From the NCBI GenBank assembly GCA_035944555.1, contig DASZAY010000028.1, forward strand, positions 2,158-66,157: DNA of 64,000 bases, read 5' to 3'. Source of the DNA: Thermomicrobiales bacterium (lineage in GTDB: Bacteria; Chloroflexota; Chloroflexia; Thermomicrobiales; UBA6265). Shown here piece after piece: positions 1 to 64,000 of the stretch. The first letter of the stretch is position 1; each line of letters starts with the position of its first letter. A program made the position numbers and the translations under genes. The notes beneath the pieces are model-generated. The model saw only the letters and a program-made list of their open reading frames with translations. It was not told the origin of the DNA and did no database searches.

Positions 1-39
1 TGCTGCGATAGTGCGGAAGGCCGCAAAAGTCTTGTGCAT
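1..39 (-). CDS. 5' end (13 codons) of an unidentified gene running off the left edge
   Basis: ATG at 39..37 on the minus strand, with GGGAGGGG (revcomp of 46..53) 6 nt upstream. The frame stays open to position 1 (MHKTFAAFRTIAA...). Too short to identify. Confidence 0.3.
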   Translation of the reverse strand, partial: MHKTFAAFRTIAA

Positions 40-418
40 GTAATTCCCCTCCCAGGAGAAAGCGCACGAATACACCCGGATCGCCCCCCGACCCGGTTGG
101 TAGTCAGTATACGTATCGTGACGATGTTGTCATCCCTTGCGGAGGGGCAATATCCCGGGCAGGATGACTCTGAGGTAGCCGAAGCGACGTTGTCGACGCA
201 ATACCTGCGTCCGGACACACCTGGCGGGCGGTGGCCGGCACCTTCGGCGACCCCGCGTACCGGTTGAGACGCATGAGGGCCCCGGCATGTAACACGGCCG
301 ACCGCGGCTATCGGACCAACCGTCCCGCGATGGACGATTCACGCCAGATGAAGGGCCGGCAGGTGGCCGGAAACGCGCTCGCCACGCACTCGGAGCGGGT
401 GCGTGGCGAGTGAACCTT

Positions 419-432
419 CTTCCTATAGGAAG
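419..432. repeat. 14-bp perfect palindrome CTTCCTATAGGAAG about 30 nt downstream of the 463..2631 gene
   Basis: Read directly from the sequence. It is an AT-rich spot in GC-rich surroundings and could be a short hairpin or a protein-binding site. No U-tract follows. Confidence 0.5.
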
Positions 433-462
433 GGAACGTGGGAAAGCGTGGGAATCGGGGGA

Positions 463-2631
463 CTAGCTGCCGAGCGCGGCAGGGGTCCGCTCGGGCCGCG
501 CATCGTTCGCGGGCGGTGCCGGGGTGGTGCTGGTCAGCTGGACCAGCGTCGCGGTGACGGTCCCGGCCGGCATGATTGCCACGGGAACCTCAGTGCCACT
601 GGCGGGGTCACGGAGGATGTAGCTCCCCTCCCCCTCCGTCGGCGGGAGCACGAGCGGGACACCGACCCCGCTGTCGTCGATGGCGACGGATGTAACCGTG
701 CCGTCCGGTCCGACGACTTCGAGTGTGGTCGCGACCGGGTCGCAGTCGGCCGGGCGCGTCGCGGATCCGCCCCCGGCACCGTCACCGCTACTGGTCGTTG
801 CGTCCACCACCTGGAACACTGACAGGATCACCCCGGTCGCCGGATCGGCGGCGGCCATCGCCTCGTTCATCCCGTCGATCCCGTCACCCAGGCCCGGCGA
901 AGGTTCGGGCAGCAGCAGACCGGTCGGGACCGTCGCGCAGCGCTGCACCCGGAGCTGGAGCGTGCCGTAGGGGACGATGGAGAGCGTAAGGTCGACAGGC
1001 TCGTCGCCGACCGTGAACGGGGACGACGGCGCGAAGACATACCGCTCCGGCGTGGTGGACGGCGCCACGACGTAGTCACCGTCGTCAACCGTGTCGAACG
1101 TCACGATCCCGTCCGCGCCGTCGTCCGCGTCGCAGGCCTCGGCCAGCGGAACGCTCTCCAGTCCGGCGGCCGCGATGGTGTAGCAGGCTCCGGCGACGGG
1201 CGCGCCGGTGACACTGTCGGCGTTGCGGACGATCACGTCGCCCTGCGGCTCGGCGATCACCTGGATGGCCAGCATGGTGACGGAGCCGTTGGGGACGAGG
1301 GCGACCGGCTCGCTGAAGGCCATCGGGTGGAGCCGCTCGACCACGTAGAGCGGTTGCCCATCGCGGGCGACCGTCGTCTCGAAGATCGCCTGGCCGTTGG
1401 CGTCGGTCTCGCGCCGGCCGAGCGTCAGGTCGTCCCATGGTGACTCGGACCGGGGATCGCGGAAGGCGTAGGAGAACTCGTCGAGCTCGGCGACGCGGCA
1501 GTTGTCGGGGATGTCCGCGCCGATGGACTGGATGGCGGCCCCCGGGTTGATGATCATTGTCCCGATCCGCTCGGGCTCGGAGGACGTGCAGACCAGCGTG
1601 TCGATCGTGATCGTGGCGGGCTGACCGGCGACGAAGCCGGTATCCCCGCCGTCGCTCCCGCTGCCCTCAACCGACGGCTCAGCGGTCGGCGCGGGCGGGG
1701 TGGTCCCGGTTGGCGCGGGCTGGGTCGGAGCTGCCTCGACCGGGGTAGTCGTGGGGGGGACCGTGGTCGCGGTCGGCGCGACCGGCGTGTCAGTCGCGGC
1801 TGGTTGGGTCGCGGTCGGCTCCGGGGTCACGGCCGGGATGTTGGTCGGGGCGGCGGTCGGTTCGGTACCGGTCTGGGCGAGGCCGAACGACACGGCATCG
1901 ACATCCAGCGACCCGTCGGCGGAGGCGGTGACCTCGACGACCTGGCCCTCGACGGCGCCGTACTCCCCTGGAGCAACGACCGAGACGACGTACTGGCCCG
2001 CCGAGAGTTCGATCCAGGCGTTGCCGCTCCCGTCGCTGACGGCCGAGCCGATGACGTTGCCGGCGATCCCGGTTGCCGGATCGACAGGCTGGACCTGGAC
2101 GGTGACCCCGGCCAGCCCGGTCGCGTCGCCGGTATCGGTGACGGCGACGAGGACGGTGCCGTCGGTGGCGCTGGCCGCCAGCGGATTGACGACCTCGAGG
2201 GAGGTGTATCCCAGCGGATCGATGGTGACGAAGCGGTCGCCGGCCGGGTCGGCGACGTGGCCCGGCGGGATGGCAAGTTGTGCGACGCCGTAGGTCGTAC
2301 CGGCGGCCAGATCCGAGAAAACAGCGGTACCGGTCGCGTCGGTGTAGGCGGGGTCGGTCCAGGGGGCGGCACCGGACGGGATGACGAGGGAGCCGAGGTC
2401 ATCGGTGATGGCGGGATAGAGCCCGAACCCGGCACCGGCCAGCGGTGTGCCCTGCCCGTCGGTGACGACGATGGTCAGGGTCAGCGGGGATTCGGCCTGG
2501 CCGTGGGCACGGGCAGGCCACGCCGCGATCAGCGCCCAGAACAGCGCCACGATCACGACGATGCGCCAGCCTGCCTGACCTGTCGCCCGCCGTCCCATCC
2601 TCATCCCTTGCCGCGGCCGTCGGACAGGCAT
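463..2631 (-). CDS. Secreted multi-domain protein with repeated Cna-B/SpaA/carboxypeptidase-regulatory-like beta-sandwich units and a Pro/Thr-rich linker
   Basis: 722-aa ORF. The N-terminus has an Arg-rich n-region, a hydrophobic core and an ARAHG cleavage-like site. It carries repeated units of the type VTD..G.PLAG..(V/F)...(P/A) and GxYVV(A/S)...P.GY. The central linker is TEPTAAPTNIPAVTPEPTATQPAATDTPVAPTATTVPPTTTP. The start could be any of three Met in the first 12 codons. Confidence 0.8.
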   Translation of the reverse strand: MPVRRPRQGMRMGRRATGQAGWRIVVIVALFWALIAAWPARAHGQAESPLTLTIVVTDGQGTPLAGAGFGLYPAITDDLGSLVIPSGAAPWTDPAYTDATGTAVFSDLAAGTTYGVAQLAIPPGHVADPAGDRFVTIDPLGYTSLEVVNPLAASATDGTVLVAVTDTGDATGLAGVTVQVQPVDPATGIAGNVIGSAVSDGSGNAWIELSAGQYVVSVVAPGEYGAVEGQVVEVTASADGSLDVDAVSFGLAQTGTEPTAAPTNIPAVTPEPTATQPAATDTPVAPTATTVPPTTTPVEAAPTQPAPTGTTPPAPTAEPSVEGSGSDGGDTGFVAGQPATITIDTLVCTSSEPERIGTMIINPGAAIQSIGADIPDNCRVAELDEFSYAFRDPRSESPWDDLTLGRRETDANGQAIFETTVARDGQPLYVVERLHPMAFSEPVALVPNGSVTMLAIQVIAEPQGDVIVRNADSVTGAPVAGACYTIAAAGLESVPLAEACDADDGADGIVTFDTVDDGDYVVAPSTTPERYVFAPSSPFTVGDEPVDLTLSIVPYGTLQLRVQRCATVPTGLLLPEPSPGLGDGIDGMNEAMAAADPATGVILSVFQVVDATTSSGDGAGGGSATRPADCDPVATTLEVVGPDGTVTSVAIDDSGVGVPLVLPPTEGEGSYILRDPASGTEVPVAIMPAGTVTATLVQLTSTTPAPPANDARPERTPAALGS

Positions 2632-2797
2632 CCCATCCCCGTGCCGCCGCCCTTGTCTCCGTCGAGTATACGTGTCGGCGGCCGGATTCCCGCCCGCCGA
2701 CTCCCCCGTTCGTCCTGAATGACGAGATGGGCCGCCTGACAGCCCGACTACCCGGACCGGCGAAATGAATACCCCGCTGTGCGTTCCCGTGCCGCCG

Positions 2798-3241
2798 CTA
2801 GGAGGCGACCAGGCTCAGCCGGCGGATGTAGGCCGGCGAGAGCTCCCAGTAGCGAGCCTGGGTGATCAATCCCTCACGGTCGGACAGGGCGTCCTCGCCG
2901 GTCAGGACGGTCGCGTGGGTCCGGTAGCCGGCGTCGGTGATGACATCCGCGGCGCAGGTCGAGGTGGTCGACTCCGGCTGGATGAGCAGGATGCCCCAGA
3001 CCTCATCGTCGCTCCCCTGTTCGGCGTCTGCCGAAACCGCCGGCCCGGCGTCTGCCAGCTCGGCGCAGGCCGGGCTGGTCGTCGCCCAGTCCGCGACGAG
3101 CCGGGCCCGGGCGACGAAGCGGGCGCCAGGCGTCTCGGCGATGATCGCTTCGGGGGACATGTCCGTCCCGTAGCGGAAGACCAGCGACTCGGTGATAAGG
3201 GTCGCGTCCGTGATGTCGGGGGTTCTGTCCGTCTCGTTCAT
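2798..3241 (-). CDS. Gamma-glutamylcyclotransferase (AIG2/GGCT-like) family protein
   Basis: 147-aa ORF. LVFRYGTDMSPEAI near the N-terminus and EVWGILL later resemble the (F/Y)xYGSxM ... vwGvly signature of GGCT-fold proteins. GGAGG sits upstream of the ATG. Confidence 0.6.
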   Translation of the reverse strand: MNETDRTPDITDATLITESLVFRYGTDMSPEAIIAETPGARFVARARLVADWATTSPACAELADAGPAVSADAEQGSDDEVWGILLIQPESTTSTCAADVITDAGYRTHATVLTGEDALSDREGLITQARYWELSPAYIRRLSLVAS

Positions 3242-3612
3242 GGGAGGACCTCCCCGGCGGCAAGGCCATGGGGTACACCGGTCCGCACCCTGGCGAACCT
3301 CCGAAGAGATCGGGCCGGGGACGGATCAGGCGACAGCTGCGTTCGGTATGGGAATCATGGTACCGCAGGTTCCTGAAAATACGCTTAACCGGTTCCCGTC
3401 CATCTGGCCGGTTCCGCCCCGGTGTATCGGCATGACCGCTCAATGCCTGACTCCGCCGACCGGGCTGACCCGACCGGCCTGGCTCCGGGAGACGGTAGGG
3501 TCCTATCCCGTAGGCGGTCCCCCTTCCTTCTAAACATGCGCCGCTAACGCCGCTCGTCAACAGGCGGGCAGCACCGCGCTCAGCAGGCAGACCCGCCACT
3601 GACCAGTTCAGG

Positions 3613-3680
3613 GGCAGGAACGCGCCGACCCGGCCACCGCGGGATGCGATGGCCGGGTCGTCGTGGTCTCTGTTCCTGCC
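3613..3680 (-). terminator. Long compound hairpin 25 nt downstream of the YtxH-like gene (terminator-like, no U-tract)
   Basis: The outer arms GGCAGGAAC (3613..3621) and GTTCCTGCC (3672..3680) are perfectly complementary. So are the inner arms GACCCGGCCA (3627..3636) and TGGCCGGGTC (3650..3659). Confidence 0.45.
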
Positions 3681-3704
3681 GGACCGGCACGTGGCCGGAT
3701 CGGG

Positions 3705-4154
3705 TCAGTGCGTGGTGCGGTTGGTCGGGAACGGCGTGACGTTCATCGCGGCAGAACGGTAGGGCACCGATGTCCCGCCAGCCGCGGAGCCTGCCGGCGC
3801 GGTCGTAGCGGCCTCGACGGTCGTGGTCGTCGTGGGCGCCGCCGGGACTGGTCCCGGCGGGGTGGTGACCGGCGTCGGCTGGTGCAGGCGATCGACCGGG
3901 GTAGGATCGATCAGCTCCTCGACGAACCGCGTCGAGATCGCCACGCCCTGGACGATCCGGGTGCCGGCCGCGTTCAGCCCGTGCGCCGCCGCTTCCAGCA
4001 GTCCGGCCGCTGGGCCGGCGTGCGCCTTGAGCTGCTCACCCAGCTGTGACCGCGTCAGGCGGCCCGCCTGGGGTGCCCGCCAGAGCGTCAGGGCCGCCCC
4101 GGCCACCCCGCCAATCACCGCGCCTGTCACGAACGCTCCGCCATACCGCGCCAT
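3705..4154 (-). CDS. YtxH-domain protein (general-stress-type membrane-anchored protein) with Pro/Thr-rich tail
   Basis: 149 aa. The N-terminus GAFVTGAVIGGVAGAALTLWRAPQAGRLTRSQLGEQLK matches the YtxH pattern (Gly-rich helix followed by APxSG..(T/L)R). Confidence 0.7.
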   Translation of the reverse strand: MARYGGAFVTGAVIGGVAGAALTLWRAPQAGRLTRSQLGEQLKAHAGPAAGLLEAAAHGLNAAGTRIVQGVAISTRFVEELIDPTPVDRLHQPTPVTTPPGPVPAAPTTTTTVEAATTAPAGSAAGGTSVPYRSAAMNVTPFPTNRTTH

Positions 4155-4370
4155 GCTCGTCTCCTTCGTCCTCGCCGCCGGGCCACGGTTCCCGCGGAAT
4201 CTGCCCGCGGCCCGACCGGCACTGTGACGTCCGTTGTACCAAAATCCGTGCCCGAAGGCGCCCGTCCCCGTTAGTAAGGCAGGCAGATCGTCCAGCTGAC
4301 CCGTCCCGGCCCCATCCCTGGCCCGGCACCGGACTGACCGTCATCCAGCCGGGAGTGGGACAATCTCCCC

Positions 4371-5561
4371 ATGACGACCACCGATCCCTCCCCCACCCCG
4401 CCCGTTTCGCCCGGCAATCCGGCGCTGATCGCGATCATCCGGGACACGATCGACCGGGCGGGCGGGCGGATCACCTTTGCCCGCTTTATGGACCTGGCGC
4501 TCAACCACCCGGAGCACGGCTACTACCGCGCGCCGGAGCGGCGACCTGGGCGGGGCGGCGACTTCCTCACGGCGCCGGAGACGACCCCCTGGTTCGGCTT
4601 CATCGTTGCCCGGCAGATCGCCGAATGCCGTGATCGCCTTGGCCGGTCGGAACCGTTCACGATCCACGAATCCGGGGCCGGGATCGGCGGACTGGCCTAC
4701 GACATCGTCGCTGCACTGCTGGACCACGACCCCGACCTCCGGGCCACGCTGTCCTACCGCCTGTCCGAACCCAATCCCCATCGCCGGGCCCAGGCGATCG
4801 CCGCGATGCGGGAGGTCGGGCTGGACGACGTCGTCCGTGTCGAAGATCCGACCGTCCCCGGCTACGCGCCGGAACCGATCACCGGGGTCGTCCTCGCCAA
4901 CGAAGTCGCCGATGCCCTGCCCGTCCACCGGCTGACCGTCCGGGACGGCGAGCTGGCCGAGTGCTATGTCCGCCGGGATGGCGACGGCTTCGCCGAGGAG
5001 ATCGGCCCCGTCTCGGAGGCAGCACTGGCGGACGGACTGCCCCGGCGGCTCCAGCGGGCGGGCGTCAGTCTGTCCGAGGGAGACCGGCTGGACGTCTCGC
5101 CGGCCGCCACAAGCTGGTTCCGCGACCTCGTCCGGCCACTACGGCGTGGGTACGCGCTGGTGATCGACTACGGCTACGCGGCGGACGAGCTGTACCGCGG
5201 CCACCGCCTGTCCGGCACGCTCCGGACCTATGCCAGCCACGTGGCCGGCGACGACCCGTTCGTCCGCATCGGCGAGCAGGACCTGACCGCCCACGTCGAC
5301 TTCACGGCGCTCCAGGACGGTGGATTGGCCGAGGGGCTGCTCCCGGCAGGGCTGACCAGCCAGTCGCTGTTCCTGGAGCGTCTCGGCCTGGGGCAGGTGC
5401 TGCTGGACGCGCAGGACACACCAGGCATGACCCCTGAGGACTACCTCGCGCTGCGGGCAGGCATCTTCCGCTTGATCGACCCGGCCGGGATGGGCCGGTT
5501 CTCGGTGCTCGCAATGGCGCGGGATGCCCCGGTCGACCCGCCGCTGCTCGGGTTCGGGTAG
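4371..5561 (+). CDS. SAM-dependent methyltransferase, MidA/NDUFAF7 (DUF185) family
   Basis: 396 aa. The motifs ITFARFMDLALNHPEHGYY, GDFLTAPETTPWFG, ESGAGIGGLA and LANEVADALPVHR are typical of MidA-family proteins. Confidence 0.8.
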   Translation: MTTTDPSPTPPVSPGNPALIAIIRDTIDRAGGRITFARFMDLALNHPEHGYYRAPERRPGRGGDFLTAPETTPWFGFIVARQIAECRDRLGRSEPFTIHESGAGIGGLAYDIVAALLDHDPDLRATLSYRLSEPNPHRRAQAIAAMREVGLDDVVRVEDPTVPGYAPEPITGVVLANEVADALPVHRLTVRDGELAECYVRRDGDGFAEEIGPVSEAALADGLPRRLQRAGVSLSEGDRLDVSPAATSWFRDLVRPLRRGYALVIDYGYAADELYRGHRLSGTLRTYASHVAGDDPFVRIGEQDLTAHVDFTALQDGGLAEGLLPAGLTSQSLFLERLGLGQVLLDAQDTPGMTPEDYLALRAGIFRLIDPAGMGRFSVLAMARDAPVDPPLLGFG

Positions 5562-5800
5562 GCGTGGCGTTCGCCAGGGGATGGGGGTGAACGCGAAAGG
5601 GAGAGCCCGGTAACGGCCCCCTTCCCGGATGCCCCTGCCGACGCGAAGGCACCCCTCTCTTGGCCAGGTGACGCCGACACCGACGCGGCAATCAGCACGC
5701 CAAGCCGGAGCGGGGGAGAGATCTGCCCTGGGATAACGTGGTGATCGAAACCCTGATGAGCACGCCGATGCCCGGGTCAACAGAAGGAATGTGACCAGTC

Positions 5801-6853
5801 ATGAGCGATCACGATCTTCGAACTGCGGTACTACGGGCAAACGCGGCCCCCTATGCCGAGACCGCGATCGCCTGCATTGACCGGGAGTACCCCAACTACG
5901 CCGGCCTCGGGGTCGATGGCCCGGAACAGTACCGGGAGCCGTGGGAGCGCCACCCGGCCTTCTACGGGTCGTACGACTGGCACTCGGCCGTCGAGATGCA
6001 CTGGGTCCTCATCCGGTTGTTGCGGCTGGTGCCGGACGCCGTCGACGAGCGGGTGGTCCGGGCGGCGCTGGACCGGCACCTGACGCCGGAAACCCTGGCC
6101 GGGGAGGTGGCGTACTGCCGGGCGCATCCTGGCTTCGAGCGTCCCTACGGCTGGGCCTGGTGCCTGATGCTCGCCGACGCGGTTGACGACCTGGCCCAGC
6201 AGGGCGACGCCGACGCCCAGCGGTGGGGCGCCGCGCTGGAAGAACTGGCCGTGCTGTTCGCCGGAGGGTTCGTCCAGTGGCTGCCGAAGCAGCGGTATCC
6301 GGTCCGGAGCGGCCTGCACCCGAACACGGCGTTCGCGCTCGGTCGATCGTTGCCGTGGGCGCGGCGACGGGCGGAGCGAGGTCTGCCCGGTGCAGACCTC
6401 CACGAGACACTGGTGGCGACCGCCGAGCGCCTGTTCGTTGGCGACACGGGATATGACGCGCGGTTCGAGCCGTCCGGGTCCGACTTCCTCTCCCCCGCGC
6501 TCATCGAAGCCGAGCTCATCGGCGCCATCTTCCCGGACGACCGCTTCGCCGCCTGGCTGACCGCCTTCCTCCCCGCCCTCGGCGACGCGCTGCCGCCCGC
6601 CCTCGCCCACCCCGTCACCGTCGACGATCCGACCGACGGCCAAGGCGGCCATCTCCATGGGCTGAACCTGAGCCGCGCCTGGACGATGCGCCGGATCGCA
6701 GCCGCCCTGCCGCCGGGCGACCATCGCCGTTCCCCGCTCGAGCGCGCGGCGGGGGATCACGCGGTGACGGCGCTGCCCCACGTCGTCGGGAGCAGCTACA
6801 TGGTCGAGCACTGGCTGGCGGTCTACGCCCTGCTCTGGCTGGCCGACGAGTAA
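5801..6853 (+). CDS. DUF2891-family protein
   Basis: 350 aa. IDREYPN...HPAFYGSYDWHSAVEMHW and HLHGLNLSRAW resemble DUF2891 as I remember it. The coding call is solid but the family call is from memory. Confidence 0.7.
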   Translation: MSDHDLRTAVLRANAAPYAETAIACIDREYPNYAGLGVDGPEQYREPWERHPAFYGSYDWHSAVEMHWVLIRLLRLVPDAVDERVVRAALDRHLTPETLAGEVAYCRAHPGFERPYGWAWCLMLADAVDDLAQQGDADAQRWGAALEELAVLFAGGFVQWLPKQRYPVRSGLHPNTAFALGRSLPWARRRAERGLPGADLHETLVATAERLFVGDTGYDARFEPSGSDFLSPALIEAELIGAIFPDDRFAAWLTAFLPALGDALPPALAHPVTVDDPTDGQGGHLHGLNLSRAWTMRRIAAALPPGDHRRSPLERAAGDHAVTALPHVVGSSYMVEHWLAVYALLWLADE

Positions 6854-7010
6854 CGGCCACAATGGGCGGAGCGGGAACAGTTCGTCCCGTGGTCCCTGTC
6901 GTGCGAACTCCGCACTGGTAACGTCGCGGCCGCGCCCGGCGCCGGCTGCCCCGTATCGTCCCGCCTCTCTGACCGGCGGCGCGATCTCACCTACAGGAGA
7001 GAGTGACCCG

Positions 7011-7181
7011 ATGTTCGACCGCTCCCGGACCGCCACCAAGTTCTTCTTCTACGGCCTTGCGATTGGCCTGCTGTTTGCCCCGGCCAGCGGAACCGAGACG
7101 CGCGGCCGCGTCATCGCCTGGGCCAGCCAGACCGTCCGCGACACCGTCTCCGGGCTGATGGGCGGCCAGTCCAGCCACTGA
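7011..7181 (+). CDS. Small YtxH-like membrane protein (56 aa), absent from the ORF track because it is below the length cutoff
   Basis: ATG at 7011 is preceded by AGGAGAGAG. The translation is MFDRSRTATKFFFYGLAIGLLFAPASGTETRGRVIAWASQTVRDTVSGLMGGQSSH, and LLFAPxSGxETR is the YtxH core motif. The stop TGA is at 7179..7181. Confidence 0.65.
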   Translation: MFDRSRTATKFFFYGLAIGLLFAPASGTETRGRVIAWASQTVRDTVSGLMGGQSSH

Positions 7182-7214
7182 TCCCGCCCCGGCCCGTCAC
7201 CCTGAAGGTTTCCC

Positions 7215-7478
7215 ATGTCCCGCTTTCTCCGTATCGTCCGCGTGGACGAATCGGCCTTTACCGACGCCCTGCATGAGTTCGTCACCGACCCGAGCGCGAC
7301 CCGGAACGACCGCGACGTCATCCTCGAACTCAACGAGATGATGCCGGACATGGTCGACATCCTGGAGTCGATGGTGCTGGACGGGACGGAGGACCGGCAG
7401 GACGTCGCCGACCTCGTCACGTACATCTTCAACGCCGACCCGCGGACCGGCATCGTCGGGACCGAAGGATCGCGGTAG
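7215..7478 (+). CDS. Hypothetical small acidic protein
   Basis: 87-aa ORF, 33 nt after the small YtxH-like ORF, with GAAGG 7 nt upstream of the ATG. It is strongly acidic (many D/E). I recognise no family. Confidence 0.55.
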   Translation: MSRFLRIVRVDESAFTDALHEFVTDPSATRNDRDVILELNEMMPDMVDILESMVLDGTEDRQDVADLVTYIFNADPRTGIVGTEGSR

Positions 7479-7584
7479 CGCCGCGTACGGACGGACCTGA
7501 CTGTGCCGGACCGCCGGTCAGGCGGATCCCGCGTGGTACACTGCGCCGCGCATCGCCGGGACAGGTTGCCCGGTCGATACGTGT

Positions 7585-7658
7585 GGCGCCATAGCCAAGT
7601 GGTAAGGCACGGGTCTGCAAAACCCTGATCGCCGGTTCGAATCCGGCTGGCGCCTCCA
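7585..7658 (+). tRNA. tRNA-Cys: tRNA-Cys (anticodon GCA), CCA encoded
   Basis: The cloverleaf was read by eye. The acceptor stem is GGCGCCA/TGGCGCC and the anticodon loop is CTGCAAA. The T-arm is GCCGG-TTCGAAT-CCGGC, followed by discriminator T and CCA. Confidence 0.93.
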
Positions 7659-7677
7659 CCGATGACACGCGAACAAC

Positions 7678-7716
7678 GAGACGACCGCCCGGGAATGATT
7701 CCCGGGCGGTCGTCTC
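7678..7716. terminator. 17-bp perfect hairpin between tRNA-Cys (+) and the convergent small gene (-); likely bidirectional terminator
   Basis: GAGACGACCGCCCGGGA - ATGAT - TCCCGGGCGGTCGTCTC, followed by GTTCTGG. Confidence 0.7.
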
Positions 7717-7745
7717 GTTCTGGATCGTCCCGGTTGGGAGCGTTC

Positions 7746-8024
7746 CTAGATCTGCGGCGCGGCGCCCAGCGTCGGCTCGGTCCGGGCAGCCGGGCCGTCC
7801 TCGCGGACATGGCCGAGCGTGCAGACGACGGTGAAGTAGACGCCACCGTGGCCATCCGGCGAGGTGGTGATCTCGCGGACGCGGAGACCGGAGTAGGTGC
7901 CGGCGCTGCGGTCCTTGCCCAGCCACTCGTTGACGCGGTCGGTGGCTCCACCGGGATCGCTGGCGGCGTCGGCGCTGTGGAACAGGAAGATCCGGGTATC
8001 GGCCGGGGGCAGGTTCTGGCTCAT
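7746..8024 (-). CDS. Hypothetical small protein (92 aa)
   Basis: I trimmed the track ORF (7746..8105) to the internal ATG at 8024, which has GGAG 8 nt upstream. The protein begins MSQNLPPADTRIFLFHSADAASDPGG... and I recognise no family. Confidence 0.5.
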   Translation of the reverse strand: MSQNLPPADTRIFLFHSADAASDPGGATDRVNEWLGKDRSAGTYSGLRVREITTSPDGHGGVYFTVVCTLGHVREDGPAARTEPTLGAAPQI

Positions 8025-8253
8025 CGTGATACTCCATCCGGCTCCGGGCGGGCGGCCGTCGCCCCTTGTTGCCGCGCGACTTCCAGCCACGTACCCCATG
8101 GACACGGCCGCGCGACGCCCGCGGAAGAGTATAGTGCGGCCCGGATGACAACCGGGTGAGCAGCCCGGCGCCGGGTCACGGTCGAGCCCGGTAATGGGTG
8201 ACAGGTCCCCATGTCCCGCGTCGGGACCAGGGTCACGGTGGAGGCAACGGCGG

Positions 8254-9534
8254 GTGGCTCAGCGCATCATGGTCGTCGGCGGCGGGGGGCGGGAGCACGC
8301 GCTCCTCTGGAAGCTGGCGCAGAGCCCGGGGACGAGCACCCTGCTCTGTGCGCCCGGCAACGCCGGCACGGCCGCCCTGGCCGAGGCGGTGGCCGTCCGG
8401 ACGACGGACACGGACGCCGTCGTCCGCGCCGCGATCAAGCAGCGGGTCGACCTCGTCGTCGTCGGGCCGGAAGATCCGCTGGCCGCCGGGTTGGCCGACG
8501 CGCTCGTCGCGGCGGGGATCCCGACGTACGGCCCCAGCGCCGCCGCAGCGCGGATCGAGAGCAGCAAGGCGTTCGCCAAGGAGATCATGGCCGCCGCCGG
8601 TGTCCCGACCGGCCGCTCGGTGACCGTCACGACGGTTGCCGATGGGATGACGGCCGTCTCGGAGTCCGGGCTGCCAGTCGTGCTCAAGGCCGACGGCCTG
8701 GCGGCCGGCAAGGGCGTCGTGATCTGCGCGACACACGACGAGGCTCAGAACTTCCTGATGTCGATGCTGGACGACCGGACGCTCGGCACGGCCGGGCAAT
8801 CGGTCCTGGTCGAGGAGTTCCTTCGGGGACCGGAGATCTCGATCCTGTCGCTGGTGGACGGTGAGACGATCCGCTCCCTCGCCCCGGCCCGCGACCACAA
8901 GCGCGCCTTCGACGGCGACCAGGGCCCGAACACGGGCGGGATGGGCGTCTTCGCGCCACTGCCGGACGTCGATGACGCGATGCTGGACCGGATCGACCGG
9001 GAAGTCCTCGCTCCGACGGTGCGGGAGATGTCCGCCCGCGGCATTCCCTTCCGCGGCACGCTGTTCACCGGGCTGATCCTGACCGCCGACGGTCCGAAAG
9101 TGCTGGAGTACAACGCCCGCTTCGGCGACCCGGAGACGCAGGTCACGCTGCCACTGCTGGACGGCGACCTGCGGGCACTGCTCGACGCCGTCGCCCACGG
9201 TCGGCTGGCGGAGCAGCCCGTGCCCGTGATCCGGGACGCCGCGGCGGTCGGCGTCGTGATGGCCTCCGGCGGCTACCCCGGCCCCTACCCGACCGGTCTG
9301 CCGATCACCGGGCTCGGGTCCGTCCCCGACGATGTCACGGTCTTCCACGCCGGCACGGCGCTCGACGACACCGGCGCGGTCGTCACCGCCGGTGGCCGCG
9401 TCCTCACCGTCGTCGGGACGGGACCAGATCTCGCAACCGCCCAGGAGCGGGCCTACGCCGGCGTCGACGCCATCCACTTCGACCGGGCCCATGTCCGCCG
9501 GGACATCGCCGCACGGGCCATCACGGCGGACTAG
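8254..9534 (+). CDS. purD: Phosphoribosylamine--glycine ligase
   Basis: VVGGGGREHALLWKL, the ATP-grasp core and EYNARFGDPETQ are classic PurD motifs. The preferred start is GTG 8254, with GGAGG 10 nt upstream. ATG 8269 is an alternative, and the 8194 start in the track is probably too long. Confidence 0.93.
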   Translation: MAQRIMVVGGGGREHALLWKLAQSPGTSTLLCAPGNAGTAALAEAVAVRTTDTDAVVRAAIKQRVDLVVVGPEDPLAAGLADALVAAGIPTYGPSAAAARIESSKAFAKEIMAAAGVPTGRSVTVTTVADGMTAVSESGLPVVLKADGLAAGKGVVICATHDEAQNFLMSMLDDRTLGTAGQSVLVEEFLRGPEISILSLVDGETIRSLAPARDHKRAFDGDQGPNTGGMGVFAPLPDVDDAMLDRIDREVLAPTVREMSARGIPFRGTLFTGLILTADGPKVLEYNARFGDPETQVTLPLLDGDLRALLDAVAHGRLAEQPVPVIRDAAAVGVVMASGGYPGPYPTGLPITGLGSVPDDVTVFHAGTALDDTGAVVTAGGRVLTVVGTGPDLATAQERAYAGVDAIHFDRAHVRRDIAARAITAD

Positions 9535-9711
9535 TAAAGTGATCGATCACCGATTGGGATCCATGACTCGTCGCCTGCAGCCCCAGCCTCTCCCTCAGCC
9601 AATGTGCTTGCTACCGCTTCTGTTGGCGGAGGAGAACATCCCTCTTCTGACCTCGTAGTGCGGAGGTGTGCGTAGCCACCAGAATCAGCAGGCAGCCAGT
9701 GCCGGCGGCGG

Positions 9712-10980
9712 TCAGTCCCGCTCGACCTCGTCCGGCAGGTAGATAGACGGCGCATTGCCATCAATTGGGCCGTAGACGATCAGGCCATGGTAAGCGGCTT
9801 CGTCCAGCAACCCGCGCAGCGTCCCGTAACCGAAGTACGACGACTCCCGCAGGCTTGGTCCGGCCAGGTACGACAGCTCCTGGCCAAGCGTGGGGAAGTC
9901 GCGCCGCCGCCGGCTCATCCGGACATTGCCGATCGCTTGGGTGACCAGCTCGGCCAGCTCGGACGGGAACGTCCGGACCCGCGGGATCGTCGTCACGACC
10001 GTCTCGCCGTTGGTTGGTTCCGGCTCGACGGCAAACCCGTTGCCGTGGGATGGCCCGACCACGGGGTTGCCCGGCCGGATCATCGGCGCCGGGGTGGTCG
10101 GTGCCCCGGTCTGTCCCAAGCGTTCCAGTTGCTGTTCCATCCGGCTGATCCGACGCTCGACATCGGCGACCCAGTCGTCCAGCGCCGCGATCGAGGCGCC
10201 GAACGTCGCTGATACCGCGGCCAGCTCATCACCGAGGACGTGCAGCCCGTTCAGCCAGTCGACCGTCCCGGTGACGGCTGGCGCGGGATCGGCCGTCACG
10301 TCGTGGGCAAGGATCGTGGAAACGCTGGGCGCCGACGTCATTGGTCGGTCCGGGGGGCGCTCGGACGCGACCGGCTGGAGCCCGAGAACCTCCGCGAGCC
10401 GGTCGGCCTCAGCGGCCGTGATCCGCAGGCCCTCCCGGGGGGACCACGCTACCAGCTTGTCGCACCAGTCCCGGAGACTGAAATGGAAGGCGCCGAACCG
10501 GTTGACCGGGACCAGTGGCAGCCGGTGCTGGATGTCCGGGGGACTGACGACGAGCAGGTTCGGCCAGACCTTGACGTCCTGCTCCGAGGCGAACAGCGCG
10601 TCGGCCTCCATGAACCGGGGCTGGTTGGCGAACAGCCAGGCCCGGAACTGGTTGACGGTGTTGATCAGCTGGCGCCAGTAGTTCTCGTCCTGCGCATTGC
10701 CGGGCACGATGTCACGAACGATGCCGTTGCGCGTCTCGGTCCAGCGACCGTACTCACCACCGGCGAGCTGGGCCTCGGTGCGCTTGAGTTCGGTCAGGAT
10801 CACCGTTGAGTAGCGGTGCGCGGGACGGTCGTCGGGTACGATACGGATGACCAGCCAGTCGACGTTGCGGCGGTTGCAGTCGAATTCCCCATAGACCCGG
10901 AAATCATCCGGCAACTCCGACAGCATGCGGAGGACCTCGCGGTCGACCATGTGCTGGTTGCCGACGAAGAGATGCGCCAT
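9712..10980 (-). CDS. NERD-domain (PD-(D/E)xK-like nuclease-related) protein with central coiled coil and C-terminal OST-HTH/LOTUS-like domain
   Basis: The N-terminus EVLRMLSELPDDFRVYGEF...VDWLVIRI...TVILTELKRTEAQLAGGEYGRW fits the NERD pattern (DhlvI ... iEvK ... W). A heptad-like segment DWVADVERRISRMEQQLERLGQ follows. The C-terminus FPTLGQELSYLAGPSLRESSYFGYGTLRGLLDEAAYHGLIVYG resembles OST-HTH. The start is placed at ATG 10980 (GGAGG 9 nt upstream) rather than the track start at 11115. Confidence 0.65.
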   Translation of the reverse strand: MAHLFVGNQHMVDREVLRMLSELPDDFRVYGEFDCNRRNVDWLVIRIVPDDRPAHRYSTVILTELKRTEAQLAGGEYGRWTETRNGIVRDIVPGNAQDENYWRQLINTVNQFRAWLFANQPRFMEADALFASEQDVKVWPNLLVVSPPDIQHRLPLVPVNRFGAFHFSLRDWCDKLVAWSPREGLRITAAEADRLAEVLGLQPVASERPPDRPMTSAPSVSTILAHDVTADPAPAVTGTVDWLNGLHVLGDELAAVSATFGASIAALDDWVADVERRISRMEQQLERLGQTGAPTTPAPMIRPGNPVVGPSHGNGFAVEPEPTNGETVVTTIPRVRTFPSELAELVTQAIGNVRMSRRRRDFPTLGQELSYLAGPSLRESSYFGYGTLRGLLDEAAYHGLIVYGPIDGNAPSIYLPDEVERD

Positions 10981-11387
10981 ACGGTGATCCCTCCGGTCGT
11001 CCGGCGGGCGAACAGCGCCCACGCAAAACGCCAGATGCGCGTAGCGATCGAACCACAGCGGTCGATCGGAAATGGAGTAGCGCGACGTCCCGGAAAGGAC
11101 AGCCCAGGTCGTCACGAAACGGAGGGTCCAACCCGCCCATCTCTAGACGGGTCGGTCATCTCCTCCGCGGCGGTGCGGAACCGGCCCGCGGCTCCGCAGA
11201 CCAGAGAAGATCGGTGGCCGAAATCCGGCCAGCTTCGCTGCCAGGCAAGGTCAATGCTGGAGCGCCGCGAGTATAGCAAGCGACCCCACTGGTCCGGGGT
11301 ACCACCGGTACTCACAAGACGCTACCACCCGGAGAGGTGTTCCGCGCGGTGGCGTCATGGGCAGGACCGGTCAGGTGTCATTGGTTA

Positions 11388-12365
11388 TCAGCGCCCCGAC
11401 GACGCGGCGGCGGCCAGGATCGCCAGGACCCGGTCGTCCTGCTGTGTCCCGGCACCTGCGGGGAGCAACGGGCTGACCAGCAGCTCATCGACGCCGCGGT
11501 CCAGCCAGTGACGCAGCGTCTCGCCGATCTCGTCATCACTGCCACTGACGACGAGGTGGTCGAGCAGGTCGGTCGGCCATTCGGTGTCGCCCTCGGCCAG
11601 GGGCCAGCCGCTGTCGGCGAACATCGCCCGGTAGAACGGGAGCCGTGGATAGACGGCGAGCTGCTCGCGACCCAGCGCCCGGGCCTCCTCCCGCGACACA
11701 CCCGGCGCGATCGAGACATGGGCGATCAGCGGCGGGGCGGCGCGACCGGCCGCGGCGGCTCCGGCGAGCAGCACCGGCTTCATCTGATCGACGAGGTAAT
11801 CCAGCGGCGACACCCACGAGATCCCGCCGTCGCTCAGTTCGCCGGCCAGTCGCCAGGCGTTCTCGCGCAGTGCCGAAACCAGGACCGGCGTCCCGAGCGC
11901 GTTGGGTGCCGTCAGCTTCACATCGTAGAAGTCGCCAGCGAACTCGACCGCGCCGTCATGGAGCAATGGGCGGATTACCCGGAGGTACTCGCGCAGCCGG
12001 TCCAGTGGGCGGTCAATCGGGATCCCGAGCGTGCCCATGCTCGGGCCATGGCTGGTCCCGATCCCCAGCCGGAGCCGGCCGGGCGCCAGCTCCTCGATCG
12101 TCCGGGCCTGGGTTGCCAGCTTGACGGGATGCTGGATGAACGCGGGGACGATCGATGTACCGAGATGCAGTTGCTCCGTGGCGGTCGCGGTCGCACCGAA
12201 CAGCGTCAGGGAATCGAAGGCCGGACCACCGAGCGTCAGCCAGCCGGTGCCGATGCCGGCCGCATCAGCCTTCCGGGCAAAGGCCAGGGTCGAGGCGGAA
12301 TCGGCCCGGCGCAGGTGAACGCCGATCGGGGAGGACGGGGTCGTGGATGGGGCGGACAAGGGCAA
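11388..12365 (-). CDS. LLM-class (luciferase-like) F420-dependent oxidoreductase
   Basis: 325 aa. The TIM-barrel LLM pattern is present: ...GTSIVPAFIQHPVKLATQARTIEELAPGRLRLGIGTSH... The true start is probably the second TTG at 12359, 6 nt after GGAGG. Confidence 0.8.
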   Translation of the reverse strand: MPLSAPSTTPSSPIGVHLRRADSASTLAFARKADAAGIGTGWLTLGGPAFDSLTLFGATATATEQLHLGTSIVPAFIQHPVKLATQARTIEELAPGRLRLGIGTSHGPSMGTLGIPIDRPLDRLREYLRVIRPLLHDGAVEFAGDFYDVKLTAPNALGTPVLVSALRENAWRLAGELSDGGISWVSPLDYLVDQMKPVLLAGAAAAGRAAPPLIAHVSIAPGVSREEARALGREQLAVYPRLPFYRAMFADSGWPLAEGDTEWPTDLLDHLVVSGSDDEIGETLRHWLDRGVDELLVSPLLPAGAGTQQDDRVLAILAAAASSGR

Positions 12366-12446
12366 CCTCCGGAGGTAGACCAGACCCAGCGGGACCGGAC
12401 CATTACCGGTTCCCGATGGATACTCACTTTCCGGAGGGTAGCATGA

Positions 12447-12887
12447 TCAGCGCGACCAGGCGATGAGCTTGACCGGTGTGATGATGATCACCTGCGTATA
12501 GGTCGCGAGCATCGCTTCGAGCGTCTTGCCGATGATCGCGAGCCCGTTGGTGTACTTGGCCCGGTAGGCCTCGCCCATCTCCGGCATCCAGTCCATCGCC
12601 GGCCGGTCGGAGATCTCGGCGGTCCCCTCGACGATGACGATGTCCTCGCCTTCGTCGGCGGAATCCAAGTTGAGCGTGACGTTACCCGCGTGGCGCAGGT
12701 TGCGGATCTTCTGCGTGCGTTCCTCGCTGAAGATCAGGATCCGCCCGTCGTGCCAGAAGAACCAGACCGGCGCGGTGTGAGGCCGGCCATCGGGCCGGAC
12801 GCTGCCCAGCCAGCCGATCTCGTCGTCCTGCAGCCTGCGCAGGGCGTGCTGATGCTCCGGGTCGGCCTCATTGAACACCATCGTCAT
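12447..12887 (-). CDS. PPOX-class (pyridoxamine-5'-phosphate-oxidase-fold) probable F420-dependent enzyme, copy 1
   Basis: 146 aa. GWLGSVRPDGRPHTAPVWFFWHDGRILIFS is the split-barrel PPOX/FDOR signature. GGAGGGAG lies 7 nt upstream of the ATG. Confidence 0.75.
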   Translation of the reverse strand: MTMVFNEADPEHQHALRRLQDDEIGWLGSVRPDGRPHTAPVWFFWHDGRILIFSEERTQKIRNLRHAGNVTLNLDSADEGEDIVIVEGTAEISDRPAMDWMPEMGEAYRAKYTNGLAIIGKTLEAMLATYTQVIIITPVKLIAWSR

Positions 12888-12953
12888 CGCCGGCTCCCTC
12901 CAATGGATCGCCAGCCCGGGGCGGCGTCGAGCCGCCCTGGTCGGCCGCTGCCG

Positions 12954-13388
12954 CTACCAGGCTGACAGCTTCGTCGGCGTGAAGACGATGACGGCGGAGT
13001 ACTGGGCCGCCATCTGCTCGAGCGTCAGACCCAGTCCCCAGAGACCGCCTGCGTACTTGCGCTCGTAGGCCTCACCGACAGTAGCCAACCAGCCTGCCGT
13101 GTCCCTGTCGGAGATCGCCGCCGTTCCGTCCAGGATCACGACCTCGCCGCCGTCGGGCGTCGCATGGAGATTCATGACCGCGTTGGCATTGCCACGGACA
13201 TTGCGCGTCTTCACCGTTTCCGACTCGCTGAAGACCAGCAACTCACCGTCATGCCAGAGAAACCAGACGGGCACGCTGTGGGGACGCCCGCCGGAACGGA
13301 TGGTCGTCAGCCACGCGATCTGATCGCTCTCGAGCTTGCGGAGTGCCGTCTGGTGCGCCGGGTTCTGCTGGTCGAACGTGATCGCCAC
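12954..13388 (-). CDS. PPOX-class probable F420-dependent enzyme, copy 2 (tandem paralog)
   Basis: 144 aa. About half of its positions are identical to copy 1 by eye (AWLTTIRSGGRPHSVPVWFLWHDGELLVFS). The GTG start has GGGAG 7 nt upstream. Confidence 0.75.
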   Translation of the reverse strand: MAITFDQQNPAHQTALRKLESDQIAWLTTIRSGGRPHSVPVWFLWHDGELLVFSESETVKTRNVRGNANAVMNLHATPDGGEVVILDGTAAISDRDTAGWLATVGEAYERKYAGGLWGLGLTLEQMAAQYSAVIVFTPTKLSAW

Positions 13389-13458
13389 GGGATTCTCCCT
13401 TCGTGCTCCGACTGGTCCGGGTTCCGTCGAGTTTTGTCAGGATACCGGTGCGTTCGGG

Positions 13459-13824
13459 TCAGTTGACCGAGCGGACGAACCGCTCGATCGCCCCGTTCAG
13501 CTCTTCGAGCACGGCCTCCTGGTCGTCCGGGTCGGCTCCCACCACGCAGCCGCGGATGTGGTCCTCCAGGACCAGCAGGCCCGTCGCCCGCAGCGCCGAG
13601 ATAATCGACGACATCTGCGTCAGGACATCCACGCAGTACTGGTCGTTCTCAACCATCCGCTCCACGCCCCGGACCTGGCCCTCGATCCGCCGCAGCCGCG
13701 ACAGGATCTTCGCCTTGTCGTTGGCGTAGGAAGCGTGATGGGCATGTCCCGAGGCTGTTGTCTCAGGTCCAGTCCCCTCGCCGGTCGTTTCTATCGTCGC
13801 GTCCGTGATCGTCAACTCTTCCAA
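13459..13824 (-). CDS. csoR: CsoR-family Cu(I)-sensing transcriptional repressor
   Basis: The DUF156 core is LSRLRRIEGQVRGVERMVENDQYCVDVLTQ...LEDHIRGC. The x-C-H-C ligand pattern (C in YCVD, H and C in HIRGC) fits copper-sensing CsoR. The N-terminus is His-rich (GHAHHA). The start is ambiguous: TTG 13824 or TTG 13815. Confidence 0.85.
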   Translation of the reverse strand: MEELTITDATIETTGEGTGPETTASGHAHHASYANDKAKILSRLRRIEGQVRGVERMVENDQYCVDVLTQMSSIISALRATGLLVLEDHIRGCVVGADPDDQEAVLEELNGAIERFVRSVN

Positions 13825-13862
13825 GCTCCTGCCTACCGGGCCCGGCGAATGATGCTACCGGA

Positions 13863-13884
13863 TACCCCTTGGGGGTACTATAAT
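13863..13884. promoter_or_regulatory. Putative CsoR operator abutting a consensus -10 in the csoR/copZ divergent intergenic region
   Basis: TACCCC-TTG-GGGGTA (13863..13877) is a perfect 6-bp inverted repeat of the GC-rich type bound by CsoR. It is followed at once by TATAAT (13879..13884, plus strand, 81 nt upstream of the copZ ATG). TATAGT on the minus strand (revcomp of 13877..13882) overlaps it. Confidence 0.6.
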
Positions 13885-13965
13885 CCGTCCAGTACCGATT
13901 CGCAGGGGCAGGTTCATCGGTGCGATGGACCCGCGCCCCGCAACCATCATCCGGAGGGAGCATTC

Positions 13966-14199
13966 ATGTCCGCGACCATCGAACACATCCGTCTGTCAGT
14001 CCCTGATGTCTCCTGCAGCCACTGCGTCGCCGCCGTCGACGAGGCGCTGAGCGGGATGGCGGGCGTCAGCGCCGTGACCACCGACCTCGGCACCAAGCAG
14101 GTTTCCGTGGCCTACGACCCGGCCAGCGTCTCTGTCGACTCCCTGTCGGCGGCGCTCGACGAGGCCGGCTACCCGGTCGCCGGATCGGCCAGCAACTAG
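13966..14199 (+). CDS. copZ: Copper chaperone CopZ (heavy-metal-associated domain)
   Basis: 77 aa. The MxCxxC-type site is VSCSHCV within a ferredoxin-like HMA pattern. GGAGGGAG sits upstream of the ATG. Only the last 78 codons of track ORF 13336..14199 are used. Confidence 0.88.
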   Translation: MSATIEHIRLSVPDVSCSHCVAAVDEALSGMAGVSAVTTDLGTKQVSVAYDPASVSVDSLSAALDEAGYPVAGSASN

Positions 14200-14232
14200 G
14201 ATCGGCGCGCCGCAACCTGATCGCGTCCTGAC

Positions 14233-14261
14233 GAAGCCAGCCCGGTAACCGGGCTGGCTTC
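14233..14261 (+). terminator. Hairpin terminator after copZ
   Basis: GAAGCCAGCCCGG-TAA-CCGGGCTGGCTTC is a 13-bp perfect stem. It lies 34 nt after the copZ stop and is followed by GTCGTGTGCTG. Confidence 0.65.
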
Positions 14262-14264
14262 GTC

Positions 14265-15761
14265 GTGTGCTGCCCGGCATCGACGCGCGATGACGATGAC
14301 GTTCCCGTGACCGATCCGGGACACCTTTCCGGCACGCTGGGACCCGATACGATCACCGCGTTCGTGGTCCGGGAGGTCGCAGTGGGATTCATCGAATCCA
14401 TCGAGAAGACTCGGTTCGTCGGCAGCCATCGCGGTCGGGCGCTCGAGGTCACCGTCGACATCTTCGAGAGCCCCATGCGGGTCTGGTTGGCAATCGATGG
14501 CGTTCGCGGCGAACGCCAGGATGTCCCGGCGCAGTTCGATCTCGGCGATGGCGCCGTGCTCAGCGTCGAGGGCAAGGGCGTGTCGATCAGCGAGTGCGCG
14601 ATCGTTGAGGATGACGTCCGCACCGGTCTGGAGCTGGCTCCGGACAGCGGCATCCGGCGCTACGTCCGCTGGGCCGACACGAAGCCGCTCGCCGGGGTAG
14701 TCCGGAACGGCGTGTTCTTCGTCGCCATTCCCGTCCTCGTCCTGCTGGCGTTCTCGGGGCTGCTGCTTGCCCCATTCATGGCTGGCCCGCTCGACGCAAT
14801 CGGGCTGGGTCAGCCGGACGATCTGCCGTGGCCCAGCTGGTCCTGGCTCTACGGGGTGCTGGCGGCCGGCCTGCTGTTCGGACTGGGCGCCGAAGAGGAT
14901 GCCCGAAAGGCGTGGGGACGATACCTGGCCCCTACCCGCGATCGCATCGTCCCTTCTGCCCCAGCTGGCGGAGACAGCGCCGCGGGCAGTGACGCTGGGA
15001 GGCCGATCGCAGGGGAACTGAATGGCAAGCCCGAATGGGAAGTACGACTGGACCAGGTAGGCGGGAAGATCGATCGTGGCTGGGTTGCCATCACGACGAG
15101 CCGCTTCACCGGCCGCCACGCCGGCCGGAACCTAGAGGTGGTGTTCGACTTCTTCGATGAGCCGACTCACGCCCGCCTGTTGATCGACGGTAACGACCAG
15201 GGTAACAAGGGAGTTCCAGCCCGCTTCGACCTCGGCAATGGTGCAACGCTGGAAGCCGAGGCGACGCAGTGGGCCGTGGTCGAATGTGCCGTCGTGACCG
15301 CAGAGAGCCGCGTTCGTCTGCGGCCGGCCGAGGCTCAGGTGGAGCGATGGCACGACCGATTCTTCCGCCGCCATCCGCAACTGGAAGCGCTCGTCGGCGC
15401 GATCGGCGCGGTCGTGATCACGCTCGCCGGCATCCTCGGACTGATCGATCTCTACAACCTGGTGATGCGGATCGGCGGCCGGATTCTCGGCAGACTCGTC
15501 GACCGCACTCCGCTGCCGGACGAGATCCCGCTCGTCTCGACCGTCCTCGGCTGGCTCCCAGATGAGATCACCCTGCCGATCGCACTCACCTGGTGGCAGG
15601 CGCTCCTTGTCGCGGCCATACCGGCCCTGTTCGCCTTCGATCGCGACGTCCGGCGCTCCAACCGGCGCTTCGGGACGGGTCGCCACGAGTTGGGATCACT
15701 CGCCAGCGAACTGGACACGACGCAGAATCCTGCGTCTGGACGCGGTCCCGGCCCCGCCTGA
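14265..15761 (+). CDS. Hypothetical membrane protein built from two copies of a (beta-rich domain + TM segments) module
   Basis: 498-aa ORF. The segment FVGSHRGRALEVTVDIFESPMRVWLAIDGVRGERQDVPAQFDLGDGAVLSVEG...ECAIVEDDVRTGLELAP is repeated as FTGRHAGRNLEVVFDFFDEPTHARLLIDGNDQGNKGVPARFDLGNGATLEAEA...ECAVVTAESRVRLRPA. Each copy is followed by hydrophobic helices. The start is uncertain because the track start abuts the copZ terminator. Confidence 0.6.
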   Translation: MCCPASTRDDDDVPVTDPGHLSGTLGPDTITAFVVREVAVGFIESIEKTRFVGSHRGRALEVTVDIFESPMRVWLAIDGVRGERQDVPAQFDLGDGAVLSVEGKGVSISECAIVEDDVRTGLELAPDSGIRRYVRWADTKPLAGVVRNGVFFVAIPVLVLLAFSGLLLAPFMAGPLDAIGLGQPDDLPWPSWSWLYGVLAAGLLFGLGAEEDARKAWGRYLAPTRDRIVPSAPAGGDSAAGSDAGRPIAGELNGKPEWEVRLDQVGGKIDRGWVAITTSRFTGRHAGRNLEVVFDFFDEPTHARLLIDGNDQGNKGVPARFDLGNGATLEAEATQWAVVECAVVTAESRVRLRPAEAQVERWHDRFFRRHPQLEALVGAIGAVVITLAGILGLIDLYNLVMRIGGRILGRLVDRTPLPDEIPLVSTVLGWLPDEITLPIALTWWQALLVAAIPALFAFDRDVRRSNRRFGTGRHELGSLASELDTTQNPASGRGPGPA

Positions 15762-15782
15762 ACACCGGCTCACACCACGGAG

Positions 15783-16135
15783 TTATCCCCGGCCAACGCA
15801 GCGAGGATGTGGATAAGTCGCTCGTGGGGGTGGATAACCATGTGGATGTGTGGACAACTCTGCGGAAAACCCGGTGGATGAATGGGGATGACTGGTCGCT
15901 GGTTGGGGACGGAGCGTGGATGGAAACACGCGTGTTGTGGAGAGCGATGGGGCGTCCGTACGCGGGTGTGGGCTGGCTGTGGAACTGTGGACAGCCGTTC
16001 CCCACGGTGTCAGACGGTTAAAACCCGACCATCCGGGGCTTTTCCCCACTTATCCCCATATCCACCGTCCCTACTCCAACAACGTTCTTTTCTCTCTCCA
16101 TGATGATCCTTAACGTATGAGTCCATAACAGGTGA
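15783..16135. other. Putative chromosomal replication origin (oriC): DnaA-box cluster plus AT-rich unwinding-type patch
   Basis: This is a 484-nt non-coding gap between convergent genes. One perfect box TGTGGATAA lies at 15808..15816. One-mismatch boxes are GGTGGATAA 15829, TGTGGACAA 15849 and TTATCCCCA 16050. Two-mismatch boxes are at 15783, 15841, 15873, 15936, 15986 and 16058. Box orientation switches across the cluster. The locally AT-rich stretch 16070..16135 (aacaacgttcttttctctctccatgatgatccttaacgtatgagtccataaca) follows. rpmH-rnpA-yidC-jag-mnmE lie 1.4 kb to the right. Confidence 0.65.
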
Positions 16136-16245
16136 TGGTGGTCGGGGCGCTCGCTGGACAGGTCTGGTCATGCCGGGGGGACGTCGTCCTGCCGGCGCCG
16201 GGCGTGACGACGATCCTGCTGCATGGGCGACGGCAGCCCCGCCTG

Positions 16246-17319
16246 TCAGTAGAAGATCGTCGGGGTCCGGTGATAGGGCTCGGTGCCCGCGGGCAGATCC
16301 TGGCCGGCATCCCAGAGGCGCCAGTCCACCTCCACGGCGGTGCAGGGGCGACCGGTCGCCAGGATGGCCTGCCGGACCAGCTCGCAGCCCCAGACGGTCC
16401 CGGCCCGGATCTCGACCTCGGCCACCGACCCCGGCGGGATCTGCTGGTACCGCGCGATTGTCCCGGACAGCGTCTCGTCATAGCGGAGGATGCCCAGTCG
16501 CCGAAGCACCTGCGGCACCTTGTAGTCGGCGAAGGCGGTCAGTCCGTCCAGGTCGCGGAAGGCACCCGGACCGGTGTGGTTGTACGTCCCCGCCAGGTCG
16601 GCGACCAGGATCTGGGCTCGCTTGTGGAACGGGACCGTCCGGTTACCCCACGGCGCGACGTCGTCGAAGCTCGACAGCTCGGCCGTCAGCAGCCGGACCA
16701 GCGTCGTGGCCGTTCCGCCGGCCGCCGCAACCATCGCCGCGGCCGGATGGCGGTCTCCGGCCTGACCATCTTCCTGCCACCGGAGCCAGACCCGGCCCAG
16801 TTCGCGCAGGTTCTCCCCGCGCTCGGGCAGCAGCGGGATGGGCGCCGATGGCTCCTCGTCGTCCGGGCGGAGCAGGTGGGCCACCGCGCCGTCGGAAATC
16901 TCCGCCAGCCACGCCGGCTCGGTCAGTGGCGTGCCGTCCTCCATCGCCCGGCGCAGCGCCGCGACCAGGGCCCGGTAGCCATCATGGCTCCGGCCGGCGT
17001 AGCGAACGCGCCACCGTGGGAGGGGCTCCGGGCAGGGTGCCCAGAAGCAGAAGTTCAGCGTGTCCAGCACGAACACCCACGCGACGGTCGTATCGTCGTC
17101 GCCGCGCCAGTGCAGACCGTCGTCCCAGGCCGGCGGCGGAGCGTTGAGATTCATCGTGCTGACGGCGCGGGTGACGGCCCCCAGGTCGATCGTGACGTGT
17201 GTCGCGTCGGCGAGCGCATCGCGACTGCCGGCCAAGATCCCGAGTGGGTCATGCCCGACCGGGATATCCCACTGGCTCGGGAGGAAGGCGGACGGAGCGA
17301 TCGGCGGGAGATCGGTCAT
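16246..17319 (-). CDS. Queuosine salvage protein family (DUF2419/Qng1-like)
   Basis: 357 aa. LDTLNFCFW, HKRAQILVADL, FADYKVPQVLR and the C-terminal HRTPTIFY match my memory of the DUF2419 family. Confidence 0.72.
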   Translation of the reverse strand: MTDLPPIAPSAFLPSQWDIPVGHDPLGILAGSRDALADATHVTIDLGAVTRAVSTMNLNAPPPAWDDGLHWRGDDDTTVAWVFVLDTLNFCFWAPCPEPLPRWRVRYAGRSHDGYRALVAALRRAMEDGTPLTEPAWLAEISDGAVAHLLRPDDEEPSAPIPLLPERGENLRELGRVWLRWQEDGQAGDRHPAAAMVAAAGGTATTLVRLLTAELSSFDDVAPWGNRTVPFHKRAQILVADLAGTYNHTGPGAFRDLDGLTAFADYKVPQVLRRLGILRYDETLSGTIARYQQIPPGSVAEVEIRAGTVWGCELVRQAILATGRPCTAVEVDWRLWDAGQDLPAGTEPYHRTPTIFY

Positions 17320-17554
17320 CGGGTAGACTCCTTGCCGACCCGGAGGTGCGGCGGTCCCTGGCGGGATACGGTCTCCGGACGTCGGGTGATTGACGCGGGA
17401 TGCGGGAAACTGGTACCCTGCATGCTTGCCGCGGCCAACCGGCGGGAGCCGGTCTGTGCCCGATCGTACCGCAGGGTCGGCGGCCGGATGATGCCGGCGC
17501 CGGAAACCGCGGACGACCCGAAGAATTCCGTCAGCATCGAGCAGGAGCAGTCCC

Positions 17555-17719
17555 GTGAGCCGGACCTACCAGCCGAAGCGAATCCCCCGGCTGCGCCGGC
17601 ACGGATTCCTGAAGCGCATGTCGACCAAGGATGGCCGCGCCGTCCTTTCCGCCCGCCGCCGCAAGGGCCGTCACGATTTGACGGTTTCGGACGAGGGCAA
17701 GTTCACGCAGAACAAGTAG
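17555..17719 (+). CDS. rpmH: 50S ribosomal protein L34
   Basis: 54 aa, below the ORF-track cutoff. The GTG start has GGAG 7 nt upstream. The translation is [44 protein letters not shown]..., the canonical L34 sequence pattern. Confidence 0.9.
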
Positions 17720-17757
17720 CACCGGACGCCGATGGCGTGGTGTGAAGCGCTGAACGC

Positions 17758-17808
17758 AGGCAACGGCGCCGGAGCATGAGTTCTCCGGCGCCGTTGCCTG
17801 TTTCTGTT
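17758..17808 (+). terminator. Strong intrinsic terminator/attenuator between rpmH and rnpA
   Basis: A 17-bp perfect stem AGGCAACGGCGCCGGAG / CTCCGGCGCCGTTGCCT carries an 8-nt loop and is followed by GTTTCTGTT. Confidence 0.8.
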
Positions 17809-17839
17809 CGCGAAACACGGATGCGATCCGCCCCGGGTC

Positions 17840-18262
17840 GTGACAGGACGGATGCAGACGATGTTCGCACGCGACCTCCGGCTGCGCCGGGAATCCGATG
17901 TCCAGCGGGCCCGCGCCCGGGGCAAAGCCTGGGCCGACGGGCCGATCGTGTTCCGCGTGGCGCCAAACACCGCCGACCGCGAGCGAAACCGCTACACCGT
18001 CGTCGCGGGCAAGAAGGTCGGGCGGTCCGTCCAGCGGAACCGGGCCAAGCGTGTCGTTCGTGAGGCACTCCGGCTCTGGCACCCGAATCTCCGCCCCGGT
18101 CATGACATCGTCGTTATCGTCCGTGGTACCCATGACCAGCTCCCCGACCTCGCGACGGCCCAGCCGATCGTCGACCGGATCGTCCGCCGCGCGCGGTTGG
18201 ACGTGCCGGTGGAGGAGACGTCATCGTCCCCTGCCCCCGACGGGGCGCCGGCCGGAGCTTGA
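17840..18262 (+). CDS. rnpA: Ribonuclease P protein component
   Basis: [12 protein letters not shown]...[25 protein letters not shown] is the RnpA RNR-motif region. The start is ambiguous: GTG 17840, ATG 17852 or ATG 17861. Confidence 0.88.
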
Positions 18263-18612
18263 CCGCGAACATCCCAGCAGAAACGGAGGCGCCGGTGTGC
18301 GCCACCCCTCATCACCATCACGACCACGAGCCTGACGCCGGGCAACCGGCCCGCGAGATCGACCGCTACGGGCTCCCCGTCCTGGATGTCCGCCGTGGCC
18401 CGCTGAAGACGCCGGCGATGGGTCTGATCCGCCTCTACAAGCGATACCTGTCGCCGGCCCTGCCGCCATCGTGTCGCTTCTACCCGACCTGCGCCGCCTA
18501 CGGCTACGAGGCCATCGGCCGGTACGGTATCCTTCGTGGAGGCGTGATGACCATCTGGCGTGTGCTGCGCTGCAATCCCTTCAACCGGGGTGGCATCGAT
18601 CCCGTTCCCTGA
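18259..18612 (+). CDS. yidD: Membrane protein insertion efficiency factor YidD (possibly with N-terminal extension)
   Basis: The core is [53 protein letters not shown]. The track start (TTG 18259) overlaps the rnpA stop and adds about 50 residues including HHHHDHE. ATG 18418 would give a canonical 64-aa YidD. Confidence 0.85.
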
Positions 18613-18742
18613 CGCGCGGCATCGACGTGATCCGGGACCCGGCCCGTCCGGGCGTCTCGCTGGCGACCCCCGTCCCCTCGCATTGATCCCACCGGACTGA
18701 CCCTCGCCTCGTTCCCGAGGTCACCGGAGGAGAACCCGCTCC

Positions 18743-20047
18743 GTGAACATTCCGATCTGGAGTCAATACGTCGACTTCCTCGAATGGGTGCTGACCTCGA
18801 TCGCCGATATCGTCCAGAACGGTGGTCTGGCGATCGTCATCTTCACGATCATCGTCAAGACCATCCTGCTCCCCCTGACGCTGAAGTCCATCCGCTCCAT
18901 GAAGGCGATGCAGGACATCCAGCCCAAGATCAAGGAGTTGCAGAAGAAGCACGGCAAGAACCGCGAGGAGTTGCAGAAGGCCACGATGGCCCTCTACGCC
19001 CAGCACCAGGTCAACCCGGTGGCCGGGTGTCTGCCGATGCTGATCCAGATCCCGATCTTCTTCGGCGTCTACCAGGCCATCACGGGTCTGAGCACCGGCG
19101 ACAACGCGGTCGGCCACTTCGCGGATGGATTCCTCTGGCTCCCGTCGCTCGGTGACGCGGACCCGCTGTTCATCCTGCCGATCGCCGCCGGCCTGTTCCA
19201 GTTCATCCAGATGCGGATGAGCCGCCCGGCCAATGCGCCCGCCGCGACCGATCCACAGCAGCAGATCATGAACACGGTCATGAACATCATGCCGATCTTC
19301 GTGGTCGTCTTCGGCTGGACGTTCGCGTCCGGCGCCGTCCTCTACTGGGCGACGCAGAGCATCTACTCGGCCGTCCAACAGTGGTTCGTCTCCGGCTGGG
19401 GCATGCTCAAGAACTGGGCGCCGTGGCTGCCGGAGATGCCGGAGCACCGCCGGCTGGGCTACGTCGCCCCGCGTGATGTGAGCGATGTCGTCGTCGAGTA
19501 CGGGCCGAACGGGATGCCGCGCGCCAAGGGCCTGATGGGCCGGATGCAGAAGCGGCTCGAAGAGACCCAGGCGATGCAGGACGCTCGGCGGCAGGAGCTG
19601 GCCGAGGCCCGCGGCGGCACCGCCAGCAAGCCGACCGCAAAGGCCGGCAGCACGAAGGCCGTCAACACCAGGTCCGGGGCTGGCAAGAAGGGAGCGAAGG
19701 CGGCCGCAGCCAGAGCGACCAACGTCACGGCCGATGCCACCGCGACCGCTCCCGGTCCGGCTGCCACCACGCGCAGTCCCCGCAAGCGATCAGGCTCCAA
19801 TCGCCCGACGGCCAATCGCGCCAGCACCGGCACGACTCCGACGAACGACACAGAGCCGATCGAGGCCGAGTTCGTCGAGACAGATGCCACCGAGGTCGAA
19901 GAGACCACGCCAGCGCCCACGACGAAGGCAGGCAAGGCCAACGCCAGCTACGCCGATCGCGTCACGGCGGCGACCCGGCGTGGGCCGAAGTCCGGCTGGG
20001 GGAAGTCCAGCGCGACACCAGCCCCCGCCGAGGCCGGCGAGGACTAG
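18743..20047 (+). CDS. yidC: Membrane protein insertase YidC (short, monoderm-type) with long Lys/Ala/Thr-rich C-terminal tail
   Basis: LPLTLKS..SM..MQ.IQPKIKELQKKH..N.EELQKATMALY...VNP..GCLPMLIQIPIFFG is the YidC/Oxa1 core. The GTG start has GGAGGAG 10 nt upstream. Confidence 0.92.
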   Translation: MNIPIWSQYVDFLEWVLTSIADIVQNGGLAIVIFTIIVKTILLPLTLKSIRSMKAMQDIQPKIKELQKKHGKNREELQKATMALYAQHQVNPVAGCLPMLIQIPIFFGVYQAITGLSTGDNAVGHFADGFLWLPSLGDADPLFILPIAAGLFQFIQMRMSRPANAPAATDPQQQIMNTVMNIMPIFVVVFGWTFASGAVLYWATQSIYSAVQQWFVSGWGMLKNWAPWLPEMPEHRRLGYVAPRDVSDVVVEYGPNGMPRAKGLMGRMQKRLEETQAMQDARRQELAEARGGTASKPTAKAGSTKAVNTRSGAGKKGAKAAAARATNVTADATATAPGPAATTRSPRKRSGSNRPTANRASTGTTPTNDTEPIEAEFVETDATEVEETTPAPTTKAGKANASYADRVTAATRRGPKSGWGKSSATPAPAEAGED

Positions 20048-20078
20048 CCCGGGAACGGTAATCCAGCGCGATGCGATC

Positions 20079-20112
20079 AACCCCCGGCCGATCTGGCCGG
20101 GGGTTCGTCGTT
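20079..20112 (+). terminator. Hairpin terminator after yidC
   Basis: AACCCCCGGCC-GATCT-GGCCGGGGGTT is an 11-bp stem followed by CGTCGTT. It lies 31 nt after the yidC stop. Confidence 0.65.
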
Positions 20113-20276
20113 GGTCATCGGAAGCGCCTCACTCCAGGTCGTGGGGATGGGGACCGACTATCTCCGATCGTGATCCGGTCACGTATCAGACATCGGTCAT
20201 CGCGCTGGTGCGCTACCCTTATCCGATGATTGCGGGACGGGGTTGGTCCCGGGTAGGTTGGCAGGGGTGAGCTGTC

Positions 20277-21161
20277 ATGGGACGGCGAATGACCAGCGTC
20301 GAGATCCAGGCCTATTCGGTCGAAGCCGCCGTGCGCCTCGCGCTGGAACAACTGGATCTGACCGAGGACCAGGTCGACATCGAGATTCTCTCCGATGTCG
20401 GGCCCGACGAGGATGCCGAGGCGCTGGTCCGTGTCACGGCCAAGGGCATGGCCTCCCAGCCAGAGGTTCACGGGGTCGACCGCCACGATGGTCATCGGCA
20501 CGGTGACGACCGCCACGCGGGTCGCCACGATCGCGGGCGGCGGGCACTCGGCGATCGCCCGTCGTCGCGGACGTTCTCCGACCACGGCGGGCGCCCCGGC
20601 CGGCCGGACCCGAACGAGCCGGAGACGGGTGAGATCTACCAGCGGCTGCGGGACCAGATGGTCCCCTCCCCGCGCGCCGACCCCGAGGCCGAGTCGGTCG
20701 CCGTCGAGGTGACCGCCGAGTTGCTCGACGTTCTCGGGATCGACGCGCGGGTCGAGGCGATCGAGAATCTCTCGGTCGTCCCGCTGGATGACGATGATCC
20801 CCGGACGATCTTTCTCGACATCATCGGCAGCGATCTCGGGCTGCTGATCGGTCGTCGGGGCGAGAACCTGGGCCAACTCCAGTACCTTGTCACGCTGCTG
20901 GTCAACCGGCGGCTGCCAGGTTTCAACCGGGTGATCCTGGATGTCGCGGGCTACCGGCTCCGACGCGAGGAATCGCTGATCGGGCTGGCCGAGCGGGTTG
21001 CCCGGCAGGTCGCCCGGACGCGGCGTCCGGTGGCGCTGGACCCGATGCCGGCCAACGAGCGCCGGGTCATCCATATGGTGCTCCGGCCCCACCCTGATGT
21101 TTCGACCGAGAGTAGTGGCGAGGGAACGATGCGACGGATCACGGTATTGCCGCGTGGCTGA
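20277..21161 (+). CDS. jag: Jag/KhpB RNA-binding protein (Jag_N, KH, R3H) with His/Arg/Asp-rich insert
   Basis: The N-terminus reads VEIQAYSVEAAVRLALEQLDLTEDQVDIEIL. A KH-like segment IIGSDLGLLIGRRGENLGQLQYL follows. The R3H region is LDPMPANERRVIHMVL. Confidence 0.88.
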   Translation: MGRRMTSVEIQAYSVEAAVRLALEQLDLTEDQVDIEILSDVGPDEDAEALVRVTAKGMASQPEVHGVDRHDGHRHGDDRHAGRHDRGRRALGDRPSSRTFSDHGGRPGRPDPNEPETGEIYQRLRDQMVPSPRADPEAESVAVEVTAELLDVLGIDARVEAIENLSVVPLDDDDPRTIFLDIIGSDLGLLIGRRGENLGQLQYLVTLLVNRRLPGFNRVILDVAGYRLRREESLIGLAERVARQVARTRRPVALDPMPANERRVIHMVLRPHPDVSTESSGEGTMRRITVLPRG

Positions 21162-22218
21162 CAGGACGACTGACAGGACCACGAAGGACACGACTCCCAA
21201 CGACGGACAACCCGGCAGCCCGCCGGCGAATCGCCGACCCCGACGCTCGTCTGACCGGCAGTCGCTGACCCCGGGTCCCAAGCGATCACGGACGCCGCTC
21301 TCGGCGATCCGCCCGCCGGATTACCTGGTCATCGGTCACATCTGTGCTGATCTCCAGTCGGATGGCTCGGTCCTCCTTGGCGGGACGGCGCTCTACAGCG
21401 CGCTGACGGCGGCCAAACTGGGATGGCGAACGGCGATCCTGACCAAGGGCGCCTTCGGACTCGACTTCAACGGGATGAAGATCCCCGGCCTGGATCAGTA
21501 CGCCGAGCAGATCGACATCATCGTCCAGCAGGCCGACGGCCCGACGGTGTTCCGCAACGAATACCAGGCCGGCCGACGGGTCCAGTCCATCCGACACTGG
21601 GCCCAGCCGATCGATCTGACCGGGCTGCCGCCGCACTGGCGCAACCCGAAGATCCTGCACCTCGGCCCCGTGGCGCAGGAGATCGACCAGCGCCAGGCCG
21701 TGTCACTGCAGGGCGGGTTCATCGGTGCGACTCCCCAGGGATGGATGCGTGACTGGCCCCGGGCCGGGGGCGGACGCGTGACGCACGGTCAGCTCCGGAT
21801 CCACGCCGAGCTGCTGGACCGGCTCGACAGTGTGATCGTCTCCATCGACGAGTACCCCTACTCCCGGCAGGTCGTCGACCGGGTCGCATCCCGCCGGCTT
21901 GGCGTGGTGACCTTCGACGAGCGGGGCTCCCGGATCATCCACCCGGAGATTGGTACCCCACGCGGCACGTTCGCCACCCGCCGCCAACAGGTGGAGCTGC
22001 CCGGCTTCAAGGTCGACGTCCAGGACTCGACCGGGGCGGGTGATGTCTTCGCCGCGGCCTTCTTCATCGGCGCGGTCGATCCCAAGGCATCGGCCGAGCG
22101 GGCCGGCACGTTCGCCAACGCGACGGCGGCCCTGAGCCTCCGCGCCGCCGGCCCGACCGGGATCCCGTCCCGCGCCGAGGTGGATGCCATCATCGCCGCC
22201 CGCGAGGCAGAGCGCTGA
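21154..22218 (+). CDS. PfkB-family carbohydrate/ribokinase-like kinase
   Basis: DYLVIGHICADLQ...GGTALYSALTAAKLG and the C-terminal DSTGAGDVFAAAFF (anion-hole motif) identify the family. The only canonical in-frame start downstream of the jag body is GTG 21154, which overlaps the jag stop by 8 nt. The N-terminal ~55 residues are low complexity, so the start is uncertain. Confidence 0.75.
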   Translation: MADRTTDRTTKDTTPNDGQPGSPPANRRPRRSSDRQSLTPGPKRSRTPLSAIRPPDYLVIGHICADLQSDGSVLLGGTALYSALTAAKLGWRTAILTKGAFGLDFNGMKIPGLDQYAEQIDIIVQQADGPTVFRNEYQAGRRVQSIRHWAQPIDLTGLPPHWRNPKILHLGPVAQEIDQRQAVSLQGGFIGATPQGWMRDWPRAGGGRVTHGQLRIHAELLDRLDSVIVSIDEYPYSRQVVDRVASRRLGVVTFDERGSRIIHPEIGTPRGTFATRRQQVELPGFKVDVQDSTGAGDVFAAAFFIGAVDPKASAERAGTFANATAALSLRAAGPTGIPSRAEVDAIIAAREAER

Positions 22219-22421
22219 CGGTGATCGGTTCCGTCCTGCCAGGAGCGACTCGCCGGTGGGCGGATCCCCGGGGATGATTCCCCGGGCTCATCAGGAAACG
22301 CTGAAGCTTTCGTCTGTCTTCGCGGCGTCCATCTTGGCCCTACCCGCCAGGGATGCCGTGTTGCGGCACCCTCTCCAGTCCCCGGGGGCTTCAACCCTGG
22401 GGACGCCCAGGCATTCACCCC

Positions 22422-23828
<1,407 letters not shown>

Positions 23829-23874
23829 GCCAGTCCATTCGGCTTGTCGCCGGGTGGGCTGGCCGACGGGTGGA

Positions 23875-25308
23875 TCAGCGCTGGGGCTCCTCGGATGAGG
23901 CGATTCCGTCGGTGCTGTCCCGGTCGCCTGCCGTTCCGGGACGAGCGCTGGATGGTTGGCTCCTGCGCAGGATGAACACGCCGATGGCGGCCGCCACGAT
24001 CGACGCGGCAAAGATCCCCGTCTTGGCCGTCTCGATTTGCCCGATATCAGTGAAGGCCAGGTTGGAGATGAACAACGACATCGTGAAGCCGATACCGGCC
24101 AGGAACCCGAGCCCGATGATTTGGGTCCAGGTAATCCCGCCGGGGAGCGATCCCAGCCCGGTCCGGACGGCGAGCCAGGTCGCGAGCACGATGCCGACCG
24201 GCTTGCCGATCACCAGGCCCGCGACGATGCCAAGCGCGATCGGGTCGGTCAGGGAGGAACTCCAGCCGCTCTCGAAGACGATCCCGGCGTTGGCCAGCGC
24301 GAACAGCGGCAGGATCAGGTACACGCTCCATGGGTTGATCGCGTGCTCCATCCGCTGGAGCGGCGTCAGCGACTGGAGGCTGGTCGTCGCCAACTGGGAC
24401 ACGACGTGTTGGGGCCCGCTCTCGCCGAGGATCGGGGATACACGCCGGCGACCGATTGCCCGTGCCTCATCCCAGGCGTCGTCGAGGTGCTGGAGCAGGT
24501 TCCGGCCTTGCTCGACGAGGGCCGGGACCTCGATCCGCGACCGGGCCGGGATGGTCAGCGCGACAAGCACGCCGGCGATCGACGCGTGGATTCCCGACGC
24601 GAAGATGGTCAACCAGACGATGAGCGCGCCGACGACGTAGACCGGGGTCGCCTGGATCCCCGCCAGGTTGGCGAGCAACAGCACACCGATGGTGAGTGCG
24701 GCGGCGAGCAGTGGCCACCACTGCAGGTCGCTCGTGTAGAACAGCGCGATCACGAGGATCGCCCCGAGGTCATCGACGATCGCCAGTGCCACGAGGAACA
24801 CCCGGGCCGATAGCGGGATGATCGGGCCCAGCATGGTGAGGATCGCGACCGCAAAGGCGATGTCGGTCGCCATCGGGATGCCCCAGCCATTCAGCCCGCC
24901 ACCGCCGAGGTTGAACAGGACGTAGATGCAGGCCGGGACGATCATCCCACCGATGGCCGCCGCGACGGGCAGCGAGGCGCTTCTCAGCGACCGGAGCTCC
25001 CCGGCCAGCAGCTCGCGCTTGATCTCCAGGCCCACGACGAAGAAGAAGATCGCCATCAGGGCATCGTTCACCCAGTGCCGGAGCGTATGGGAATGCTCGA
25101 ACGATCCGACGGAGATGGTCGCGTAGGTGTCCCAGATCCGGTTGTAGGTATCGGACCAGGGAGAGTTCACCCAGATCAGCGCCGCGATGGTCCCGAGGAG
25201 CAGCAACACGCCACCCGAGACGAACCGCGATACGAACTCCTGGAACGATGAACTCAACCGGTAGACCCGCCCCCTTGGCCTCGATGACGTACCCGGATCG
25301 ATCCCCAC
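23875..25308 (-). CDS. nhaA: Na+/H+ antiporter NhaA
   Basis: NDALMAIFFFVVGLEIKRELLAGEL, GWGIPMATDIAF and further NhaA-fold motifs are present. The GTG start has AAGGGGAG just upstream. Confidence 0.9.
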   Translation of the reverse strand: MGIDPGTSSRPRGRVYRLSSSFQEFVSRFVSGGVLLLLGTIAALIWVNSPWSDTYNRIWDTYATISVGSFEHSHTLRHWVNDALMAIFFFVVGLEIKRELLAGELRSLRSASLPVAAAIGGMIVPACIYVLFNLGGGGLNGWGIPMATDIAFAVAILTMLGPIIPLSARVFLVALAIVDDLGAILVIALFYTSDLQWWPLLAAALTIGVLLLANLAGIQATPVYVVGALIVWLTIFASGIHASIAGVLVALTIPARSRIEVPALVEQGRNLLQHLDDAWDEARAIGRRRVSPILGESGPQHVVSQLATTSLQSLTPLQRMEHAINPWSVYLILPLFALANAGIVFESGWSSSLTDPIALGIVAGLVIGKPVGIVLATWLAVRTGLGSLPGGITWTQIIGLGFLAGIGFTMSLFISNLAFTDIGQIETAKTGIFAASIVAAAIGVFILRRSQPSSARPGTAGDRDSTDGIASSEEPQR

Positions 25309-25328
25309 TGCGCTCCCCTTGTTCCCCT

Positions 25329-25366
25329 GAAAACACGAAAACGGGGACCGTCATCTGACAGTCCCC
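25329..25366 (-). terminator. Intrinsic terminator immediately upstream of the nhaA RBS (expression-platform-like)
   Basis: The minus strand reads GGGGACTGTC-AGAT-GACGGTCCCC, a 10-bp stem with one G-U pair. It is followed by GTTTTCGTGTTTTC. The U-tract ends 8 nt before the nhaA Shine-Dalgarno. Confidence 0.75.
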
Positions 25367-25864
25367 GCCTAGCCATCCGGATACGGGGCGAATGGCGGCC
25401 CCAACGGGACAGGGTACACGACCCGATGGACCGGTTGACAGCACCGGGAAGGATCGGGACCAGCCAGGATCGGTCCAGGAGTGAGACAACGATGAGGATC
25501 GGGATGGAGGTAATGGACAAGGACCTGGCTGGCAGGAACGATGGGGGTGACGAGTGGCAGCGGTCGAAGGCAGGGAAACGGACGCTCTTTCACCCGGGTG
25601 ATTGATGTCGATAGGCTGGCTGATCGGCAATGAAAGCCTGCCCATCGCCGCACCGTCGCAGGACCACGATCTCACGCCTGAGATGAGGATCCGAAGCTAT
25701 GCTGTCCACTTCCCGGTCATGCCTGTTTACGGGATACCGTCCCGGGACCAGCCTGCCGCATGAGACATATTGGTCCCGGTCCGGATTGGTCGGTGGACGC
25801 CCCGTATACTCTGGGGATGCAGACCCCAATAGCACCGACTCATTCCCATGGAGAGACCGACCGG

Positions 25865-27430
25865 ATGACGACCCCCGCCGCTCCCGCCACCCTGCCCGGC
25901 CTCCGCCCCGGTGTGTCCGGCGTTCGCGTCCGGCTGGCCCCCTCCCCGACCGGCTCCGTGCATATCGGGAACGTCAAGACGGGCATGTACAACTGGCTGC
26001 TCGCCCGTGGCCAGGCCCGCCGCCTCGGCCTAGACGGCCAGTTTCTGCTCCGGATCGAGGACACCGACCGCAACCGCTACGTCGAGGATGCCGCCGATCA
26101 GTTGCTCGACATCCTGCGCTGGTTCGGGCTGGAGTGGCAGGAGGGGCCGGACGTCGGGGGCCCGCACGCGCCGTACGTCCAGAGCGAGCGGCTGGCCATC
26201 TTCCAGGAGCGCGCCCGGCACCTCGTTGCCGAAGGCAAGGCCTACCCCTGCTTCTGCTCCCCGGAGCGGCTCCAGGCCGTCCGCGAGGGTCAGCAGTCCC
26301 GTGGCGAGCCGACCGGCTACGACCGTCACTGCCGAGACCTGCCAGCCCATGAGGCCGATGCCCGGATCGCCGCCGGTGAGGGACACGTCATCCGGTTCCG
26401 GACGCCGCGTGAGGGTGAGACGGTGGTCAACGACCTCGTCCGCGGTCCGATCACGACGGCCAACGTCACGCTGGAAGACTCCGTCCTGCTCAAGACGGAC
26501 GGCTACCCGACCTACCACCTCGCCCACCTCGTCGACGATCACCTCATGGAAATCACCCATGTGATCCGGGGCGCGGAGTGGATCCCGTCGGCGCCCCTGC
26601 ACGTGCTGCTCTACGCCGCCTTTGGCTGGGAACCGCCTGCCTTCATCCATGTCCCTATCATCCTCGCGCCTGGCGGCGGAAAGCTGAGCAAGCGGCACGG
26701 CGCGACGACGATGGCCGAGTTCCGCACCCAGGGGTTCCTGCCCGAGGCGCTGATGAACTACCTGGCCCTGCTGGGCTGGAGCTTCGACGCCACGACGGAG
26801 ATCTTCACCCCGGAGGAATTGCTGGAGAAGTTCTCGATCGAGCGCCTCAGCCCGTCCCCGGCCACGTTCGACTACGACAAGCTCCGCTGGTTCAACCAGC
26901 ACTACATCAATCACATCCTGACGCTGGACGACCTGACCGGTCGTGTGGCGCCGTTCCTTGCCGCGGCCGGGATGATCGACGCCGAAGCCGCCCGGACCGA
27001 TCACCCGCAGCACGCGCTGCTCCGGGAAGCCACCGCGCTGCTCAAGGACCGGCTGGAGACGCTGGCCGACGCGCCGGAGCACTTGGGTCCGTTCCTCGTC
27101 GAGGCGCTGCCGGACTACGACAGCGCGCTGCTGGTCCCGAAGAAGACCGAGCCGTCCGCCGCCCGGGCCGGACTGGAGTCGACCCTCGCGTTGCTGCCGG
27201 AACTTGATCTCGAGGACGAGGCCGCGGCCGAGACCCGCCTCCGGGCGCTGGCCGAGGAGCTCGGGCTCAAGACGGGGCAGCTGTTCATGGCCATCCGGGT
27301 TGCCGCCACCGGCCGGACCCAGTCGCCGGGTCTGTTCGGCACCCTCCGCGTCATCGGCAAGGATCGGCTCCAGGCCCGCTTCGCTGACGCCATCGCCCGC
27401 CTCGGCACGATCGCGGATGCGACCGCCTGA
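25865..27430 (+). CDS. gltX: Glutamate--tRNA ligase
   Basis: PSPTGSVHIGN (HIGH motif) and KLSKRHG (KMSKS motif) are present, and the length and order are typical of GltX. The start is trimmed to ATG 25865, with GGAGAG 9 nt upstream. Confidence 0.93.
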   Translation: MTTPAAPATLPGLRPGVSGVRVRLAPSPTGSVHIGNVKTGMYNWLLARGQARRLGLDGQFLLRIEDTDRNRYVEDAADQLLDILRWFGLEWQEGPDVGGPHAPYVQSERLAIFQERARHLVAEGKAYPCFCSPERLQAVREGQQSRGEPTGYDRHCRDLPAHEADARIAAGEGHVIRFRTPREGETVVNDLVRGPITTANVTLEDSVLLKTDGYPTYHLAHLVDDHLMEITHVIRGAEWIPSAPLHVLLYAAFGWEPPAFIHVPIILAPGGGKLSKRHGATTMAEFRTQGFLPEALMNYLALLGWSFDATTEIFTPEELLEKFSIERLSPSPATFDYDKLRWFNQHYINHILTLDDLTGRVAPFLAAAGMIDAEAARTDHPQHALLREATALLKDRLETLADAPEHLGPFLVEALPDYDSALLVPKKTEPSAARAGLESTLALLPELDLEDEAAAETRLRALAEELGLKTGQLFMAIRVAATGRTQSPGLFGTLRVIGKDRLQARFADAIARLGTIADATA

Positions 27431-27453
27431 GCATTGCCCGGCGAGGACTTGAC

Positions 27454-28386
27454 ATGCCGCCACCCGGACTCGATCGTCGCCGAGTTCTCGCCGTTGCCGG
27501 AGCGGTGGTCGGCTCCGCCTTGATTGGGACCGGCTCAGTCGGTGCCCGGCAGGCCGGGACGCCGGTCGCCCGACCGTCAGGCCGGGGCGACGTCCTGATC
27601 ACCGTGCCGGAACTCGCCGCGGCACAGGCTGGTCCGGTACCTCCGGTCGTCGTGGCGCTGACCGACCCGGAGGGCTTCGCTGCCGGTCATATTCCCCGCG
27701 CCCGTCTCATCGACTGGCCGGAGCTGGAACTGGGCGCGACGACGCCGGCGGCCATCGCCACGTGGAGCCGGACCACCCGGCTGACCCTTGCCGGGCTCGG
27801 TGTCACGCCATCGTCGGACGTCGTGATCTACGACGGCGGCTCTTTGTTCGCCGCCCGGCTCTGGTGGATCCTGGACTACCTCGGACATGAGCGGAAACGG
27901 GTCCTCGATGGCGGGCTGCCAGCCTGGATCATGGCCGGACAGTCCGTCGATACCAGGATCGTGCCTGACCGCGCCGGGACGTCGAGCATCCCTCCGTATC
28001 CTGACACGGCCGTTGGGGCGGACCGACTGGCTACGAAGGACGAGATCCTCGCCACGCTGGGGGATCCCGGCGTCGTGCTGATCGATGCCCGTGGCTCTGA
28101 GGAGTATGCCGCTGGCCATATCCCCGGCGCGGTCCGGGTCCCCTACCCCGCCAACGCGCGCCCGGATGATCCCAAGACTTTCCTGGGCCGGGATGAGCTG
28201 GTCACGCTGTACGCGACGGTCGGAGCAACGCCGGACCGTCGCGTCATCCCCTACTGCTCGACCGGTGTTCGCTCGGCCGTGACATACCAGGCGCTGCGAC
28301 TGGCCGGCTTCACGCACATCGGGCTCTATACGGGCTCGTGGGACGAGTGGAGCGCCGACCCCAGTGCTCCCGTCGAGACCCGCTAA
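27454..28386 (+). CDS. Tat-exported tandem-rhodanese sulfurtransferase (thiosulfate/3-mercaptopyruvate sulfurtransferase-like)
   Basis: The twin-arginine leader is LDRRRVLAVAGAVVGSALIG. There are two rhodanese repeats, and the active-site loop is YCSTGVRS. Confidence 0.85.
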   Translation: MPPPGLDRRRVLAVAGAVVGSALIGTGSVGARQAGTPVARPSGRGDVLITVPELAAAQAGPVPPVVVALTDPEGFAAGHIPRARLIDWPELELGATTPAAIATWSRTTRLTLAGLGVTPSSDVVIYDGGSLFAARLWWILDYLGHERKRVLDGGLPAWIMAGQSVDTRIVPDRAGTSSIPPYPDTAVGADRLATKDEILATLGDPGVVLIDARGSEEYAAGHIPGAVRVPYPANARPDDPKTFLGRDELVTLYATVGATPDRRVIPYCSTGVRSAVTYQALRLAGFTHIGLYTGSWDEWSADPSAPVETR

Positions 28387-28390
28387 CAGA

Positions 28391-28795
28391 CTACGGTGTT
28401 GAGGTCCAGCCCGTCGCCAGGTCGTCCTCGCTCAGCCCTACCACCTCGAGGGCGGCGGGGAGGGAGTCCGTCCGGGCGATCCTGGTGATTTGTCTGTCCC
28501 TGATCTGGAAGGCCGTGAACGCGCTCACCGGTGGAGTCAGCGCATCATCGCCCTGATCCGGGTCGGGCCAGCGAGCAGCCTGCTGGACGATGACCTTGTC
28601 GCCTCGGTGATAGACCTGCCGGGGTTCGAGACGGATCCCCGACCGGGTGATCCAATCTTTGACCATGGTTATCCCGTGAGCAGTTCCCCGGGGCCCAGCC
28701 ACTTCCACGTCCGGGGAAACCCACCTCGTCATCTCATCAGGATCCCCGGCATTGACGGCCCTGTGCCACGCCATGACGACTCTGATAGCGTCCAT
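28391..28795 (-). CDS. SnoaL-like / NTF2-fold protein
   Basis: 134 aa after trimming to ATG 28795, which has GGAGG 7 nt upstream. The pattern MDAIRVVMAWHRAVNAGDPDEMTRWVSPDVEV... is typical of SnoaL_2-type proteins. Confidence 0.65.
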   Translation of the reverse strand: MDAIRVVMAWHRAVNAGDPDEMTRWVSPDVEVAGPRGTAHGITMVKDWITRSGIRLEPRQVYHRGDKVIVQQAARWPDPDQGDDALTPPVSAFTAFQIRDRQITRIARTDSLPAALEVVGLSEDDLATGWTSTP

Positions 28796-28824
28796 TCTCA
28801 TCCTCCAGCAGGAGACGAAATATA

Positions 28825-28843
28825 TGTATGATACACACATGTG
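28825..28843. promoter_or_regulatory. Candidate MarR operator in the AT-rich divergent intergenic region
   Basis: TGTAT-G-ATACA (28825..28835, perfect inverted repeat) is followed at once by the palindrome CACATGTG (28836..28843). The site lies 16 nt upstream of the MarR start. Confidence 0.45.
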
Positions 28844-28858
28844 AGGAGAGGGTAGTTC

Positions 28859-29356
28859 ATGACTGCTGAACAGCCGATGGAATCGCTTTTTGACCAGGCG
28901 GCAGCCGCCCTGTTTCATCTGGGTCGGAGCTTCGCCCGTCTCTCCGTCCTTCCAGACGAGGCTGGAGATGATAGGAACGCGCGGAGCCACATCAAGGTAC
29001 AGCTCTGTCTCGCGATCGAGGTTGGGCAACGCGAGGGTGATGCGGTCACGGTCGGAACGATAGCCAGGACACTGACGGTCGACGCGTCAACGGCCAGCCG
29101 ACTGGTGAACCAGGCGGCACGGGATGGTCTGATCGTCACCAGTCCTTCTTCAACCGACCGGCGACGTCTCATGCTGACACTCACTCCGGCGGGGGAGGAA
29201 CTGGTCACCCAGGCGAGACGCTATCAGCGCCAGGTCTTCGATGAGCTGACGGCAACTTGGGATCCATCTGACCGCGAGACGTTCGCGCTGCTGTTTCTCT
29301 CGTTCAGCCAGGATGTCATCCGCAAGGCAGCCGCGAGAGGTGCCGGACCCGGGTGA
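28859..29356 (+). CDS. MarR-family transcriptional regulator
   Basis: 165 aa. The winged-HTH region is VTVGTIARTLTVDASTASRLVNQAARDGLIVTSPSSTDRRRLMLTLTPAGEEL. Confidence 0.88.
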   Translation: MTAEQPMESLFDQAAAALFHLGRSFARLSVLPDEAGDDRNARSHIKVQLCLAIEVGQREGDAVTVGTIARTLTVDASTASRLVNQAARDGLIVTSPSSTDRRRLMLTLTPAGEELVTQARRYQRQVFDELTATWDPSDRETFALLFLSFSQDVIRKAAARGAGPG

Positions 29357-29360
29357 GCGT

Positions 29361-30422
29361 TCAGCCGTGCCAGGTCGCTTCCAGGACCCGATCCCGGTTC
29401 CCCCACGCGACCTGCGCGATCGCGGGGTCGTCATGGCCCCGGTCGCGGAGTGCGTAGATCAGCCGGGGGAGCCCCGCGGCATCGGCCAGCGTCGCGGGCA
29501 TCGTCGCTTCATCGAAGTCCGATCCGAACCCGACATGGTCGAACTCGATCCGGTTCACGAGATAGTCGATGTGGTCGACGATCACGCCGAGTGGCGTGTC
29601 CGGCTCGTCGTAGCCGTCGGGCCGGGTGGCGTTGACCTCGAAGTTGACGCCGACGATCCCACCGGACGCGCCAATGGCGTCGATCCGCCAGTCGGTCGGG
29701 TTGCGTGCGATTGGGCAAATGGCGTGAACGGCCGAGTGGGTGCCGACGACAGGGGCCTCGGTCGTCGCGACGACATCGCGGAAGCCGGTGGCGTTGAGGT
29801 GAGACACGTCGACCAGGATGCCGAGATGATTGCACTCCCGGACCAGGTCCAGGCCCGCATCGGTCAGTCCCGCTCCGGTATCCGGGTCGGCGGGGAACCG
29901 GAACGGGACGCCGAGGTCGAAGATGTTGGGCCGGCTCCACGTGATCCCGGGTGACCGCAGCCCCGCCCGGTACAGCAGTTCCAGCGCGTTGAACCCCGGG
30001 TCGATCGCGTCTGCTCCCTTCAGGTGCAGGATCGCGGCGAGCGCGTCAGACCTGCAATTAGCGCGGAGGTCACATCAACGTCCCGGACGATCCGGAGTCG
30101 GTCGTCCAGCATCCGCTCCGGCCGGGACAGCTCGGCCACCATGGCGATGTTCGCCCTGAGGGCGTCGGCGGGATCGATCGGCTCCGCAAGCGGCACCTCG
30201 TACCGTCGTCGGTGATCCGCACGTCCATCCCGCCGGGGGAGGAGGCAAACACGGCGCAGAACCCGGCCCTGAGTCCCCAGCCCTGGCCCGGGCAAGGTCG
30301 ATGTGGGTCGCCGGCAAGCCGTCGCGGAACCCACGAACGTCGTTCGGGCCGAACGGAGCGAGGTGCCGGAGCGTGTCGTTATGCCCGTCGAGGATGGCGC
30401 GGTAACGATCCGAAACGCTCAA
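29361..30422 (-). pseudogene. Membrane dipeptidase (peptidase M19) gene disrupted by three 1-nt frameshifts
   Basis: M19 motifs are spread over three frames. ILDGHNDTLRH...THIDLARARAG is in frame 0, GLRAGFCAVFASSPG in a second frame, and YEVPLAEPIDPADALRANIAMVAELS in a third. The sequence then returns to frame 0 with DALAAILHLKGADAIDPG...VDVSHLNATGF...GFGSDFD. The junctions are near 30275 (in a G/C run), 30203 and 30050. Confidence 0.7.
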
Positions 30423-30439
30423 CAGGATCTCGCTGCGGA

Positions 30440-31069
30440 TCAGGTAGGGCCGGCCCCCGCGATGCGCGCCAGCCAGGGATGATCGTCGCCAGCCGTCAGG
30501 CGAATCGCCTCGCGAAGCCACCCGGTCGCGCCAGCATCGAGCAGGGGAAGTGCCGTAATTAGATCAGCCTCGTCCTTTGGGCGGCGTCCACGGCTCTTGT
30601 AGAACAACTGGATCTCCGGACGAAGGTACGGGACGCCGTCGGCAGACGTCGCGCCGATGTCCGTCAGCCGCCGCGTGATTCGCCGGTCCCGACGCGAATA
30701 CCACCCGTCGCCATCGCTCTCGTCGACCATGAGCTGGAATCTCCACCGGTCGTCCGGGTCGGCCCGGCTCCAGACGTCGTGGACATGATCCGGCAGCGGC
30801 TCGCCGGTCGACCACCGTCGCAGCGAGCCAGGCGGATCGGCGGCGTAGCAATCCCAGGTGCTCAGGTGCTCGTGAACGGCGAGGTGATCGCGGCGCAGGA
30901 TCAGGACGTCGATGTCGGCGTGGTCACGGGTCGTCCATCCGGCAGCGAGGTCGATGGCATGGCCGCCCGCTATCCACCATGGGACCGCGATGTCCCGGAA
31001 CAGCTCTTCGATCTCGGCGACGGAGAGCGACTCCCATGCTCCATCCGGATCGGCTGCGGGCGTGCCCAT
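30440..31069 (-). CDS. Nucleotidyltransferase of the ANT(2'')/Lnu-like (aminoglycoside/lincosamide adenylyltransferase-like) family
   Basis: VPWWIAGGHAIDLAAGWTTRDHADIDVLILRRD parallels LPLWIGGGWAIDARLGRVTRKHDDIDLTF of ANT(2'')-Ia, as I remember that sequence. Confidence 0.65.
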   Translation of the reverse strand: MGTPAADPDGAWESLSVAEIEELFRDIAVPWWIAGGHAIDLAAGWTTRDHADIDVLILRRDHLAVHEHLSTWDCYAADPPGSLRRWSTGEPLPDHVHDVWSRADPDDRWRFQLMVDESDGDGWYSRRDRRITRRLTDIGATSADGVPYLRPEIQLFYKSRGRRPKDEADLITALPLLDAGATGWLREAIRLTAGDDHPWLARIAGAGPT

Positions 31070-31073
31070 CCGG

Positions 31074-32195
31074 CTAGCCGGAGATCCCGGTTACGACCGG
31101 GCGCGGGCTGAGGGTCTTCAGGCGATCGATATGCTCGGGTAGCCGGCTGGTCCAGTCGCGCAGGGTCATGAACCACGAGCGCGTCTTGGCCCGCAGATCG
31201 GCATCGAGTGATTCGAACCGCTCCCAGTCGTCGCTGGTCAACCAGGCGATCGTGCCGGTAATTCGATAAAGCGACGTGTTCGGCTCGATCGGTCCACGCC
31301 CGTAGCCGTTGTAGAACGCCCGGGGCAGCCCGCGCCCGTTGATCAGCGACGCGTGCATGTCCAGTAGCGCCAGCTCGCGGGCAGGATCGCCGACCATGGG
31401 CTCATCCCAGTCCACCAGCGTGGCACCGGACGGGTCGATGACGGCATTCCAGAGATCGACGTCGCCGTGGAGCAGCGAGGTCGGGGCGGAGCACAGCCAG
31501 GTCGCCGCCGCGTCGATCTGCCGGTGCAGCGCCGGGATCGACCGGGCAGCGACCGGGAGCAGCTCGGTCAGCCGCTCGGTCGCTGCCCGGAGGGCAGCGT
31601 GCTGCTCCGCGACGGGATCGGCGGACCGCAGATAGATCCCGGCGGCGGAGACATCACCGGCCAGCCGGTGCGGGAAGGTCACGTCATGGACCTTCCGGTA
31701 GGCGCGACCGGCCTTGGCCCAGTCCTCGCTGTCGGCGGTGCCAAGCTCGACGGTATCGCCGAGCGGCTGACCGGGGGCGAATTCATAGAGCGCGGCATTC
31801 CCGGCTTCGGAGAGCAGGCGCGGCTTGGGCAGCCGGTACGCTTCCAACAGCCGGGCGCGGGCACGCTCCGGTGCCCGATCGGGCGGACGGATCCGGAGGA
31901 CGACACGACTCCCGTCGGCGAGGCGCGCGGCCACGATCTGGTTGGCAACACCGCGACCGCGCAACGGGTACGTGTCCATCACGCCAGGCAGCCCGGCATC
32001 CCGGACAAGCGTTTCCAGGGTATCCAGCGTGTTGGTGGAGGAAGGATCCATACGGCAGCGATCTGTCCAGGTGAGTGCGGGATACCCGGTCTGACGAGGG
32101 AGGGGCAGCAGGCGTCCGGTATCGCTGTGCCCGGTGACGATCGATTCTGTCTTTTCGGCGGGCGCGTCAGCCAATCCGGTGCGGGAAGGGCTCAC
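31074..32195 (-). CDS. Aminoglycoside-phosphotransferase (APH)/choline-kinase-fold phosphotransferase
   Basis: The Brenner/catalytic region LLHGDVDLWNAVIDPSGATLVDWDEPMVGDPARELA is present. The start is uncertain: the track GTG 32195 or ATG 32051. Confidence 0.75.
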   Translation of the reverse strand: MSPSRTGLADAPAEKTESIVTGHSDTGRLLPLPRQTGYPALTWTDRCRMDPSSTNTLDTLETLVRDAGLPGVMDTYPLRGRGVANQIVAARLADGSRVVLRIRPPDRAPERARARLLEAYRLPKPRLLSEAGNAALYEFAPGQPLGDTVELGTADSEDWAKAGRAYRKVHDVTFPHRLAGDVSAAGIYLRSADPVAEQHAALRAATERLTELLPVAARSIPALHRQIDAAATWLCSAPTSLLHGDVDLWNAVIDPSGATLVDWDEPMVGDPARELALLDMHASLINGRGLPRAFYNGYGRGPIEPNTSLYRITGTIAWLTSDDWERFESLDADLRAKTRSWFMTLRDWTSRLPEHIDRLKTLSPRPVVTGISG

Positions 32196-32443
32196 GGCAT
32201 ATCGGGATTCCCGTAGGCATCAGGACGACGATGGCGCCAGGAAACTACCCCATCTCACGGTCTTTTCAGCCTACCATAGGTCCCAGACATTCCTGGGCCG
32301 ATCGGCTGGCCGTGTGGTCGCCAAAGGTCCTGATATCCCTGGTAGCTGGCGTTTCCCGGGGCACCCATCTCGTCGACCTGGTCGATTCCGTGGCCGGCAG
32401 CCTTCAGTTCCGGCGCGCTGGCGAGCGCTCCGGTGCCATCCGC

Positions 32444-35005
32444 CTACAACCGGCGGCGCATGGCCGACAGCGGTGAGCCGGGAATCGGGGCGCCTTCCCC
32501 GCCCCGGTCCAGGTGGTACGGGACGCTGGTCACGACGATGCCGGGCTTGAACAGCAGCGCCGCCTTGATCCGTAGGCCGGTCTGGTTGTGGAGGATGTGC
32601 TCCCACCAGTGCCGGGCGATGAACTCGGGCAGGATCACGGTCAGGGTGTCGCCGGGCCGCTGCCGGTCGATCTCGTCGATGTAGCTGAGCAGCGGCCCGA
32701 CCAGCGACCGGTAGGGTGACTCGATGATGACCAGGGGCACACCGATGTCCAGCGCGTCCCACGCCTGCTGTACGCCGTCGATATCGTCCTCGTCGACGGC
32801 GATGTGGACGGCGGTGACGTTGGACGACATCGACCGGGCGTAGGCCAGCGTCTGCTGGGCGACCCGGTTCACCCCGGCGATCGGGACGAGGACCGTGTGG
32901 TGAATGGCTGACGGGTCCAGCGGCGTCGGCGTCGCCAGCTCGCGGGTTGCCATCTCGTAGTGCCGGTGGATCCCGCGGAGCGTCAGGATCAGCAACGGGA
33001 TCAGCAGCATCACCACCCAGGCGCCATGGGCAAACTTGGTCACCGCGACGATTAGCGCCACGACAGCCGTCGCCGTCGCCCCGAACCCGTTGAGGATCCG
33101 CCCCGTCCGCCAGCCGGGTTCCCGCCGCCGTTGCCAGCGGACGACCATGCCTAGCTGCGAGATCGTGAACGAGGTGAACACGCCCAGTGCGTAGAGCGGG
33201 ATCAGCCGCTCCGTCTCGCCGCCGAAGATCGCCAGCACCGCCGAGGACAGCACGCCGAGCGTGACGATCCCGGTCGTGAAGGCCAGGCGGTCGCCCCGGA
33301 AGGTAAATTGCCGGGGCATGTAGCGGTCGCGGGCGAGGAAGTACGACAGGCGGGGGAAATCGGAGTAGGCCGTGTTGGCGGCGAGGACGAGGATCGCCAT
33401 CGTCGAGAACTGGATGAACAGCGCCGGGACCGGCCCCCAGCCCTCGAAGATCCGCTGCGCGACCTGGTAGACGACCGTCTCGTAGCCGGCGGAGTCCTGG
33501 TCCAGCGGCAGGGTGCCGTACTGGTGGGCCAGCCACGTGATCCCGCCGAACATCACGGCGAGCGTGACGATCATGATTGTCAGCGTCGTCCGGGCGTTGG
33601 ACCACTCCGGCTTCCGGAAGGCCGGCACCCCGTCGGAGATGGCTTCGACACCGGTCAGGGCCGTGCACCCGGCGCTGAAGGCGCGCAGCGCGACGAAGAG
33701 TGTCAGCGTGCCGGCCGCCGCCACGTCCTCGGTCGGGACGACCTCCGGCTCCAGCACGGGAAAACCGGCCAGTGCGTTGCGGGTGATCCCGACGACCAGC
33801 ATCAGCGCGATCCCGCCGAGGAACAGAAAGGTCGGGACGGCGAAGATCGTCCCGGATTCCCGGATACCCCGCAGGTTCAGGATCGTGACCAGCGTCACGA
33901 ATCCGATCCCGACGAGGACGCGGTGCTCGTTCAGCCCGTTGAACACCGATGACAGCGCCGCGACGGCCGCCGCGACCGAGACGGCGACGGTCAGGATGTA
34001 GTCGACCAGCAGCGCGCCGCCCGCGGTCAGCGCCGGGATCTCTCCGAGGTTGTCCTTGGCGACGATGTACGAGCCGCCGCCGTTGGGATACGCCTTGATG
34101 GTCTGGCGGTAGGAGACGCCGACGATCAGGAGCAGCACGATGATCGCGAGACCGATCGGCAGGCTGACGCTCAGCGCCGCGACGCCACCGGCGATCAGCA
34201 GCACCCGGAGGATTTCTTCCGTGGCGTAGGCGACCGACGACAGGGCGTCCGACGACAGGACCGCCAGGGCCTTGGGCTTGGACAGCCGCTCATGCGACGC
34301 CATCTCGGTCGAGAGCGGCGAACCGATCAGCAGCCGCTTCACCCTGCCCGCCGTCCGCCCAACGGGACCGCGCTCGGCCAGCGACTGCTGCTTCGCAATC
34401 AGCCGGCCGGGACCGGCGAAGGCGAAATCGTCGGTCCGGGGCCGGACGATCCGGACGTACCGGTCGCCCGGGTGCTGTCCCTGGAGCGCCTGGCGGCCCG
34501 AGAGATTGGGATGAATCGGCGCGTCGACGGGGCGTGGCGGGCGGTGACCGCGCGTTGGGTGAACCCGGTCGGCGGGCTCGACTGCGTTCATCTCCAGGAC
34601 ACTCGCAGGATTCATGTCGGTGCCGGGGAAGGTATTGCGGTCAGGCGCCGGGCCTGGCCGGGGTGGCGCGAACTGCGAAGAAGCGGGAGGCTCGGGATCG
34701 GCCCGGATCGTCGGGATCGTGCTGGTCGGTCCGATGGCGATCGTCTCGTTAGGGGTCGGCAGGTCCGCCGGGCTGGAAAAGGGAAGTGGCTCGTCGCGGG
34801 AGACCGGTGAGGTGTAATGACCGCCGGGAGGGCGTGGCGGACCCGCCTTCCGGACCTTGGGTCGGATCCGGCGTTCGGCGCCCTCGCCGACCGCGCCGGG
34901 TTTGCTTGTGGCAGGCTCGTCGGTGTCGCCCGCTGGCGCTTCGGGAGACGCGGATCCGTCCAGGGCGTCTCCCTGGGCCGGAACGTCGTTGCGTCGGTTG
35001 TCCAC
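32444..35005 (-). CDS. APC-superfamily transporter (amino acid permease-like) with C-terminal cytoplasmic domain and long disordered N-terminus
   Basis: The transporter core is SKPKALAVLSSDALSSVAYATEEIL...NGGGSYIVAKDNLG with about 12 TM segments. The C-terminal region is HTVLVPIAGVNRVAQQTLAYARS...VIIESPYR. I prefer GTG 35005 as the start (AGGAG 10 nt upstream), with ATG 34615 as an alternative. The track start 35482 overlaps the divergent cupin gene and is rejected. Confidence 0.75.
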   Translation of the reverse strand: MDNRRNDVPAQGDALDGSASPEAPAGDTDEPATSKPGAVGEGAERRIRPKVRKAGPPRPPGGHYTSPVSRDEPLPFSSPADLPTPNETIAIGPTSTIPTIRADPEPPASSQFAPPRPGPAPDRNTFPGTDMNPASVLEMNAVEPADRVHPTRGHRPPRPVDAPIHPNLSGRQALQGQHPGDRYVRIVRPRTDDFAFAGPGRLIAKQQSLAERGPVGRTAGRVKRLLIGSPLSTEMASHERLSKPKALAVLSSDALSSVAYATEEILRVLLIAGGVAALSVSLPIGLAIIVLLLIVGVSYRQTIKAYPNGGGSYIVAKDNLGEIPALTAGGALLVDYILTVAVSVAAAVAALSSVFNGLNEHRVLVGIGFVTLVTILNLRGIRESGTIFAVPTFLFLGGIALMLVVGITRNALAGFPVLEPEVVPTEDVAAAGTLTLFVALRAFSAGCTALTGVEAISDGVPAFRKPEWSNARTTLTIMIVTLAVMFGGITWLAHQYGTLPLDQDSAGYETVVYQVAQRIFEGWGPVPALFIQFSTMAILVLAANTAYSDFPRLSYFLARDRYMPRQFTFRGDRLAFTTGIVTLGVLSSAVLAIFGGETERLIPLYALGVFTSFTISQLGMVVRWQRRREPGWRTGRILNGFGATATAVVALIVAVTKFAHGAWVVMLLIPLLILTLRGIHRHYEMATRELATPTPLDPSAIHHTVLVPIAGVNRVAQQTLAYARSMSSNVTAVHIAVDEDDIDGVQQAWDALDIGVPLVIIESPYRSLVGPLLSYIDEIDRQRPGDTLTVILPEFIARHWWEHILHNQTGLRIKAALLFKPGIVVTSVPYHLDRGGEGAPIPGSPLSAMRRRL

Positions 35006-35176
35006 TGGTGAAGAACTCCTGGATGCCCTGCCTGGGCAGATCAACGACTGGCGGACGCGGAACGATCCCGCCAGCGTGAGCCGCGATAGGATACGTCCGC
35101 ATTGGCCAGACGGGTACCTCGGGCATCGACCGCCCTTATAGCGGTCCCCGTCGTGCCGGATACCGTCGTCTACACC

Positions 35177-35581
35177 ATGACAGGAGCCAGCGACATGACC
35201 GATACGTCGACGTCCGCCGTCCCGTTCCCACCCGCCTGGAGCAACGTCGCCGACCTGACCCGGTTCGAAGCCGTCCCGGGCATCTGGATGCAGTCGTTCG
35301 CCGGCGGGGCGCTGATGGCGAACTGGGTGACGATCGAGCCGGGCGCGGAGGTGCCATCCCATATCCACCCGCACGAGCAAATGGGCGTAATGATGCAGGG
35401 CGAGATGACGCTGACCATCGCCGACGAGACCCGCACCATCGGCCCTGGCGACGTCTACGCCATCCCTCCCCATGTCCCCCACGGCGCCACCTCGACGGAT
35501 GGCTGCCTGGTGCTGGATATCTTCACGCCGGTTCGGGAGGACTACATGGAGAAGGCTCGCGTGGCGGCTGCCCGGGGCTGA
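35177..35581 (+). CDS. Cupin-domain protein
   Basis: GAEVPSHIHPHEQMGVMMQGEMTL...GDVYAIPPHVPHG carries the two cupin motifs. The start is ATG 35177 or ATG 35195. Confidence 0.8.
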   Translation: MTGASDMTDTSTSAVPFPPAWSNVADLTRFEAVPGIWMQSFAGGALMANWVTIEPGAEVPSHIHPHEQMGVMMQGEMTLTIADETRTIGPGDVYAIPPHVPHGATSTDGCLVLDIFTPVREDYMEKARVAAARG

Positions 35582-35769
35582 TCGGGCGGGGCCCGTGGGG
35601 AATGTGACCGACGGGCGATGGTCGCCTCGCGGCCTGCCCGCTGATACTCAGCGCGCCTGCTTCCATATCGATGGGAAATCACCGGTCCTGCTGCTAGGCT
35701 GATCCGCGAAAACCCCTCAATCCACATGTTTCCCCGTGCGTCGCGAGGTCGCCGGGCCAGGGAGTCTTG

Positions 35770-38013
35770 ATGTCGATCACCGATCTGGTGTTGTCGCTGA
35801 TCGTGCTGGTCCCCATGGGCGCGGTCGGCGTCGCCTTGCTGTGGCGTCTGCGACTCGGGCTGGACCCGCTGGAGCAGGTCGCCTACGGCGTCCCCTTCGG
35901 GTGGGTTGCCTCCTCACTCCTGCTGCTCGGGATCTGCATCCTCCAGGGCAGGATGTCCGCCGCCGTCAATGTGGTCTTCCTCGTCTTTCTGCTCGCGCTG
36001 ACGTTCTCGATCCTGATCGGCGACCGCCGCACGGTGCGGTGGCTGGAAGGTCTTACCTCGGTACCGGTACGTGACGCTGCGTTGGTCCCCGCTGAGGAGG
36101 TCGGTCCTGTCATGGCAGTTGGGCCGGCCCATTCCCGACCGACCGCCGGCCTGATCTCTACGCTAGGCCGCCTTACCCCTGACCGGCTGATCGGGCTGCT
36201 GACACTGCCTCGGATCAGTTGGCTTCCAACCATCGTGTTCGGGGCAATGCTGATCGTCTGGGCGCAATTCTGGTCCAACGTCGTCCAGTACACCCCCGAC
36301 CAGATGACATTGTCCTCGACGCATTTCATCTCCGACTGGCCGATGCATATCGGCGATCTCGCGACCATGGTCTACGGGGACAACTTTCCGGTCGAGGCAC
36401 CGCGAGTGGCCGGAGAGACCTATGGCTATCACTATCTCGCGACCGTCACTGCTGCGGCGATTTCGGCCCTCGGGGTTCTGCCCGGGTATGCCCTTGAGAT
36501 CCATAGTGGACTGGGCATGGCGTTCTGCTTGTTCGCGCTCTATGCCTTTGGCCGGCGTATTTTCCGGCGAACCGGAACGGCCGTCCTCGGCACACTGATC
36601 TTCTTCTTCGGTGGCAGCTTCGCCTGGCTGTTGACCGTTCGCCAATTCAACGCGACCGGCGACCTCTGGGATACTCTCCGCAATCATGCTTGGGAATTCG
36701 GTCCGCACAATGCCGACGGGCTGTTCGCCTGGAATCAGGTCACCAGCTATCCCTTCCTCGCCCAGCGTGCCTTTATCTATGGCATTCCGCTCTTTCTGCT
36801 GATAATGACGCTGCTCTGGATTGGTCTACGTCAGAACAGGCTTCGACCGTTCATCGTCGCCGGCCTCGTAACGGGAACACTGCCCTACAGTAATGGCTCA
36901 ACTGCTCTGATTCTCGTGCTAGTCCTGCCGTTCCTCGCGTTGCTCTTTCCGGTGCGACCGTTTGGCCGCACGCCCCTCAGTTGGATACGGGCCTATCCCA
37001 TCACAACATGGGTATCGTATGTCGTTGTCGCTGCGGCGCTGGCGCTTCCCCAGATCCTGATCCAGCAGAGTGGCGGTGCAGCCGGGCTGGAGATTCGATG
37101 GCTACCGGGATGGAATCTGAACACCCCGAACGGACCTGAGCCTTGGTGGTGGTACGCAATCAAGAACTTTGGCTTCCTGCTGATCTTCATCCCTCTAGGC
37201 TTCCTGATCCGGGGAGCATTGTCCTCGTCGTCGTGGCGTTTGCTTCTGGCAATCATGCCGGTTTTCCCGATGACCCAGCTCATCGCGTTCCAGCCTCTTG
37301 CGGGCGACAATGCCAAGCTCGTGATGCTCTGGTACCTGGCTGGTGCGATGGTCGCCGCGGCTGGCATCAATGCCATCTGGTCCCGGGCGCGGACGGCAGT
37401 GCCTCGGGCCTTCCTCTCGATCGTCGTAACCGCCATGCTGTTAACCGGCGTCCTGATTCATGTCGAGCTGATCGCCCAGGACAACCCGTTCCAGATCGCG
37501 AATCGAGAGGAGTTGGCGTTGGGCGACGAGATTCGGGAGGTAATTCCACCTGATGCTCTCGTCGCGACCAATCAGCGGGTCAACAACCCGATCCTGATGC
37601 TTGGTGGTCGCCGTATTCTGGTCGGCGCGCCGATCCATGTCTGGACTCATGGTTATGACGCCCGGGAAGAAGAGGACGCGCTCCGGACTATCATGCGTTA
37701 CGGGCCAGACGCCGCAGACGAGATTGCACGGTATGGTGTTGATTACGTTGCCATAGCACAGGGAGAGATTGATGATCTCAACGCAGATCGGGATGCATAC
37801 ATCGATCACTACCCAGTGGTGCTCGACGACGGGGTCTACATGATCTTCGCTGTCAGTCCGGCGGCGATCGATCTGGCCGTGGCGAACGGTGCCACCCTCC
37901 CCACTCCGCCATCCAGCGATCCGACCCCAGTACCGTTCGCCTCGGTTTCTGTCGCCGGGGCAACGCCAACCGCCAGCGTGGCGTCAGGAGCGACCCGACC
38001 ACCTCGCACCTGA
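35770..38013 (+). CDS. Very large polytopic membrane protein, paralog A (unassigned family; possibly GT-C-like), Pro/Thr-rich C-terminal tail
   Basis: About 747 aa with many hydrophobic helices. The conserved loop is SDWPMHIGDLATMVYGDNFPVEAPRVAGETYGYHYL, and later comes QRAFIYGIPLFLLIMTLL. Homology to the next gene is clear. GC is visibly lower (about 58-60 % in two hand-counted lines). Confidence 0.8.
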   Translation: MSITDLVLSLIVLVPMGAVGVALLWRLRLGLDPLEQVAYGVPFGWVASSLLLLGICILQGRMSAAVNVVFLVFLLALTFSILIGDRRTVRWLEGLTSVPVRDAALVPAEEVGPVMAVGPAHSRPTAGLISTLGRLTPDRLIGLLTLPRISWLPTIVFGAMLIVWAQFWSNVVQYTPDQMTLSSTHFISDWPMHIGDLATMVYGDNFPVEAPRVAGETYGYHYLATVTAAAISALGVLPGYALEIHSGLGMAFCLFALYAFGRRIFRRTGTAVLGTLIFFFGGSFAWLLTVRQFNATGDLWDTLRNHAWEFGPHNADGLFAWNQVTSYPFLAQRAFIYGIPLFLLIMTLLWIGLRQNRLRPFIVAGLVTGTLPYSNGSTALILVLVLPFLALLFPVRPFGRTPLSWIRAYPITTWVSYVVVAAALALPQILIQQSGGAAGLEIRWLPGWNLNTPNGPEPWWWYAIKNFGFLLIFIPLGFLIRGALSSSSWRLLLAIMPVFPMTQLIAFQPLAGDNAKLVMLWYLAGAMVAAAGINAIWSRARTAVPRAFLSIVVTAMLLTGVLIHVELIAQDNPFQIANREELALGDEIREVIPPDALVATNQRVNNPILMLGGRRILVGAPIHVWTHGYDAREEEDALRTIMRYGPDAADEIARYGVDYVAIAQGEIDDLNADRDAYIDHYPVVLDDGVYMIFAVSPAAIDLAVANGATLPTPPSSDPTPVPFASVSVAGATPTASVASGATRPPRT

Positions 38014-38087
38014 ACCTCTTTCCTCCCTCCTTCGTCCGGGTCAGCACGATCCGATCAATCTTGACTCGACCCGTGGAGCCCTGCCCC

Positions 38088-40616
38088 ATGCCCGAAGTCG
38101 TCGTCTCGCTGTTCCTGCTTGCCGCGCTGGGTTTGTCTGGCTTCGTTGCGCTGGCCCGCGCCCGGCTGGGCCTGACCCGGCTGGAGCTGGTCGCCTACGG
38201 CTTCCCGGTCGGGATGATCACCTGGTCGCTCGTCGCATTGGGGATCGCCTGCCTCCTTGGACAGCTCAGCCTGGCGCTGATTCTCGGGCTCTGCATGGCG
38301 TCGCTGGCGACGGCGATCGTGCTCTACGTCTCCGGCACTGGGCCGGACGGACCCTGGCCCGGTGGTATCGGACTGCAGGATCGATTCCTGCCCCGGCCTT
38401 CCGGTCGCGTCGGGTTCGTCCATGGGCCGTCGATCGCGCCGACGATGGCGCGGGACGACGAGACGGATCTGGGACTCTGGCAGGGGATCCGCCGGCTGGT
38501 CGGCTGGACCTGGTTCTGGCCGGTCGTGGTCGTCGGTGCCTTCTTCATTCGCTGGGTGTTCCTCTGGGGCGGGATGTTCGACCTCCGGGAGGACGGCCTG
38601 TTCCCCGGCCAGATCAACGTCTGGGGCGACTGGCCGCAGCACGTCGGCGACGCCGCGTCGTTCATCTACGGCAACAACTTCCCGCCCGAGCACCCCCGGA
38701 TGGCCGGCGTCCCCTACGCCTACCATTACCTTTCGTCGCTGACCGGCGCGATGTTCATCCGCTTCGGCATGACGCCGTACGACGCGCTCGCGCTGCACTC
38801 GTTCGTGCTGTCGGCGTTCATCGCGCTCGGGGTTCTTGCCTTCGCGCTCCGGCTGCTGCGGGACGCCCGGACGGCGGCGCTGGCCGTGCTGCTGTTCCTG
38901 CTCGGCGGCGGGTTCGGCTGGGTGCTGATCGCCCAGCTCGGCAACGAGAACGGAGACATTCTCGGGACGATCTGGAACCAGCCCTGGAACATCTATCCTC
39001 AGAAGGACAACGGCTTCTGGTGGGAGAACTTCTACCTGTCCAATATCGAGCCCCAGCGCTCGACGCTCTACGGTATTCCGCTCTCCCTCCTGATCCTGAC
39101 CCTGCTCTACCAGGCCGTCCAGCGCTTCCAGCCGCGCCACTTCGTCGCGGCCGGCGTCGTGATCGGGCTGATGCCGTTCTCCCACCTCGGCGCGCTTCCG
39201 GCGCTCGCCATCGTGATCGCCATGGTCGCGCTGCTGTTCCCTAGCGGGCGGCTCGGCGGGCCGATCGGCCAGTGGTACCCGGCCCGGAAGTGGATCGCCT
39301 TCGGCGTGATCGCCGCCGGGCTGGCCGTGCCGCAGCTGATCCTCCAGCAGGCCGGGCAGCCGGCCGTGACTGGTGGCGTCGCCTTCCACTGGGGCTGGCT
39401 CAAGGGCGAGAACGAGCCGATCTGGTGGTTCTGGCTGAAGAACCTCGGGTGGTTCGCGCCGCTGCTCCTGATCGGCCTCGCGCTGCCGCGGATGTTCGGC
39501 TCACACGCCTACCGCTTCCTGCTCGCCTTCATGCCGATCTTCCTCGTCTGCAACGTCCTGAAACTCCAGATCGACCCGCTGGACAACATCAAGACGCTGC
39601 TCTACTGGCACCTCGCCGTCTGCCTGATCGCCGCCGCCGTGATCGCCCGGGGCTGGCGGCTGGACCGCACCATCGCCGCCCGCGTCCTGATCCTCCTGGT
39701 CGTCTCGTCGATGTTCTTCTCCGGGTTGCTCGTCAACCTGCAGCAGGCGCGCGGGCTGGACACCTACCGCTGGGAATCCGCGACCGATCTGGAGATCGCC
39801 GAGCTGGTCCGGGAACAGACCCTGCCGCGCGGCGTGTTCGCGACGGCGCCACGGCTGGACCACCCGATCTCCACACTGACCGGACGGCCGGTCGTGATGA
39901 GCTTCCAGGGCTGGCTGTTCACCCGGGGCTTCGACACGGCGCCCCGTCGCGAGGCGCTGGAAGACATCTACTCGCTGGAACCCAATACCGAGGCGCTGTT
40001 CGACGAATATGGCATCGACTACGTCGTGATCGGCTGGACGGAGCGCGAGGACTACGAGCCCGACCTCGAGGATTGGCGGGAGCGCTACCCCATCGCGATC
40101 GAGACGGACGACTACCTGATCTTCGCGGTCAGCGACCCGGCCATCCGGCGGATGGAGCAGGAGCGGGAGCGGCAGGCGCTGCTTGCCGGTGACTCACCCA
40201 GCCAGCGCCCCTCAGATGTCCCGACCCGGGGCCCGCGCCAGACCCCGACCGCTGAGGAGTCGTACCGGCCGACGATCATCTACCCGGCTGGCCAGACCCC
40301 CGGCGCTGGCACCCCGGTGGGTGGAACACCCATTACCGGCTCGCCGATGGCTGGCACGCCCATCGCCGGTACTCCTCCGGTGGCAGCGCCGTCGTCCGGC
40401 GTGACGATCATCTACCCGTCCAGCCGGGGGACACCCGCGGCTGCCAGCGCCGGAACACCGGCCAGCGGCACACCGGGGACCGGGACGCCGGCCAGCGGCA
40501 TACCGGGGACCGGGACGCCGGCAGCGACGCCGATCGCCGCGCAGACGCCGACGGCGGTCGCGACCCAGGCACCAACCGTCGAGCCGACTCCGCGCCCGAC
40601 CCGGCCACCGCGGTAG
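38088..40616 (+). CDS. Very large polytopic membrane protein, paralog B, with long Gly/Thr/Pro-rich C-terminal tail
   Basis: About 842 aa. The loop GDWPQHVGDAASFIYGNNFPPEHPRMAGVPYAYHYL and the segment QRSTLYGIPLSLLILTLL align with paralog A. The start is placed at ATG 38088, with GGAG 9 nt upstream. Confidence 0.8.
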   Translation: MPEVVVSLFLLAALGLSGFVALARARLGLTRLELVAYGFPVGMITWSLVALGIACLLGQLSLALILGLCMASLATAIVLYVSGTGPDGPWPGGIGLQDRFLPRPSGRVGFVHGPSIAPTMARDDETDLGLWQGIRRLVGWTWFWPVVVVGAFFIRWVFLWGGMFDLREDGLFPGQINVWGDWPQHVGDAASFIYGNNFPPEHPRMAGVPYAYHYLSSLTGAMFIRFGMTPYDALALHSFVLSAFIALGVLAFALRLLRDARTAALAVLLFLLGGGFGWVLIAQLGNENGDILGTIWNQPWNIYPQKDNGFWWENFYLSNIEPQRSTLYGIPLSLLILTLLYQAVQRFQPRHFVAAGVVIGLMPFSHLGALPALAIVIAMVALLFPSGRLGGPIGQWYPARKWIAFGVIAAGLAVPQLILQQAGQPAVTGGVAFHWGWLKGENEPIWWFWLKNLGWFAPLLLIGLALPRMFGSHAYRFLLAFMPIFLVCNVLKLQIDPLDNIKTLLYWHLAVCLIAAAVIARGWRLDRTIAARVLILLVVSSMFFSGLLVNLQQARGLDTYRWESATDLEIAELVREQTLPRGVFATAPRLDHPISTLTGRPVVMSFQGWLFTRGFDTAPRREALEDIYSLEPNTEALFDEYGIDYVVIGWTEREDYEPDLEDWRERYPIAIETDDYLIFAVSDPAIRRMEQERERQALLAGDSPSQRPSDVPTRGPRQTPTAEESYRPTIIYPAGQTPGAGTPVGGTPITGSPMAGTPIAGTPPVAAPSSGVTIIYPSSRGTPAAASAGTPASGTPGTGTPASGIPGTGTPAATPIAAQTPTAVATQAPTVEPTPRPTRPPR
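40458..40517 (+). repeat. Tandem 30-nt duplication inside the tail of paralog B
   Basis: CCGGCCAGCGGCACACCGGGGACCGGGACG (40458..40487) is repeated at 40488..40517 with one C>T difference. It encodes PASGTPGTGT / PASGIPGTGT. Confidence 0.9.
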
Positions 40617-40715
40617 TCCTTCATCCCTGCTCCGTGAACAGGACGACCCCGGGCCCGCATGCCGCGATGCCTGCCTTGGTCCGGGGTCATCTGTCGTCCG
40701 GCCGAGGTCCTTCCC

Positions 40716-41453
40716 CTATCCCCGCCTGCGTTCCCGGATCCGGTCCAGTCGCAGGCGCCAGACGAGCAGTGCCGCCTCCAGGACGATGCTGCGGGACAGC
40801 TTGCTGGCCCCGGCGACGCGGTCGGTGAAGGTGATCGGGATTTCAACGACCCGGCCACCGTTGCGGATCACCCGCCACGTCGTCTCGATCTGGAACCCGT
40901 AGCCGTCGGCGCGGAGGTGCTCCAGGTTCAGCCCTTCCAGCGCCGCGCGCCGGTAGACCTTGTAGCCGCCAGTTAAATCATGGACGGGCAGCCCGAGGAT
41001 CAGGTGGGCGTAGCGGGAGCCGAATCGGCTGAGCAGGCGGCGGTGGAACGGCCAGCCAACCGTCTTCCCGCCGGGGACGTAGCGTGAGCCGAGAACGAGA
41101 TCGGCGTTCGCCGCCGCCTCGACCATCGCCGGCAGCCGGTCGGCCGGGTGGGAGAGGTCGGCGTCCATCGAGACGACGAGATCAGCTCCATGGGCCAGGG
41201 CGTGGCGGAACCCGACGACGTAGGCCGTCCCCAGCCCCTGCTTGCCCGACCGGTGAATGACGTCGATCTGGCCAGGGTGCGCTGTGGCCATCTCATCGGC
41301 GAGTTCACCAGTGCCATCCGGTGACGCATCATCGACCACGATGACCCGGAAGTGATCCCCGAGTGTGAGGACCCGCACCACCGCTTCATGGAGATTGTCC
41401 CGCTCGTTGTAGGTTGGGATGACGACGGTGACAGGGCCGCGGGTTTGGGTCAT
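40716..41453 (-). CDS. Polyprenol-phosphate mannose synthase (GT2, Dpm1/Ppm1-like)
   Basis: VTVVIPTYNERDNL...VIVVDDASPDGTGELA...HRSGKQGLGTAYVVGF...VVSMDADLSHP is the Dpm1/Ppm1 pattern. The start is trimmed to ATG 41453; the track start is 41480. Confidence 0.85.
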   Translation of the reverse strand: MTQTRGPVTVVIPTYNERDNLHEAVVRVLTLGDHFRVIVVDDASPDGTGELADEMATAHPGQIDVIHRSGKQGLGTAYVVGFRHALAHGADLVVSMDADLSHPADRLPAMVEAAANADLVLGSRYVPGGKTVGWPFHRRLLSRFGSRYAHLILGLPVHDLTGGYKVYRRAALEGLNLEHLRADGYGFQIETTWRVIRNGGRVVEIPITFTDRVAGASKLSRSIVLEAALLVWRLRLDRIRERRRG

Positions 41454-41550
41454 GGAGTCTTCCCACATCCTGCCGGACATCCTTGCGAGCGGCCGTCATC
41501 TTCGCGAGCGCAGATTCTGGCATACGGCGGGCGCCCGCTGCAGATAGAGA

Positions 41551-44500
41551 TCATCGGGTTTCGTTCCAGATCACCAGGATCGGCTCACCGAACCGGTTGA
41601 TCCCTTCGCGGACGACATACCCGAGACCCTCGTTGTAGGCAAACGACTCGAACACGATGGGCAGCGAGTCGATGTCTGGAACGCCAACCTCTTCCGGTTC
41701 GGGGCGGGTATTTCGGCCATCATAAAGCCGGTACGGTCCCCACTCGTGGACCCAGTACCGGCCCCCGTCGTAGACCTCCTGATCGAGCGAGTAGTGAACT
41801 GTAGTCGGGTCGACCTGGTCGATGAACAACAGCACGATATAGCCCTGCGCAACGTCGCCAACGTAAATCTCGGCATAGTCGTCCTCGACCGACCGGGCAT
41901 AGGCAAGTGCGTCAAAGATCCCTGAATGGAAGTGCCATTGAACGGCCCGGTCGCGCGGGTAGTCCGCGTAGTAGCTGGTGTACCGGTCCCGGGCCTGGAC
42001 CACGAGTGGCAGCAAGATGGCGGCGACCATCGCGACGGCAACCATCCGGAACGCGATCGAGCGCGTATCCGGCAGGACGAACCGCCGGAGCCCGTCGAAC
42101 AGCCCGACGATCCCGATCGCGACGAGGATGGCGATCAGGGGGTCGATCTGCGCAACCCGGGAGCTGTTCTGGAATTGGGTGATGGCTGCCGGCACCGGAG
42201 CCAGGACGAACGCGGCCAGCAGCACCAGTGTTGGGCGGCGCAGGCGGAACGGCATATCCGGGTCGAACGCCCGAAGGATGGCGACGACCAACCCGATGAT
42301 GAGCAGCGGCGCCAGCCAGGGAAACTCCAGCCCGTACCCGGGCTGGACGTGCGACTGGTCGCCGTCGCCTTGGACAAAGAGGAAGGTCGGCGAGATATAC
42401 GACCAGTACTGATCAACCAGACCGGACAGGGATGCGGCCTCGGTATTGAGGTAGCTCAGATATCGCGATCGATTGGCCGCGGCCGGGCTCAGGAATGAAA
42501 AGGCATAGGTTGGACCGATCGTCAGGGCCAGCGTCACGATTGCCCATGCCAAGGCCCGGAGTGGGACCAGTCGCCAGACCCGGAAGTAGATGACGACGAT
42601 CACCCCGAGGACCAGCGGGACGTAGAGTTTCATCGTCGGGTAGCCGCTGACCAGCAGGGTGACCGATAGGGCGGCCAGAATGAAGGACAGGGTCGTCCGG
42701 ACCCGGAGTGCCCGTAGCGTTAGCCAGAGCATGAGCAGAAACAGCGGTGCGATCGTCGCCGGCGGGATGGCGTAGCGGCTGAGGTGGACCGCCCACGGCG
42801 AGACTGCCAGCAGCCATGCGGCGATGACCGCCGTGCTGGTCCTGTTGGTCAGCTCCCGGGTAGCGAAGAACGCAAGTGGGATGGCGGCGACACCGAGAAG
42901 GGCCGTCGCGATCCGGATGATGCCGATGTCGAGACCGAAGATCCCGACCCACGGCGCAAGATAATAACTGAGGACCGGCGAGACCCAGTCGCCGAACGTC
43001 TCCAACCCAACCCAGGGGAGCGGGTTGCCGTGATGGTCACGGAGCGTGAGCCAAAGCGACCAGGCGTCATAGCCGGCCGATGCCTCATCCTGGTGCATGC
43101 CCGGTGGGTTGGAATCCACCTGCCACAGCCGGAGGGCAGTTCCGACCATGGTGGCCAGGAGGATGATGAGGGAGATCACCGCCGTCCTGCTATCCGGGAA
43201 AGATTGACCGACCTTCGTTCGGAGCCTGACGGTCCCGAGCCGGATCAGCCGCGGGAGATCGGCAATGGTCGCTGGATGGGAGGAAGGGGCCATCCGTGGA
43301 GTAGGCCAGGCCCCGTATTCCGCAATCGTCGGGATGGCTGACGTAGCGACGGTTGGAGTTACCTGACCCCGGGCACGGGTTCTGGCAAGTCGTCCGGATC
43401 TGAGGAGCCGTGCTGCCGGGGTCAAAGCGTCAGTCGACGCGCGGGCACGCCGACGTTGATGGATGACGATGGTGCGGAGTCCGGTCCCGACATTGAGACC
43501 GGAAGCTGCGTCTGTGGTCGCCTTCTGCCTGGACGAGGCAAACACGGGCCATGACAAGAGACTGGTCGGCACGTGCGCCAGCCGGGCCGACCAGAGGTCC
43601 AATGCTGGTACGTGACGGATCGCGAGGCCTAGGAGGAGCACCGTCAGGAAACCGCTGTAATAGGCGCCGCTCGTCCACTTGGCGAGGAATACCAGAGAGA
43701 AACAGACGGCCAGGCCAGCGAGGATGGCCGACCCAAGATCGCTCCGACGCCGGAGTAACAGCCAGAGACCGAGGAGGATCGTCAGCGGAAACTGGATCTT
43801 TCCGATCCATGAATCCATCCGGATGACGAAGTTTGGCGCCTGCGTATTGATCAGGGTCCAGATGTTGAATCCCCAGACATCTCGCGGGACGCCAGCGAGT
43901 GTCAGGCTGTTCACGACCCCGCCAATGTCATCGATCGCGTATGGCGCCATTGCCACCGTGAACAAGCCAGCTGCGATGCCACCGAACAGCAGCCAGCGAC
44001 CTCCCCGCTGGCGCAGTGCCAGCACGATGAACGGAAAGAAGACCAGGGCGAACACCTTGAAAAGGAGTGCCCATCCCATGAACAGAGCGGCGAGGACCAG
44101 CAGCGGTAGTCGCCATCGGTCCGATGTGCGCCGCGCCTCGCTGTAGATCAGCAAGACAACCGCCGTGGTGACCAGCAGCATCAGGCTGACATCGTTGCTG
44201 CCGCTGGCGGCGGTCATCACGGTCTGTTCGGAGACAGCGTAAAGCGTGACAGCAGCCGCCGAACGGAACCAGCCAACGATTGGAACCAGTGCGGCGAACA
44301 GCAACAGGGTAATTACACCAGATACCAGATCGGCATGAAAAATATCGCCGAACAGCTTGAGATGGATCCAGTAGAACGCGGGCTCACCGATGAAATACGG
44401 GAAGTATGTGCTTGGCGGGATAGCTACGTCGTAGAACTGCGAGTACGGGTTCCCGCCCGACGTCATGACGTCGATTCCTGCCCGGGTGACAAGTAGCGTG

Positions 44501-45033
44501 TCGCTCCCCTGGAAGGGAGTGGCGCTCACCCGGAAATAGGTCCCGGTCGCGAGCCCCACGAGGATCGTCATCGGCGCCGCGATGCGGTACCGGCGGAAGC
44601 AGGCAAGCAGGGTCAGGATGCCAAACGCGGCGATCAACCAGGGTTGCGGCGAGATGGCGTTGTAATTCACCCGGTCGAAGAGCGCCGATAACGAGAGCAC
44701 GACGAGCAGAGCAAGACCGAGACTCGTCCCAACGGGAAGTGTTGCGGACAGGAACCACCCGGGATCAGGAGAAGGCACGGCCCTCTGATGTCGAACGACC
44801 CGCCGGCTTCTCCGAAATGAGGCACTCATCCTGGCCGGGATCAATGCTGATTCAGCAGGTGTCGCTGCGACCGGCGAGGATTCAACCATTTGGGCGTCGC
44901 CTTGGGTCACTGGATCCGGCGGATTCGTGGTTTCCACTTCAGAAGGAATCCGATCGGGGCTGGAGGCTTCTTCAACAGGTGAGTCACCTGGCTCATCGCC
45001 GATCCTGCTCGGGGCACGGTGATGGTCCACCAT
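41551..45033 (-). CDS. 1160-aa fusion membrane protein: N-terminal DUF2029/GT87-like mannosyltransferase module + C-terminal ArnT/PMT_2-like (GT39/GT83-type) module + small C-terminal soluble domain
   Basis: ATG 45033 has AGGAG 8 nt upstream. The N-module contains GSDTLLVTRAGIDVMTSGGNPYSQFYD...PPSTYFPYF. A basic linker spans roughly residues 520-610. The C-module contains LRLWQVDSNPPGMHQDEASAGYDAWSL...FGDWVSPVLSYYLAPW. The ORF is continuous with no internal stop. Confidence 0.75.
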   Translation of the reverse strand: MVDHHRAPSRIGDEPGDSPVEEASSPDRIPSEVETTNPPDPVTQGDAQMVESSPVAATPAESALIPARMSASFRRSRRVVRHQRAVPSPDPGWFLSATLPVGTSLGLALLVVLSLSALFDRVNYNAISPQPWLIAAFGILTLLACFRRYRIAAPMTILVGLATGTYFRVSATPFQGSDTLLVTRAGIDVMTSGGNPYSQFYDVAIPPSTYFPYFIGEPAFYWIHLKLFGDIFHADLVSGVITLLLFAALVPIVGWFRSAAAVTLYAVSEQTVMTAASGSNDVSLMLLVTTAVVLLIYSEARRTSDRWRLPLLVLAALFMGWALLFKVFALVFFPFIVLALRQRGGRWLLFGGIAAGLFTVAMAPYAIDDIGGVVNSLTLAGVPRDVWGFNIWTLINTQAPNFVIRMDSWIGKIQFPLTILLGLWLLLRRRSDLGSAILAGLAVCFSLVFLAKWTSGAYYSGFLTVLLLGLAIRHVPALDLWSARLAHVPTSLLSWPVFASSRQKATTDAASGLNVGTGLRTIVIHQRRRARASTDALTPAARLLRSGRLARTRARGQVTPTVATSAIPTIAEYGAWPTPRMAPSSHPATIADLPRLIRLGTVRLRTKVGQSFPDSRTAVISLIILLATMVGTALRLWQVDSNPPGMHQDEASAGYDAWSLWLTLRDHHGNPLPWVGLETFGDWVSPVLSYYLAPWVGIFGLDIGIIRIATALLGVAAIPLAFFATRELTNRTSTAVIAAWLLAVSPWAVHLSRYAIPPATIAPLFLLMLWLTLRALRVRTTLSFILAALSVTLLVSGYPTMKLYVPLVLGVIVVIYFRVWRLVPLRALAWAIVTLALTIGPTYAFSFLSPAAANRSRYLSYLNTEAASLSGLVDQYWSYISPTFLFVQGDGDQSHVQPGYGLEFPWLAPLLIIGLVVAILRAFDPDMPFRLRRPTLVLLAAFVLAPVPAAITQFQNSSRVAQIDPLIAILVAIGIVGLFDGLRRFVLPDTRSIAFRMVAVAMVAAILLPLVVQARDRYTSYYADYPRDRAVQWHFHSGIFDALAYARSVEDDYAEIYVGDVAQGYIVLLFIDQVDPTTVHYSLDQEVYDGGRYWVHEWGPYRLYDGRNTRPEPEEVGVPDIDSLPIVFESFAYNEGLGYVVREGINRFGEPILVIWNETR

Positions 45034-45131
45034 GACTGGATCTCCTGGGTCGGCGTGCGAACGCGCACCACGTCCGACACCGAAAAGTTCGGTTGCCGGG
45101 CGCGAAATGGATCCGGGTTAGCAGGGAATGA

Positions 45132-48100
45132 TCAGCGCACGGTCCAGCCAGGCAGCCAGGTCCGGAGGTCGAGGCCCTGCTGAGTGAGCTGGGTGGCGGC
45201 GAGGATCGGGAACAGGAAGGCGAAGACCAGCACCGCCAGCACCGCGTACGTGATGGCGCCGTTGCGCAGGCTCAGCACCGACCGCTTCTGCAGCGCACCC
45301 GCCCCGATCGCAATCGCGACCAGCCCGAACAGCGCCACCGGCAGCCCGTAGAGCGCGATCGGCACATAGTCGTCCGGCACGACCTTGTCGTTGGGCAGTG
45401 GGTACTGGACGCCGATGATCAGCAGCGCGTTGATCAGCACGCCGACTCCGACCAGCGCCAGCGGAATCCGGTAGCGCTGCAGGAAGGTGCGGCCGGCCAG
45501 CGGCAGTTCCCGCACCCGCCAGCCGTACTCGACCAGCGTCGCGATCGCGAGGATCCCGAACGGCACCATCGGCAGGAAGTGGTAGGCGTAGGCACCGCGC
45601 GGCGAAGCCGACCAGATCAGCCACTGGCCGAAGAATCCGATCAGCAGCACCAGGGCCGCGATCCAGTGGCGGCGATAGTCGCGCAGCCACAGCCAGATCA
45701 CCGCGATCAGCGCCGGGATCATCGACCAGGCGATGAATGGGTTGACCTGGTTGAACACGTAGCCGCGTGTGTCCCCCCCGACAGGACCGTCCTGCGTCCC
45801 GAACCAGACCGGGAGCATCGCCAGCGGCCACTGCCACCAGAGCGAGTAGTAACTGTGCGTGTGCCCGACCACGCCGACGGTGTGGTAGTAGAGCATCTGC
45901 CGCTGCAGCTCGACGAAGTCGGCGAACGAGAAGCCGAACAGGAACATCGGGACGTAGGAGACGAAGTAGACCGCTAGCGGGAGCAGGATCAGGTTCAGCG
46001 GCACGAAGACGAGGTGGTTCTTCAGATCGCTCCACGCCCGGGGTTCCGGGTCGCGGTCGAGCGGGCTCGCCCGGATCCAGATCCACGCCAGCCGCAGCAG
46101 CGCCACACCGACCATGAACACGATCGGGTACAGGCCGTTCCACTTGGTCGCGAAGGCCGCGCCCATCGCCAGGCCCAGGAGTAGTGTGCTGATCCCGACC
46201 TCGCGCGTACTCGCCCCGACCGGAACCCGCATGTAGCGCAGGAACGCCCAGAGCGCCGCCATGATGAAGACGACGATATGGATGTCGACCATCGACGTCC
46301 GGGACTGGACGAAGTACAGCCCATCGACCAGCAGCAGCCCGGCGGCGACGGCGCCGACCACCCAGCGCCCGGTCAGGGCCATGCCTAGCCGGTAGACGAT
46401 GAACAGCCCGAGCGCGCCGAAGATCCAGCTCGTGAACCGCCAGCCGAAGGGGTTGTCCCCGAACAGCCAGATCCCGATGGCGATGATCTCCTTGCCGAGC
46501 GGCGGGTGCGTCCACTCGTAGGAGAAGTTCTCGTAGGTCCGCTCGCCGTTGTCGCCGGGGTACCAGGTGTAGAGTCCGGCCTCGCCGTCGTCGCCGGCGT
46601 TCTGGAACGGGTCGAAGGTGTTCTCGTTGCCGTCGACGTACTGGGCCGCCGTGAAGGCGTGGTAGACCTCGTCATAGATGTAGTCGTCCGGGATGTCGAT
46701 CCGGATCAGGTAGAACACCGCGCCGATGACCGCGATCGCCAGCGGCAGGTACCAGACCTGCCAGGCGGGCCGGGCGGCCGCTTCAGCGTCCGCGTGGACG
46801 AAATCGCGGACGGAGGCGTCGCCCTCCTCTCCTTCGACGAGCGGATCACGCTTCGGGGCTGGGCGCGCGCCGCGAACCGGGGCACTGGCGGGGACCGAGC
46901 CGTCCGGGTACATCCAGCCCGGTACCCACCGGGGCGCCGAGAAGGTGTTGCCCCGGACCACGAGTGCGTAGCCGATGGCGATGGTCGCCGCGAGCAGGAC
47001 GATGTTCAGTACCGCCATCAGCTCGAGGAAGCTGGACGAGCCGATGATGCTGATCTGGGGCGTCTCGGACGGGAAGTACAGCGAGTAGACCCAGTACAGG
47101 GTCAGCGTGAACGATGCCGTGATCCCGGCGTACAGCCAGATGAACCGGGGCAGCAGCGCGACGAGCAGCACCGTCAGCACCATCGTCGGGAACAGGTAGC
47201 GCTCGTGCCCGCGGGTCGGGAGCATGTACGCCGCAAACGATGCCGCCGTCATGCCCCAGATCAGCGCCTGGTAGCCGAACCGCCGCCATGCCTGGAGGGT
47301 CAGCCAGGCGATCCCGGTGATGGCGAGAACGGCCAGGATCGTTCCGGTCGCCTGGTAGGACAACCCGATCGCGGTCTGCCGGGTGTCGTCCGCCCAGTTC
47401 TCGGAGAACACCCCCCAGATCGTCGGGGCGTTCAGGGTGGTGTTCTGGTAGACGTTCAGGGCGTAGTCGATCCGGTCCCAGATCGTGAAGGCCCCCATGC
47501 CAGGGAACAGGCCGATGTTGAACGGCAGGCAGACGACGAGGAAGACCGCCAGCGACAGGCCGGCGCCGATCCCGAGCCGGGTCAGCGAGCGGTTGAGCGA
47601 CTCGCGCGGACCATCCTCCCGGACCCAGCGGGCCAGCGCCGGGACGTGTGGCGCGATGTAGACGAGCAGGAAGGCCAGGCCGAGGAACGCCCCGAACACC
47701 GCGAGCTGCGGCTTGATCAGGCAGGCGTAGACGATCGCCGGGATGGCGTACTCGGGCCGGCCGCGGATGAACAGGTAGATCGCGCCGACCCCGGCCATCG
47801 CCGACAGGCTGTCCCACTGCGTCCAGACCGAGCCGATGAAGATCGCGGCCGGGTTGAACACGTAGAGCGCGACCGCGACTAGCGCCGCCGTGGCCGTCGA
47901 GAGCCGGCGTCCGATCAGGAAGATCAGCAGCGCGATCACGGCATCGGCGATGGCCGGCACGAGCTTGAGCATGAACAGGAACGGGATCGGGGCAGCCGTG
48001 GTGTCGGTCGTGATCGGCGCAAACCAGCTGTAGACGTGGCCGATCAGCCAGAGGATCCAGAGGTCGCCGGGGAGGTGGTCAGTCAGGCCGCCCGACGTAT

Positions 48101-48482
48101 AGAAGGAACGGGGCGACTCATCGACGAGGCGCTGGGCCCACGACGTCATCGTGTTGGTGTCGATGGTGAAATTCCCGAGGGGGAACAGCGCCAGCCGGAG
48201 GACGAAGCCGATCCCGATCAGGACCAGCGCCGTCCGCAGCGCGTCCCGCCCGAGCGCCCGGTTTGCGAAACCGGCGCCGGTCGCCCGGAGGTTGGCCGCC
48301 CGGTTGCCGCCGCCCCCGCGCATCCCTCCACGTCCGGGAGCCGCGACGTTCCCCGCCGGGGTCGCCATCGCGACGGTGTCCGCGCCGGGGACGGTGCCGT
48401 GTCGCTCCACGGCGGCGGCACGCGGGACAGCGGACGGGCGGGTGCGCGCATCCGGGCGCGTCGGGCGTGATCTGGAAGCCAT
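45132..48482 (-). CDS. ~1116-aa fusion membrane protein: N-terminal Gpi18/DUF2029-like GT-C module + C-terminal protein O-mannosyltransferase (Pmt, GT39) module
   Basis: The Pmt part contains YIYDEVYHAFTAAQY (DE motif), EWTHPPLGKEIIAIG and VQSRTSMVDI. The N-module contains FTIDTNTMTSWAQRLVDESPRSFYTSGGLTDHLPGDLW. The start is trimmed to ATG 48482, with GAGGA 9 nt upstream; the track start is 48719. Confidence 0.78.
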   Translation of the reverse strand: MASRSRPTRPDARTRPSAVPRAAAVERHGTVPGADTVAMATPAGNVAAPGRGGMRGGGGNRAANLRATGAGFANRALGRDALRTALVLIGIGFVLRLALFPLGNFTIDTNTMTSWAQRLVDESPRSFYTSGGLTDHLPGDLWILWLIGHVYSWFAPITTDTTAAPIPFLFMLKLVPAIADAVIALLIFLIGRRLSTATAALVAVALYVFNPAAIFIGSVWTQWDSLSAMAGVGAIYLFIRGRPEYAIPAIVYACLIKPQLAVFGAFLGLAFLLVYIAPHVPALARWVREDGPRESLNRSLTRLGIGAGLSLAVFLVVCLPFNIGLFPGMGAFTIWDRIDYALNVYQNTTLNAPTIWGVFSENWADDTRQTAIGLSYQATGTILAVLAITGIAWLTLQAWRRFGYQALIWGMTAASFAAYMLPTRGHERYLFPTMVLTVLLVALLPRFIWLYAGITASFTLTLYWVYSLYFPSETPQISIIGSSSFLELMAVLNIVLLAATIAIGYALVVRGNTFSAPRWVPGWMYPDGSVPASAPVRGARPAPKRDPLVEGEEGDASVRDFVHADAEAAARPAWQVWYLPLAIAVIGAVFYLIRIDIPDDYIYDEVYHAFTAAQYVDGNENTFDPFQNAGDDGEAGLYTWYPGDNGERTYENFSYEWTHPPLGKEIIAIGIWLFGDNPFGWRFTSWIFGALGLFIVYRLGMALTGRWVVGAVAAGLLLVDGLYFVQSRTSMVDIHIVVFIMAALWAFLRYMRVPVGASTREVGISTLLLGLAMGAAFATKWNGLYPIVFMVGVALLRLAWIWIRASPLDRDPEPRAWSDLKNHLVFVPLNLILLPLAVYFVSYVPMFLFGFSFADFVELQRQMLYYHTVGVVGHTHSYYSLWWQWPLAMLPVWFGTQDGPVGGDTRGYVFNQVNPFIAWSMIPALIAVIWLWLRDYRRHWIAALVLLIGFFGQWLIWSASPRGAYAYHFLPMVPFGILAIATLVEYGWRVRELPLAGRTFLQRYRIPLALVGVGVLINALLIIGVQYPLPNDKVVPDDYVPIALYGLPVALFGLVAIAIGAGALQKRSVLSLRNGAITYAVLAVLVFAFLFPILAATQLTQQGLDLRTWLPGWTVR

Positions 48483-48799
48483 GCTTGGAGGTCCTCGGGG
48501 ATCGGGGGGACGGGTCCGCGCCAGGCACAGGGACAGCCGCCCCGAGCGCGTCAGCCGGGAATCATCGCTGCCGGACGGGCACAGCGCCACGGCGTGTCGT
48601 GGGAGGGGTTCCACACGACGTGGCGCTGCGCACCGGGGGCGGCAGGACTCGCGGGCCGACGAAGGCGGGTCGTTCCCGCGTAAGGTAGAAGATGCCGCAG
48701 GGCGATGCAACAGCGACATCCCGCGTCAATGGGACGGAACAGACCTCTCCGGTGTGGCATCCCCGGCATTCATGACCAATGGGGACATGGCCGCGGGGA

Positions 48800-49129
48800 C
48801 TATGCCACCAGCCGGACGGCGGCCGTCACGGCGACCGCGACCAGTGCGCAGACCAGATGGGACTGGCCAGCCCAGAGCCGGAGCGCGATGGCCCCGCCGA
48901 TCCCGGGCAGCATCGTCCAGTCGAAGCTGTCCCATCCCACCCCGAGCAGCGTCACGATGACCAGCGCCCCGAGCAGTCCCTGCCCTACCGCCCGCAGCAC
49001 CCGGTCGGCGGCGGCGGGCAGGCGACGGTCGCCCAGCAGGACCGGGCCGATCGCCTTGTAGACGACGTTCATCAGCGCCAGCAGGACGATCCCGGCGATG
49101 AGCGTGCCGGTGTCGAGTTCTGGGATCAT
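48800..49129 (-). CDS. azlD: Branched-chain amino acid exporter small subunit AzlD
   Basis: 109 aa and very hydrophobic. Its ATG overlaps the azlC stop (ATGA). Only the 3' third of track ORF 48800..49705 is used. Confidence 0.75.
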   Translation of the reverse strand: MIPELDTGTLIAGIVLLALMNVVYKAIGPVLLGDRRLPAAADRVLRAVGQGLLGALVIVTLLGVGWDSFDWTMLPGIGGAIALRLWAGQSHLVCALVAVAVTAAVRLVA

Positions 49130-49842
49130 GGCGTCGTCTCCGCCGCAGCCCGCGGTCGATCCGCGAACCGCTTGCCGGCCGCCAGCAACGCCGGCGTGCA
49201 GCCGATCAGCATCGCGACGCCGGCCGGCACGACCAGCAGCGCCAGCGCCGAGACGCAGATCGACGCGACGGTCAGCGACCGGTAGATGGGCTGCGATCGC
49301 ATCATGTCCAGCAGCAGCAGCGTGAAGAAGGCCGGGAAGATCGCGTCCAGTCCGATCGTCCGGACCGTCTCCGGTGACGGCAGGAGGAACGCACCGAGGG
49401 CCGTCCCCAGCGCCCAGGCCGGCCACTGGATCAGCGTCGCGCCGATCATCACCTCCCGCTCGATCGTGCCGTCCGGGCGGTGCGCCGCGGCCCACGACCC
49501 GTCGTTGACCGACTGCGCTTCCAGCGTCCGGCGCAGGAACCCGCCCTTGAGCACGTCGGCCGTCGTCGCCGCCATCGGGATGAAGCGGAGATTGATCAGC
49601 GAGGCAGCGCCCAGCGCGGGCCAGAGGCCGCCGGGGAATGTGGTGACGAAGGCGAACTGGGCCGAGCCGGAGAAGGCGAGCAGCGACATCAGCACGGCCA
49701 GCCACGGCGGGACGCCATTCAGGGCGGCGAACGCGCCGAAGCTCGCCGCCAGCCCGAAGGTCCCGACGCCCAGCCCGATCCCGATCCGGAATCCTCGTTG
49801 CCAGCCGGACTGCTCCGGATTACGCACGCTTGCTTCACGCAT
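49126..49842 (-). CDS. azlC: Branched-chain amino acid exporter AzlC
   Basis: 238 aa. GIGLGVGTFGLAASFGAFA...LLAFSGSAQFAFV is AzlC-like. The ORF is trimmed to ATG 49842. Confidence 0.78.
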   Translation of the reverse strand: MREASVRNPEQSGWQRGFRIGIGLGVGTFGLAASFGAFAALNGVPPWLAVLMSLLAFSGSAQFAFVTTFPGGLWPALGAASLINLRFIPMAATTADVLKGGFLRRTLEAQSVNDGSWAAAHRPDGTIEREVMIGATLIQWPAWALGTALGAFLLPSPETVRTIGLDAIFPAFFTLLLLDMMRSQPIYRSLTVASICVSALALLVVPAGVAMLIGCTPALLAAGKRFADRPRAAAETTP

Positions 49843-50080
49843 GTCGGGATTATGGGGGACCGGTTGGGACGGCGCGGGTCCTGATTCCCGGGTCCAGGAT
49901 GGTATGTCTTGGTCTCGAAGCGGGTCAGCCCGGGAGCAGACCCCTCCCCCGGCCCTTTCCCTGCTCCGGGTTGTCGCTGTGGTTGCCACCATGGCTCTAA
50001 CGTCACCCGGCCTGGAGAGGGGTGACTCCGTTTCCAGCAATGTGTCGGTGAACTGCTCAGGAAGCGCTTCGGCTCGACGT

Positions 50081-50113
50081 GAGAAAGCCCCTCTCCGCCG
50101 CAGCGGAGAGGGG
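50081..50113 (-). terminator. Intrinsic terminator after the TPM/DUF2207 gene
   Basis: The minus strand reads CCCCTCTCCGC-TGCG-GCGGAGAGGGG (11-bp stem) followed by CTTTCTC. Confidence 0.7.
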
Positions 50114-50146
50114 TTGGTCAGTCGGAGACTGGTTGTCCCGCCGGGA

Positions 50147-51793
50147 TCAGGTACTGCCGGAGGTGCTGCCACCCCCGCTCGATGTCCCGGACGAGACCGT
50201 GCTTGAACTCCCAGCCGAAGTCGATGATGTCGTGGACGAGCTGTAGGCCAGCCAGAAGGGGAAGTAGCCGGTCGTCGCGTAGTCCGGGCTGCCCGTGCCG
50301 GTCGCATGCTGGAAGGCCCGGATCGGCTGCCCGCTCTCTCCCATCGCCTTGAGCCGCTTTTCCAGGTCGCCGACGAAGCCCATCCCGACGGCGTCCGGCA
50401 GGATCGCGTCGATGTCCAGGTCGACGACCCGGTGCTCATCCTTGGCGGCATCACGGACGCCGTCGCGGTAGGCCTGCCACCGCGCCCGCTCCTCCTGCCC
50501 GGCAACGGACAGTGGAGACGTCATCACGCCGAAGACGAAGGCGACGACCGCGATCACGGCCAGGGCGGCCGGTGCGGCGAACACCCACGGCGATGGCTCG
50601 GCCGTGGCCACGACGACGAACCCGAAGATCGCGAGCACGAGGGCCACCGCGCTGATGCCGAACAGGCCGCCCTGGGCGCTCGCCGCCTGGCTGTCTGACC
50701 AGCCGTTCGCGGCCATCTGTCCCTTGAGGACCTTCTGCGTCGCGCCGGCCTTGCTGCCCAGCTTCTCCAGTTGCTTGCTGGGGACGAGCCGGTCGCCCTC
50801 GGCCAGCTTCTCCAGCTCGGTCCAGACGGCCTGCTCGGCCAGGTCCGTGATCCCGCTCCCGTCGAGCAGCCGGACCTGGATCTTCGGCTTGCTGAACGTC
50901 CCGCCGGCGGACTCCGGCTCAATCGCCAGGTGGTCGCGGGCGGCGAGATCCAGCAGCGTCGCCGACATCACGGACACCGGTGGCGAACCGGCGAAGATGC
51001 TCGCCGCCAGCGCCGGCGTGAGCGAGCCGGGGCGCGTCGTGGTCGGCTGGGGCTTGGCGGCGTGCGACCGGTTCCGCCGGCCGAACAGGGCCAGCGACCC
51101 GGCCGCACCAGAAACCGCCGCGCCGATCGCCGCCCATGGCAACCAGCTGTCCGCGGATCGGTCGGAGAACCGCTCCCAGCCGTTGCGGGGCGGACCGTTG
51201 ACGATGCTGGATTCCATCCGGGTCAACGCGGCGGTCAGGGCACCGTAGACATCACCCTCCCGCAGCGACGGGACCATCTCGTCGGTGATGATCTCGGACC
51301 GCTCGCCGGCGGGCAGGTTGCCATCGTCAAACGTCGCCCCGACCGCGATACCCATCCGGGCATCATTGGGATCACCCGGGTTGCGGTTGATCAGGATCAC
51401 CACGGTATCGTCGGCGGTGGCCCCGGTCACACTGATCCAGGCTGATTGGAGCGCGTCGACCTGATCGTCGGTCTCCTCGGTGGTGGCGTCCAGCGCCCGG
51501 ACGTAGACCATCGCGTCTGCTGGCGTCGACAGCGTTCCCAGCCGCTCAAGTCGGGCCTGGAGGTCGGCGACCTGGTCCGGGGTGAGCGACGTGCCCGTCT
51601 CGTCATAGATCCGCTGGCCCGTGGTCAGTCCCGGGAACGCATTGGGATCAACGACCTCGGGGTCCTGGGCTCCCGCCACCACCGGAGTGATCAGGCCGAT
51701 GACCAGCAGCAGGACCAGGAGCGGCAGCGCCACCAGGGACGTGGCGCATCCCCGTCCCCGTCCGCCGCGTCCGCCTCGCCTCCGTTGACCCAT
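50147..51793 (-). CDS. Membrane protein with N-terminal TPM-like domain and DUF2207-like C-terminal membrane region; Ser/Thr/Gly-rich tail
   Basis: A signal/anchor segment is present. RIYDETGTSLTPDQVADLQARLERL...VYV... is TPM-like. Later come TM helices and a WQAYRDGVRDA-type segment as in DUF2207. GGAGG lies 7 nt upstream of ATG 51793. Confidence 0.7.
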   Translation of the reverse strand: MGQRRRGGRGGRGRGCATSLVALPLLVLLLVIGLITPVVAGAQDPEVVDPNAFPGLTTGQRIYDETGTSLTPDQVADLQARLERLGTLSTPADAMVYVRALDATTEETDDQVDALQSAWISVTGATADDTVVILINRNPGDPNDARMGIAVGATFDDGNLPAGERSEIITDEMVPSLREGDVYGALTAALTRMESSIVNGPPRNGWERFSDRSADSWLPWAAIGAAVSGAAGSLALFGRRNRSHAAKPQPTTTRPGSLTPALAASIFAGSPPVSVMSATLLDLAARDHLAIEPESAGGTFSKPKIQVRLLDGSGITDLAEQAVWTELEKLAEGDRLVPSKQLEKLGSKAGATQKVLKGQMAANGWSDSQAASAQGGLFGISAVALVLAIFGFVVVATAEPSPWVFAAPAALAVIAVVAFVFGVMTSPLSVAGQEERARWQAYRDGVRDAAKDEHRVVDLDIDAILPDAVGMGFVGDLEKRLKAMGESGQPIRAFQHATGTGSPDYATTGYFPFWLAYSSSTTSSTSAGSSSTVSSGTSSGGGSTSGST

Positions 51794-51911
51794 GGGAATT
51801 CCTCCGCGATGACCGGCGCCCGATCGCGCCGCGCGGACAGTGTCCCACCGGAAAACGGCGAACGTGTCACGACACCGGAACGGAACCGGGGCAGCACCAC
51901 CCTCTCGCCGG

Positions 51912-54335
51912 TCAGCTGCCTGGCGTGTTGAGCACGTCCTCCGGTGCGGGCGGCTGGATGCCGTAGTCCTGGTTGTAGGAGAGGAACGTCCGGATCATGT
52001 AGTGCCCGGAGGTGAGCATGAACTCCCCGTGGAGCTGCCCGCTGTCTACCCCGACCCACCAGACGTACCAGGTCTGAACGTAGCGGCCTTCCGGCACGAC
52101 GAACAGCACCGCCTGGGCCGTCTCGCCGTTCATCTCCCGCTGGGCACCCAACTGGAATCCGGTCGCGCCACCGTACTGGTCGTCGATGATCTCGGCCGGG
52201 GACAGCGGCTGACCGATGGCTGCCGTCTCCAGCCACGTCACGCCGCCGTCGGTACTGCGCCAGTTCTCCGCGCCAATCCGCCGCTGGATGGACGGCGTCG
52301 GGTCGCCCGTCTGGCCGCCCATGTATCCCTGGATCGTGTTCTGGTAGCGGGCCGGGCTGGCGCTGTCCGCCGCGACGACGATCTCGTCGTAGACGCCGCC
52401 TCCGCCGCCCGGAGATGACAACGTCTGCAGGTTGCGGTAGCCACTCGCGCCGCGGACGAAGCTCTCGGCCCGGGCATAGAGTGCCTGGGCGTCGGGGTCG
52501 CTGTCCGGCGTCGGGACGGCGTCCTCCCCGTAAAGGTTCGGGTCCGGCAGCAGGATCGGGAACGCGGCGGTGTGGTCACCGGCACCGGCCAGCCGGACCG
52601 TCGCGCGGATCTCCCACCACGACTCGATGCTGAGCTGGTCGCCCTGCCCGCCCCAGCGCCCGTCGCCGAGCGGCGCGAGGTCCAGCCGGGGCGGGATGAC
52701 CTGGCCATCCTCGATGGAACTGAACTCGAGGAAGACGCGGCTGCCATCCGGGATCGGCTGTGGAGAGCCGTCGAGCCCGTAGGCCGAGACGGTGAAGGTG
52801 CTCGTCTCGCCCGGGAGCAGCGGATCCAACTGCAGCCCAATCAGCCCGGCCAGCGTCCCGTCGGACAGCGACGCTGGCTTGACCAGCAGCACATCGCCCG
52901 CCGTCTCGTCCCGGACCAGTGCGTCGCCGGTCGGAGGCGAGGTCATCGCCATGACTGAGGCGGTCAGCACGGCCAGCGCGACGACGATCGACTCCAGCCG
53001 CAGCGTCGGGCGGAGCCGGGCCGTCGCCCAGGCAGCGGACCGGGCCAGCGCCGCCCGGTGCCAGTAGGCGAGTCCGAGCGCGCCCAGCACCAGTCCGCTC
53101 TTGATCAGCAGCGTGACCCCGTAGCGGCTGTCCCAGAGGGACGGGATATCGGGCAGGATGATCCCGGCGTTGGCGATCCCGGTCACTACCGCGACGACGA
53201 ATAGTCCCAGTGCCCACGGCGAGAAGCGGCGAACCGGGTCGAGCCGCGGCGCATCCTCGGCGGACGGGCGACCGGACGACCAGCGAACGATGGCCAGCAG
53301 GACCAGCCCGCCGAACCAGAGCGCCGTCGAACCCTGGTGCAGGATGTTCGACGCGATCGCCGGCCATTGCCAGATGCCGGTCTGCGCGGCGCTGTGGCCG
53401 GTCAGCGCCAGCCCGAGCAGCCCGGCCAGCGCCGCGACGAGACCGGGCCACTCGATGGCCGGGAGCGCTGAGGGTACGGTGGTTTGGGCGGCGCGATCGG
53501 TGCTCGTGGGGACGGCTGTCCCGGCGATGACCCCGACGGCCGGCGACCCGGTGCGACCCGGCCGCAGCCAGGCGAGGGCGAGCAGCGCGGCGGCCAGGGC
53601 GCCGACCGGGCGGAACCACCAGGCGTCCGGCAGCCCCCGGAGGGTGTTCGCGAGCGATGCTCCGCCGCCATCGAACGGCGGGAACGCCAGCTGGAGCGGG
53701 ATCTCGGCCAGCGTCGCGATGAGCGCGACCGCGGCCCCGCCGAGTGCCACCCGCCGCGCCAGGGGCGGCGTGCCCATCCCGCGCTCCCCTGCCCCGCCGG
53801 CCCGCGGGCGGGCGAGCAGTCGCGCGACGAAGAATGCTCCGGCAGCAATCGCAAGCCCGGCGAAGGTCAGCCAGCGGGTGATGACGGCCCAGGCGGCGGG
53901 GTTCTCTCCCTCGGTCGTGGCGGCGCCGGCCGTCGGTCCGCCGCCGACCCGGAAGCTGTACGACCCCGAGATCGTGTGGCCGTCCGTCGCGGAGCGGTTG
54001 GCCCAGACGACGGTGTACGTCTGGAAGCCCAGCCCGGAGAAGGTTGCGGTGACGTGCATCGGGTCGGCCGGGTCGACGGTGAGCGAGGTGGGCTGGATGA
54101 CGCTGTTGTCGGACGGCCGGAGTGTGACGGAGAGGGTGCCGTCGTCACCGTTGACCGGCTCGGTGAACCAGAGATCGACCTGCTCGGGCGGGGCGGCCAG
54201 CAGCGCCCCCTGTGCCGGTTCGCTGCGGCCGAGTTCAGCGTGGGCACCAGCCGACGCGGCCCCGCCCAGCAGCACACCGAGGGCGAGCAGGAGCGTGACG
54301 AGGGGACCGAACGGACGGCGATACGGTCTGTTCAC
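51912..54335 (-). CDS. Copper resistance CopC-CopD fusion protein (YcnJ-like) with large C-terminal extracytoplasmic region
   Basis: The CopC domain is HAELGRSEPAQGALLAAPPEQVDLWFTEPV...TYTVVWANRSATDGHTISGSYSFRVG. It is followed by about 8 TM helices (CopD) and roughly 350 further residues. The start is probably GTG 54335; the track start is 54407. Confidence 0.82.
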   Translation of the reverse strand: MNRPYRRPFGPLVTLLLALGVLLGGAASAGAHAELGRSEPAQGALLAAPPEQVDLWFTEPVNGDDGTLSVTLRPSDNSVIQPTSLTVDPADPMHVTATFSGLGFQTYTVVWANRSATDGHTISGSYSFRVGGGPTAGAATTEGENPAAWAVITRWLTFAGLAIAAGAFFVARLLARPRAGGAGERGMGTPPLARRVALGGAAVALIATLAEIPLQLAFPPFDGGGASLANTLRGLPDAWWFRPVGALAAALLALAWLRPGRTGSPAVGVIAGTAVPTSTDRAAQTTVPSALPAIEWPGLVAALAGLLGLALTGHSAAQTGIWQWPAIASNILHQGSTALWFGGLVLLAIVRWSSGRPSAEDAPRLDPVRRFSPWALGLFVVAVVTGIANAGIILPDIPSLWDSRYGVTLLIKSGLVLGALGLAYWHRAALARSAAWATARLRPTLRLESIVVALAVLTASVMAMTSPPTGDALVRDETAGDVLLVKPASLSDGTLAGLIGLQLDPLLPGETSTFTVSAYGLDGSPQPIPDGSRVFLEFSSIEDGQVIPPRLDLAPLGDGRWGGQGDQLSIESWWEIRATVRLAGAGDHTAAFPILLPDPNLYGEDAVPTPDSDPDAQALYARAESFVRGASGYRNLQTLSSPGGGGGVYDEIVVAADSASPARYQNTIQGYMGGQTGDPTPSIQRRIGAENWRSTDGGVTWLETAAIGQPLSPAEIIDDQYGGATGFQLGAQREMNGETAQAVLFVVPEGRYVQTWYVWWVGVDSGQLHGEFMLTSGHYMIRTFLSYNQDYGIQPPAPEDVLNTPGS

Positions 54336-54870
54336 GGTGAAGCCTTCTAAGGAAGCAGGTGAATGGTGGCGAGGACGAACTGCCTCCGGGAAGTGTAGTA
54401 GCCACACGGGCGCCGGCCGGCGGGCTTGGGTCGCGGTTCCCGACCGGCGGATAGGGCACCCCGAGGACGGGATCAGACGTCGGCCATTAGTCCTGTCCGG
54501 GTCTCGACCGGCCGGGTATCACCGGTACTGGTCAAGGGATTGCATGACGATGTTGACTCCCTGCACAAGGGATCTGAACCGGGACACTGGCCCGGAACAT
54601 CACCCTGTGTCGTACGTTCGCCGGTAGAGGCAGGGTAGCGATGACCGTGCGAACAGGTAGCGTCCGACTCCGCGGCAGCGATAGACTATCCGCATCTGAC
54701 CACGAGTCACCGTCGTCCCGTCGCAATCTGCCGCCCGTGTCATCCGGGTCGTGTTCCGCCCCTGAGGTCCGATCAGGGACCAGAGCGGACCGACCCGGCC
54801 TGATCGGCCCCACCGAGGGGATCGTGCCTCCGTCGTCGATGGGGAGCGGTGCGAAGGGGGTGCATACCCG

Positions 54871-57519
<2,649 letters not shown>

Positions 57520-57553
57520 CCGTCGCGGAAACCGGAACACAAGGGCATGCGAC

Positions 57554-57586
57554 ACGCCGGCGGGCTTCCCGTCGGCGTTCGTCGTT
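57554..57586 (+). terminator. Hairpin terminator after lon
   Basis: ACGCCGGCGGG-CTT-CCCGTCGGCGT is an 11-bp stem with one G-T pair, followed by TCGTCGTT. Confidence 0.55.
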
Positions 57587-57698
57587 CCCGGACCCGGTTT
57601 ACGGATCAGCCCAACGGCGCGACACTGGCCCGGTTGCAGAACACCCATCCCCGGAGACCGCAGACAGATCACTTCGGGTCCACCTACAAGGAGACGCC

Positions 57699-58700
57699 AT
57701 GACAACGGAGCAGACGACCGGGACGCGCTGGGGCATCCTCGGGCCGGGCGGCATCGCCCGGCGGTTCGCGACCGGCATCCAGTCCGCGAAGGACGCCCGG
57801 ATCGTCGCGGTCGGCTCGCGGTCGGCCGAGGGCGCCGAGAAGTTCGCCGGTGAGTTCGACGTCCCCAACCGGCACGCGTCCTATGAGGCGCTGGTCGCCG
57901 ACCCGGAGGTCGACGTCATCTACGTCTCGACCCCGCATCCCTACCACCGGGACGCCGTGCTGCTCGCCCTGTCGGCCGGCAAGCCGGTGCTCTGTGAGAA
58001 GCCGTTCACCGTCAATGCCGCCGAGGCGGAGAACCTGATCCGCGAGGCGCGGGCGCGAAACCTCTTTCTGATGGAAGCGATGTGGTCGCGCTTCTTCCCG
58101 GCCATGGTCCGGTTCCGCGAGCTGATCGCCGAGGGCGCGATTGGGGAGCCCCGGCAGCTGCATGCCGACTTCGGCTTCCGTGCTTCGCTCAACCCGGAAG
58201 GGCGCCTGTTCAAGCGTGAGCTGGGCGGTGGGGCGCTGCTGGACGTCGGCGTCTATGTCGTCTCGCTGGCCTCGATGGTGTTCGGCGAGCCGGACGATAT
58301 CACCGGAACGGCCCATATCGGCGAGACGGGCGTCGACGAGCAGACGGTGATCGGGCTGCGCTACCCCGGCGGCCAGCTGGCCCAGCTCTCCTGTGCGGTC
58401 CGGACCGCCACCCCGGTCCAGGCAACGCTGTATGGCACTGATGGGTCGCTGTCGATCGAGAGTCCGTGGTACTCCCCCGCGCAGCTGACGCTGCGACAGA
58501 CCGGGAAGGACGAGCAGCGGATCGATCTGCCATTCGTGGGCAGCGGGTTCAACTACGAAGCCGAGCATGTCGGACAGTGCCTGCGGGATGATCTGACCGA
58601 GAGCCCGATCATGCCGCTCGATGAGACGCTGTCGATCATCCGGACGCTGGATCGCGTCCGGGAGCCGTGGGGGTTGCGCTACCCGGCCGACGATCGCTGA
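57699..58700 (+). CDS. Gfo/Idh/MocA-family NAD(P)-dependent oxidoreductase
   Basis: The Rossmann N-terminus is RWGILGPGGIARRF. EKPF is present, and the layout resembles dimeric dihydrodiol dehydrogenases. Confidence 0.85.
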   Translation: MTTEQTTGTRWGILGPGGIARRFATGIQSAKDARIVAVGSRSAEGAEKFAGEFDVPNRHASYEALVADPEVDVIYVSTPHPYHRDAVLLALSAGKPVLCEKPFTVNAAEAENLIREARARNLFLMEAMWSRFFPAMVRFRELIAEGAIGEPRQLHADFGFRASLNPEGRLFKRELGGGALLDVGVYVVSLASMVFGEPDDITGTAHIGETGVDEQTVIGLRYPGGQLAQLSCAVRTATPVQATLYGTDGSLSIESPWYSPAQLTLRQTGKDEQRIDLPFVGSGFNYEAEHVGQCLRDDLTESPIMPLDETLSIIRTLDRVREPWGLRYPADDR

Positions 58701-58779
58701 TCCTCGTCCGTCACCTCGCCGCGACGGCGTGGCCGTTGCGGGATCGTTCCTGGTCGACCGCAACCAGTCCAGATGAGGA

Positions 58780-59760
58780 GTGCACCCCTTGGAATACGGA
58801 CGAATCACCAACGTCAGCAAGCCGGTGTCGCGGATCGTGCAGGGCACGATCATGCTCAAGGTCGAGGACAAGGAGCAGGGGTTCCAGCTGCTGGACGATG
58901 CCCTCGCCGCCGGGATCACCGCCTTCGACACCGGACGGTCCTACGGCAACAACGAGCTGCTGTTCGGCGAGTGGGTCGCGTCGCGTGGTGTCCGGGACCA
59001 GGTGATGGTGCTGGGCAAGGGCGCCCACCCGTCCGGGGGCAAGGACCGCCGCGTCAACGCGATCGACATCCAGGACGACATCGACACGTCATTGAAGACG
59101 TTCGGGTTCGATCACATCGACCTCTACATCCTCCACCGGGACAACGAGGAGACGCCGGTCGGTGAGATCGTCGAGGTGCTGGATCGCAACCACAAGGCGG
59201 GCAAGATCGGCGGCTACGGCGGGTCGAACTGGACGCACCACCGGGTCCGCGAAGCCAACGAGTACGCGGCGGCCAACGGGCTGACCCCGTTCGTCGCGTC
59301 GTCGCCGAACCTCAGCCTGGCCGTCTGGAAGCAGCCGCCGTGGGCGGGATGCGTCTCGATCGCCGGGCCGGACAACGTTGACGCCCGGCAGTGGTACGCC
59401 GACAACGACATCGCGGTGTTGCCGTGGTCGTCGCTGGCCGGCGGGATGATGACCGGGCGCTTCCGGCGGGACAACCTCGACTCCTTCACGGAGTACCTCG
59501 ACCTGAACTCGATCGAGGCCTACGCCACGGAGGACAACTTCCGGAAGGTGGACCGGCTGGAGGAGCTGGCGAAGCACCGCGACTCCACCATCCCCCGGGT
59601 CGCGCTGGCGTACGTCTTTGACCAGCCAATGAACATCTTCCCGCTGGCCGCTCCACGCTCCGCCGAGCAGATCGCGGACAACGCCGAGGCGCTCAAGCTG
59701 AAGCTGTCGCCGGAGGAGATCGCCTGGCTGGAGTTGCGGACCGACGAGCGCCCCTTCTGA
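58780..59760 (+). CDS. Aldo/keto reductase
   Basis: GITAFDTGRSYGNNE, IDLYILHR and SSLAGGMMTG are typical AKR motifs. The start is GTG 58780 or TTG 58792. Confidence 0.88.
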   Translation: MHPLEYGRITNVSKPVSRIVQGTIMLKVEDKEQGFQLLDDALAAGITAFDTGRSYGNNELLFGEWVASRGVRDQVMVLGKGAHPSGGKDRRVNAIDIQDDIDTSLKTFGFDHIDLYILHRDNEETPVGEIVEVLDRNHKAGKIGGYGGSNWTHHRVREANEYAAANGLTPFVASSPNLSLAVWKQPPWAGCVSIAGPDNVDARQWYADNDIAVLPWSSLAGGMMTGRFRRDNLDSFTEYLDLNSIEAYATEDNFRKVDRLEELAKHRDSTIPRVALAYVFDQPMNIFPLAAPRSAEQIADNAEALKLKLSPEEIAWLELRTDERPF

Positions 59761-59764
59761 TCGA

Positions 59765-62700
59765 TCAGGCCGGACCCGGCCGGGCATTGAACGGAATCGT
59801 CGTGCCCGGACCGGACATGGCCCGAGCGGGCAGACCCGGTCGGACACCTGTTCGGTTCACGATCGGGAGACGGACCAGGAACGCGGCTCCCGATCCCGGT
59901 TCGGAGCGGACCGAGATGACTCCGCCGTGAGCTTGGGCGATCTCCCGGGAGATGTAGAGGCCAAGACCCAGGCCGCTACTGCTGGATTGATCGTCCACTC
60001 GGCCCTGGGTGAGCACCTCGAAGATCATGTCCAGATCCTGGGCCGCGATACCGGGGCCGTAGTCACGGACTTCGAGGACGGCGTCGTCCGCTATCCGCCG
60101 GAGGGACACGTCGATCTGCTTGCTGTCCGGCGCATGCCTGATGGCATTGGACAGCAGATTGAGGACAACCTGTTCCAGTCGGAGCTGGTCCCCATGGACG
60201 ATGAGGGTCGGGGTGTCGGACGTCACATTGATCGTATGATCCATGGTCGCGTCCCGCATGGTTTCCACGACCCGCATGGTCTCGACGACCCCGTCGACCA
60301 GCGCGACCAGGTCAACCGGCTCCAGGACCAGGTTCAGCTTGCCGGTGCGGAGGCGGCTGACGTCCATCAGCTGATCCACGAGGCGTGACTGACGCTGAGC
60401 CTGGGTCAGGGCACGCTCAAGCGTCCGACTGAGCCGCTCGTCGGCTACGCGGTCGGCTCGCCGCCGGGCAAGTTGCAGATAGCCCTGGAGCGCGGTCATC
60501 GGAGACCGGAGCTCATGCCCGGCGATATGGAGGAACTGCTCTTCCAGTCGTCGCAGGCGCCGGTCGGTCGTCTCGCGCATGACGAGCACTCCCCCGATCC
60601 CGTCACCCCCCATGAGCGGGCTTCCGGTGGCCTCGAACCAGCGGCTCCCGATCTCCCGGTCCATGACCGTGAATTCGGTCTGGAATGCCTCGCCCCGGGC
60701 TGCCCGTCTCTGTGGCGTCGACTCCGGATCGAGCGGGACGCCACGCTCATCGGAGATCAGCAACTGACCTCCGAAGCTGGTGAGCAACTGCTCGTATGCC
60801 TGGTTGGACTGCACGACGCTCCCCGACCGGTCAACCACCAGGACGGCCTCGCCGATGCTGGCAAGGATCGCCGAAAGACGTGCGCGTTCGGAGTCGTTGA
60901 GGTCGGCCAGTTCCTCGAGCTCGACGCTCCGTACGCTGAGCTCCTCGTTGGTGGCGTTGAGCTCCTCGAGGGTTGCCTGGGTTTCCTCGTTGAGCGTCTC
61001 AAGCTCCTCGTTGGTCGCCTGAAGCTCCTCGTTGAGCGTCTCGATCTCTTCGGTCGATACCTGGGCCGCCGCATTGACGATCCGGAGCTCCTCGCCCTGC
61101 TCCCGGAGCTCGTCGACGGTATCACTGAGTTCACGGTTGGCGGCGAGGAGCTGGCGGTTGGCAGTGACCATCCGGTCGACGGTTGCCCGCAGATCCGTGG
61201 ATTCCTCGTTCAGGCGGGACGAGAGGGTCGCTAGCGACTGCTCCATCGCGACGGTTTCGGAAACATCCTTGACCGTCAGCAGGACGCTCCTGAGGACGTC
61301 GTTCGCGTCCCGCTCTTCTGCCGAGCACCTGATCGTCAGGGTGCGCTCGTCGCCCGTGGCGGGTTCGGTAACCAGCACCCGGGAAAGCTCCGCAGGACCA
61401 CCTTCCCGGAACACCCCATCGATGACGGAGCGCAGATCGGCCGACGGGACCTGGCTGGCCATGTGGATCAGGTCGTTCTCGAGCGCGACGCCATGGATCC
61501 CGAGTAGCTGCCTGGCGGGACCGTTGATGAAGGTGATGTCGTAGTTCCGGTCGACGACGACGAGACCAATCTCGAGGTGACGCAGGATGGATTCAAACCG
61601 GGTGCTGCTCGACTGGGCCCGTTCTGCCTGGCGGTTGGCATCCCGGCGGGCATGCTCCGTCGACGACTGGATGGAGCGCTGGGCCTTGGCGGTCTGGGTC
61701 CCGCCGGTGATCGTGCTGACTGGCCACGATGCGCGGATCGCCGGTCGCGGGCCCTCCCGGCGGTAGACCCGGAAGCGCCGGTCCTGGATCCGGAACATCT
61801 CGTTGGCCAGGCGGGGCGTCTCGGAAGTACCAAGGACCAGATACCCGCCATCGCGCAATGAGTAGGCGAATGCTTCCAGGGTCTGCCGCTGCAGGCCGGC
61901 GGTGAAATAGATCAGGACGTTGCGGCAGAAGACCATGTCCAGGTGCGGAAAGGGCGGGCGCTGGCCGAGGTCGTGGTGTCCGAAGATCACCATGCTCCTG
62001 ATCGTCTTCCGGACCTCATAGGAGTTGTCGCGGGCGATGAAGTACCGCTCGAGCAGCTCGGGCGGGATACCCGCGACGGCGGCGGCCGGGTAGATCCCAC
62101 GGCGGGCGAAGGCGACCGCTTCCTCGTCAAGGTCGGTCGCGAAGATACGGACACCTAGGCGGACTCCCTCACCGAGGGTTTCCGCCAGGAGGATCGCGAG
62201 GGAATAGGCCTCCTCGCCGGTGGCACACCCGGCGGACCACATCCGGAGTTCTCGCCGCGATTCAACAGCCTCGGCGATGAGGCCCGGCAGGATCGCCTCC
62301 CGGAGGTACTCGTAGAGCGAACTATCCCGGAAGAAGCGGGTGACCTTGATCAGGAAACTGCTGACGAGCCGGCGCTCTTCGTCCGTGTCGGCCCGGAGCA
62401 GCCGGATGTAGTGGCTGATGGAGGTGATACCCAGGATCGACATGCGCCGCTCGATCCGGCGAAGCAGGGTAGGCATCTTGTAGGACGTGAAGTCGATCCC
62501 CCGCCTGGCCTGGACCTCGGCCAGCAGCATCGGGAGGTCCGGTTCGACCTGCGGATTGAGCCGGATCGGCGCCGTCACGAGTTTGGTCAGTACCGACCCC
62601 ATCTCGTCGATGGGAACTGACCAGTCGACGATCGAGGGTGGCAGGGCGCGGGGCATGGATGGGAACGCCGCCGTCTCCGGCGACTGGATGATGACGGTTC

Positions 62701-63163
62701 CCCCAGCCTCCTTGACGACCATGGCCCCTTCGGCCCCGTCCGAGCCCGAGCCGCTGAGGATGACCGCAATCAATCGATCCTGGTAAACCTCGGATGCACT
62801 GGCGAGCAGCCGGTTGATCGACGGCGCCGGGCGCTGGTCACCATCGAGATGGACGTCGACCTCGCCGTCACGGATGGTCACCAGCCGGTCAGGCATCACG
62901 ACATAGAGGTGACCTGGCTCAAGGGGAGTCCGCGCCTCGATCATCGTCACCGGCAGCGTGGTCCTGCGCGACAGGATGTCAGCCAGCTGGCTGTGTCGAT
63001 CGGGATCGAGGTGCTGGGCGATGACGATGGGCACGGCCAGGTCGTCCGCGAGGTCGCCGACCAGGTCCGAGAGGGCCTCGATCCCGCCGGCAGATGACCC
63101 GATCACGACCAGCTGCGGTTCATCGATCACGTCCAGGGGCAGGGCCAGATCAGTCATAGTCAT
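59765..63163 (-). CDS. Multidomain sensor: CheB-like methylesterase + CheR-like methyltransferase + PAS + coiled coil + HisKA/HATPase histidine kinase
   Basis: 1132 aa. The CheB-like part is VVIGSSAGGIEAL. The CheR-like part includes MWSAGCATGEEAYSLAILL and CRNVLIYF. The coiled coil EELQATNEELETLNEETQATLEELNATNEEL follows. HisKA is AGHELRSP and HATPase_c includes GLGLGLYISREI. Confidence 0.9.
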   Translation of the reverse strand: MTMTDLALPLDVIDEPQLVVIGSSAGGIEALSDLVGDLADDLAVPIVIAQHLDPDRHSQLADILSRRTTLPVTMIEARTPLEPGHLYVVMPDRLVTIRDGEVDVHLDGDQRPAPSINRLLASASEVYQDRLIAVILSGSGSDGAEGAMVVKEAGGTVIIQSPETAAFPSMPRALPPSIVDWSVPIDEMGSVLTKLVTAPIRLNPQVEPDLPMLLAEVQARRGIDFTSYKMPTLLRRIERRMSILGITSISHYIRLLRADTDEERRLVSSFLIKVTRFFRDSSLYEYLREAILPGLIAEAVESRRELRMWSAGCATGEEAYSLAILLAETLGEGVRLGVRIFATDLDEEAVAFARRGIYPAAAVAGIPPELLERYFIARDNSYEVRKTIRSMVIFGHHDLGQRPPFPHLDMVFCRNVLIYFTAGLQRQTLEAFAYSLRDGGYLVLGTSETPRLANEMFRIQDRRFRVYRREGPRPAIRASWPVSTITGGTQTAKAQRSIQSSTEHARRDANRQAERAQSSSTRFESILRHLEIGLVVVDRNYDITFINGPARQLLGIHGVALENDLIHMASQVPSADLRSVIDGVFREGGPAELSRVLVTEPATGDERTLTIRCSAEERDANDVLRSVLLTVKDVSETVAMEQSLATLSSRLNEESTDLRATVDRMVTANRQLLAANRELSDTVDELREQGEELRIVNAAAQVSTEEIETLNEELQATNEELETLNEETQATLEELNATNEELSVRSVELEELADLNDSERARLSAILASIGEAVLVVDRSGSVVQSNQAYEQLLTSFGGQLLISDERGVPLDPESTPQRRAARGEAFQTEFTVMDREIGSRWFEATGSPLMGGDGIGGVLVMRETTDRRLRRLEEQFLHIAGHELRSPMTALQGYLQLARRRADRVADERLSRTLERALTQAQRQSRLVDQLMDVSRLRTGKLNLVLEPVDLVALVDGVVETMRVVETMRDATMDHTINVTSDTPTLIVHGDQLRLEQVVLNLLSNAIRHAPDSKQIDVSLRRIADDAVLEVRDYGPGIAAQDLDMIFEVLTQGRVDDQSSSSGLGLGLYISREIAQAHGGVISVRSEPGSGAAFLVRLPIVNRTGVRPGLPARAMSGPGTTIPFNARPGPA

Positions 63164-63248
63164 CCCTGTTCTCTCCCTGGGACGGCTTCAACAGCCGGTC
63201 GAGACCGGAAAGGTCTCAACGTGTTCCATCTCTTTACGTCGTGACGCA

Positions 63249-64000
63249 TCACGCCGGTTGCGGGATCGCCTGGGCACCGATCGGGCCGGGGACCAGTTCG
63301 AGCAGATCCTTCAGCACGTCGACGTAGCGAGCATCACGCATCGCCTGCTCCTCGAACCGCTCCACGTTGCCCCCGTTCTGGCCGGCGGCCCGGGACCGGT
63401 TTGCCAACTGCTGGGAAAGGGTCGCCTTCTCCTTCAGCAGGCGGACACAGCTCCACAGGGCGGCCTCGATCTCCTCGGACTTGAGTGCCACGAGCACTTC
63501 CGGCGAGTAGGCGTGTCCGACGTGGCAGCGGAAGCTGAGCGATGAGCCAGTGCCGGCCTGCCACAGCACGCCACCACAGTCTGGGCAGATGAACATCGTG
63601 CTCTCGTCGCGTCGTTCGTCCTGACCTTGGCGGAGGAAGTCGGACTCGATGACCTGCTCGACGCGCTCGCTCTCGTCTGCCATGGCTGCGGACTCCTTCT
63701 CCTGAGAGGCAGGGACACCGACCAGCTCGATCAGGGTCTCCGCGATGCCAGTAGCCGGCAATACGTGGTCGACGTTGGCATGGAGGATGGCATTCTCCGG
63801 CATCCCGCCGACGACTGCCTCGGCCGGATCCTGGACGATCGCGATCCCGCGGTGTGCGTTGATCGCCATCAGCCCACTGCTCCCATCGTAGAGCGTGCCT
63901 GAGAGGATGATGCCGATCACGCGAGGGCCGTAGGCCCGGGCAGCGGAGCGGAAGAGTGGATCGACCGCTGGCCGCGTGTGGTTCTCCCGTGGGCCATGGG
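63249..64000 (-). CDS. CheB-type methylesterase domain protein with C-terminal zinc-ribbon/coiled-coil region (5' end beyond window)
   Basis: The frame stays open upstream of the track Met to the window edge (...HGPRENHTRPAVDPLFRSAARAYGPRVIGIILSGTLYDGSSG). The CPDCGGVLW...FRCHVGHAY motif is present. Confidence 0.8.
   Translation of the reverse strand, partial: HGPRENHTRPAVDPLFRSAARAYGPRVIGIILSGTLYDGSSGLMAINAHRGIAIVQDPAEAVVGGMPENAILHANVDHVLPATGIAETLIELVGVPASQEKESAAMADESERVEQVIESDFLRQGQDERRDESTMFICPDCGGVLWQAGTGSSLSFRCHVGHAYSPEVLVALKSEEIEAALWSCVRLLKEKATLSQQLANRSRAAGQNGGNVERFEEQAMRDARYVDVLKDLLELVPGPIGAQAIPQPA

Follow-up and report, generated by a model that had tools for sequence, protein, structure and literature searches.

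A 13-kb island in the genome of an uncultured member of the Thermomicrobiales (Chloroflexota) encodes a lipid-phosphate-mannose synthase and four giant membrane proteins with six GT-C modules in total, and it is best explained overall, with a probability of roughly 0.6, as a chromosomal glycosylation island that acts at the outer face and uses a lipid-linked sugar donor. The best reading of its chemistry is extracytoplasmic mannosylation from a lipid-linked donor, probably protein O-mannosylation with elongation. The island very likely represents an undescribed machine that sugar-coats envelope proteins or glycans, since two of its proteins belong to a widespread family for which no profile model exists. 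The literature searched contained no description of this arrangement, as the initial annotation had supposed, and none of Pmt in Chloroflexota.

The genes and modules were located as follows in the window, the whole 64-kb stretch of DNA that was analysed; paired values denote alternative ends and the corresponding lengths.

35767/35770..38013, plus strand: p1, ORF of 748/747 aa; the 747-aa form (35770..38013) is a polytopic GT-C_A-like protein and a p2 paralogue
38061/38088..40616, plus strand: p2, ORF of 851/842 aa; the 842-aa form (38088..40616) is a member of a family with a predicted GT-C_A fold
40200..40616, plus strand: C-terminal tail of p2, Pro/Thr/Gly/Ala-rich and ending in RPTRPPR, with low pLDDT and a repeat
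40716..41453/41480, minus strand: p3 (GT2), ORF of 245/254 aa; the 40716..41453 form is a soluble GT2 of the DPM1/Ppm1 type, a putative polyprenyl-phosphate-hexose synthase, assigned from Pfam and solved relatives
41551..45033, minus strand: p4, ORF of 1160 aa
41551..43236, minus strand: p4C, PMT_2-type GT-C module with a C-terminal soluble domain (p4 residues about 600-1160)
43237..43518, minus strand: Arg-rich linker joining the GT-C modules of p4, read from the sequence
43519..44793, minus strand: p4N, compact GT-C module (p4 residues about 81-505)
45132..48482, minus strand: p5, ORF of 1116 aa
45132..46799, minus strand: p5C, GT-C module of the protein O-mannosyltransferase type (PMT/GT39), assigned from Pfam and motifs
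46926..48299, minus strand: p5N, compact GT-C of the 'Gpi18-like mannosyltransferase' (PIG-M/ALG6-like) kind, assigned from homologues and the family profile
48300..48482, minus strand: Arg/Pro-rich N-terminal segment of p5, with a tblastn-supported start

The five genes are real and are arranged as first annotated, with p1 and p2 converging on a minus-strand string of p5, p4 and p3 that has short gaps (p5-p4, 98 bp; p4-p3, 70-97 bp); the convergent p2 and p3 are separated by 99 bp. The database gene call gives p4 as a 1075-aa product with a GTG start. The p5 reading frame is open to 48719, beyond the start of the 1116-aa form at 48482, and this start is supported by tblastn, since the homologues in loci L090 and L093 align from residue 1. 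A hydropathy scan found 13, 13, 19 and 25 hydrophobic segments, some of them overlapping, in p1, p2, p4 and p5, respectively, and none in p3; thus, of the five large membrane proteins originally claimed, four are giant membrane proteins and the fifth, the GT2, is soluble.

HMM searches clearly indicate the relationship of p3 to donor-forming enzymes: it matches Pfam Glycos_transf_2 at 3.4e-34, and its top solved relative is the dolichol-P-mannose synthase of P. furiosus (5mlz, 1.8e-39), compared with ArnC (1.5e-14) and GtrB-like sll0501 (6e-6). This agrees with the earlier assignment as a polyprenol-P-mannose-type synthase, and an MDADLSHP motif can be read in the protein. All NCBIfam equivalogs score under their cutoffs for p3; the match to the PgfS model, for example, is weak (1.1e-9, 37.9 bits, cutoff 500). 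Sugar specificity is not readable from a GT2 sequence; the resemblance to DPMS suggests that the donor sugar may be mannose. Among the ORFs scanned across the 64 kb there is no nucleotide-sugar enzyme, including GDP-mannose pathway genes, no flippase and no ABC exporter, as previously noted.

The C-terminal half of p5 is a PMT-type module by several measures, namely Pfam PMT (59.5 bits, cutoff 22.7), PMT_4TMC (41.9 bits, cutoff 32.4) and PMT_2 (37.9 bits, over the curated cutoff), and by its match to yeast Pmt1 (6p25, 3.1e-6); the YDEVYH and HPPLGK motifs, reported before as the Pmt DE motif and HPPLGK, are located in this half. Its score against the NCBIfam actinobacterial Pmt equivalog is only 82 bits, far under the cutoff of 800, so the acceptor preference of p5C may differ. 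Fused upstream is p5N, for which 51 homologues were found, almost all of them stand-alone and about 370-535 aa long; several are named 'Gpi18-like mannosyltransferase' by JGI, and a few carry Pfam Alg6_Alg8 or GT87. A search of solved structures with the p5N family profile found GPI mannosyltransferase 1 (23gf_B, 9.8e-7) and ALG6 (0.032). Conserved motifs of the family include DHLPGDLW, WGQWDS, LIKPQ and TRxHERYLFP, and residues D47 and D74-H75-x-P77-x-D79 of the predicted first external loop are invariant or nearly so.

The architecture of p4 is similar in kind: it is a compact ArnT/ALG3/PIG-M-like GT-C fused to a PMT_2 module. The latter, p4C, scores 28.1-29 bits against Pfam PMT_2 (cutoff 26.1), and the ArnT/PMT_2-like loop proposed earlier was found as HQDEASAGYD, an acidic loop that comes after the first TM helix; orthologues of p4C in loci L003, L005, L085, L048 and L054 share 35-43% identity. 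The Arg-rich linker is presumably cytoplasmic, judging by the positive-inside rule. An exhaustive HMMER search with p4N yielded 97 cluster representatives, most of them stand-alone and 390-430 aa long, and the family members matching Pfam hit PMT_2 (9/50), GT87 (4/50), ALG3 (2/50) and PIG-M (1/50). The p4N and p5N family profiles are related (hhalign probability 96.8%, E 2.6e-10). The AlphaFold2 model of p4N (pLDDT 91.7) matched ArnT (7.7e-5), ALG3 (6.3e-4), GPI-MT-I, ALG9, PIG-U and, weakly, PimE (9dm5, E 1.7e-2) in Foldseek searches, and S97 and D98 of the predicted first external loop are invariant or nearly so in the family. The label 'GT87/DUF2029-like' given initially to such modules was not borne out at HMM level, the N-terminal modules of the window reaching only 7.7 bits (E 3.7) against a Pfam GT87 cutoff of 25; 'compact GT-C related to PIG-M, ALG3, ArnT and PimE' is the more accurate description.

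Proteins p1 and p2 are paralogous (32% identity over ~710 aa, E 1e-102). The initial annotation listed them as two unknown proteins of 750-850 aa; it is true that neither has a Pfam or NCBIfam match, their family lacking a model in both databases, but the fold match of p2 points to them as GT-C paralogues. Sequence profiles relate p2 neither to PDB chains nor to any other module of the island. The AlphaFold2 model of p2 (pLDDT 82.4, pTM 0.82) comprises a ~700-aa core, in which an extracytoplasmic alpha/beta domain forms the C-terminal part, and a disordered (G/A)TP-rich tail beyond it. Its Foldseek matches, with E values from 1e-7 to 3e-4, are STT3 (7e-8), DPY19 (2e-7), AglB, PglB and AftA; TM-scores range from 0.33 to 0.54, the best being that of AftA (0.54, target-normalised), and no non-GT-C fold matched with meaningful probability. 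From the predicted structure of p2 alone, p1 and p2 are predicted to be GT-C fold enzymes. An alignment of 50 sequences from several phyla (A1, ~31% mean column identity) revealed five invariant residues, D190 and H194 (first external loop), R333, D508 and K511, all located in loops or at helix starts, as is typical of GT-C active sites; p1 retains all invariant residues of the alignment, including the SDWPMH motif. The family is widespread, with at least 537 p2-related loci in GTDB species genomes.

It is improbable that p1 and p2 are instead non-enzymes, i.e., GT-C-derived scaffolds, substrate adaptors or substrates partnering PMT-type enzymes. PIG-U, a non-catalytic GT-C-fold subunit of the GPI transamidase for which glycosyltransferase activity is not known, offers a precedent and is among the structural matches of the compact module; in addition, no sequence profile ties p1/p2 to a catalytic family, and the Thr/Pro-rich tails of p2 orthologues resemble substrates. 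Against this stand the five residues invariant in 50 sequences at active-site-like positions, and the tandem duplication with rapid divergence, which is more typical of enzymes diversifying their specificity. The family or fold matches of p5C, p4C, p5N, p4N and p2, together with the p1/p2 paralogy, thus indicate that all six membrane modules are GT-C; HMM and structure searches supported a GT-C assignment, noted earlier for at least three modules, for every large protein.

The island is conserved in several related contigs, as anticipated. Its stable core consists of p5, the GT2 and p2; the variable part comprises the copy number of p1 and the state of p4N, which is fused, separate, absent or replaced. 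Locus L003 and the window are colinear (TrmE..GlxRS..M19..ANT followed by p2, GT2, p4 and p5), and L005 contains p1, p2, GT2, a single-module p4C and p5. In L085/L093, the island is flanked by the same DUF2207 and amino-acid-permease genes as in the window and comprises a fused p5, a single-module p4C, GT2, p2, two p1-type copies and an extra stand-alone p5N paralogue. The p4N-p4C fusion occurs in the window, P0181, P0179 and L094-L096, while in L091 and L089 p5, p4N and p4C are adjacent ORFs in separate reading frames; p5N-p5C is fused in the window, L003, L013 and L085, and the two are separate in the Dehalococcoidia MAG L042, lying on either side of a p2 homologue.

A PMT/PMT_2 ORF lies within 10 kb of the p2 homologue in 44/80 species-level loci and directly beside it in 38/80, in Chloroflexota, Acidobacteriota, Actinomycetota MAGs, Verrucomicrobiota, Gemmatimonadota and Patescibacteria; the remaining genes that recur nearby are lineage-specific housekeeping genes. 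This adjacency across six phyla, the repeated fusion of compact GT-Cs with PMT and PMT_2 modules, and the content shared by L085 and the window between the same flanking genes speak against the idea that the genes are neighbours without a single pathway, in which each GT-C would have its own target (e.g., proteins for Pmt, a lipid for PMT_2 and something unrelated for p1/p2) and the GT2 would be a common donor or serve Pmt only. That idea, which we consider very unlikely, can draw on the remaining 36/80 p2-family loci, which have no PMT-type neighbour, and on L002/L004, the closest loci by p2 identity (74%), where p1 and p2 are present and GT2, p4 and p5 are absent within 10 kb, so p1/p2 are not strictly dependent on the rest of the island in cis. 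It can also draw on GC3 and divergence rate, which set p1 and p4 apart from p2, p3 and p5; p1, the fast-evolving one of the p1/p2 pair, has a low GC3 of 0.73 and 44-57% identity to its orthologues, compared with about 76-77% for p2.

Among known systems, actinobacterial Ppm1/Pmt (Mycobacterium, Streptomyces, Corynebacterium) likewise combines a GT2 polyprenol-phosphate-mannose synthase with an extracytoplasmic GT39 PMT-type GT-C, and in both the plausible acceptors are Thr/Pro-rich regions (PMC5882110, PMC11727336). The island differs in its phylum, in the fusion of its Pmt module to a PIG-M-like GT-C, in the presence of five further GT-C modules and in the low equivalog score of p5C. We know of no clustering of ppm1/pmt with p2-like genes in model actinobacteria. 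The streptococcal Pgf (PgfS/PgfM1/PgfM2) and GtrB/PgtC2 systems also unite a GT-A polyprenyl-P-sugar synthase and GT-C in one locus, with one or two GT-C enzymes each, and target the Ser/Thr-rich disordered tails that membrane-associated proteins expose outside the cytoplasm (PMC12041528). Unlike the island, they employ YfhO-family GT-C and Glc or GalNAc, without PMT, PIG-M-like or STT3/DPY19-like modules or fusions, and PgfS is only weakly related to p3. Each structural class of the eukaryotic ER-lumen Dol-P-Man GT-C set (DPM1; PMT1-4; DPY19; ALG3/9/12; PIG-M) plus STT3 has an island counterpart, i.e., the DPM1-like p3, the PMT module p5C, the ALG3/PIG-M-like compact modules and the STT3/DPY19-like fold of p2, but identity at the structural level is 9-17%, the WWDYG motif of STT3 is absent, the Pfam models STT3 and Dpy19 give no significant match (E 0.14 for Dpy19), and the island genes are clustered and partly fused.

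Mycobacterial PimE and MptA/MptB (PIM/LM/LAM) share with the island compact or mid-size GT-Cs and the use of polyprenyl-P-mannose at the outer face, and PimE is the weak structural match of p4N mentioned above. In the island, however, Pfam GT87 does not match the modules, cytoplasmic steps of the PimA/PimB type and genes for phosphatidylinositol mannosides are absent, and the host is not an actinobacterium; the initial Actinomycetota framing was mistaken as to lineage, and with it the lipomannan analogy. Rather unlikely, but weightier than the two alternatives above, is that the island makes a glycopolymer of the mannan type, anchored to lipid or linked to the wall and resembling lipomannan or a secondary cell-wall polymer, and not protein glycans, its GT-C modules working in turn on an outer-face glycolipid or glycan and the PMT-type modules being recruited to a non-protein acceptor. 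The structural relatives nearest to the compact modules (ALG3, PIG-M, PimE and ArnT) have lipid-linked glycans or lipids rather than proteins as acceptors, which counts against a protein acceptor: the p4N relatives ArnT, ALG3, ALG9, GPI-MT-I and PimE use lipid or glycan acceptors, and the p5N profile matches PIG-M and ALG6. The same direction is indicated by the resemblance of the p2 model to the arabinosyltransferase AftA, by the lipid A and glycan transferases among PMT_2 proteins, and by the MptA_B_family gene that adjoins a p5N-like gene in L087/L088. On the other hand, p5C shows the complete PMT + PMT_4TMC arrangement as well as the DE and HPPLGK motifs, and to our knowledge all characterised members of that family are protein O-mannosyltransferases; the top matches of p2 (STT3, DPY19, AglB, PglB) use peptide acceptors, and the ORFs scanned in the 64 kb include no cytoplasmic priming glycosyltransferase of the PimA/PimB or WecA type, no polymer exporter and no ligase.

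It is highly probable that the six outer-face GT-C modules are fed by a polyprenyl-P-hexose synthase; for protein O-mannosylation with subsequent elongation the odds are about even. In such a pathway, p3 would load a hexose, most likely mannose, with GDP-mannose supplied by genes elsewhere in the genome, onto polyprenyl phosphate at the cytoplasmic face, a flippase would carry the lipid-linked sugar to the outer face, and the six GT-C modules would draw on it there. The PMT module of p5 would attach the first mannose to Ser/Thr of exported or membrane proteins, the PIG-M/ALG3-like p5N and p4N would lengthen or branch the glycan, and p1 and p2 (STT3/DPY19/AftA-like) may glycosylate a further acceptor class, protein or glycan. 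In this organisation, p5, p3 and p2 form the conserved core, and p1 and p4, fast-diverging and variable in copy number, would diversify the product.

The extracytoplasmic (G/A)TP-rich disordered tails of p2 orthologues are possible substrates. In p2, residues 729-851 have pLDDT <50 and the tail contains a 30-bp tandem repeat (40450-40526); GTP-rich tails with RPPR-like basic ends also occur in p2 orthologues of the same subclade, and the tail is missing in distant p2 homologues. In the wall of Thermomicrobium roseum, the predominant component is a protein rich in Pro/Gly/Glu/Ala; no gene was ever assigned to it, and heavy post-translational modification has been suggested (PMC2615216).

The ORF listing agrees with the gene map of the initial annotation and places five genes at 35770-48482:

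35770..38013, plus strand: p1, large membrane protein, 747 aa
38088..40616, plus strand: p2, large membrane protein, 842 aa
40716..41453, minus strand: p3, GT2, 245 aa
41551..45033, minus strand: p4, double-module membrane protein (modules p4N and p4C), 1160 aa
45132..48482, minus strand: p5, double-module membrane protein (modules p5N and p5C), 1116 aa

Genes p1 and p2 converge on a minus-strand string ordered p5, p4, p3, with intergenic gaps of 98 bp (p5-p4) and 70-97 bp (p4-p3). In a hydropathy scan, p1 and p2 each showed 13 hydrophobic segments, p4 showed 19 and p5 25, with some overlap between segments, and p3 showed none; the region, described at first as five giant membrane proteins, thus encodes four giant polytopic proteins and a soluble GT2. 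Within the island, signals for promoters and terminators did not rise above background, and the sole match of the Rfam and tRNA scans was a tRNA-Cys far from the island. As had been noted from the sequence, no nucleotide-sugar enzyme, flippase or exporter was found among the ORFs scanned across the 64-kb window.

The flanking genes, encoding an M19 dipeptidase, ANT- and APH-like proteins, an amino-acid permease, AzlD, DUF2207/TPM, CopC-CopD and Lon, have no link to glycosylation. The permease (32444-35482, minus strand) contains AA_permease_2 at residues 404-814, preceded by an extension of ~400 aa that has no Pfam match, and in the related contigs L002 and L085 the island is likewise bordered by long orthologs of this permease (842-844 aa). 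The gene pair at 30440-32195 (minus strand) resembles an aminoglycoside 2''-adenylyltransferase (ANT) and an APH phosphotransferase; upstream of the island, L002 has both an ANT-like and an APH-like gene and L003 an ANT-like gene, and the pair probably represents housekeeping kinases or nucleotidyltransferases, not resistance genes. Downstream of the island, the stretch 50147-54407 (minus strand) encodes a TPM-phosphatase/DUF2207 membrane protein and an 831-aa CopC-CopD fusion, the DUF2207 gene forming the same island boundary in L085 as in the window.

Searches with p3 found the Pfam GT2 domain (3.4e-34), and a phmmer search against PDB sequences indicated the Pyrococcus dolichol-phosphate-mannose synthase (5mlz, 1.8e-39, residues 16-243) as the closest solved relative, followed at a great distance by ArnC (1.5e-14) and GtrB-like sll0501 (6e-6). 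The DAD metal-binding motif is readable in the sequence (MDADLSHP), and the protein has no TM segment; domain, nearest relative and motif place p3 with DPM1/Ppm1. With 5mlz nearest by far and none of the NCBIfam equivalogs attaining its cutoff for p3, the protein is best read as a putative polyprenyl-P-mannose synthase with predicted GDP-mannose specificity.

The C-terminal module of p5 matches Pfam PMT (PF02366; 59.5 bits, gathering score 22.7) and PMT_4TMC (PF16192; 41.9 bits, gathering score 32.4), with PMT_2 also above its curated cutoff, and yeast Pmt1 (6p25) was found by phmmer among PDB sequences (3.1e-6). The p5C translation contains YIYDEVYHA, with the acidic DE motif in the first external loop, and WTHPPLGKE; we take the DE motif and the HPPLGK-type motif to be the defining marks of the PMT/GT39 family. 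The score against NCBIfam NF058602, the characterised bacterial Pmt equivalog, is 82 bits for a cutoff of 800, and p5C is a member of the PMT/GT39 family, not an equivalog of actinobacterial Pmt; its predicted reaction is mannose transfer from polyprenyl-P-Man to Ser/Thr of proteins. The N-terminal module p5N has no direct Pfam match, GT87 included, and relaxing the Pfam and NCBIfam scans to E 10 did not help. Of its 51 homologs, almost all stand alone, with lengths of about 370-535 aa, and several carry the JGI name 'Gpi18-like mannosyltransferase', and the family profile (A2) found GPI mannosyltransferase 1 (23gf_B) at 9.8e-7 and ALG6 (6snh) at 0.032. This profile similarity to solved or curated members points to a compact GT-C of the PIG-M/Gpi18-like type.

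Pfam PMT_2 (PF13231) matches p4C with a small margin (28.1-29.0 bits, gathering score 26.1) and is also present in its orthologs and remote homologs. For p4, NCBIfam has zero matches, including the ArnT equivalog, phmmer against PDB sequences identified nothing (of all the island proteins, p3 and p5C alone were identified in this way), and a word-indexed homolog search with the whole protein returned two remote relatives and no more. For p4N, Pfam and NCBIfam scans yielded no match of use even when relaxed to E 10; an exhaustive HMMER search assembled a small family of 97 cluster representatives, mostly of 390-430 aa, whose members now and then match PMT_2, GT87, ALG3 or PIG-M. The family profile (A3) found nothing among PDB sequences, and hhalign related it to the p5N family profile with a probability of 96.8% (E 2.6e-10). 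AlphaFold modelling of p4N yielded a structure with pLDDT 91.7, for which the top 19 Foldseek matches were all GT-C-fold proteins, other folds appearing at a probability of <=0.1; the matches included ArnT (7.7e-5), ALG3 (6.3e-4, TM 0.52/0.56), GPI-MT-I (TM 0.50/0.52), ALG9 and PIG-U. With solved GT-C structures matched and no other fold, the model places p4N in the GT-C fold superfamily. The GT87/DUF2029 (PimE-like) label initially given to the N-terminal modules was dropped: GT87 (PF09594) is below the gathering score for p4N (E 3.7, 7.7 bits vs 25) and has no match in p5N, it occurs in 4 of 50 p4N-family members and 1 of 51 p5N-family matches, and Foldseek placed PimE at E 1.7e-2 for the p4N model.

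The proteins p1 and p2 are paralogs that share 32% identity across some 710 aa. Scans to E 10 gave no usable Pfam or NCBIfam match for either, and no PDB sequence was matched; the 50-sequence profile of the p2 family (A1) likewise found no PDB chain, and hhalign indicated no relation between A1 and A3 or between A1 and p5C, so that the GT-C assignment of p2 comes solely from the structure model. The AlphaFold model, built on the 50-sequence alignment, is confident (pLDDT 82.4, pTM 0.82), and its top 22 Foldseek matches are all GT-C enzymes, with unrelated folds at a probability of <0.1. STT3 (7e-8) and DPY19 (7zlh, 2.1e-7) are followed by AglB, PglB and AftA (E <=3e-4), AftA having the best target-normalised TM-score (0.54), and weaker matches are Pmt4 (5.6e-2) and EmbA-EmbB (0.18). 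A TM helix that leads into an external loop bearing two short helices is a GT-C hallmark; in the p2 model, TM helix 152-170 leads into external-loop helices 187-203 and 224-233, and the invariant D190 and H194 (WGDWPxH) sit on the helices of this first external loop. Further invariant residues of the family are R333, D508 and K511. The fold match and the two-helix loop with a conserved acidic residue place the p1/p2 family, as modelled, in GT-C_A, and the two proteins, initially left as unknowns, are assigned to the GT-C enzymes.

Two narrower identities of p1/p2 were rejected. An STT3/AglB/PglB oligosaccharyltransferase would match Pfam STT3 and carry WWDYG in its C-terminal domain; Pfam STT3 has no match, WWD[YWF]G is found in neither protein, and the conserved WWFWLKN of p1/p2 lies in an earlier loop. 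For a DPY19 C-mannosyltransferase, Pfam Dpy19 (PF10034) gave E 0.14 and 10.8 bits vs 27.2 over ~100 residues; judged from the model, the likeness to DPY19 is real but fold-level only.

The PMT and PMT_2 matches, the p5N profile and the p4N and p2 models together assign all six membrane modules to GT-C, as the HMM and structure searches were proposed to decide. The same matches lend some weight to the main rival explanation, in which the island assembles a mannan-type glycolipid or wall polymer, since ArnT, ALG3, PIG-M, PimE and AftA act on lipid or glycan acceptors; however, the PMT architecture is intact in p5C, and priming or export genes are absent among the ORFs scanned in the 64-kb window. 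The evidence best supports an extracytoplasmic glycosylation system run on a lipid-linked donor, for which we infer the sugar, the acceptor, the order of steps and the linker topology. In such a system, p3 would produce polyprenyl-P-mannose, the PMT module of p5 would start O-mannosylation on exported proteins, the compact modules p5N and p4N, fused or adjacent, would elongate or branch the glycan together with the PMT_2 module, and the p1/p2 family would transfer sugar onto another acceptor class. The interpretation initially put forward is supported overall, with its family labels and the status of its two 'unknown' proteins corrected.

Plausible acceptors are the disordered, (G/A)TP-rich extracytoplasmic tails of p2 orthologs. 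In p2, the tail corresponds to 40200-40616, with a 30-bp repeat at 40450-40526 and GTPxxGTP repeats in the peptide. All p2 orthologs of this Thermomicrobiales subclade end in such a tail (P0005, P0007, P0009, P0010; L085, 9760-12276), in which an IIYPS-like element is conserved and the C-terminus is basic, of RPPR type; distant family members have no tail. More speculatively, the acceptor may be a wall protein of Thermomicrobia rich in Pro/Gly/Glu/Ala, for which heavy modification has been suggested and no gene was ever identified (PMC2615216). At 463-2814 (minus strand), the window encodes a 783-aa protein containing repeats of the SpaA/SdrD-B prealbumin-like type; it is probably located at the surface and may be a substrate for glycosylation.

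Conservation of the arrangement was checked in relatives, and the island recurs in related contigs (L003, L005, L085/L093 and others). L003 has the gene order of the window (TrmE..GlxRS..M19..ANT, followed by p2, GT2, p4N, p4C and fused p5), with identities of 63% for GT2, 36% for p4N, 43% for p4C and 59-68% for fused p5. Its p4 region (12755-17384) is spread over several frames, with p4C in two pieces and p4N called as a separate 505-aa protein; these breaks are probably assembly frameshifts of the 5x long-read contig, and p4N and p4C may or may not be fused there. L005 carries p1, p2, GT2, a single-module p4C and p5. In L085/L093, DUF2207 and permease genes border the island just as they do in the window (identities: fused p5 71-73%, single-module p4C 39%, GT2 70%, p2 76%), with an additional stand-alone p5N paralog and two p1-type copies (55%). 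The genes for p5, p4N and p4C are adjacent ORFs in separate reading frames in L091 and L089, L090 has two p4C paralogs, and in the more distant L094-L096 the sequences of ORFs carrying both p4N and p4C signals suggest a fusion; a p4N fusion with PMT_2 is also present in P0181 and P0179. Repeated fusions, and adjacency of the same module types when unfused, constitute Rosetta-stone evidence that the modules work together, and the fusion of a PIG-M/ALG3-like GT-C to PMT or PMT_2 suggests physical coupling of glycan initiation and elongation. One stand-alone p5N homolog (L084) has no glycosylation genes in its context. In L087 (4116-9332) and L088 (4029-9245), a stand-alone p5N-like GT-C adjoins a 542-aa MptA_B_family GT-C and a 693-aa protein without a Pfam domain, a second small GT-C cluster in a different lineage.

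The island genes differ in composition and divergence. GC3 is 0.73 in p1 and 0.76 in p4, below the flanking genes as well, vs 0.84-0.93 in p2, p3 and p5; ortholog identity in the same relatives is 44-57% for p1 vs about 76-77% for p2, and 36-43% for p4 vs 59-73% for p5. At the island position of L002/L004, whose p2 is the most similar to that of the window, p1 and p2 stand alone. Genes p2, p3 and p5 look like a stable core and p1 and p4 like a variable or exchangeable periphery, an organisation resembling surface-glycan diversity loci.

The closest relatives of p2 belong to uncultured Thermomicrobiales MAGs (74% and 68% identity), and an origin in Actinomycetota was rejected on these grounds. 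The culturable Nitrolancea hollandica has a p2 homolog at 45% identity (L029), and the family, centred on Chloroflexota and Acidobacteriota, comprises at least 537 species-level loci in six or more phyla. A PMT or PMT_2 ORF lies <=10 kb from the p2 homolog in 44 of 80 species-level loci and is directly adjacent in 38 of them. PMT_2 is downstream on the same strand in Pyrinomonadaceae, Pmt precedes the p2 homolog on one strand, with a divergent GT2 upstream, in Actinomycetota MAGs, and the linkage also occurs in Dehalococcoidia, Verrucomicrobiota, Gemmatimonadota and Patescibacteria. Unbiased clustering of p2-homolog neighbours revealed no conserved flippase or substrate gene, the clusters being lineage-specific housekeeping synteny only (FTCD, DinB, SMC, YchF, MgsA). 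The p1/p2 family is thus a large cross-phylum GT-C family without a profile model and with a clear genomic partner, PMT/PMT_2, that merits definition. A far-reaching proposal, to which we give rather long odds, is that it forms an unrecognised bacterial GT-C class partnering PMT-type enzymes, a polyprenyl-P-mannose-dependent protein glycosyltransferase with an acceptor specificity that is new (a bacterial counterpart of Trp C-mannosylation would be one example, a second O-/N-linked step another), which in Thermomicrobiales would build, together with fused p4 and p5, a heavily modified, protein-dominated wall.

To our knowledge, bacterial protein O-mannosylation has been studied almost solely in Actinobacteria, and Chloroflexota envelopes, especially the protein-rich Thermomicrobia wall, are poorly understood. 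The literature search for a prior characterisation found no description of the island arrangement or of a Chloroflexota Pmt. The island works like actinobacterial Ppm1/Pmt O-mannosylation (PMC5882110, PMC11727336) and has a likeness to streptococcal PgfS/PgfM1/PgfM2 and GtrB/PgtC2, whose glycosylation targets are disordered tails rich in Ser/Thr (PMC12041528). It differs from both the actinobacterial and the streptococcal systems in phylum, in the number and kinds of GT-C modules, in the fusions and in having a GT-C_A family without a profile model; since its components come from known superfamilies, it is not a categorically new system. Every structural class of the ER Dol-P-Man-dependent GT-C has a bacterial counterpart in the island, which bears on the evolution of this toolkit, and the experimental interest of the locus lies in the p1/p2 family and in the double-GT-C fusions.

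Elsewhere in the window, the 476-aa ORF at 9712-11142 (minus strand) has a coding-like GC3 and is without a Pfam match. The stretch 17780-23828 contains rnpA, yidC, jag (KhpB/R3H), a pfkB-like gene and mnmE, followed by nhaA and GlxRS; the rnpA-yidC-jag-mnmE gene set usually adjoins the chromosomal origin, and the block is colinear with related Thermomicrobiales-type contigs. A 1140-aa polypeptide encoded at 59765-63187 (minus strand) joins a CheB methylesterase, a CheR methyltransferase, PAS domains and a histidine kinase, and directly downstream of it in the window is a further CheB-methylesterase ORF (63249-63998, minus strand), cut by the window end.
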